A stretch of DNA of 57,789 bases, filler included, from Squatina squatina (taxonomy: Eukaryota), in assembly GCA_031763465.1 (NCBI GenBank). It is 3 parts of 3 records of this genome, joined end to end, with 100 filler letters (N's around TTAATTAATTAA, not from the genome) between each part and the next. Parts side by side here need not be neighbours in the genome. Positions count along the whole stretch, not along the records: positions 1 to 27,956 come from JARFOE010000168.1; 2 more parts are not named here. The stretch is one strand, 5' to 3'. The notes below the pieces were generated by a model. It saw only the letters and a program-made list of their open reading frames with translations, was not told where the DNA came from and made no database searches. Positions 1 through 57,789 of this stretch are shown here, one piece after another. How positions within the stretch are numbered: position 1 is the stretch's first letter; each line of letters opens with the position of its first letter. The position numbers and the translations under genes were made by a program.

Positions 1-261
1 TTAGATTCTTGTGGGTGACATATATATTCCAGTTCCTAGTTACTGAATGAAGTATGCAAACCCATTATGTGAGCCCAGCATTGTTCAGGTTAACTTGGAA
101 CTACGTTGAATTATTGGCAATGATTTAGCTCTATGAAACTGATTTGATTGTAACATTGATGACACTAACGCATCAGTTGATATTTCTGAACAGCTGACAT
201 GGAATAATATTGGAATTTGCTAATGCAAGAATAGATTATAAATGGATGGGACTATACTTAC

Positions 262-461
262 ATTTTCCTGTAAGGAAGACACTGGACTCTAAGGGTGTTG
301 TTGGAAGCCAGGAGGTCAGTGGTGATAAAAGCCAGATAGGGACTTAGTCTGGCATTGAGCCATTCATCCTGCTCTATGTCACTGAGCCCAGGCAAGCTGT
401 TGACAAACTGAGGCCACAGACCCTCTATGATGGCAGCTCGGTTAGCATCTGTCAGATTANN
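262..461 (-). CDS. Mesothelin-like exon, about 200 nt, paralogous to 22535-22734; acceptor lies in a 10-N gap
   Basis: NLTDANRAAIIEGLWPQFVNSLPGLSDIEQDEWLNARLSPYLAFITTDLLASNNTLRVQCLPYRK, open frame, donor GTAAGT. Confidence 0.85.
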
Positions 462-1204
462 NNNNNNNNGAAAAGTGAAATGGGTTTGTTATTGTTTTAG
501 ATATATAAAATTATAAATGAGATGGCTGAGTTTACCATGTTTGGTGTTTGTTCCAAGCAGATGTTGAACTTTTATCTACTCAATTTTCTTTAGCAACCAC
601 CTAAGAGGAGGCTGACTCTCACAAAATACATTTATACAAATGCCTTAAGATCTCATTAGGTGGCTTGGTGTCAAATTTTGTTTTGATAATGCTCCTGTGA
701 ATCGCCTTGGGATGTTTTACTACGTTAAAGGTGCTATATAAATGCAAATTGCTGTTGTGCTGTAATCTTTGGGTAAGGCACGTTTAGCACAGTTTCAGAG
801 AGGATACTGTTTGTGTTACAGCTCAGTCCGATTCCTGTACTTATGCCTCCATAGAGCTTGGCGACAGCCAAGAAGGTAAACGGCTACAAACCGATGCTCA
901 AGGTATTTAATATATTTTTACATTTAGTCATAATTCTCAAAATGTTTAATATTCAGCCTCCTGACTAACAGAGCATTCTCCTTTGGTTTAAGGTGGGAAG
1001 CAGCACACAGTCGCTGATTCAGAAGAGGGTGAGTCAATTATTTCTTTCAAGATGCTATTCCTAATGATCTCCCCGCCTCCTCTCCCTCCCTGTGGTACCT
1101 CAGCTGCCATGGCCATTCTACCATGGCCAAAAGCAGTTGTGGCCCGATGATTTATCTCCCTGTTGTTCGAGTTGCCAACTCTGGTTAGATGTATTCCTGG
1201 AGGT

Positions 1205-1496
1205 TAAGAGCATAAGAAATAGGAGCGGGAGTAGGCCATTTGGCTCCTCGAGCCTGTTTCGCCATTCAACTAGACCATGGCTGATCTTCTACCTTAACGC
1301 CATTTTCCTGCACTATCCCCATATCCCTTGATTCCCTTAATATCTAAAAAAAATCTAGTGATCTCTGTCTTGAATATACTCAATGACTTGAGTCTCCACA
1401 GCCCTCTGGGGTAGAGAATTCCAAAGATTCCCTACCCTCTGAGTGAAGAAATTTCTTCTCATCTCAGTCCTAAATGGCCGACCCCTTATTCTGAGA
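1205..1496 (-). mobile_element. CR1 LINE 3' end
   Basis: Tail CATAAGAAATAGGAGCGGGAGTAGGCCATT shared with copies at 26965, 44295, 52843 and 55446; a shorter copy lies at 2453-2580. Confidence 0.8.
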
Positions 1497-2713
1497 NNNN
1501 NNNNNNNNNNNNNNNNNNNNNNNNNNNNNNNNNNNNNNNNNNNNNNNNNNNNNNNNNNNNNNNNNNNNNNNNNNNNNNNNNNNNNNNNNNNNNNNNAAGA
1601 AGCGTGGACTCCATGGGTGACCTTGTAAACTCAGAAGGTGATCTGAAAATAGTTCTTAATCCTCTGTTAACAAGGTTATAATGGCCTGAATTGCCTCCCC
1701 CACCGCTCAACGCTGACAAACCCAACATTTGGGAAAGGTGCTTGGCACCACGTTGACAGTGGAGTCCTGACCCGCTGTCAAGGAAAAACATTTTCCCACC
1801 CGACCCACTACAGATCGCGCCAGATGACCTCCCATAAAATTCCTTCCTAACTCCTTTGCTCTAGCATGTGTTGCTTGAGTTTCTGAATTATAATTTATGA
1901 AAGCTTCTGAACCTTGGCTTGAAGCTAATCTCTATGGATATTAAATGCTTTTAGATCAAAGATATAAAAGTCAAGTCACTCTCAAACTCTAACTTTAATG
2001 TTTGTCATCAAGGACAGCTTTGAACAAACTTGTTAATCACTACAATTTTATTGAGTTTTAATATTTAGTAGATTACTAAAAAATAATCACTATGTACTGT
2101 GTGGACATATTTAATATGCTGTGTATATAAAATGAGTTCTGACCAGGACAACAGCATAGTTACTCATTTTGTATGCTAATTCTATAAAAGGGAGATTAAT
2201 GTTATTTTCTGGATGGTGCTACCTTTGACTCCTGGTGGATTTGGAAAATAGAAAAGACTTTTGATGGGTTGATTTGGTTATAGAATATTTAAATATTGCT
2301 GCATCAACCGTGATTTGATCAAATTCTGTGAAATATTTATTCTGTGGTTTTTTTGGGGGTTTAGTTTTGTATACAGTGGCAGAACCATTCACAGATGAAC
2401 TGGATTAGGAATTTAAAATCTAGTATTTGCATTTTCAGGAGGAAACTTAATTACATAAGAATTAGGAGCATACAGCCCCTCGATCCTGCTCCACCATTCA
2501 ATAAGATCATGGCTGGTCTTCGACCTCAACTCCACTTTCCTGCCCGATCCCCATATCCCTTGATTCTGCTTGAGTCCAAACTAAGAACCAAAGAATTACC
2601 ATCCATTCATATGCAGTCTTAGAATGGAGCAACTCTACAACTACTTTGTTTTCTCAGAGTGTAAACTGCCACAGACGTTATTGTGTGAAACTCTGGACTG
2701 CGATGTAGCTTAC

Positions 2714-2795
2714 CTTAGCACATGCGTAGTCTGTAATGTTGAAGTTGCACAGTTGGGTCATGTTAACTTCAGTCAGGAAACTATTCAAAGCTGAA
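2714..2795 (-). CDS. Exon, 82 nt, phase 2-0, starting a new Cys-containing module
   Basis: TCTCTCCCACAG|..|GTAAGC; SALNSFLTEVNMTQLCNFNITDYACAK. Confidence 0.85.
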
Positions 2796-3066
2796 CTGTG
2801 GGAGAGAAAAAATTTGATTCTTAGGAAAGATATTACACTGAGGAACAAACAACAGGACAATTTCCTTTGAATTCTCAACATGTCACATGATTTGAAACTA
2901 ATCAAACTTGTGGTTTATGTTTTATAACGGTTTTGAATTCATGGACATGAGATGCTTTGGGTATCTTCAGTGTCAGATGAAATCACGCACCAACAAGTTG
3001 ACAGGGTCACTAAAACAAGGCCTCATTTAAAGCAAGGTAGAAAAGGTATTCTCCTCAAATTCTTAC

Positions 3067-3094
3067 CTGTTCACAGCTGCACACAATGCTGTTT
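3067..3094 (-). CDS. Micro-exon, 28 nt, phase 1-2
   Basis: TTTTCAAACAG|AAACAGCATTGTGTGCAGCTGTGAACAG|GTAAGA; ETALCAAVN. Confidence 0.78.
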
Positions 3095-3186
3095 CTGTTT
3101 GAAAAGTAGAAAAAATATTAATATGTAGTAATTATCATACTGAAATTAACTGGTGAAATTATAACAAGTGTAGAAAAAGCACTCAC

Positions 3187-3208
3187 CATTAACTATGGTT
3201 TTACCAGG
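3187..3208 (-). CDS. Micro-exon, 22 nt, phase 0-1
   Basis: TTTTTCTTCCTTAG|CCTGGTAAAACCATAGTTAATG|GTGAGT; PGKTIVN. Confidence 0.78.
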
Positions 3209-3481
3209 CTAAGGAAGAAAAAGCACAGTAACAGATTTACTACGGAACCATCTTACGTTTATAATAAATGTAACATGATAAACTTTGCATGTATGTAAAT
3301 ATTATTGTAGGTTTTCATAAAATACTAAACCAATGGATTTTCCATCATCCACACATGTTTAAAAGCAACAAGTGTGCAAATTTACTGAAATTCAACCAAA
3401 ATTTTGGCTTTCAAAACACATGGGGCTAGAAATTGGATTGAAAACTGACACTTGAAAAAACAAGTGTCGACTCTGTCTTAC

Positions 3482-3501
3482 CGTATTTTCAGGTTGGGGT
3501 T
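3482..3501 (-). CDS. Micro-exon, 20 nt, phase 1-0
   Basis: TTTATTTTCAG|AACCCCAACCTGAAAATACG|GTAAGA; EPQPENT. Confidence 0.75.
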
Positions 3502-3971
3502 CTGAAAATAAAACAAAATAGTTAATGTTAAAAGGTAGTCCTGATAATGTGTTACTATTCTTAACCACACCACCCCATTATACTAAATTGCACTCATAGT
3601 TACTGATCTCAGAAGGAAGAGGAAATATTTCTGAAATGTCACATTCCCTTTGGCACGCTCACCCAATCCCATAATACAATGTGTCCACAGCTGATGTTTG
3701 ACACGTACGGTACATGTAAAATCGACGGACCTCACGGTAAATGTTAGCCCCTGAAAGCATCTGTCACTGCCTTGGCTGTGCTACCCCTATGGATTCCTGA
3801 CATAATATTATAATCAATGTGTGCAATTAGTAAAAAATAGCAATAAAACCAAAAGTGCAGAACTGTTATCACCGAGAAATTGTGTTGAAAGTGCCACGGA
3901 AGCTTTCATGTACACAACAAAAAACAACTGATATTTGAGCATGATACTTCCTGGTTTCAGCAAGGAATTAC

Positions 3972-4131
3972 CTGATGAATTATCTGGAATTCCTCCCGTC
4001 AACCCAAGTCTCCTCACTTCAGACTCAGTGTGCGAGGCCACCCAAACGAGCACTACAGTTTCATTCACTCCACGTTTAAGAGCTTGAAGGTGATATCCAA
4101 GCAAGTCGATCAGATTCTGGGAATTCAGTTT
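3972..4131 (-). CDS. Last mesothelin-domain exon, 160 nt, phase 0-1
   Basis: TTCCAG|..|GTAATT; KLNSQNLIDLLGYHLQALKRGVNETVVLVWVASHTESEVRRLGLTGGIPDNSS (cf. MSLN LGLQGGIP). Confidence 0.9.
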
Positions 4132-4940
4132 CTGGAACAGAAAAAACATTTGATGAATGAATACAACACGTTAGATTTCACACCTTATCAGAAACTTGCT
4201 CTTTATTAACTTGATAGCATGAAATCAAGGTGCAGGATGGGACTGGCAATGTTGGATTTGAACTAGTGATAAGTTGGTAGTATTTAGGATTCCTGACAAG
4301 AAGGTTCCTATATTACTGAGTACAAGGTACATATTTCACATTTCAAGTCTGTTTGAGTTATATTCTAACAATCAGTGATGATGGTCACCCCAGTAAGTGG
4401 TCCCCACTTCTTATGATCAGGAGTATGCCTGGTAGTGCCCAATGTATAATTACATAATTGCAGAACTTGAGGACGCAACAATAGCATCACCTTCAGTTGT
4501 CACCTAGATAGCGCATCCTTCACATGCGCCCTCATGTATGCTTGTCCCATCTTTCAATAGGAAAACTAAAAATCGCACAGCATTGCCATGCGTTAGCACT
4601 TCAGCCAGAAAACAAGTTACTTGACCTTTGTTCTCACAGTTTACAATATCATTTGAACCACATGCCCAGTGTCCACTGTATTCTTTTGCTAAGATGTCTA
4701 TTATTTAGAATTCTAAAGCATTTACTGTGGGTTTTGCAGCCTTTCCAATCATTATATTTTCAATCATATAACACCAGACACAAGTAGCTGGTGGTTAATT
4801 CTACAATGACATGCTATCAATCAACAGCGATGTTTCAGGGTCAGCATGTACAGTCGATGGGCTGAGAATGAGATGTGAGGTAAAGAAACTGGAATCACTG
4901 CCATACTAATGTAAGCAGACCATAATCATACTGTACATAC

Positions 4941-5035
4941 CTTCACTTCTTCAGGATCCAAACCCTTGAAGGTTGCAAAATCCATGTTAACTCTGCTATT
5001 TGCAAGATACTTCAGATCATCAGCTGGGGCACCAC
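4941..5035 (-). CDS. Mesothelin-domain exon, 95 nt, phase 1-0
   Basis: TCTCCAG|..|GTATGT; GGAPADDLKYLANSRVNMDFATFKGLDPEEVK (cf. MSLN GGAPTEDLK..MDLATF). Confidence 0.92.
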
Positions 5036-6006
5036 CTGGAGAAAACAGCAACATTTGTAACCTTCCCTCTCCGGTATAGCAAGTTATACACATTGGCGAT
5101 GAACTATGAGGGGAAAGCGAGTACGGAAATGTGTATTTGTGCCAGAGGGGAAGGCGGCCTAAAAAGCAAGGACGAAACCTTGGACGATTTCTTGGGATAC
5201 TGCCCCAGTGACCTCTTGAAAGAATTTTCAATGGGGAAGCAGCGGCTGGCCCTATCCATGTTCAAGTAGCAGTTTGGCAGAGTTCCTGAGCACTCCACTG
5301 ATCCTAAGCTTGGTGGGAGCATACTTGTGTTCCGTACTGGGCCATTGACATTGCAGAACTGAGATAATTGAAGCAAGACCGCATCTAGCTTCCCCATTGG
5401 AGTGGCAGAGAGCTGCTCGGATTTCCTGTCAACAATTGGGACAGGAACCTCAGTAGTCCCTTTATGGGCATGGGTAGCCTCACCCAAATATTGAAAGGAT
5501 TTGAGACTGAGTCCTGATCCAGCGCACTTCTCGTGGTGGACTGATGCTCCTGAAATTCCAGCTCCAGTGAAATCATTCGTCTGCCATTATTGTTTGTCCA
5601 ACAGCATTCATCATTATGTAATACAATGGAGTTTTAACTGGTTATTTCTGCTCATTTTGTCAAATTGTAACAAAGTTGGATCAGCAATAGATTAAAAATA
5701 TAATGAACTCATCAAAAATGAGCACACATGAAATGAACGGAGTTAGCTATTGCAGATGGTTAAACTGCAGCAATATTTCTGCATACACCTGAAGGTCCTT
5801 AAGCCTTGTCAATCTGAGCCTCTGAATTAGGTTAGGTAAGTGGAGTGTGCTTCTACAGTGACATCATGTGAATTCCAGATCAGACAGGCAGAGACTCTGC
5901 CTGTGGGCACCTCAGAAGCTTAGATTGAAGACTCAAATATGAAGATGGATTTTCCTTGTGAGTCAGACACCTGGCTGAGTGGGAAAAAAAGCCTAATTTT
6001 ACTCAC

Positions 6007-6140
6007 CAACATACACCTTTATCAGGTGAAAGTAGGGGATCGGGTTACTTTGCTGAGAGCTCAGTGTAGAGAGCGCCTGACGGTAAAGCAAGATTTTCTT
6101 CGATTGTGTGCACACAGAAAGATCCAGAGCTCCTGCATCC
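6007..6140 (-). CDS. Mesothelin-domain exon, 134 nt, phase 2-1
   Basis: CCCACAG|..|GTGAGT; DAGALDLSVCTQSKKILLYRQALSTLSSQQSNPIPYFHLIKVYV. Confidence 0.9.
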
Positions 6141-6581
6141 CTGTGGGAGAAAGGTTATAATGTTCATCTTGTTCAATTCGAACTTTTACTGACAATATCA
6201 ATTCGGTGACGCATGTCAGGAAGGGCATGTGAATTCACTGGGAGACTTTAGCAGAGGGAAGGATTGGCTCCTGCTGTGATGCTTTCCAAAGGCAAATATC
6301 CTGCTCACTTGCTATCTAGGCTCACACTCAAAGAATAGCTGTTTGAACTGGGTACAGACCCGTGACAAACGTAGGTCAGAAATGTTCAATGTTCAAAAAT
6401 CAGAAGTGGTTGAGCCAGTGAGAGCATTCCGTCAGCTGTGAAGTTGTTCCATAAGATGTCTCCTCATCACTGTTTGCTTCACAATTACACTGCACTAAGT
6501 CACTTGCTAGACTAACTATGGTTCTGATGGAGTCACATTTCACTCGTCAGGAAACTTGCAAAGAAAAGATGCGACACTTAC

Positions 6582-6709
6582 GTCAAGTTTGAAATTGTCA
6601 TCAGCTGATTTTCATCCAGAGTACACAAGTTGGCTCCACCAATAGCTTTCAATGAAACTGCGTTTAGAATACCACCTAACTGGAGGTATCTTGTAATGAG
6701 GAATTTAAC
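6582..6709 (-). CDS. Mesothelin-domain exon, 128 nt, phase 0-2
   Basis: TCTGCAG|..|GTAAGT; VKFLITRYLQLGGILNAVSLKAIGGANLCTLDENQLMTISNL. Confidence 0.9.
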
Positions 6710-7147
6710 CTGCAGAAAGGATTTTTAAAATTATTCATAACTCACTGTTACATAGAAGGATCTATGATTTAAGATGCTCCTTTATTTGATGCTCATTTTA
6801 CCCAAATTTACAACTACACAATATTTAAGTAACATTCCAATAATTGTACTACTCTCCTTCTGGGAAATATCTATCAATAAACCTTTTAATTGAACCCCAT
6901 ATATTATTTCTCTCAAATTTCCAATGTCCCATTGCCCATTTCCAGCCATTACACACGCTGCCCAGCTTCCTGCAGCTGTTTCAAAACAATGTTTGCTTAA
7001 CACTGACCCAAGAAGATCCCGGTTTCATGGAAAGACTGAAGGTCTGAAACATTTCAGAGAGCAAATTCCAGATTTCAATCATGGTCAAGTCACCCTATGT
7101 CTGCAGAGACCAATATTTTCACATTAATATTCTCTTAGTTTCAGTAC

Positions 7148-7294
7148 CGTTGTGTTTTCCAGCCGTTGCATCATTAATGCGGAAAGTGTCTCAACTTGAG
7201 TGATATTCCAATTGCTGACTTCTGTTGCATTGAACACTGTGGATATGTTGCCCAGCAGCTGAATCTGGTTTTCTGGTAGCCCATTGGGATACAT
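7148..7294 (-). CDS. Mesothelin-domain exon, 147 nt, phase 0-0
   Basis: AAACAG|..|GTACTG; MYPNGLPENQIQLLGNISTVFNATEVSNWNITQVETLSALMMQRLENTT (cf. MSLN YPQGYPES..WNVTSLETL). Confidence 0.92.
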
Positions 7295-7722
7295 CTGTTT
7301 CAAGAAACCCAAACAATAACATTCAGTTATTTTGTTGGCAGTATTCAAACTCAGCTTCAAATTCCATTTTGGATCTAGAATACTAAGCTACAGATTGATT
7401 TCAAGATTTGTTTGTTAAACCTTGAACTTACTAGCAGGAATCGTTACTTTAGAGTCGGGGCGGGTGCATGCGGGCCGCCGTCCTGAACTTTTCAACAACG
7501 CGTTCTGCAATGCGCCTTTAACTCAATTGTACCAATTGAAACAGTCGTGTGGGTTTCCAGGCCAATTAAATGCAGCAAGTCTGATGACGTCACCGGTGAC
7601 TCGCTTTCAGCTCAGCTATTTAAAGGAGCCTTGCATACATCCCAGTTGAAGGAGGTATACTTGTGCTTGGGAGAAGTGGCTATTGCTCTATATCGAAGAG
7701 ATTTGTGTGAGTGCAAGCAAAG

Positions 7723-9190
7723 ATGGAGTCACAGCGACAGAAGGGTATGCCCAGGTTCTCAGATGCCTCGCTGGAAGTCCTTGTCCAGGGAGTAAGAGCA
7801 CGCAGGCAGGACCTATTCCCTGGCTGCGGCAGGAAAAGAGCAGCCAGGAAAACCAAGAGGGCATAGCTAGAGACCGACCAAGAAGTGAGCAGTAGCAGTT
7901 TTATCAGCCACTCCTGGATTCAATGGCAGAAGAGATTTAATGATCTAATGAGGTCAAGAAAGATGAGTGCAATGCCACATTCAACCATATCCTGATATGC
8001 GTGTCACCCCAACCCTATCACTCTGCCTTCCCAAGCCTACTCCTGCATATCAATCCTCACACCAACCTACCTTGCAGGTGCACCCATCCTTCACTGTCTA
8101 TGCACCTACACATCTTCATCTGATTAATCACCACTGACACTCACCCTCATCCCAAAGCAATCCTACAAAGTAACACCAATCAATGGAGGCATTTTAGCAA
8201 TGTCACACTACTCCCTCTTAGTCACCCTCTACATCCCTTACACTCATTTCATCGCTCTCAAAGTTCTCTTCTTTCTCTCCTTGCACAGAGAGAGAGAGAG
8301 AGAGAGAGAGGGAGGACCGGAGGTGGCCCTCCAATATATACAAATTTGATGCCTGCAGAGGAGGAGGCCCCTGAAATAAGTGGAGTGACAGAGCTGCTGG
8401 CAGTGGGAGACGGAGAGAGGGGCACCGCCCGGTGACAGAATTAAATATTCCACATGGCATACAACAGTCACTCATGGTGATTAATGTTAGCAGCCAGTGA
8501 AATATCATCATGTGCATAATGGTAATGTTACACATTCTTATCAGAAGTGGTCTAATTCATCTCTCTGTCTCCCACAGGTCCTTCACAAGCTCCCCCCTCA
8601 CTGTCCAGCCGGAGGTGGAAGACGACGACTCGGAGGAAGCTCCATTCTCTGAGGATGGAGACTCATGTGTGCCTAGCACCAGTGCAGTTACGCGCATGTC
8701 AGGGGGTCCAGTGCGACATGTATTGCTTGCCGTGAACAACAGATTGCATAGTCTCATTGACTTCATCTCTAGGAGGGATACCAACATAGACTTGGGCCTT
8801 CATCGCCCCACTGATGTGCAGCAAGGTGCTGCCCACTTTGTGCGGGTGGTCCACGAGAGGGATGATGGTCAGAGGAGACATGGAAGTGGGGGCCATGCTC
8901 GAAGTGCTCCCACTTCTCCCTCGCTGTCTCCCCTTCAGGCAGAGCCCCACATGCTGCCTCAGATCCCGATGGTCAGTCTGCCCCTGCACAGTTGCAGGAG
9001 GAGAGGTCTTTGGCAGTGCCCTCACAGGCCCTAAAACCCAGAGGACGTCCGCCAAAAGTGTCAAAGCAGTCACAGCAGGGAAGTGAGCAGGCTGCCTCTA
9101 CCTCTGCTGAAGCCATAGAGGTTGCACCTCATAGAAGCACTCGAAAAAGGAAAAAGACACAATCGTAGATGCACACGGGTATGCACATGG
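7723..9190 (+). pseudogene. Harbinger Myb/SANT-like DNA-binding protein gene, about 3 exons, disrupted
   Basis: MESQRQKGMPRFSDASLEVLVQGVRARRQDLFP..TKRA*LE..SWIQWQKRFNDL (TAG replaces the usual Trp; donor reads ATGAGT); second exon RTGGGPP; third exon acidic and low complexity. Confidence 0.8.
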
Positions 9191-9497
9191 GCGTTTACCA
9201 AAATGTTAAGTTTCAGTTCTACTCATGACGCACGTAAATTTATTTCTTTGCACTACTTTTCAGTTTTGTCCATTTTTGCTTGCTACCTGGGAGTGAATGG
9301 TGAGACATTACTTAACCTTGAACAATGGGTGCTGGTTGACATGAAAGGTTTGGTCATTTTAGGACTACTTTGAGGTGCTGGTGAGGGGGCGGGGGGANNN
9401 NNNNNNNNNNNNNNNNNNNNNNNNNNNNNNNNNNNNNNNNNNNNNNNNNNNNNNNNNNNNNNNNNNNNNNNNNNNNNNNNNNNNNNNNNNNNNNNNN

Positions 9498-9790
9498 GCA
9501 TTAATTTCCTCTTTAACCAGCAACGCTACCCCACCTCCTTTTCCTTTTTGTCTGTCCTTCCTAAATATTGAATATCCCTGGATGTTCAGTTCCCATCCTT
9601 GGTCACCTTGCAGCCATGTCTCCGTAATCCCAATTATATCACACCCGTTTACATCTATTTGCGCGATTAATTCATTTATTGCAAATGCTCCACGCATTAA
9701 GATACAAAGCCTTAAGGGTTGTCTTTTTAACATTCTTAGTCATCCTAGATCCGAGCATTATTTTGCACTATGGCCCTGTTTGTTTCTCGC
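9498..9790 (-). mobile_element. CR1-type LINE ORF2 endonuclease fragment nested in the Harbinger element
   Basis: DIIGITETWLQGDQGWELNIQGYSIFRKDRQKGKGGGVALLVKE, APE endonuclease motifs; runs into a gap. Confidence 0.88.
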
Positions 9791-9794
9791 CCTT

Positions 9795-10526
9795 GATTGG
9801 AGGGAGGGAAGACTGGCGCAGGAGAAGAGTCATGACAGCTGCCAGGGAATCTGGCACACACATGCATGATGATCTTTTTATGCTTACAGATGAGCTGCAC
9901 GTTTAGGGAGAGGAGCCTTTCAAGTCTACGAACATACCTGGGTGATGTGGGGTTGCCCTGATGGACACATGGGTGCAGTCAATGGCACCCTGCACCTGTG
10001 GGAAGCCAGCCAGAGGCGCAAAGCCGAGCACCCGCTCAGTAACACTGGCCTTATCAGTAGCAACATTTACATAAGTGACTAACTTGTGAAGCATGGCATC
10101 GGTCACTTGGGTGATGCATTTGTGGGTGGATGACTGCGAGATCCTGCAAATGTCTGCTGCAGATCCTGGAAAGAGCCCGAAGCAAAGACGTTGAGGGCGG
10201 TGGTGAGTTTGACAACCACTTGTGAGGCATGTCCACCAGGTCCTCTGGGTAGCAGGTCTTCTTCCAAATGTCTGCGATGACCTGGCGTGATAGCCTGAGC
10301 CTCCTGAAGCACTGCCATTCAGTAATGTCCAGGAAGCTCATCCTCTGCCTTTGTACCCTGCGTTGGGGTATCGCCTCCAGCGCGGTGCACCCCTGGGCTG
10401 ATACCCGCTCTCCCGTGAGGAGAAAGTTGCTGGTGCTGTTGATGCTGCTTCTGGTGTTGTTGATCCTGGGGCTCATTTGGGTCCAAATCTGAGGTCCAAG
10501 GTGAGATTGCATAAGCGGCGCCCATG
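9795..10526 (-). pseudogene. Harbinger (HARBI1-type) DDE transposase, frameshifted and truncated
   Basis: Across frames: [66 protein letters not shown]. Confidence 0.88.
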
Positions 10527-11147
10527 CAGATCTGATAGATGCCAGGTAAAGTGGAGATCAGATCCTTCAATGTAGTGACAGTAACTTACAAAGTGCCTTC
10601 CGAGGTTGCAAACTCCTGAAAGCAAAATCGCTGCACAAAATGGTGTCAGCAATTGGGTGTAAGCCAATGATTGGTCCAGTGAGGTTCCTTAGGCTTTGAT
10701 TGATGGTAAGGGTACAAGGAGGGGTCCTGACAGCCATAAAAGGTAGAAGGTTTCAGGAAGAATCCAGGGGACACACAAGAGACAGAGAGAGCCAAGAGGC
10801 ACAGGATGCGGCCTACTCACAGTCATGTCTTCTCATCAGAGCATAACGGGGTGCTGTAAGTCTCAATTAGACTCTGTAAACTGCTGTTCTAATGCTATAT
10901 TGTATTGCTTGTGCTGAATAAAGTTAAATCACTTTCACGATATGGGTCAATTCAAAGCTTTTAGAACCAAGGTGCCTCTGGGATCCTTACACTGGTCACT
11001 TATCTCATAGCTATTTGTGACACCTTCTTTTGTGCAAAGTGGTGGTCACATTTCCCTACATTATAACACCACTGCAATGTAAAAGTACTTAACTTCCTGT
11101 GAAATGTGGGATGTCCTGAGGTAGTGAAAGGCACTATATAAATGCAA

Positions 11148-11372
11148 ATACAAAAGCAAAATACTGCAGATGCTGGAAATCTGAAATAAAAACATCCTGC
11201 AAATACTCAGCAGGTCAGACAGGGTCTGTGGAAATAGAAAAAAAAGTGTTAATGTTTCAGGTTGCTGATCATTCGATAAACCTGAGTCTGACGAAATGTC
11301 ATTGGCCTGAAACTTCTTTCTCCACAGTTGCTGCCTGATCTGCTGAGTATTTGCAGCACTTTCTGTTTTTAG
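11148..11372. mobile_element. Inverted-repeat (Penelope pLTR-like) element inserted in a SINE tail, with a 10-bp target-site duplication
   Basis: Arms GCAAATACTCAGCAGGTCAG..TGTGGA and TCCACA..CTGATCTGCTGAGTATTTGC; ATAAATGCAA at 11138-11147 and 11373-11382. Confidence 0.7.
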
Positions 11373-11418
11373 ATAAATGCAAGTTTCTTCTTTCTGTCTT
11401 TACATCAAGCTTACATAC

Positions 11419-11597
11419 CTGCATTAGTCTCTTTTTCAGAACTTTCAGTTGACTAGGATTAAAGGCAAGAGATCCCAGTTGGAGGACATTGTTTTTCAGC
11501 ACAGGTTTACTCAAACAGAGGTCTAACTGGTCAGCATCATAGATTGCAGGTGTCAGGTCATTAATGGTTTCTGCTGCTATCTGTCCCTCTGTACAGT
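11419..11597 (-). CDS. Mesothelin-domain exon, 179 nt, phase 1-0
   Basis: TTTCCAG|..|GTATGT; NCTEGQIAAETINDLTPAIYDADQLDLCLSKPVLKNNVLQLGSLAFNPSQLKVLKKRLMQ. Confidence 0.92.
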
Positions 11598-11912
11598 CTG
11601 GAAACATAAACCTCTATTAGTTATAATATTTCAGTTTGCTGGTAATCTTGCTCTCAAAATATCAGAAATGACCTTTTTAACAAGGACATTCCTGGATTAT
11701 TGAAAGGAAACACTGGTGAAATTACACATCTGCAGTTGAATATTTTAGAATCTCTTTGTTATTGCTGCATACAGTGAAAATAACTACCCGTTACCTTATT
11801 CTGACACCTGCGGAACAATGGGCACTCAACACAAAGCTATATGGGGTGAGGGGTCATGTAAGGATACTGCATGTGCCCATTATGGTCCTCTCATTCCACT
11901 GATGCTCATGAA

Positions 11913-12086
11913 CAACGTTCCCGTTAAGGTGCCTGCGCGCAAGGCCGCGCAATAATCTGAAAGGTCCAGCGCAGGCCGCTTACCGGCTTTTACATTGTAA
12001 ATGCCGCACATGCGCAGAAATTTCAAGGGACACGCATTGAAAGAAACAGGCTGCGCAGAACAAAGCGCAGCTTACGGGAAACTTTG
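11913..12086. mobile_element. hAT-type MITE
   Basis: Imperfect TIRs CAACGTTCCCGTTAAG and CTTACGGGAAACTTTG; 8-bp flanks CTCATGAA and CTCATCAA (7/8). Confidence 0.7.
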
Positions 12087-12182
12087 CTCATCAAATGAGG
12101 CTGTATCACATTCATAAAAGCTCAGTCCTGTCCTATCATTGATGAGTTATGCCCCACATACATAACGGTGCTTCTCTTGTAG

Positions 12183-12345
12183 CATCCTGGAACTCCCAGC
12201 CTAACGAGCACTGTGGGAGTACATTCACCACACGGACTGCAGCAGTTCAAGGCGGTGGCTCACCACCACCTTCTCGAGGGCAACGAGGGATGAGCAATAA
12301 ATGCTGACCTTGGTAGTGACACCCACATCCCAAGAATGAATATAG
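12183..12345 (+). mobile_element. LINE 3' tail fragment
   Basis: GGACTGCAGCAGTTCAAGGCGGTGGCTCACCACCACCTTCTC..AATAAATGCTG..CCCACATCCC, recalled as a shark LINE 3' end. Confidence 0.6.
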
Positions 12346-12463
12346 AAAAGGACGCGACTGGGAGTGGACTGCACATGGTTCGGCAGGGGAGCGACGTAGT
12401 TTAAAACAATAATTTTAAATGCCGGGAGAGATCGGAAAATATAGAAAAATACTAATTACATAC

Positions 12464-12584
12464 TTGCTGTATTGGTTGATTTTCCTCGTAAATTGAGCTG
12501 ATTTATGAATAACAGCACGTCGCTGGGGGGTCTCAATCTTTTCGCTTTTCTGATAAATCTTGGGAGAGCTTCATTTAGGGCAAG
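12464..12584 (-). CDS. Mesothelin-domain exon, 121 nt, phase 0-1 (linker where MSLN carries its furin site)
   Basis: ATGTAG|..|GTATGT; LALNEALPRFIRKAKRLRPPSDVLLFINQLNLRGKSTNTA. Confidence 0.85.
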
Positions 12585-13250
12585 CTACATGGGACAGAAT
12601 GTGAAAAGCTGAAGAAATTCACTGAAAAGATAACTGATTTCACACAGTCCCTGATTTGCCTGCGGTAACATTTGCAAGGAAACATATTTCACTGATGAAA
12701 ATATTTGCCGGAAAACATCAGTGCTATTCTGGAAAGAATCGTGACTGCAGGACAAAGGGAAGGTTGCCATGTCATCCACAGCCCCACCCTCCAACATCTT
12801 AAATTCAATGTGAGCCACCGGTGCTAAGTTGGTAAAAGAACATAAGCACAGGTAAAAGCAGCTCTGCGTAGAGTTCTGAATGAGCCTCACCAGATTCTAA
12901 TGAAAGCTACAATGATTTAGAAACCAATACATCTTCAGATCCAATTCTGAGTCTCCAAATATAAGGTTCAACAAAAGCACCACAACCACATTACAGGTCC
13001 GTGACAAACTGCCCAGTTCATGAAGTCACCACGTATGCCATCGTGATTTCAAACTGGAACTCATTTTTATGCGGGTGCCAATGTTTTCCTTAAATAACAA
13101 GTGTTCATCACATGGGATTTGAATCACCTAAGGTTTCGCAAGAACAGGCTTTAACTGAAGAGACTATTATAGTCCAACCAAGGAACTCGTCAGGGTTATT
13201 GTCTCACAAACTTAGCTATCGGAATCAATTTTAAACCGAATAAAGCATAC

Positions 13251-13338
13251 CCTGTTTACTTGACTCCATGTGTCTGTCAAAGCCAACGGAAGATTTCCGA
13301 GATCATGTATTGTAGATGACGACCAGGATGAAGGAAGA
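13251..13338 (-). CDS. Mesothelin-domain exon, 88 nt, phase 2-0
   Basis: TCTGTAG|..|GTATGC; LPSSWSSSTIHDLGNLPLALTDTWSQVNR. Confidence 0.9.
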
Positions 13339-14117
13339 CTACAGACAAACAAGAAACTCTCAGTTGAAGAGTACATTGCTATAAGTGCCAGCTTAGAACT
13401 TAAACCCACATGTACCCACTGTGATTCAACAGTTAATAATCTGCAATGGAAGTCCTCTAAATATTCATCCTCAAACTTTTCTGAATTACACTGAGCAATT
13501 TTTAAATTTCCAAGCCCAAACGTCACCTTACTTTCAAAATCATTCCCATGGAAATATATAGGCATTTTTTCAGTTGGGATGTGGAGGAAGGAAAAACTTC
13601 AACATAAAGAAGAACCCTTTTCACACACAAGTATAACTACCTTTCTTCTGGCCGCAGGCTGCTAGAGCAGTCAATAGAGTGCTTAGGAATATAGGAATTG
13701 CTAAACAAAAACAGACCAAGGTTCATCCTGTTCACCTTCTACCATCCTGCGAGTCACAAGATACAACGACATGGAGTTGTTGACTAATCATGGCGATCAA
13801 TCTCTATCAATTAGTCTACAACAAACCCAGACATGGGGTGAGGAAAGTCCCAGCGGCGCAAAGCTTTCGGAACCGTAGGTCCACAGTCGCTTGTTCTTCC
13901 CAATCAAGCATGTACCTCCCCATACTGGAAGTTGGCAGGTTTCAGGTCCAAGTCTGCTGTTATTACCTGCTTCTACTGGGGTATACATGGGGATTGTTGT
14001 ATGGACAGTATCCACATTCCCCTTAGAAAGTTTACAGTATTACAAGAAGCAATGAAGCATGAAATTAAGAAACTCTGGTTTCATCTACAAGGAAATTCGG
14101 GAACATTTCACACTCAC

Positions 14118-14308
14118 CCGTATTTGCTGGCTTCACTCTGAAGTAGACCTTCAATTGCTCTCTTCTGATCCTCTCTGTATGAGGTGCAATTCTTTAATGC
14201 ATCCAAAATGGAAATATCAGATTCAGTGATAATGGATCCCTCGAGGTCACAGACCAAAACACCCAGTACAGCCACACTTTCCTTCGTCAGATTCCTGCCA
14301 GAAATTCC
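14118..14308 (-). CDS. Mesothelin-domain exon, 191 nt, phase 0-2
   Basis: TTCAG|..|GTGAGT; GISGRNLTKESVAVLGVLVCDLEGSIITESDISILDALKNCTSYREDQKRAIEGLLQSEASKY. Confidence 0.92.
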
Positions 14309-15405
14309 CTGAATGTTTGGCAAAATGAGCAACATTAATTCAGCAGCAGAATATGTTTTTTTGCACACAAATGAAACTCAGTTCATCTTTACCATTTGAA
14401 GACTACAACAGTTGCATGAAATAACAGTGCCATAATTCATCGACATTATCAAGAAAATATGAGAATTTTTCATCTTGTCTTGGACTTCATTGAAAACTCA
14501 GATTGCAGCTTCCGCTAAATGAATCCCAAAATATTTTCCCACTCATCAACAGTGCGGCAGTCAGTCCTTTTGTAGCATTCTAGTGTGAGGGGAATGAAGT
14601 GTAAATGAGGAAAGTGTATGTTATCCCGAAAAAATCTTTGGAAGTGCAGTCAATGTTGTTTTGTAGACAAACACAGGAGCCAATTTACACACAGCCAGGT
14701 GACACAAATCGGTAGAAAGGCCTCTGGTTAACTTTGCATGTGAAAGACAGCACCTCCCATAATACAGCACCAAGTGCCAATATAGATTCTGTCTTCATGT
14801 ACTGAAGTGGGACTTTAACCCACAAGTTTCTGACACACAGGTAAGAATGCTAACGCTGAACCAAACTGACACTAAGTGAATTAACAATTTTGTGGTTAGC
14901 AGGTTCAAGATGAAACAAGATGCAACATATACACTCTGCTAAGCAAAGACAGTGAAGCATGCTTCAGAATTCTTTTATTACAGGCTGGAACTCTCAAAGA
15001 AAGGGACTATTTCGAGTAGTCCATCAGTGTATTAAAAAGCTTAGAAATGATATGATGTTCCATATCATGATAGGAATGCTCACTTTGTAAGCACAGCCTA
15101 CTGCCTTTGTGGCCACTAAAGGGATTTTATTCCATTGATGTAATGACGTAACACCCTCTACTCATTCCTACATTCTAAAATTCTTATATTCTGACCCATG
15201 TACCAATGATCAAAACGCAAAGCAAATACTGACCACTTTTGAAAGGAAGTAGCTATGGTAAAGTGTGAAGAAAGGCTTCCACCCCCTAGGCCTGGGCACG
15301 GAGGACAACGGTCATATCCATGCCACTAGAACTGGCGTCCAGTAACTGAGTTATCCTCAGTTTATTGTGACCATGCCTAACACTTCGGTTTGTACTGGCT
15401 CTTAC

Positions 15406-15535
15406 CAAACAGGTTGTGGCATCATGCAACATATTTCGGCTTCTTGCTGATCCTTTTCCTAAGATATTAATGTTTGATTTCCCAACTAATTTGAAGAATG
15501 TCTGGCAGTTGGAGAATCTCCTGAGGTCTGCAGAG
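15406..15535 (-). CDS. Mesothelin-domain exon, 130 nt, phase 2-0
   Basis: TTTGTAG|..|GTAAGA; SADLRRFSNCQTFFKLVGKSNINILGKGSARSRNMLHDATTCL. Confidence 0.9.
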
Positions 15536-16419
15536 CTACAAAGTGAAACAGGAGATGCATTCAGATTATTTTAAAGGAGGATGAACAGATTGATTGGTGA
15601 CTTCCCCAGTCTCAATTTCCTCTCCTTTTCTCCCTTCCTCTACTCAAGGCACACACACAGACACATGCAGATACAGACATATACAAACACACACACTCTT
15701 CCAAGATGGATATCAGTGTCTTCCACCCCCTAGGCCTGGACACCGAAGACAATTGTCACACCCATACCACTGCCTTCACACCATCTCATTTTGAAACATT
15801 AATTTATGCATTATATCCACAATGAAATGATTAAATATTAGAATTTTTAAAACTTGCTCATTGAGCCAAATTCAATCTAACCAACATTCTATGCTGTTCT
15901 TCTGTTTTCATCCTGGCTTATTCTACAGTTATTTTTTCAATAGATGTCTCAGAGGCATATATCCTTAACACCAAACATCATTCACAAACAGCGGTAAAAT
16001 AGTAGGTGACCTGCTCCTGGCTGCTGAGTGCAGGTACAACTCGTTAATACCATCTCTAATTGTCAGCCTCCTCTGCTGGCGATGTGCATCTTCTCTAATA
16101 ACTGTCTTTTCTATCTCGACACTCTTATTTCATTTTTCTCTTTCATTCATGGTTTCGGTGGAAGTGAAAGATCTACAAAGCTACCAAAACATGCGAGGAA
16201 ATCACATACTTTTGGAAAATGGTCTCAATCACAGTCAACTTTTCAAATTTTCCAATAGGTCACATTGATGAGGAAACAAATACACTTTTGATCAATGCGC
16301 TAGAGTTATATCGCAAAGGAAATTACAAGTTAAAAGCGCTCAAGGGTCATTACAGACTTCATTATCAAAGCTCTATTCAACAAAACAACTGAGGAAAATT
16401 CTGATGAAATATAACATAC

Positions 16420-16505
16420 TTGAAGAACAGCAGCACATCCACTGGGAGGGTGTCAATGGCTAATCGAGTTCGATTAGAAGTTAGTCTAGCAGCCATACAG
16501 TCCAG
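16420..16505 (-). CDS. Mesothelin-domain exon, 86 nt, phase 0-2
   Basis: TTTCAG|..|GTATGT; LDCMAARLTSNRTRLAIDTLPVDVLLFF (cf. MSLN LRCLAHRL..LPLDLLLFL). Confidence 0.92.
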
Positions 16506-17199
16506 CTGAAAAGAGAGGCCACAAATTCATGTTGAGAACAGAAACATAAAAACCTACATTCGTTGGTGATGTTCCACAGTACACCCCGTTTTCTTTTGTT
16601 GCAAATGGCGTTCCCTGAGGTTGGTGGCCAGCAGAAGATAGGAAGTTTTGCAAAATTGCAACAACCAACATCTCACCTCCACATAAACCATAACTTACGA
16701 CTCGACTCAGCTGCATCTCAGACTTAAAGTAAGTTTCACTCACATTTGCGTCCTTGGAAAATTGGCATGTGTCTACTTGAATATCAAGTAGACTTGAGCT
16801 ATCACACATGTTGTTAACTCAATCAATCTTGCAGTTAGATAGTTGAATGAGTATCTTACACTGCCAAATGTCCATGCTGTAAGGTGCTGTGCCTCAGTCA
16901 TTTGGTCAAGGTTGACCATGGCATGCCGTTTTGTCACATTATACCCTAGCCCTGATATTACAGGGGAGATTTAACAAATTTGTGCTCCTGGCACTGACCT
17001 TTGGTGCTCAGAGCACAAAGCATGAATTAGAGCATGGAGGTCACTGAGTCCCATAGGATTTTTCATTCATTAAAATTAATTTGAAAAATATACTCTGTTA
17101 CTTTTATATTTAAACCAATCCATCAGCAGCAATGGGAAATGCACTTAATGGGAATGCACTCAAACATTCCTCCAATGTGACTTTTGTGAATGACCTCAC

Positions 17200-17320
17200 C
17201 TGATTTTCATCAAGCACGACCCCTTTACCCTTCATTGCTTGAACAAGTTGAATAAATGTAGTAAAATTCAGGGTCTTCACTGCACCACAACTGAAGCCTT
17301 GCAGGACAGTGGGTGAGAAT
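17200..17320 (-). CDS. Mesothelin-domain exon, 121 nt, phase 2-0
   Basis: TTTCAG|..|GTGAGG; FSPTVLQGFSCGAVKTLNFTTFIQLVQAMKGKGVVLDENQ (cf. MSLN LLGFPC..KLSTEQ). Confidence 0.92.
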
Positions 17321-18040
17321 CTGAAACAAATAACGACATTAATTCATTTCTAAGTAACTCAATTTCTTTGTCATTTTCAAACCTGCTATCACAATCTCTA
17401 CATCATTTATATTTGCAACACAATCATCCATTGAGTGACTGGATCTCGACTATTACACATTTTTGGATTTTACCTGTCTGAACACTGAGATACTGAGCCT
17501 AACTTAACAATCACGAGGGACTGAGTTGTGAAACGAGGGCTTTCACACTTGCATGACTGTACTTTAGGGAACTTTTCAATCAGAAATGTACTCTCACTTG
17601 GGCCAAATCATTCACCTCTATTTAATGATTTCAGTTACCACTAGATGCAAGTTCTGCTGCAGCCTAATGTGGTTCATTGTGTGCCTGAAATCTTGATCTT
17701 ATAGTTTAGAGCAGGTGTGAACAGGAACTTGTGGATTATAGGGGACACATTGTCCAATTGGAGCTCCCAATGGTGGGATCCAGAAATAGTCATTGTCATT
17801 GCACTGGACAAAATATTCAGCTGGTAAATGTAACTCTGTGAAAGATAGTGGGAGCATTCTATTCACAACAGGTTTAATTACTGACTTGAACAAACTATAA
17901 CTCAGTTCCGTGGGGAGAAAAATCTGCTCTACAGATTATATATCGAAGCTCAAACAAAACTAAACTACACAGATGATGATAAAGACAGACAGAAGATGAT
18001 AGGTAGAGAACCAGTTAATTTGTCAAAGAATATTGCTTAC

Positions 18041-18090
18041 TTCTTAAAATTCTTGCTGCTTCTGACCACATATTCAAAGAACACAGCAGA
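18041..18090 (-). CDS. Mesothelin-like exon, 50 nt, phase 0-2
   Basis: CCCACAG|..|GTAAGC; SAVFFEYVVRSSKNFK. Confidence 0.85.
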
Positions 18091-18300
18091 CTGTGGGACA
18101 AAAACACTTAAATCATTAATATACACAATGGTGTTACAAACTGCTCCAATACGAATGTAATTGGACTGGGACAACACGCTAGATAGTGTTATGTCAGGTC
18201 TGATTTTTAAACTTATCTTTGAATTAATGCACATTTGCCAGCTGCAGCTGAATTTCTTTCCAGGCACTGCCTTCGACAGTCAAACAATAGAATCATTTAC

Positions 18301-18438
18301 CTGACTGGGAACCCACTGTTTGTTGTTGACATCATTGAGGCTGAGGTTTGAAGTTAACAGCACAGGTGGGACCTCTTTGGCTAGAACAGATGGAATGTTC
18401 TTTACTGTTGTTACAGAGTCATTTACATTCCGCAACAC
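18301..18438 (-). CDS. Mesothelin-like exon, 138 nt, phase 0-0
   Basis: CTCAG|..|GTAAAT; VLRNVNDSVTTVKNIPSVLAKEVPPVLLTSNLSLNDVNNKQWVPSQ. Confidence 0.88.
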
Positions 18439-18621
18439 CTGAGTTAGAATGAAACAGAATATAATTTAAACCAGAACGTACAACACCCTGTGAGCAGCAC
18501 CTGAAGATGAAAACAGTCTTCAGACCAGAGCATCAACATTGAAGAAATGGAGGCAGAAGTAGGAAACAAATTAGATTTTAGGTTAATTATAATGCATTGA
18601 TATATATCCCATGTCACTCAC

Positions 18622-18792
18622 CTGCAGAACACAGATCAGCTGTATAGGTTGTGGTGCTGCTGCAATATTCTCAACTAATGTCGGGTTTGAGATTACATCG
18701 ATTAACACCCCAGGATCAATGCGCTGGAACACACCGCTTGGAATACCAGACACCAAGCTTCCCAGACCCAACAGAGTCTGTCTGCTATTGAC
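18622..18792 (-). CDS. Mesothelin-like exon, 171 nt, phase 0-0
   Basis: AACTAG|..|GTGAGT; VNSRQTLLGLGSLVSGIPSGVFQRIDPGVLIDVISNPTLVENIAAAPQPIQLICVLQ. Confidence 0.88.
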
Positions 18793-19669
18793 CTAGTTAA
18801 AAATCAGAAGACAAACCAAATGCTGTCAGAAGATGTCACAGGAATAAATCAGTTTTCCACCTTTTGTGACATAACAGTGCGATTACAAACTTGTCCGGCT
18901 CCCCCCGCAATTGTTCAGAGAAAAGGTGATGAACGATAACATAAAATATTCTGCTATCACTTCAGTTGGCTTCACCTCTCCACACTTGGCTTAAGGTTCA
19001 ATTCCTCTTAGTTTACACAAGAACCTGGATCCATAAGGACATGATCATTGGAACTCATGTAATAAGGTAATGATGGACGTGGCATAAAGGACACCTGTTT
19101 AAAATGTAATATTTAAAATTTGCTAATTCAATTGGACTCGTCAAAAAGGTGAGTTTTGGTTTGAGAATAAATCTGGTGTCGGCCATTTTTGCAGAGGTAA
19201 TGTTTAACAAAAAAACCTTCATAAGGTGCCAGTGATCTGAAAGTTGTCATCTCTATCCCATTCTTCTCAGACCTCCATTTGGAGCACACAAATACAATTC
19301 TGCCAGAACAATTATATGAAGCTAGATTTAATGACAACAAGGAGAATGTGGCTCTCTGTTCATTGATAGTCTTCCACCATCCACAAACATAAAATTCATT
19401 GCATCAGGCTGGATCTGCTTCTACACCAGATTTTTAGCCACTCCAGAGACACCAATTTGGTTTACTACGGCAGTATTCTTTACATGCCAGTGAATCATCT
19501 GTAATGGTCTTTCAGATGTATACTGCACCACACGGTATTAAAAATATAGCCACTAAACTAGTAAGCCAGCACACATCAAATATCACTGTCTTTAGAGCAG
19601 ATGAAATGTTCATCCGCTTCATTCAGCCGTCTATCACTATAATGTATTTCTGATTTAGTCAACTTTTAC

Positions 19670-19882
19670 CTGGAAGCCATTTTTGAGTAACGTGGTTACA
19701 ATCGCATTGGCCTGGCCAACATTCCAGCCTTTGACATTACCCAGGCTTGGCAGTGCTTGCTCCAGAGTGTTCCCATCGACACTGTTAATCTGTGACACAG
19801 ACAGTCCGACAGCCGTTTGTCCCAAAGTATTGAAAGTGCTGACTGAAAAGTTATCAATTTTGCTCACTAAAACTTTCTGCAG
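19670..19882 (-). CDS. Mesothelin-like exon, 213 nt, phase 0-0
   Basis: TTTTCCAG|..|GTAAAA; LQKVLVSKIDNFSVSTFNTLGQTAVGLSVSQINSVDGNTLEQALPSLGNVKGWNVGQANAIVTTLLKNGFQ. Confidence 0.9.
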
Positions 19883-19980
19883 CTGGAAAAGAAACAGAAA
19901 TAGCATTAATACTGGACGACTTTCTGAGCATGCACACCAAGTGAGATCACAATGTTTTGCAGCAAATCTTTCCTACTTAC

Positions 19981-20158
19981 CTTCAGTTGTTCATCTGTTG
20001 GACCATCAGCAGGTAATGATCCATTGGTAGTTGTGCGAGGTGGCACGTTCAGCCCACAGACTTGGTTTATCTTTCCGATCACAGCCAAGACTTGCTGTGC
20101 ACTCAAGGACTGAAGTAGATTAGTATCGGTAACGAAGCAAACCAGAGCGTCTGGCAGA
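19981..20158 (-). CDS. Mesothelin-like exon, 178 nt, phase 2-0
   Basis: TTTTACAG|..|GTAAGT; LPDALVCFVTDTNLLQSLSAQQVLAVIGKINQVCGLNVPPRTTTNGSLPADGPTDEQLK. Confidence 0.88.
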
Positions 20159-20884
20159 CTGTAAAAGAATGTCAGTCACAGATTGTATTCGTATAACATT
20201 CAGAACCACAGCGCTCTGCATTCTGTAGATGCAGTAAGATAAGTTACAAATAAAACCTTGGAATAATTTCCGAGTTCATCAAACTGCATATTTTTCGATT
20301 GCCCATCTTACCCTCTATTTTCCCCCAAAATACTTTATTTCGTTTCAAAGTTGCAATAACTTTTTTCATTAAAAGATCTGAAACTATGAAAAAGAAATCT
20401 CGCTTTCTCGTTGTCTCTCCCTCTTTCTGTCTCACAGTGGTCAGTAATTAGAATTGTTACATCTTCCAACGGTCAACAAAACAAAGCTCGGGTCTTGAAG
20501 TTGTGTAGGGATTCTCCTCTCACCAACTGCGAACTGTTTTTAAACAATAAATCTTTAAAAAATGTTATATTTAAGTTTTTAACTCTCTTTCAACTTGCTT
20601 CAATCAATTAATTCATTTTGTTCAAACTCAGGTCACCTGCTCTGGCAACCCGTTCCGCATTCCCTTCGGGCCTTTGTCTTCCCGCCTTTGGGCACCCACC
20701 CCGCTTGAGCCTTCGGCCTCTGATGGACCGTTTCCCATCTGCCCACTCTTCTACTTCCCCGCATCCCTGCTCAGCAAATTCAGAATGCAGTTTCTTTCTA
20801 TTGGTTTCAGATCCATAAAGATTACGAACAGAATCTTCCATTTCACAACTCATGTGGAGAAAATATGAACTGTCAAAGACGTAC

Positions 20885-21009
20885 CTAGAAACATCAACAT
20901 TAGGATTGTTTTTGAGCAGCAAGTTGAGGTAGAACTTTGAAATTTCAGTGGATAACGTCAGATTTACCAGAAGTGCCAGGTTTTCAGGGTTTACAGCGAA
21001 TTCTTGAAG
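20885..21009 (-). CDS. Mesothelin-like exon, 125 nt, phase 0-2
   Basis: GCGCAG|..|GTACGT; LQEFAVNPENLALLVNLTLSTEISKFYLNLLLKNNPNVDVS. Confidence 0.88.
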
Positions 21010-21492
21010 CTGCGCAGAGATTAGGAGAAATTACAAATATCGACACCAATGATGCAATGCTCTTTCTATAGGTTAAACAATGAAACTTTAAGGTTCATGT
21101 TGCAGCAACACATAATTGCAGTGAATATGGATTTCAACAACACTTCACAGTGACATTAGTGGCAAACTTCTAACATAAAAACCAGTAGGAGTATAAAGTC
21201 ATCTTGGGTGGTTGCACAAAATGGACGATCATGCTCATTTTGCACTCCGCACGATTTTCTTAACCATTGACTTCAAATGGGCTGCCGATTTGCTGTCTCC
21301 TGTTTCGTGCTACTGTCCAACACGATTTACACCCCATAGGAAGCAAACTATTAATTTAGTTGGCAACATAATTCAGAGTAAATTTGTCATACACTCAGAG
21401 CTTCATGTAACCGGATCTTTGAGAACAGGTCAGTTCTCCCAAGAACTCTATCATTTACCATCCCAATCTTAGAGTAAAAGGAAAATATGTAC

Positions 21493-21626
21493 CTGTGTTT
21501 CATTATCTGAGAAAGACTGAAGATCAGTCAGTGATATTTGGTTCATATATAGTCCCAGATATTGAGCAAACCAAGCAGTGGAGTTCATGGCTGGATCATT
21601 TACAGTGTAGCATTTCGGTTTGGGAC
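21493..21626 (-). CDS. Mesothelin-like exon, 134 nt, phase 1-0
   Basis: ACAG|..|GTACAT; GPKPKCYTVNDPAMNSTAWFAQYLGLYMNQISLTDLQSFSDNETQ. Confidence 0.9.
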
Positions 21627-22079
21627 CTGTTATATAAAGTAATTCCACATTAACTCTAAATAAAATGGTCTGTCATTTTTAAAAGCATGTTATAACTTCC
21701 ACACAATTTTTGCTACCAAAAGGGTTTCTCCCCCTCCCCCTCCAGAATTACTGCACATTTTAAAACAACCTATCTCCCCTCCCCATGGTGGTCGCTCTCG
21801 CTGTCGTACAGTTCCATGGGTGCCAGCAGCCTGGCACTGCTCTGCAATTTGTCACGTCTGAGCCTAAACAGGAAGTGTCAGCAGGCTTCTTGACTGCAGA
21901 GACATCACAACCCAGCTGGATCCCGTCTTCACCGCTCATCAACTCGGGCACCATTTCCAGTAAAGGTCTCTGGATGGTGACAGCAGCGGAAACCCCGGCC
22001 GATTTTTCACTTTCCTCGTCTAAGCCAAGTAACAATAGCCCCACTTCTGAGACTTTAAAACAATAGAGTGCAACTTCAC

Positions 22080-22168
22080 CTTGTTGTAGGTAAGCTTTAA
22101 TGCCATTGTAGATTTCCTTCTGTTTGTCGGAGGTAAAGTCACTGTAACGAGCACTCAGCGTTTTCACA
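22080..22168 (-). CDS. Mesothelin-like exon, 89 nt, phase 2-1
   Basis: CTTTAG|..|GTGAAG; VKTLSARYSDFTSDKQKEIYNGIKAYLQQ. Confidence 0.88.
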
Positions 22169-22290
22169 CTAAAGATGAAATTTAATAACATTTTAGAATT
22201 TCATCTGCAGATCAAGTTCAATTACTGATAAGTTCAATTTAAAGCAACACAATAGAAATGAAGATATTATAATGATAGAACCAAAAAAAG

Positions 22291-22314
22291 GTGTGTGTGT
22301 GCGCGCGCGCACGC
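22291..22314. repeat. (GT)5(GC)5 alternating purine-pyrimidine microsatellite
   Basis: GTGTGTGTGTGCGCGCGCGCACGC. Confidence 0.8.
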
Positions 22315-22534
22315 TTTCCTCTTTTTTCCCCCTAATTATAGATGATGACCACCAGCAACCTGAACGTTAGATATTCTTTGTCATGCCATATTCTCCTTTC
22401 TCAGTTACAATCATTCAGCTGTCGCGCACTGCTGATGTAATGGTCAAAATAATCCTGGAGAACGTTTTACACTGGAAAACAAGGGACTTGGCTCATGTGA
22501 AGATACATTCCTGAATGGATGTGACTGTACTTAC

Positions 22535-22734
22535 ATTTTCCTGTATGAAAGACAGCGAACTCTCAGAGTGTTGTTGGAAGACAAAAGAGGGGTGGTGATA
22601 AATGCAAGATATGGAGTTAGTCTGACATTAAGCCATTCATCCACCTCTGATTCATTGAGCACAGGCAGGCTGTTGGTAAACTGAAGCCACAGACCCTCTA
22701 TGATGGCAGCTCGATTACCAGCGGACAGATTACT
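22535..22734 (-). CDS. Mesothelin-like exon, 200 nt, phase 0-2
   Basis: TTGCAG|..|GTAAGT; SNLSAGNRAAIIEGLWLQFTNSLPVLNESEVDEWLNVRLTPYLAFITTPLLSSNNTLRVRCLSYRK. Confidence 0.9.
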
Positions 22735-23417
22735 CTGCAAAAGGAAAAGGATATAGACTTGTTTTAAAACAAAATACTATAATTGTAACATGATGACAAA
22801 GATTCCCTCAGCTTGCCATGTGACTCCACCAAGTAGATACATTCTTGAAGATTAGCTCTACTAAACTGGAAACTAGGGCTGAGCATTTGTTACAATCAGA
22901 GTTAGGCTTTGGAGGGAATAAAGTTACTGTTCTCTGATTCGGATCCACAGGTTTAAGCTATAACCACTGCAAATCCCACCACCCCCACCCACCTTGCGCT
23001 GTCAGTGAGTTCTCTTGTCTGAGTGTTGTGGGTGAGATAACTAGTCCAGTCACTGCACACTTGTATTTCCCAATGAGAAATCATGGAAAACATTCATGTG
23101 GTCCCCAAATTTCAGCCAGCTGAGGAACGTCCGGAAAAGAAATGGGCAGGAAAGAAAAAAAACTCCACAATCCTTGTATACCCTGCCAAATCTTGCCCAC
23201 GCGCACTTGTTAATGTACAGTCAAAGCATCCACACCTCCTTACACCCGCACCTTTGTCCTCCTGTGACAGGCATTTAGACTCCCAATAAATACTCCAGGA
23301 CCACAGCCCACACACTCACACTGCTCCGACATAACGGGCACCATTTTGTTTGAACCACTACAGTTTATCTACATTACATCCTGTGATCTGAAAGGTAAAA
23401 TAACATTTGCAGCTCAC

Positions 23418-23573
23418 TTCGTGGCTTTTTTGATTGAATTCATCTATGAATGTAGCCAGATTCTGGATGGGCTGGATATGGCTTAACAATACGGTCAGAA
23501 TCTTCTTGTCATTAATGAAGCCAGGCTTGCTCAGCGCATCAGCTAATTCACTGGGATCAGTGACATTCAACAC
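23418..23573 (-). CDS. Mesothelin-like exon, 156 nt, phase 0-0
   Basis: TTTACAG|..|GTGAGC; VLNVTDPSELADALSKPGFINDKKILTVLLSHIQPIQNLATFIDEFNQKSHE. Confidence 0.88.
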
Positions 23574-24227
23574 CTGTAAAAACACAATAGAGAATTTCTC
23601 AACTTCATGTAAATAACTGGCAGCAGACCGTGTAAAGCAACTGAACGCGGACACCACCAGATTAAACTTGTAAAATATTAATGACAATCACGGCCACTGT
23701 TAATCCTGTTTCATGTTGCAGACTAGCGTCACTTGGGTTCACACTCACAATGCTGACTCAACCCCAGGGGAGGGGTTTGTTGGATATGAAGGGTTTCTTC
23801 TGAGGGCCATGGGGAAAATAATAAAGCCAGTCAATGTAAAGCAGTGTTGTGCGCTTTCTAGAAACATGTCACACAATGCTTGCGCAAAGGTAGCTTCCCT
23901 CGCCTCTCAGTCAGCAACTAGCACATTGTGCATGAGCCTGAAGGATCGGAAAATTGGTTTCCCATCCCTCTTCCCCATGAAGCCACTGGGTAAAAGAACC
24001 TGGACCTGTTTTCTGCTCAGTCAACTGAATTTCTAACTCATTTCACCATCCAACTGCCCAAAATGTGCCCACAGTTCAAATCAGCCCCAGTGTTTTAGGG
24101 CTTCATCCAAGGTAAGACGCACTCTAAAATTGCTAGAATCACTGCAGCTGCTACTGGAATGTCAGGTAAGTAATGTTGACCGGGAAACACCCACCTCAGG
24201 TCACAAGAGAAATCATTTTGTTTTTAC

Positions 24228-24355
24228 CTCAACAACACGATTGGTAGGAAGCAGGAAAAACACATCAGTCAGAGTTAGCAACTCAGAGAAGCTTTGGAAA
24301 TAGGTGTTCACGTAGACAACATAACTGCCGTTTTCATAACAACGAAGTGGGAATG
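24228..24355 (-). CDS. Mesothelin-like exon, 128 nt, phase 1-0
   Basis: TTTTTCTCCCAG|..|GTAAAA; AFPLRCYENGSYVVYVNTYFQSFSELLTLTDVFFLLPTNRVVE. Confidence 0.88.
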
Positions 24356-24542
24356 CTGGGAGAAAAAGAGAAAATATTAGGTCAATTTGAAAACATAGAG
24401 GTCAACTTCTCATTAATTGTAAATATCTGAAACCCAAATCATGCAGCAGGGTAACACAGGCAGAGTTATTGAATAACAGATATTCAGAATCAAAACCTCA
24501 TTTAAATGTTCTCTTTTATTCACAACTGCCTTTCTAGTTTAC

Positions 24543-24637
24543 CTGTGGTGTTGAGGTAACCGAAGATCCACACTTTCAGCACGGTCTCTCGTGTTCCACG
24601 TGGCATATCACTGAATCCGTTACTCAGTCCTTTTACG
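24543..24637 (-). CDS. Mesothelin-like exon, 95 nt, phase 2-1
   Basis: TTTAG|..|GTAAAC; VKGLSNGFSDMPRGTRETVLKVWIFGYLNTT; phases fit neighbours. Confidence 0.88.
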
Positions 24638-25189
24638 CTAAATGGATAAACAAGATGTCAGATCTATAGTAATCTTTCAAGTGGTGGAGAACAATTTTAG
24701 GGTCCTTCCCTAATGATGCCCAATGATCAGGTCTGGTGCCAGTAGCTGAAAGCTGATGCCAGATCTATCCCCTGGTGATGAACCTCTCACAGGGATCAGT
24801 TATCCCTGGGATAACAGGGATAAAAAAAATCTCCTGCTTTAGGGCTTTTCTTTTTTTCTCACCAATCTTCTCCCCCTTTTCTTCAGAAGGTCTGTCTCCT
24901 TACTGCAGTACAATTCCACAGCCATGGGACACCCTCTGTTAACTCAGGCTGCTGAAGAAACTTAATGAGAGAGCTGAAGTATTTCGCTATCTGTCACCAG
25001 TCTAAAACTATGCTTGGAACTCATACAGCACACATTCGTGTCATGCAGAATTTTCCATACAGTGACTTCTTGTAGTACTTAACTGTATTCTGAATTACCA
25101 GGAGGAAAAACATGAGGCTTGGACCTAGCAATACTGACAAACTGGGCAGTCAGCCTCACTTGTTATAGAATTAAATTTAGAATTGTGAC

Positions 25190-25640
25190 ATGCAGCGCTG
25201 TCGCGTAAAAGGGGCAGGGGAAGGCCAAGCTGCCGACTCTGCCAGTGCCTAGCTGGACCACCGAGGAGCAGCGTGCTGTGGCATCAGCCCGGCGTTGCAA
25301 CAATCAATGGGCCCGCGACCAGGTCGACCATTTCTTTTAAAACTCAGAGAGCACCCCGCGAGCGGCCTAGTATGCTGGTATGCACCACTTGAAGCTGTCG
25401 CTGGCATTGCCCAGTGCAGCTTCAGGGGACTACACCGAATTTTCACTCCACTCTGGGGCGAAAATAGGTCGCTGCGCACGGTGATGATCACCGGCGTAGC
25501 GGAGCGGGCCGCTACTGGTTACCGCCGCCACTAAACACCCGTCGAATTTAGCGGGAGTCATTAGCGGCGCCCTGCCCGGGAAAAATGTCGTTTGCGCCAG
25601 TTAGCGCAGGAGATGCAAAAGACCCAAATTTCTCCCCTTA
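25190..25640. mobile_element. GC/CpG-rich non-autonomous DNA transposon fragment
   Basis: Abrupt GC-rich block in an AT-rich intron, ending in CCAAATTTCTCCCCTTA, similar to other Harbinger-type ends in the window. Confidence 0.45.
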
Positions 25641-25750
25641 GTATTAAGTGTGCTCCCTGACTATTATCAATTTAAAATGTTTTATAACGGGTTACTTTTC
25701 CAGTGGAATACGCAGCAATGGATTATTGTAAAACAGAGTCATTCACTCAC

Positions 25751-25962
25751 ACTGCTTGGTAACCATTACAGGTTATGTTTCTTGTCAGAAGGGGGCTCAG
25801 TACTGACTGAGAAATGCCAGCAATGAATGGCCTGAATCGCTCCTGGAACCATTTTCTCAGGAAAGATTCACTGGTTAAGTTTTCATTGGTCCTCACGATC
25901 TCCCACAGGGCATTCATGAACGTGATCTTTGTCATCAGAGGAATTGCTGATGTGTTCAGGGT
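25751..25962 (-). CDS. Mesothelin-like exon, 212 nt, phase 0-2
   Basis: TTTCAG|..|GTGAGT; TLNTSAIPLMTKITFMNALWEIVRTNENLTSESFLRKWFQERFRPFIAGISQSVLSPLLTRNITCNGYQA. Confidence 0.9.
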
Positions 25963-27768
25963 CTGAAACAAACCATGTATTTAAACTCAGTGAGCAAAGA
26001 GCTTCCTTTACAGGTTTCAACACTGATATTTCCCCTCACAGGAGAACTTACAAAGAAAATGGGAACATTTCCAATCCAAAATACCATGCATTGGAATCGA
26101 ACCAGTGTAGGGAACAAAACATTTTTTTTCTCACCTGGATCAGCCAAAACACCCACACCACAACAATGAATGCAATTACATTTATAAAGCACCTTTTCAA
26201 TTCCAAGGACACCCCAAAGTACTTCAAAGCCAATGAATTACTTTTTGAAACGTAGTCACTCTTGTGATGTAAAGTCAAAGCCACTAGCCCTGTACTAGGT
26301 AACAGGACATCGATAGACGCCTGCACCCCACCAACTAATACACGAGCATTCAACAGCCATGGGATTTAAAACTTCCAACGAATGAGGGTACATTGGGACT
26401 AGGGCAAAGTTGACATATTTTGACAACTTGGACAAATTTTTGGGCCCTTGGCACAAGCAGAGGGATTGACGGATACAGATTTCAACGGGCTTACCTTGAA
26501 GGTTAGAATGCAAATACAACAACAACAACAACAACAAGAACAACAGCACCATGCCTTTCATGACATTGTAAAGGAGTTAGTGATTCATCTAAGAAATGAA
26601 TAGCTGCATCTCTGACGTTCAATAAATGTGGCACCAATGGTTGGCTGCAACACAGACCATCAAGGAGGGAACGGCGGCCAACATGTTGGTGCTGTAATAT
26701 CTGAAACTAGAGTCCAGTAATCAGGAGATTTCTTAGGAGCCCAAGGAGGCTGTAGTCAATGTTGAGGGAAGCTATCTATGACTTGGTGCAGCTATAGCGG
26801 TCTGCCTTCAGAGTATTTGATGCCCTGAACACACGCTGAACTAAGAAGCTAATCTGATGACAGAAGGCCAAGACACTCAGCTCAGGAAGACCTGATATAG
26901 CATCACTGTAAAATAAATTGCAGACACTGCATGTAAATACAGGGTGCATAGTTGGGCTTATTTTAGAAACATAGAAAATAGGAGCAGGAGTAGGCCATTC
27001 GGCCCTTCGAGCCTGTTCCGCCATTCAATATGATCATGGCTNNNNNNNNNNNNNNNNNNNNNNNNNNNNNNNNNNNNNNNNNNNNNNNNNNNNNNNNNNN
27101 NNNNNNNNNNNNNNNNNNNNNNNNNNNNNNNNNNNNNNNNNTTATCTCAAATGATATACTGTTGAGCGGAATTTAAATACTCCCCGCCCAGCAGAAAACA
27201 GGTGGCCGGACAGTTGAAACAGACCCACTGCTTTTCTGGTCCATTCTGATCTTACAATGCCTGATTTTTTTGGGTGTACGAGGCGCACGCCAATATCAGG
27301 CAGGAGCCTCATTCATTTATGCAAATCGTGGTCCTATTACATCAACTGGATCTGACCACCATCTTAACTCAGAAGAGAACTGCAATGGTTGCTCTGGCAG
27401 CTACAACCAAGTCTGAAGACCGAAGAGGCCTTTCCAAGTAAGTTAAAATTATTTCCTTTGTGAGGTCAGGGGGAGCGGGATCATTCCTTCATGTACAACT
27501 GACCAGCCCGGAAGACCTTTCCCCTGTCCCTGCACCTACGATGGCTGCCTGACATTCCGCCGCTTCACACCGACTTCCCTCCAGTTTTGGGAAGGAAGTC
27601 AGTCAGCGCCATGTTAATGAAATGCTCCCAGCAGGCCAGCTACTCACAAGGCCACATTCCCACCGTTCTTTCTACTTGTTAAATGATGAAAAGTTACAGT
27701 TCGCCTTTCTAATGACACACAATTGCAGTGACATGATTCTAACAATAGAGTAAAAGGAAAATACGTAC

Positions 27769-27902
27769 CACTGTTACATTATCAGAGAAAGACTGAAGAT
27801 CAGTCAGGGACATTTGACTCAAATATAATCCCAGATATTGAGCAAACCAAGCAGTGGAGTTCAGGGCTGGATCACTTACATTATAGCATTTCGGTTTGGG
27901 AC
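27769..27902 (-). CDS. Mesothelin-like exon, 134 nt, phase 1-0
   Basis: ACAG|..|GTACGT; GPKPKCYNVSDPALNSTAWFAQYLGLYLSQMSLTDLQSFSDNVTV; near copy of 21493-21626. Confidence 0.9.
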
Positions 27903-27956
27903 CTGTTACATAAAGTGAACAACACATTGTTATGATGGAGAGAATTTTTTGAATTA

Positions 27957-28056
27957 NNNNNNNNNNNNNNNNNNNNNNNNNNNNNNNNNNNNNNNNNNNN
28001 TTAATTAATTAANNNNNNNNNNNNNNNNNNNNNNNNNNNNNNNNNNNNNNNNNNNN
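27957..28056. other. Artificial contig-joining linker
   Basis: 44 N + TTAATTAATTAA (stops in all six frames) + 44 N. Confidence 0.95.
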
Positions 28057-31000
28057 CTTGAATAAATTATGGGTCTAGAATGCTGTTGGTTCCCTGATTA
28101 TCAGGCACTTTATACTATGGAATGCAGCTGACATGGGGAGACCTGTATGTCTCCCAATTGGCTCCACTCCTCAATATAAAAGTGCCTTTAGAAAAAGATG
28201 AATGGCGTATCCATTCAACATGAAGCTGTCTCGCTGACCTTCTAAAGGTGTCTCCTGTTTGTTTCTCAAAGGTGTTAATTTTTAGCTCAGTAAAGCTGCC
28301 ACAATGTCTGATTGGCATCTGTTACAGTTAAGAGGATAACACTGCATTAATTAGAGTAGGTTTTATTATTTAGCCTGCAGTACAGTATCAGGATAGAAAT
28401 CTTATTTACATTTTTTAAAATATTGAATCTTTATGTGCATAGTTTTCTGTTTCACACCGACTGCTGAAACACTAGAGGTGAGATTCCACCACCCTTCAAT
28501 TGTATATTAAAAGCATATCCATCTGAGGAAATTTGAAATATTAAAAATTATATGTTGCATTGTTTTGGTAAAGTACTATTTGTATAATTCAGTACATTTT
28601 CAATTAACTCGAGNNNNNNNNNNTAATGCTTTTACTATTATTGTAATTTATGAAATGGAGTAAGTTTTACAAATTTGCACTTGGAGTGTACAGATTCCTG
28701 CAGTGGGAGTGGATAGGGAATTTGGGTGTGGAACTTAACAGGCCCTGCATCAGTTTCTGTCCATTCATTTACTGGGGCACACTGATCTCTGCCCCCAAAT
28801 TCCTGCAATATGCCTCATCACACAAAGCTCTAGGGCACCCAATTGGCCTTCTTATAGTCAGTGGCTATATTGGGCCATTAGGTGTAAACTTAGCGCCCAT
28901 TTTGGACCTTTATCTTAAGACACAGAATTGGCCTCTTAGAAAATCTCTTGGCATCACAAAACAAAACCTGTGTTCAAAACTGGCACTAATGGGACTAACG
29001 ACACTTTGGTTTTTCAGCTGCCCAATTGTTGGCCCGATGTAAGGAGGTGCTATCAGGTGTCAGGCCACCTCAGCCCTGAAAGGGGATCATTCACGCAATA
29101 GTAAGGAAGGACATTAGNNNNNNNNNNNNNNNNNNNNNNNNNNNNNNNNNNNNNNNNNNNNNNNNNNNNNNNNNNNNNNNNNNNNNNNNNNNNNNNNNNN
29201 NNNNNNNNNNNNNNNNNATGCACCGCGGTTACATAAGCATAGAATCAGGTGAGATGTCATAGGTTTTTTTCTTATCACAGAGGGTCATCGACCTTGGGAA
29301 TAGGTTGGTGGCTCATGCAGATTCACTGCAAACTTTCAAAGAGAAGCTGGATGAGTTTCTGGAGGAGGCACACACGCACACCCTTTCTTGCTCTATTTTC
29401 ACTTGAGATTGAAGGAACAGTCCCTGCCACTCGGCTAAGTTGCTAGGCAGGGGTTTTGAGTGGGCCTCGTGGTTTGGGTGGAAGGGTGGTGAGGGCAGCG
29501 CTTGGGAAGCCTAAACTTTCCTAGTGGGTTCCGGCGAACTACTCCTGCTCCCGCTGGTCCCATGAGGAAATAAAAAAACAAGTAGTAAGATTCTTCTGGC
29601 TCTGACTCCTCTTCCCGGCTAGGTTGACCTGGGAAGAAAGCCACAATGGCTTTCCCATTCAGGTCCATGATTGAAATAGCAGTCAGGCCCCGATGTCATC
29701 AGAGCCTGATCTGTACATGCAAAGACGGATCTCATTGGTTTCGGCAGGTGTTCATCTCACCTGCTCATTAAAGCAAGTTAAAATCAAACCCTGGAGTGCA
29801 AACAAAGGGGACCAGAGCCTTGTGTTTACTGGACACACATCTTGAACTGAATGACAGCTTTGTAAACCTATGTTTAGTGGATCTATGATGCCTGAATGCC
29901 AGGTCATTTAAACTAAGGAGTGGAATGAAGGGAGGGAGAAATGCGCATCTGCCATTGGGTGCAATAAAACAGGGACTTGTACCCATGCCTGTTGAATGAT
30001 AACTTTAAGCTGTACAAACTAGCACTACCATATTCTTGAACAGCATCTGATAAAATCATGATTCATTCTTTAGCGGCAACGATATTTGAAGCGATTGACT
30101 ACAAATACAACTAAACTGGCAGAATTTCTAACATGGTTACATAGAGGCAAAATCTGATTAAAGCAAATCACTGCAGCAATGCCTAGAGAAATGCTTTTTG
30201 TATTTTAATTTTCTCCCCATCTCCCATGAAGGGGCTCATGTGTGAATTAAACCTTAGGCACGTTTACTGCTAGAAGGTAAGGGGAAGATTAGCACCCGCA
30301 ATTACAAATGGTGGGTTCCAGATATTGGATGAGCCATCAGGGGAGGTGTTGAGCAGGGACACAGGAGGCTCAAATTTCCTTAGGGTCTATGATGTATCGG
30401 GGCATTATTGGGATGGGCGGGGCTATGAGGGTGGAAATTGAACCAGGAATTGCCTCAAATTAACAGAGAAAAAGCCAACACCAGCATTTTAAAAGAGTTT
30501 ATGATAATTCTGCCTTCTCTTGTCATATTGCTCTGCAGGTTAAATACTAAAGAGTACTTATGGAGATTAATGGAGTGTTACTCTTAATTGCAACTGATGT
30601 TACTTGGACCTCACAGCAGCTTCATTGAAGGGGAAGTTAACACCCTTGAGAATCATATCTAAGAAACCTTTCAAAGGTCAGGCAGAGAACCTCCTGTTGG
30701 CAGAACTCCTTTGCAACACGGCAACACTTTGCTGCCTGTTTCCCAGCTTCTTCATTGAGTCCAGTGACTTTACACAAGGGAGAGGTAGCATTGCTTATTT
30801 TTAGGCATGCAGGGGCATCCAAATAAGACTAGAAAACATTAACATTATGTAACAAAGAGGAGAAAAATAATATTTCAAATGTTAAAAGATAAGTACTGAG
30901 CATTTTGAATAGTAGTATTTGGACACGCTAGAAAATGATTGCACACAATCTTTAACAGTCAAACTCTTGTGCGGATATTATGCTCATGCATTTTGCTTAA

Positions 31001-34000
31001 ATGTAATCCAAGTGGCATACATAATTATATATGTCTACATGAGAGTTTTCACCCTGAGGAGAGAGCTGTCAGATCAGAGCTCTCTTGCTCATCCCAACCA
31101 TGTGGTATATATCCTGTGAGATTGCGATTTTATCACCAGTGTTAAATTGATCAAATTATAAGAGAATACACTGCAAACTAAATACTTTCTCTTTACGTGC
31201 CCAGCAAATCTCTGTGCCTCATTTGAAACATTGTGGCAGTGAAGGCAGAGAGATCAGACTTTCTTTTAAGCCCACAAGTAATAATCACTGCCTTCCAAAA
31301 GATTCTCCTTCAGTTCTTGGGAGTCATCTTTAGAACATATATCTGAAAGTTATCAGCCTTGTTTTGAACTTTTTATGTGTCTGTGGTTGACATTCCAGTT
31401 TAGCTACATCTGGTTTACGTGAGCCAGCTGATATGACAGGGCTTATACAACTGCTGCATCCAGTGACAAAGATTACTGTCACCCAGTCTCATCAGTTAAT
31501 TCATCATTGGCAATGGTCCATTCAATTTTCTGGTAACCTAGCAACATCCAATACTTGTGAAGTGTTTCAGTCATCTGGTGCTTTTACACAGTAGTTTGCA
31601 GCATACCTTTACATGGAAATCAGTAGATAATTTCAAATTTACAATTTTATGATAAACTTGGATATGCTGATTTTTTTTCCCCAACATTGAGATGAATTTA
31701 ATATCCTAGCAATGCAATTAGAAATGTGACTTTGGANNNNNNNNNNNNNNNNNNNNNNNNNNNNNNNNNNNNNNNNNNNNNNNNNNNNNNNNNNNNNNNN
31801 NNNNNNNNNNNNNNNNNNNNNNNNNNNNNNNNNNNNAAACTTTTTTTCTTAAGTGAACACATCACATACCTTCCCTCTTCACAAATTTCTAGATTGGGCC
31901 TTACGAAAAATACTTTTTTGTGCACTTCAGTTTTCTCTTCAACACAAATGATGGATAGACCTTCCAATTCAATTACAGCAAGCTAATGTCCCAATGCACT
32001 CTCAGCATAGCCATTGTCTTCACCTCATAGGCAAGACCTTTAGTTTTTGCTTTTTTCACAGAATTAAGAGTTTGAATTGCGAAATGTGAACCCAACACAT
32101 TAGAAATCATGGAATTCGATGTGATCAAAAAAAGTTATTTTATCCTATCACTGTAAAATAGTGGAACCAGTCACAAGTTTTTTTTATTCTGGGATGTTTA
32201 TTAGTTTTTGCTTACTATTTGAATTGTCACCTTTTTGGAGGCTATAACAGCTTTTCTGCAGCTGTTCATTGGCTTTTGCTGGTTTTTGAGGTTGGCGTGT
32301 ATGACTTCTATGCATAGAAAACTTCATGATACCATGTGGGATATCTCAGGATTCAGCCACATTGTTCGGTTCCCAGACATGATGCTTTGTTTACTCCACA
32401 TTAAAAGAATGACAGACTGCAAGCTATATTAAAATTAAATTACATGTATTCAGATTTGTCGTGCTACCTCTGTACATTTTAATTGTTAGGTTCATTGATG
32501 AATTAATCAAATATTGTGTGGACTGTTTTTTTTTGAAAGGAGGGAATATTAATTTTGAGCTACAGATCCTGATTGTATGTCAGTGATTGAANNNNNNNNN
32601 NTGTCATTATGATACATTCAAGATTAGTCCCCTTGGCTTTTCAGTGATTATGCTTCACAACTTGTAAGATGACTGGAAGAATATGTCTTACCTTTTATCA
32701 ATAGATTGTATATTGGCTCCCTTAATATATCAACTATCATTTGCATTACAATTTAAATGAAAATGTGGGGAAATTATTTTGGTGTTCAGAAAATTTGTAA
32801 AATTAATTTTATCCTTTGTTTGGTCAGTTTTGGTAACTATAGACTAGAAATTATTGCTGGTGATATTAGTGAGTGAAAGCTTAACACATTTCTATGATAT
32901 TCTTTTGTCTCGTATTTTAATTCTGGCATTATCCCAATTATTTTAAATGAGTTAATACCTTCACTAAAACAGTGAACAGAAGAATGTCATATCAACATGT
33001 CTGCTAATGTCGGCAACTGCAATTTCTAGCCTGAAAGTATAACTCAGACATGTCAAACAGAAAAAAAAACTTGCTTTATAATCTCTAGCTATTTTACACA
33101 TTAGTCTGAGTGATTACACATGNNNNNNNNNNNNNNNNNNNNNNNNNNNNNNNNNNNNNNNNNNNNNNNNNNNNNNNNNNNNNNNNNNNNNNNNNNNNNN
33201 NNNNNNNNNNNNNNNNNNNNNNCCTCCTCAACTTCTCCCCTCTGTTCTCTCTGTTGAAGCAGCAGTCGATCCCTGTACCTCAGGTATCGCATGTGGTGAT
33301 GGTGCAGTTCCCAGTCAACTGCCAGTATAGCTCCCATTATCGATGAGTGCAAAAGGGAAATGAAATTTTTAAGTAGCAGACCACGTGATAGAAGCGACTT
33401 TGAAGCATTTGAAGCTCTGCAAACGGCAACAAACAGATTGCAGCAATGAGGCAGCGATTTCTGCCATCAAAATGGATGCCCCTCACAGCAGCTGAAATAG
33501 CGCTCATATTTATACTCATATCGGGTGTCACCGCCCCAAAAAAGCAGGCGGTGTCATCACCTGTTTTGCGCCAGAAGAATTGAGGCCAATTCTTTGTCAG
33601 GCAGCCATTTTGGGCGTTGCGCCCTCTGAGGACGTCACAGGCTGTTTTGCACCTAGCGCTACATTTCCAGGACTCCTGTGTTAGCGCCCATTTAGCACCG
33701 GTGCTAAACTGAGGCCAATTGTGCAAAATTCAATTTAGCGCCAAAGACAGGCATTGGATCCCTAATGCCCATTCTATGCCCATTTAGTGCCAGCGCCGGA
33801 GTGCCAATTGGGCGCCCTTGAACTTTTGTTGGGAAAGTTCTAATCATTTTTCTCATCAGAAGAGAAGGCTGTTTTGTTTGTAAATGAAATCAAAGATGGA
33901 GACAGATGGAGTAAAACAATAACTAAGATTTATTTATGCTGGAGAGTAATGCACAAACTGATTAACAGAAATATATAAAAAAAATCAGAAAGCAATTGTG

Positions 34001-34436
34001 TAAAATTGCATTTGGAGTAGGGCTAAATCGACTGATAATTTAAGTCTGCGGTAAACCAGCAATGAGCTGCACTATATTCATTCATTGGTTGGGTAAATCA
34101 CTGTTATAATCAATAGCTCGTTTTACTCCATTCCCTGCTCTTGGTTGGTCCTGATCAATATTTCTACTTTCTTTTAGTTCCTGGTGAGTTATTGGTCAAT
34201 AGCATCTGAGTAAGTCGCTGATAACTGATTGGTTGAAGGGATTCAAAATACCTGGTTGAGTATGGGTTGGGTGTGGCAAGATAAGGAGGATGTGAGGGCA
34301 CAGAGGTGACAGTGCACTGGAACTGGGCTCATAGAAGTTAAGAGTGTCTGGAAGAAATGCATTATTTCATTATACAAAGGTAATAATATTTTTTAAATAA
34401 CCAATTTTTTTTGTAATAGCACATATAATTAACCTC

Positions 34437-34790
34437 AAGTCCCTGATGGCTTAGTGAGTTTATCCAGTGGGTAGAAAGAAGGCCCGATGTTTGATTCCCC
34501 AGTCTGTGCTGAGTTAGTTGGTCTCAGCTGGGATAGCAGTAGGGCAGTGCGACAACTGTCCTCAGTGCCCGTGGGTTGGTGAGAGTTCTGACTGCTAATC
34601 ACTCTCGAGCAACTCTTGCTGGAACTGAGCATACAAAGAGGTTGGGTAAGGATGGGATCAGGCGCTGCTGTGATGCCTTGCATTCAACATTCGCTGAAAA
34701 GGCTCACACATGAAGAATGGCCACTTGGGTAAAGTAGCAGAGGGCACGTGGCACTCATAGAACCAATTCCCAGCAATGAGTGAACAGAGG
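34437..34790 (+). mobile_element. Degenerate SINE-like repeat
   Basis: A-box-like TGGCTTAGTGA and B-box-like GTTTGATTCC, followed by GTCTGTGCTGAGTTAG. Confidence 0.45.
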
Positions 34791-35738
34791 TATACAAGTA
34801 AATAATTAACCATTCAGATTCTTACTAGGTGGCCTGAGCGGGAAATAGCAATGAGTTTCCTGTCAATTCAAATTATTATAAAAATGAGTATTTTCCCAAT
34901 TCAAATATAAAAAATGACAGCTTTATTTCCATGTATGTGGGGAACCTAAAGCTTGGAAGATAAAGAAGTATAAATGAGAGCTATTGAATAACTAGGTTCG
35001 TGGAGATAGTCAGTATCCATTCAACATTCACCAATCCAGACTCGATCAGATAAGCACTATATGTGCCACATTATTCCCTGACACCCAAACATTGTGAAAG
35101 AACTCTCAGATCAGTACTGCTAATTCTATTTCAGTAGTTCTCTGGCCCCGATTTTAACTGCAGCCTAGTTTTCGGTGGGTGAGTTTTGGTGTCTGTTCAC
35201 CAATACATTGGATATTTTTAACTCTGTTCCAGGTAGGAAGTCAGTGAGAAGTGGCAGCCATTTGTGCGGCCTAGTGGCCACCTACTGAGACCAGGTAAGC
35301 GTTGGGATCAGCTGCTGGGCTGTTCCGTGGGGATCCCCGTGATCAGGAGGGAGAGGGGACAGAATAACGGCAGGGGAGGCTTTCCATGTGGGGTTCAGGG
35401 CATTACTCCTGCTATTCCTGGTTCCGCAAGGGAGATTAAAAAAAACAACTTAGAACTTACCATTTTATGTCCCTTCTGGAGCAATCCATTTCCTCACTGG
35501 GTTGGCCTGATGGGAAACTCACTGCCACTTCTCTCTCACGCCTCAGAGTCTCAAAAATCTGAAGGGGGATTTGAACCCATAACACTGTGATCTAGAAGGC
35601 AAGATTGCTCCCACTGAGTCAAGGCACCATCTAAGTGTTCCATTGTGTAACTTCAAAGCCCTGGAGTTTGTTCAGGAGGGTAAGTAATCAGCTTGGATTT
35701 ATGATCATAAAAGGGGTACATTTAAAACTAGGCAATGA

Positions 35739-35933
<195 letters not shown>

Positions 35934-36199
35934 TGAGGTGTACCATGGACATCTTAATTTCACTTGCTGTTCCCCACCTGCTAGCATTGTTTTAGACAAT
36001 CTTCTCCCCTTTTTCCCCCTTCTCTCTTGGGGAATGCTGTCACGGGCGTTGCTCGCCTTGCAGTACCTCTCTCAACTGGCCGCTCTTCATTATTGAGCCT
36101 AAAGAGTGAGTCCACTATGGGGAGGCGGAAGCATCCGAGCTGAGCCCAGTTCTGTCCTCGCCTGATATCCATGCAAGTATTCTTTCCAGTGAGCAGGAA

Positions 36200-36627
36200 A
36201 GAAAGAACTTGCTTTTATTCAGCACCTTTCACATCCTCAGGATATCCCAAAGTGCATGGAAACCAATGGATTACCTTTTGAAGTGCAGCCACTGTTGTTA
36301 TGTCAGCAAACACGGCAGACATTTTGCACACAGCAAGGTCCATGAACGGCCAGATAATCTGTCTTTGGTGGTGCTTGTTGAAGGAGGAATGTTGGCCAGG
36401 AGAACATTCAAAGAGGCCTTTCCTGTTATTCAAATGGTGCTCTTCTGCATCCGCCTGCCAGCTGACTTGGCCTCGTTTAACTATCTGATACAAAAGATGG
36501 CATCTCTGACAATGCAGCACTCCCTCAATACTACACTGAAGTCCTAGATTATGTGTTGAAGACTGTAGTGGGGATTGGACCCACTACCTTCTGACCCAGA
36601 GGTGAAAGCCCAACCAACTAAGCTAAC
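36200..36627 (-). mobile_element. tRNA-derived SINE, same family as 50601-50860
   Basis: Shares head and tail motifs with the 50601 copy in reverse orientation; other fragments near 680, 11050, 14640-14870, 26170 and 55155. Confidence 0.7.
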
Positions 36628-50378: not shown

Positions 50379-50600
50379 AATGTTTTACACTTATCTGGCA
50401 TCAACAGGGAGTGGAACCCAAGACTCACTTCAGTGCAAAAAGAGTAGGCACTCGCTCGGACTGACAAAAAAAGTATTTCTAAAGTATCGCTCAGGATGGC
50501 TCAAAGCGCTTCAAGTGCACTGAATTAGATTGAGGTGCTACCACTGTTGCTACGCAAAGAAACACACCAATGATTCTGCTCGCTAAGGTCAAAAGGAGAG

Positions 50601-50860
50601 TGTCAGCCATGGCTCAGTGGGTAGTACCCTCGTCCCGGAGTCAGAAGGTTGTGGGTTCAAGTCCACTGCTGTACGGAGGGAGTGCTGGACTGTTGGAGAT
50701 ACCGTCCTTTGGATGAAACATTAAATCGAGGCCCCGTCTGCTCTCTTTGCTGTGCGCAAGTCAGCTGGCGTGTTTCCTACATTACAACAGCGACTGCACT
50801 TCAGAAGTACTTAATTGGGACGTCTGGGGTCCTGAAAGATGTTATATAAATCTTTCTTTC
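50601..50860 (+). mobile_element. tRNA-derived SINE with Pol III boxes
   Basis: A box TGGCTCAGTGG 50610-50620, B box GGTTCAAGTCC 50654-50664, tail TTTCCTACATTACAACAG..TATATAAAT(CTTT)n. Confidence 0.8.
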
Positions 50861-53800
50861 TAATAGTCTTCAGTGTCTCACAGTTCTGGCAAGTACAAGA
50901 TTTTTGATGTGACTATTTCTTTCCCATTTCAGTAGAAAATATCAGAAATTCTTTTTGATATAAACTCCACACTGAGCATGGAGGGGAGGTAAGGGAAGGA
51001 TGAATTAATTCTGAGTTTTAAAAATACATTTCTGTTTCCCAAACTGTCACATCTCAAAATGGATCTTGAAAGGAAGAAAGCAAATGGCAAGTTTTAGGTT
51101 TGAACTCCTTCTGGTCGCTCTTTTGTGGTGCTCCTGATTCTTTTTATTACTATATCCCAAATAGAAACAGTAAACCAAATGATAAAAATCTGTGGTATTG
51201 TAAAGCCCTTAAAATATGACCAAGTCCCAGTCATGAGAATGATGAGTAACGGTGTCCTTTTACAGTGGAATGTTATTTCGCAGGAGATTAGGCAAACCAC
51301 AAAGGAACTGATTTTCAGAATACTTTCAAAGGGGCAAGATCACTTCCTCAGCAAAAGAAAATTCTGCAAAGTTGTTCTTTTGATTTTTTTTTTTAGCTAC
51401 AGAATGATTTTGAAAACTTAGGACTGCAGGGTTTGTCTTTTTCCTTTGTACGCCGAGGCAGATTGAAGATAAACTTCTGATTTTCCGTGATTTGCGGACC
51501 CAAAGCCCTTAGATTTTCTGACACACCCCTTGATGATGTTGCCTTCTGCCATAAGACATATTACAAGCTCCTCGGCTTTCATTTTCTTTGTGCTCACTTG
51601 CTCTTATAGCATTTGATATTGCAGGATCCCCTGACAAACCAGTGACCCAATTATTGATGTCTAATGCATTTTAAAATGCCAAAAGTTCTAAAGATATAGG
51701 GGGCAAACATCATATAATTTTTTACGGAGGTGCTAACGGGGAAAATGTCGGCGAAAGTCGGCCATCTTGCCTCCCAGTGAATTCCNNNNNNNNNNNNNNN
51801 NNNNNNNNNNNNNNNNNNNNNNNNNNNNNNNNNNNNNNNNNNNNNNNNNNNNNNNNNNNNNNNNNNNNNNNNNNNNNNNNNNNNNACCGCACAGTCCCAG
51901 GTGCCACGATGGTGGTAACAGACTGTTAATGCCAATTATTATGCAAAGGGTAAAATAAGAGTTACTATCTGCTTTTATTCACAAAAGCCCCATAGAATGT
52001 GTAATGAACTCCATGACCTTTCTGATATCTTTAGGCTTCAGAAAGAAAGAGGTGCAAAATATTTAGCTAAGCATTCAGTCAATTTATTCATGCTTTGTTT
52101 TATGCGAATCACTTTGTATGTTAAGCTGAATTCTGTTTCAGTCCTGTCAGTACTGAGCCTTTATCTTTGTCAGGCATTGATTAGGGGCGGACACCCAATA
52201 GATCACCTTGTTTTTCTCTTTCCAAGTGTGTTTTTTCTCGCAGAATTTTCTGTCTTTTTTTTTAATTGTTCTTTCGTGTTTATATGCTTTCATGAAAGGC
52301 TTTAAAACCAACCAATAATACATAAAACAACATATGAAGTCTTTTTAATATCCTACAGTGTATATAAGACTGATAAAAGTGCACAATTGTAAATTGTTTT
52401 CTTCTTTGTGATGTTAAAACTGAATCTGATTGATTACTTTGTACCTTTCCCCTGTAAATAAAGTTGTGCAAATACAGCATATTCACAAAATGCCATTCCT
52501 CTTCCCCAGTGACGTATGCCTATAGATTTGGCACAAACAGGGTCAAAATAGGTAGTTAATTAATCGTAGCTTTATCTATTTGACCTTTGTAATGTAAGAC
52601 ATGAAGCAGTGCAGAAAAATCTGTCCCACTTATTGCCTCATCCTTTTAAACTGCCTAGTTAGGACTCCAAAGTTATATACAATTTAGAATGATAGTAAAA
52701 AAAAGAGAATGTGGTATTATCTCTTATTATTAAATTATACTGNNNNNNNNNNNNNNNNNNNNNNNNNNNNNNNNNNNNNNNNNNNNNNNNNNNNNNNNNN
52801 NNNNNNNNNNNNNNNNNNNNNNNNNNNNNNNNNNNNNNNNNNTGATCATATTGAATGGCGGTGCAGGCTCGAAGGGCCGAATGGCCTACTTCTGCACCTA
52901 TTTTCTATGTTTCTATAAGGCCTTAAGGTAAGTTGCAACATGCTTCTGTTAGCACCCAAAACACATGCCTCAATAAACCCACAATAAAGAGTTTATGGAG
53001 AAGCAATAAAATCCTGGGTTCTACCCGAAGTGAACTGTGAATCCGACCTGCAAACTGGGAATGTTGCTGTGGGATTATGTTTTAGGCTGTGCAATGAACT
53101 TTGCATTATTAATACAAATTGCTCAGATGTTAAGACATTATAAGAATAAATTGTAGTGCTATTTTCAAAGGGATATATCACATTAGCAGTCTATGCACAA
53201 GGGTGGGCTTAAAAAAAAATCTAAAAATAAAATGAGTTTCAGAATTTTACTTCTAATAAAATTAGGTATACTCACCCCTGCCCACAGTGTAAAACAGGGC
53301 AGATTCAACACCAAAGTGAACTCACACAAATCAGATAACCACATCCACAGGAAGGCATGTGTGTAATATTGTAATGATGCTGCTAACATGGAAATTACAT
53401 TTGGTTATATCAGCAACTTACAAAAGCAGAACAATTCATTTTTTCCCTTTTGAAGCAGTGAAGATTCTCCTTTGGAAAGAAAAGTCGATTTGATCTGTCC
53501 AACTTACAAATTGCAGGAAAAGCAATATATCTGAACACTTCTTTAAAAATTAGATTTGTTTTTACCATTGATGTCCAGTATGAGACAGAAATTATTAGAT
53601 GGCTTAATGGTTTAGCTTATCAGACCAGGTTGGAGAGATATAAAACTCAAAGGCTCTTAGACAAGCTTACTCTTTGACTAAATATAGCACGCACCAAAGA
53701 CTTATCTTACGTATAGCTAGCACAGCATAGCAGAATATAGTAGTGAACAAATCTGAACATTTTAGTAATTTATTAATTGGATTATTTTTTACAGTGTAAA

Positions 53801-56636
53801 TTTTGGTGTATTTTATCTAAATTGTATAAACTGGGCTTATATTGTCTAAAGTAGAAAGCTAGTGTGACTTGAATTCTAATGCTGTGAATTTGCAGTGACT
53901 TGACTGACAGTGCCAAGGCATTTTTTAATCACTTTTTCACACTCTATAGAGACTACACCGGCTTGTAGCAAGACAGCTGACCTAATACCATCCTGTATTT
54001 GGATTGTGACCACAGTACACTGTGTCCTCTATGACAGAACTGAAGGCCTTTTATAATTAGATTGACCATTTGTCTCCAGTAAGGATCAGATATTCCTCGA
54101 GTCTCTAGCAGGATGATGGCAATTGCCCTTTAGCAGATAAAAGTGCTGCCAAGTTGCAGTGGATTAGGGAGCACATGCTTTGGCTAAGGTGGGCGTGAAC
54201 TGAAACTTGAAACCTCAGAACTGCCAAGTGAAGTGGTAATGAATGTGGTGGAATGCTTGCCTAACAGGTCCGTGACCTGCACATTTGTACTTTCCACATC
54301 ATGTGCCTGGGAGTGGAAGACTACGGCTGGGAGAGCAGTTAAACTAAGTTGACACAACAGCTGTTTCATCCTCATTCAAACACATAAGNNNNNNNNNNNN
54401 NNNNNNNNNNNNNNNNNNNNNNNNNNNNNNNNNNNNNNNNNNNNNNNNNNNNNNNNNNNNNNNNNNNNNNNNNNNNNNNNNNNNNNNNCTCAGGCAGCCA
54501 ATGTCTCACTGACACCAATTACTGTTCAACTGAAAATCAAAATCTTAAAACTTCTTTTAAAATAACTTATTAACAATCTGGAGATACAACTCAGCACATG
54601 ATTAACCTTGTTAATAGTAACAACATTTATTTGGTACTTTCAATGAATAATCAACCCAAATCCTTTTTCTTTTCTACCTTTGCTAAGGGACATTCCTTCA
54701 TGGTGTACATATATCCTGTTTCTTGTTCCAATGACCATGAAGATAGTGACCCTTTAAATGAAAATCAAATAAACAATGGACATACTGTTCATTAATATAT
54801 ATTGAGAAGCTAAATTCAATCCAGTTGTTTTTGAACAAGTGTGGAAACGCTACTGTTGTTCCAGTTAAGTGCTAATCCTTCTAGAATTACTGCACCCAAC
54901 AAGTATCCTGGGACTTGCTAAAGTCAACACATTTAATAAAAGGCTACTTGTCCTCAAGAAATACTTTTTAAATTTTCTCTTCTTTCAGTTGGGTTAGCCA
55001 CCCAGTAAGTACTCAACCTCCAGCAAAATACTTCAGGGAACATTGCAGGAAAATAGAAATGGAGGCTTGAGCGTAGTCAATCAGCATTTCTTAGTCAAGT
55101 GGAGATTCACAGATTTTACGATGATGTTTTTTATGGTTTTTGACTTTTCCAATAGAAAGAAAGACTTGCATTTATATCACAGCCTTCATGAACTCAGGAT
55201 GTCGAAAACACTTTACAACCTGTGAAGTACTTTTTGAAGTGTAGTCAATGTTGTAAACCGGTAGCTAATTTGCTCACAGCAAGCACCCACAAACAGCAAT
55301 GTGATAATGACCAGATAACCTACATTTGTAGTGAGGTTGGTTGTANNNNNNNNNNNNNNNNNNNNNNNNNNNNNNNNNNNNNNNNNNNNNNNNNNNNNNN
55401 NNNNNNNNNNNNNNNNNNNNNNNNNNNNNNNNNNNNNNNNNNNNNGAATGGCGGTGCAGGCTCGAAGGGCCTAATGGCCTACTCCTGCACCTATTTTCTA
55501 TGTTTCTATGTTTCTATGAATTTTGAAGTGACGGTGTGAGCCTGCTGTCTGCTAGATAGAGACGATCAGAGGTCCGAACCATTTTCATGGTCGAGCTTCA
55601 TTTGAAATTGCCCCTTTTTGAAGCAGCTCGATAATTAGAAGGGATGAGAAATCCGGTGGCTCAACTGCAGAACGTGCGGGGGTGGGAGCTGCGGAGGATG
55701 GGCATCACAGGGGTCAAATTTTGTACGGTCAGGAAGAGGATTAATGCTCAACCTGATGCCACAGAAATTGTTTCAAAAGCTTTTAAAAAAGAGAAGCCTG
55801 CAGCTGTCCCTTTAAAGATCGCTGATTACACCGCACTATGCCATAGGGGTTCTGATTTGCATGGGGTAATGAGGCTCCCACCTATTTCTGAAGGCATCTG
55901 GGCCACTTATTTCAAAGCTCACACCACAATGGCATGTTACTTGCAGGAACAGAGCTGTAAATACCACACCACCATTTTCATTGTGTTACCATCCTATTCT
56001 CACCCGACCCAGGGGGAGGTGAGAAAATGCGTGAATGAAAATCAGTCCCCACATCATTATTAGCAAATATATTTCTTCTATGTTTCATTGTGATAATGTT
56101 ACAAATGAGACCAGATTGAAAAATAGCTTCAAGGTGTCATCACTCTAATCATTCCACATTCTGTATATTAATTTATTTCTAATTTAGAATCAACATTTGC
56201 AACTTTCATCCATTTAAATTTGTTAGTATACATTTTAAAATCAGAATATACAGTAAGTGGCTATGAAAGGCGATTTATGTCCCACTTGTGTCACTGACCA
56301 ACCTCATTCATCCTTCATGACTTATCAGATCAGTTCACTCGTGGGTTATAAATCATATTGCTCTCATACTCACACGTCCTCTATCCTTTTTCAAACAACC
56401 CGTGCCAATTTAATAAAACTGATTGAAAATGTATCTGATTTTTGTCCACAATATTTCAATTTCTAGCTGCTAGGGAAAAACGTCAGATTGAAAGTTTTTT
56501 TTAAATTCTAAACAGTTCCTTTTGCAAGTGAGTAAGTGAATAATGTCTTGCTTAAGGAATATTATGTACTCAGTGGTTTGCCAGGTTTATGGAACAAAAG
56601 TTTTGATTCTTGCTGTATTGTATTTTAATCACTTAC

Positions 56637-56816
56637 CTCAAAGAGATCAGATGATTCATTGCCATACTGATTGGAAATTATTTCTGATTGGTCACTGTAC
56701 CACTTGAGTCCACCCAGAAAATTTTCTGTGTCCAAGTCATTCACATCGAGTTCAGAAAGGTCAAGTTCAGGGAGATCTGAACACAGAGGCTGGTCTTCAC
56801 CAACTAAAGCAGCACA
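56637..56816 (-). CDS. PPARGC1A: PGC-1alpha-like exon 2, 180 nt, phase 0-0, acidic activation domain
   Basis: TCTCTGTAG|..GAG|GTAAGT; CAALVGEDQPLCSDLPELDLSELDVNDLDTENFLGGLKWYSDQSEIISNQYGNESSDLFE. Confidence 0.95.
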
Positions 56817-57789
56817 CTACAGAGAACAAGACAGAGCATGCTTTAAGATATTTGACTTACTAACAAATATTGCACAGTTGGTATGTTATAATAGTAACTT
56901 CACTAAAGATTTTCAGTACCTTGCCTAATGAGGTTTCAGCCAAAGCTGCTCAGTAGATTACTGTTAACAAGAGTGCAAGAGTGATGCAAGTTACTCCCCT
57001 TTTGACGCTCCCTGCTGCATTCTCTAGGTAATTACCTTATTTCCAACTGGCAACTTCCTTTCAAACTTTTATAATAAAGAACTGCTTCAAAATATGGCTC
57101 TGTTTTCAAATTTTTGCCATCTTGTAGTTTAAAGCTGTTGTGTTTTCAGTGCAGGGTAGCTTTGATAACAGGGAAGATGAAAGAGGAAACAAAAAGGCAT
57201 GGGTGCTAGCAGAAAGAATGGTTTACCGCATGTTTCCAGCAGGGAGCAAAGAAAGTTTGACGTCACTTGCCTGTACAGAGCGTCCCTACTGATTGTACTA
57301 CAATTAGTAAAGTTATTGGAGTTAAAACAAAAGTTTGGAAAAAAAAAGTGTAAAAAATCTTTTTGGCTGTGACAATTATCCAAAATATCTGGTGCAGCCC
57401 CATACAAGTAAGTGATGTTGAAAATGCTTTGCTACCTGTACATGATGCAGTGGAAAGTCAACAAAATTAGGACTTAGGCTTGCATTGCCAATATCCAGAA
57501 ACCCACCCCAGAGGTGAGTCTCTGATAACTGAATGGCAAAATATCTCCAGCATGTGCTTGATTTTGGCTGCTGAGTGAATGTCAGATTCAGCATGGCAGT
57601 GATAGCTCTCATCGGCCTGCTGGCATTCAGGCCCCAATCTTTATGAGGAGGCGGGGAGGGAGCGAGAGGGCTGTTTTACGGTCTGGGAAATCCGGAAGAA
57701 CAGTTTTCCCTCAGGTCCTGCTGAATTTAACGGCAGGACCCGATTAACATTTTTTGTCTGCGTATCCCGGTGGATTGAGAGTCTGGCTG

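Follow-up and report, generated by a model that had tools for sequence, protein, structure and literature searches.

Does the mesothelin of cartilaginous fishes end where the human protein ends, or is the same gene body repeated within one much longer chain? What mesothelin normally does is still unclear according to PMC10035497, which also names its two cysteine pairs (C302/C326 and C442/C468) and reports that furin cuts the human precursor at the boundary where megakaryocyte-potentiating factor (MPF) meets mature mesothelin. The window, i.e. the whole stretch of 57,789 nucleotides from Squatina squatina that was analysed here, encodes a mesothelin domain followed by further coding exons. The initial annotation of this DNA proposed that a complete unit of over 1,200 aa, comprising repeats and the mesothelin domain, recurs in head-to-tail copies within a single, very long N-glycosylated extracellular protein, possibly a tether or mucosal scaffold.

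Results

An open reading frame across the unit junction

On the minus strand, 29 exons between positions 25962 and 2714 (Table 1), all with GT-AG borders, are joined in phase into 3,621 nt that encode 1,207 aa with 0 stops; splice sites were scored with approximate vertebrate frequencies. Neither a GPI signal nor a stop codon is found in the window unit straight after the GG[IL]P motif, and the frame runs on through four exons. Each of the five junction exons, from the final mesothelin exon to the exon with the GTAAGC donor, exhibits an AG acceptor and a GT donor, their phases agree serially (1,0,1,2,0), and the whole junction lies inside a stretch free of gaps (1597-9397). The exon chain runs colinear over the junction with the model of the sevengill shark Heptranchias perlo (P0006, residues 436-1642), to which the spliced protein is 83.6% identical over 1,207/1,207 positions; with the whale shark protein (P0005) the identity is 76.8%, again with the junction included. 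Because of this conservation the open spliced frame cannot be attributed to chance, and the earlier claim that the frame passes the GGIP motif through phase-matched exons is borne out. The GGIP exon lies just 877 bases from the cysteine module; within this interval are two in-phase micro-exons with a conserved peptide, and the linker has the same length in P0006, P0005, P0007 and P0185.

Table 1. Features of the window (positions along the whole stretch)
Feature	Position	Strand	Evidence or remark
Exons 1-12, helical-repeat N-terminal region, aa 1-613	18301..25962	-	in-phase GT-AG; tblastn matches homologues exon by exon
Exons 1-6	25962-25751, 24637-24543, 24355-24228, 23573-23418, 22734-22535, 22168-22080	-	
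Exons 7-12	21626-21493, 21009-20885, 20158-19981, 19882-19670, 18792-18622, 18438-18301	-	
Exons 12-25, mesothelin domain, aa 600-1152	3972..18438	-	PF06060 pieces and full-length match to own domain HMM
Exons 12-18	18438-18301 (part), 18090-18041, 17320-17200, 16505-16420, 15535-15406, 14308-14118, 13338-13251	-	
Exons 19-25	12584-12464, 11597-11419, 7294-7148, 6709-6582, 6140-6007, 5035-4941, 4131-3972	-	
Exons 19-20, MPF/mature-mesothelin boundary	11419..12584	-	N-glycan sequon, no furin-type site
Final mesothelin exon with GGIP motif	3972..4131	-	donor phase 1
Linker micro-exon, 20 nt	3482..3501	-	AG/GT edges
Linker micro-exon, 22 nt	3187..3208	-	AG/GT edges
28-nt exon opening cysteine module of next unit	3067..3094	-	AG/GT edges, module HMM
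82-nt cysteine-module exon, donor GTAAGC	2714..2795	-	module HMM, 73 bits
Next-unit (penultimate) exon	262..459	-	next unit matches best in three species
100-N gap	1497..1596	.	must conceal ~443 aa of next unit
100-N gap	27042..27141	.	would conceal most of preceding unit and first 56 aa of window unit
Lone exon, probably of preceding unit	27769..27902	-	90.6% DNA identity to 21470-21640; AG/GT edges

Identity of the mesothelin domain

Of the 20 window pieces searched, two exceed the gathering score of PF06060 on their own (29.8 and 26.3 vs 25.8 bits), with three more weak matches in the right order. The 84%-identical orthologue, taken whole, reaches 1,027 bits in four stretches, and our own domain HMM matches the window domain over its full length. 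Both human cysteine pairs fall on cysteines in the alignment of the human chains with the sawshark orthologue, and the window protein has Cys at the equivalent positions. Structure models were made for the homologues P0003 and P0075, and through P0003, whose domain shares 70% identity with that of the window, the window domain is predicted to be a right-handed ARM/HEAT-like helical solenoid: the top eight Foldseek matches of this model are all mesothelin, and its VIA alignment to the mesothelin structure covers 143 residues (Z 18.7, rmsd 2.1). At the position of W321, the centre of the MUC16-binding surface, P0003 has Ala and the window Asp, while Tyr at 318 is kept.

On those of the helical-repeat exons 1-12 that were searched no Pfam family was found, and in 10 homologues neither Stereocilin nor Otoancorin_N was matched with an E-value limit of 0.01. 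ESM Atlas returned otoancorin-like clusters for the repeat region (0.91 and 0.89), and these are leads only, as is the possible homology of the N-terminal repeats to otoancorin and stereocilin; the PPARGC1A exon had no match there. The window protein (S+T 16%) and the long shark and ray models (15-16%) carry no mucin-type PTS domain, and their N-glycosylation sequons number 2.3-2.7 per 100 aa.

The module after the junction

The initial annotation described the segment that follows GGIP as a new module. It is not new to the protein: a cysteine-module HMM scores 73 bits at the window junction and 69 bits directly behind the putative signal peptide of P0011, and it matches residues 26-131, directly after the hydrophobic N-terminus, in P0011, sterlet, paddlefish and axolotl. 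The segment is thus a restart of the mature N-terminus, which recurs after each GG motif. The N-terminus of P0011 is hydrophobic by hydropathy alone, and the 5' end of the window gene lies beyond the scaffold piece. In the AlphaFold2 model of a chimaera junction all residues are helical, with pLDDT of 83-96 over the junction. Foldseek gave no match for the module at E up to 0.001, and the best VIA hit (Z 6.3) was to unrelated helical repeats, from which a new fold can be neither claimed nor denied.

Chained units in homologous proteins

An HMM count in shark, ray and chimaera homologues revealed 2-5 mesothelin domains per model: five in thorny skate (7,628 aa) and in zebra shark (7,881 aa), four and a fragment in stingray (5,494 aa), four in whale shark and in sevengill shark (one of them partial in each) and two in chimaera. 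Chains of 2-5 domains have been also found in models of axolotl and some teleosts, and the hydrophobic GPI-type tail follows only the last domain of a chain. Together with the frame, these counts uphold the proposal of head-to-tail units, each of ~1,260 aa with helical repeats and a mesothelin domain, in a heavily N-glycosylated protein. Most homologues are automatic gene models, whose errors may be common to them; the Logan records P0011 and P0166 contain a 3,067-aa ORF with a hydrophobic N-terminus that spans the equivalent junction (9,204 coding nt within a contig of 10,469 nt). As exons in the window are at most 213 nt long and introns at least 92 nt, one ORF of this length fits only a spliced transcript; this transcript-like record covers the first junction of a skate-cluster protein, i.e. 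a junction other than that of the window.

The units are orthologous by rank. In a quick tree of 52 domains, calculated without bootstrap, one clade unites the last units from all cartilaginous fishes (9 rows, SH-aLRT 100), a second the penultimate units of sharks and rays (8 rows, SH-aLRT 99), and a third the upstream units, including that of the window (16 rows, SH-aLRT 99). By its orthology with the cartilaginous-fish models, the window unit ranks third when counted from the C-terminus. The exon at 262-459, which is 80% identical at the DNA level to 22484-22732, is placed likewise as the orthologue of the corresponding exon of the next unit, a placement that depends on scaffolding over a 100-N gap. 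In sevengill shark, whale shark and thorny skate it is closer to the next unit (86, 80 and 69%, respectively) than to the current one (77, 75 and 58%), and exon 22734-22535 shows the reverse preference (85, 76 and 65% for the current unit against 71, 66 and 59%). The exon at the former position had been called an intact copy spanning 262-461; it is indeed open (65 codons) with a GTAAGT donor, but only 262-459 is sequenced, since 460-469 are N and the acceptor is masked. The lone exon at 27769-27902 probably belongs to the preceding unit; it is about as similar to exons from upstream units of catshark and stingray (82%) as to the same-unit sevengill shark exon (84%). Residues 1643-2085 of P0006 have no match within 462-2713 at E up to 10, residues 380-436 have no credible match anywhere in the window, and searches for further exons between 462 and 2713 or past 27960 found none.

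A furin-type site replaced by a sequon

The boundary cut by furin in human mesothelin differs according to rank. In our scan, 14/14 last or penultimate domains had an RxxR or Rx[KR]R site and no sequon, while 17/17 upstream domains, that of the window included, had a sequon and no furin-type site; Rx[KR]R is absent from all 1,207 aa of the window protein. The regular expression skipped the first zebra shark unit, both last stingray units, manta and the last chimaera unit; those of them that were inspected separately exhibit the same pattern, save the last stingray unit (ISKR only). Upstream units of whale shark and zebra shark possess an extra RRRR that is not in the window, sevengill shark or skate. 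In axolotl the sites of the units are weaker (KSKR, RxxR), and internal units of killifish and catfish have no boundary site. The position of the cut falls in a low-confidence, likely exposed loop of the model (residues 280-286). This clean exchange of a cleavage site for a glycan site points to selected processing, in which furin, as judged from the motifs, is likely to cleave the last two units only.

Discussion

Proposed mechanism

We consider it fairly probable that the window encodes an internal unit of a giant cartilaginous-fish mesothelin, made as a precursor of ~8,000 aa, likely GPI-anchored, that is cut in its last two units and frees a glycosylated piece of ~6,000 aa. The part of the gene that lies after the signal peptide and before the GPI signal would be chained in frame several times, and the precursor would be secreted and receive its GPI at the far C-terminal end. 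Furin cuts would yield fragments of ~6,100, 1,450 and 330 aa (zebra shark coordinates), and since upstream boundaries carry the sequon and the last two the furin-type site, the window unit would likely reside in the freed helical piece. This piece might act in an extracellular coat or gel as one of its long, multivalent components and might be kept near the cell through non-covalent contacts, as has been proposed for the links of otoancorin and stereocilin between epithelia and acellular gels. With regard to tissue, the catshark orthologue is included in a shark sperm proteome list (PMC11083954); that one proteome row (FDR 0.214) and a single gene list from salmon skin make up a thin tissue record.

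Alternative explanations

If the chained protein were uncut, or its pieces tightly bound, it would work as a single GPI-anchored tether or spacer of great length, as the initial annotation had suggested. The continuous fold predicted over the junction would suit such a role, as would the loss of the cut site in upstream units and the lack of a strict site in killifish and catfish internal units and in many single-domain fish proteins (33/71 last domains with a tail); relatives such as otoancorin and stereocilin are also described as anchored links to gels (PMC2628672). However, the polybasic sites that the last two units carry have been conserved across chimaera, rays and sharks (14/14), at the place where human mesothelin is cut and in a likely exposed loop. 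Because these sites would detach the window unit from the anchor, a covalent membrane tether appears doubtful, and we regard this reading as unlikely. It is improbable that, within a real chain, the window unit also gives rise to a shorter membrane-bound isoform by intron read-through to the stop at 3816-3814. The hydrophobic run that was said to end this read-through is present, but five more residues precede the stop. The 52-aa read-through is the most hydrophobic among those of the 29 donors (9-residue hydropathy 3.4, next 2.1), yet 23/2,452 random GT read-throughs are equally hydrophobic, which gives about one chance in four across 29 donors. Moreover, the tail is unlike seven true tails (72 to 941 per 1,000 shuffles score equally high), no AATAAA or ATTAAA occurs within 3813-2714, and the little-skate model P0158, which stops at its first junction, has a short polar tail. 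For the same reasons (dissimilarity to true tails, no poly(A) signal, compatibility with chance) the unspliced tail was rejected as a GPI remnant.

That the locus is a tandem cluster of separate mesothelin-like genes, wrongly fused by gene predictors and in the initial annotation, is very improbable. Several databases do divide it into adjacent LOC models (stingray LOC132398983-5, little skate), but the divided models start and stop within units and lack signal peptides or tails, the short interval between GGIP exon and cysteine module holds two conserved in-phase micro-exons, and P0011 spans a junction in a single ORF. Candidate signal-peptide exons within 3971-2796 were also rejected: ATG-led hydrophobic frames overlap the read-through or sit in pyrimidine tracts, and none is conserved. 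An assembly artefact, in which exons were duplicated by short-read mis-scaffolding, is scarcely credible; the window does contain 24 N-runs and two linker joins, but the junction lies within one gap-free stretch, and the two exon copies differ by 20%, each matching its own unit in three other species.

Relationship to other mesothelins

The giant mesothelin proposed here resembles the human precursor (PF06060; PDB 7UED, 8CXC and 8CZ8; PMC10035497) in domain homology (the sawshark orthologue gives E 1e-31), both cysteine pairs, the GG[IL]P end motif, the helical solenoid and, in the last unit of the window orthologues, a furin site and a GPI-type tail. Human mesothelin, however, is one 622-aa unit, whereas the fish form, ~13 times longer, comprises five or more units of 1,240-1,800 aa with a long N-terminal helical-repeat region outside PF06060 coverage; the window unit further differs in lacking the furin site, the GPI signal and the Trp of W321. 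Direct orthologues are uncharacterised mslna or LOC models of Heptranchias (P0006), Rhincodon (XP_048465576), Stegostoma (XP_059510198), Amblyraja (XP_032896963), Hypanus (XP_059834805), Scyliorhinus (scyTo_0003439) and Callorhinchus (XP_007904336). These automatic, mostly partial models, which have no described function, share unit order, linker and boundary pattern with the window, with 84% identity in the third-from-last sevengill unit. The chained architecture is already present in automatic database models; its description in the literature was not found, as no paper among those listed by our search, which covered few subscription journals, dealt with tandem mesothelin. The locus is one that short-read assemblies collapse and gene predictors divide, and in the window 100-N gaps conceal whole exon sets.

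Rank-specific features of the units have been kept since before the split of sharks and rays, and those of the last unit since the chimaera split. We tentatively suggest, as a possible but less probable extension, that the array is older than the shark/ray/chimaera split, that mesothelin was ancestrally long and repeat-built in jawed vertebrates, with the human cancer antigen as its last 620 residues, and that the cartilaginous-fish array is a programmed polyprotein from which furin would free a 6,000-residue poly-mesothelin rod, to be captured at the cell surface by the anchored last unit. If true, gels of the fish surface and reproductive tract built from such a rod would be a non-mucin structural class as yet undescribed.

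Among more distant relatives, otoancorin and stereocilin are single units. They belong to the same superfamily, are GPI-anchored, have a long N-terminal extension and have been proposed to link to acellular gels (PMC2628672). The long bony-vertebrate mesothelins (teleost mslna/mslnb, sterlet, paddlefish and axolotl XP_069503376) share the signal peptide, cysteine module, helical repeats, mesothelin domain and hydrophobic tail. Chains have been identified in axolotl (three domains) and killifish (four), and also in catfish, medaka and Hoplias; as their units group by species, they are separate, younger expansions. In sterlet, salmon and others a single mesothelin domain is present, and the N-terminal repeats alone are amplified.

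Exon chain and junction

Twenty-nine minus-strand exons splice into 3,621 nt, encoding 1,207 aa with 0 stops; the joined protein carries 32 N-glycan sequons and 20 cysteines, and the Rx[KR]R motif was not found anywhere in it. The five junction exons proposed in the initial annotation all show AG acceptors and GT donors with phases that match, the last donor being GTAAGC, and the junction, i.e. the passage from the GGIP exon into the next unit, sits in gap-free DNA between two N-runs. The Pfam Mesothelin profile matches five of 20 exon-sized pieces of the window in the correct order, two of them exceeding the gathering score. The feature is real and its domain is a member of PF06060. The idea that the frame passes the GGIP motif into a giant tandem protein is borne out by the stop-free frame, by colinear orthologues and by P0011 (a Logan record of the skate cluster), and a chained mesothelin architecture is very likely indeed. 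The two micro-exons at the junction could be skipped jointly in frame, and the linker is shorter at some homologous junctions (the thorny skate second unit and chimaera P0075).

Features of the mesothelin gene and other elements in the window
Feature	Position	Strand	Remark
29-exon chain	25962 to 2714	minus	
GGIP exon	4131-3972	minus	last exon of the mesothelin domain
Read-through stop	3816-3814	minus	
Micro-exons	3482-3501, 3187-3208	minus	42 nt in total
N-runs around junction	1497-1596, 9398-9497		
Exon of penultimate-unit type	262-459	minus	acceptor under N
Exon of current-unit type	22734-22535	minus	
Intron	7295-11418	minus	4.1 kb
LINE-type endonuclease fragment	9500-9739		PF03372, 23.9 bits
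Broken frames	~9900-10340		
Short repeat family	1211-1282, 26961-27041, 44298-44377, 52843-52918, 55446-55517		flanks several N gaps
Joins	27957-28056, 44195-44294		44 N + 12-base all-frame-stop linker + 44 N each
PPARGC1A (PGC-1 alpha) exons	56628-56816, 47209-47538, 44394-45065	minus	56628-56816: 100% identical to shark proteins

Homologues, transcripts and structure

The GGIP-exon query matched four proteins of cartilaginous fish, and a search aimed at longer proteins gave six matches of 3,482-4,700 aa; 369 proteins matched among 1.84 billion representatives, 150 of them listed. Looking up the clusters of 20 proteins brought in further models, from thorny skate (7,628 aa), zebra shark (7,881 aa), stingray (5,494 aa) and axolotl (6,351 aa). 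The window protein is colinear over its full length with residues 436-1642 of the sevengill protein P0006 (83.6% identity), and shares 76.8% identity with whale shark P0005. Scanned with an HMM derived from 126 domains, the models contain five mesothelin domains in thorny skate and zebra shark, four in whale shark and sevengill (one partial each), four and a fragment in stingray, three in axolotl and two in chimaera. In multi-domain models a linker and cysteine module come after each internal domain, and a hydrophobic GPI-type tail follows the last domain only. Window-type units span 1,241-1,263 aa and the last two units 1,437-1,455 aa. Other arrangements include a snake protein (P0032, 1,801 aa) with repeats at its N-terminus and an extended Ser/Thr-rich segment behind the domain, two domains separated by a Pro/Thr/Ser-rich stalk in medaka (P0009) and a tandem of two half domains in lungfish (P0066).

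P0011 and P0166, both in the skate cluster, carry a 3,067-aa ORF on contigs of 10,469 or 10,496 nt, and P0011 runs from a hydrophobic leader through a mesothelin domain and its GG motif into the next module. Since its coding sequence comprises 9,204 nt, while exons of the mesothelin gene are at most 213 nt and introns at least 92 nt, P0011 would fit only spliced RNA; it comes from another species than the window and spans the first junction, not the third-from-last. Its overlap with the thorny-skate model gives a cross-record estimate of ~8,008 aa. The catshark orthologue scyTo_0003439 (P0007) is among the listed proteins of Scyliorhinus canicula spermatozoa, with a fold change of -2, p 0.035 and FDR 0.214 in a supplement row that gives no peptide positions and so does not address the junction (PMC11083954).

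For the sawshark orthologue, AlphaFold2 predicted an all-helical chain (mean pLDDT 78, pTM 0.51, from 40 sequences) in which the loop at the MPF/mature-mesothelin boundary has low confidence. Its domain resembles that of human mesothelin, with a Foldseek E of 5e-11 and a Z of 18.7 at rmsd 2.1 for 143 residues. A chimaera junction fragment, whose linker is shorter than that of the window, was modelled confidently across the junction (20 sequences, pLDDT 86.5, pTM 0.74). Structure comparison gave no specific match for the post-junction module. In the ESM Atlas, the repeat region has mesothelin clusters and otoancorin-like ones as neighbours.

The window unit is not a canonical MSLN precursor: the furin site, the adjacent GPI signal and W321 that characterize the latter were all looked for and are absent, the human W321 position being Asp. 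Public automatic models already contain the giant architecture, labelled for instance 'uncharacterized protein' or 'mslna'; a literature search for tandem or giant mesothelin architecture found no paper on it. The mesothelin superfamily paper, in its accessible part, covers tetrapod sequences only (PMC2628672), and mslna appears in one gene list in the available portion of a salmon skin study (PMC12339338).

Possible alternative ends of the chain

An alternative chain end, with the unspliced read-through beyond the GGIP exon as a hydrophobic tail, is unlikely. The read-through does contain the hydrophobic stretch described initially, though it does not end there, five more residues preceding the stop. 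It is the most hydrophobic among 29 read-throughs, but 23 of 2,452 random ones are equally hydrophobic, it shows no resemblance to any of the seven true tails compared, and no poly(A) signal was found downstream. That the chain represents separate neighbouring genes is unlikely, because split database models begin and end within units and P0011 traverses a junction.

Origin of the array

The last exons of the window score 73 bits against an HMM made from the 108 residues that come after internal GG motifs; within residues 26-131, right behind the hydrophobic leader, this HMM also matches P0011 (69 bits) as well as sterlet, paddlefish and axolotl (27-33 bits). Hence the module noted after GGIP is present, but instead of being new it corresponds to the protein's own mature N-terminus, and we infer a head-to-tail duplication of the gene body that left out the signal and GPI exons. 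A quick tree of 52 mesothelin domains groups those of cartilaginous fish by rank from the C-terminus, into last-unit (9 rows including chimaera, support 100), penultimate-unit (8 rows, 99) and upstream-unit (16 rows, 99) clades; the chimaera penultimate domain joins the latter two at an unresolved node. The closest relative of the window domain in this set is the sevengill third-from-last domain (84%). Teleost and axolotl units cluster by species; adjacent units of stingray P0186, killifish P0176 and catfish P0015 are near-identical within species (branch lengths 0-0.03), pointing to recent amplification or homogenisation alongside old rank-specific units.

The exon initially placed at 262-461 exists, but only 262-459 is sequenced. 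In three species it is closer to the penultimate than to the current unit, the reverse of exon 22734-22535; these unit-specific matches rule out a collapsed copy and identify it as an old orthologous exon. Between 2714 and 459 some 443 aa are expected; they were not found in the sequenced DNA there and must therefore sit in the 100-N gap.

Predicted processing

In humans, furin splits mesothelin into MPF and a 40-kDa protein that carries a GPI anchor (PMC10035497). Among scored cartilaginous-fish domains, which are related, include near-identical stingray copies and lack some domains missed by the pattern, all 14 last or penultimate ones have RxxR or Rx[KR]R at the boundary without a sequon, and all 17 upstream ones, including that of the window, a sequon without either motif. 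Cleavage of the last two units is predicted from these motifs; in zebra-shark coordinates the cuts would yield pieces of ~6,100, ~1,450 and ~330 aa, and the window unit would then belong to a large anchor-free piece. Its release by cleavage further down the chain is reasonably probable. Alternatively, the protein may be an uncut or tightly reassociated tether. Several observations speak against cleavage: boundary sites are weaker in axolotl, internal units of killifish and catfish have none, and 33 of the 71 last domains in the whole vertebrate set lack the strict site.

Genomic context

The window likely consists of three unrelated scaffold pieces, with the joins parting the mesothelin piece from DNA with PPARGC1A exons. 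The mesothelin gene and PPARGC1A lie on different contigs in sevengill (198.6 vs 52.5 Mb), whale shark (178.3 vs 50.9) and bamboo shark (156.6 vs 60.5), and are therefore probably not neighbours. The 4.1-kb intron contains a LINE-type endonuclease fragment scoring slightly below the cut-off and broken frames without a Pfam match, which by motif we take to resemble a Harbinger-type transposase. The short repeat family at N gaps is presumably a SINE, and its position is what contig breaks at such an element would produce.
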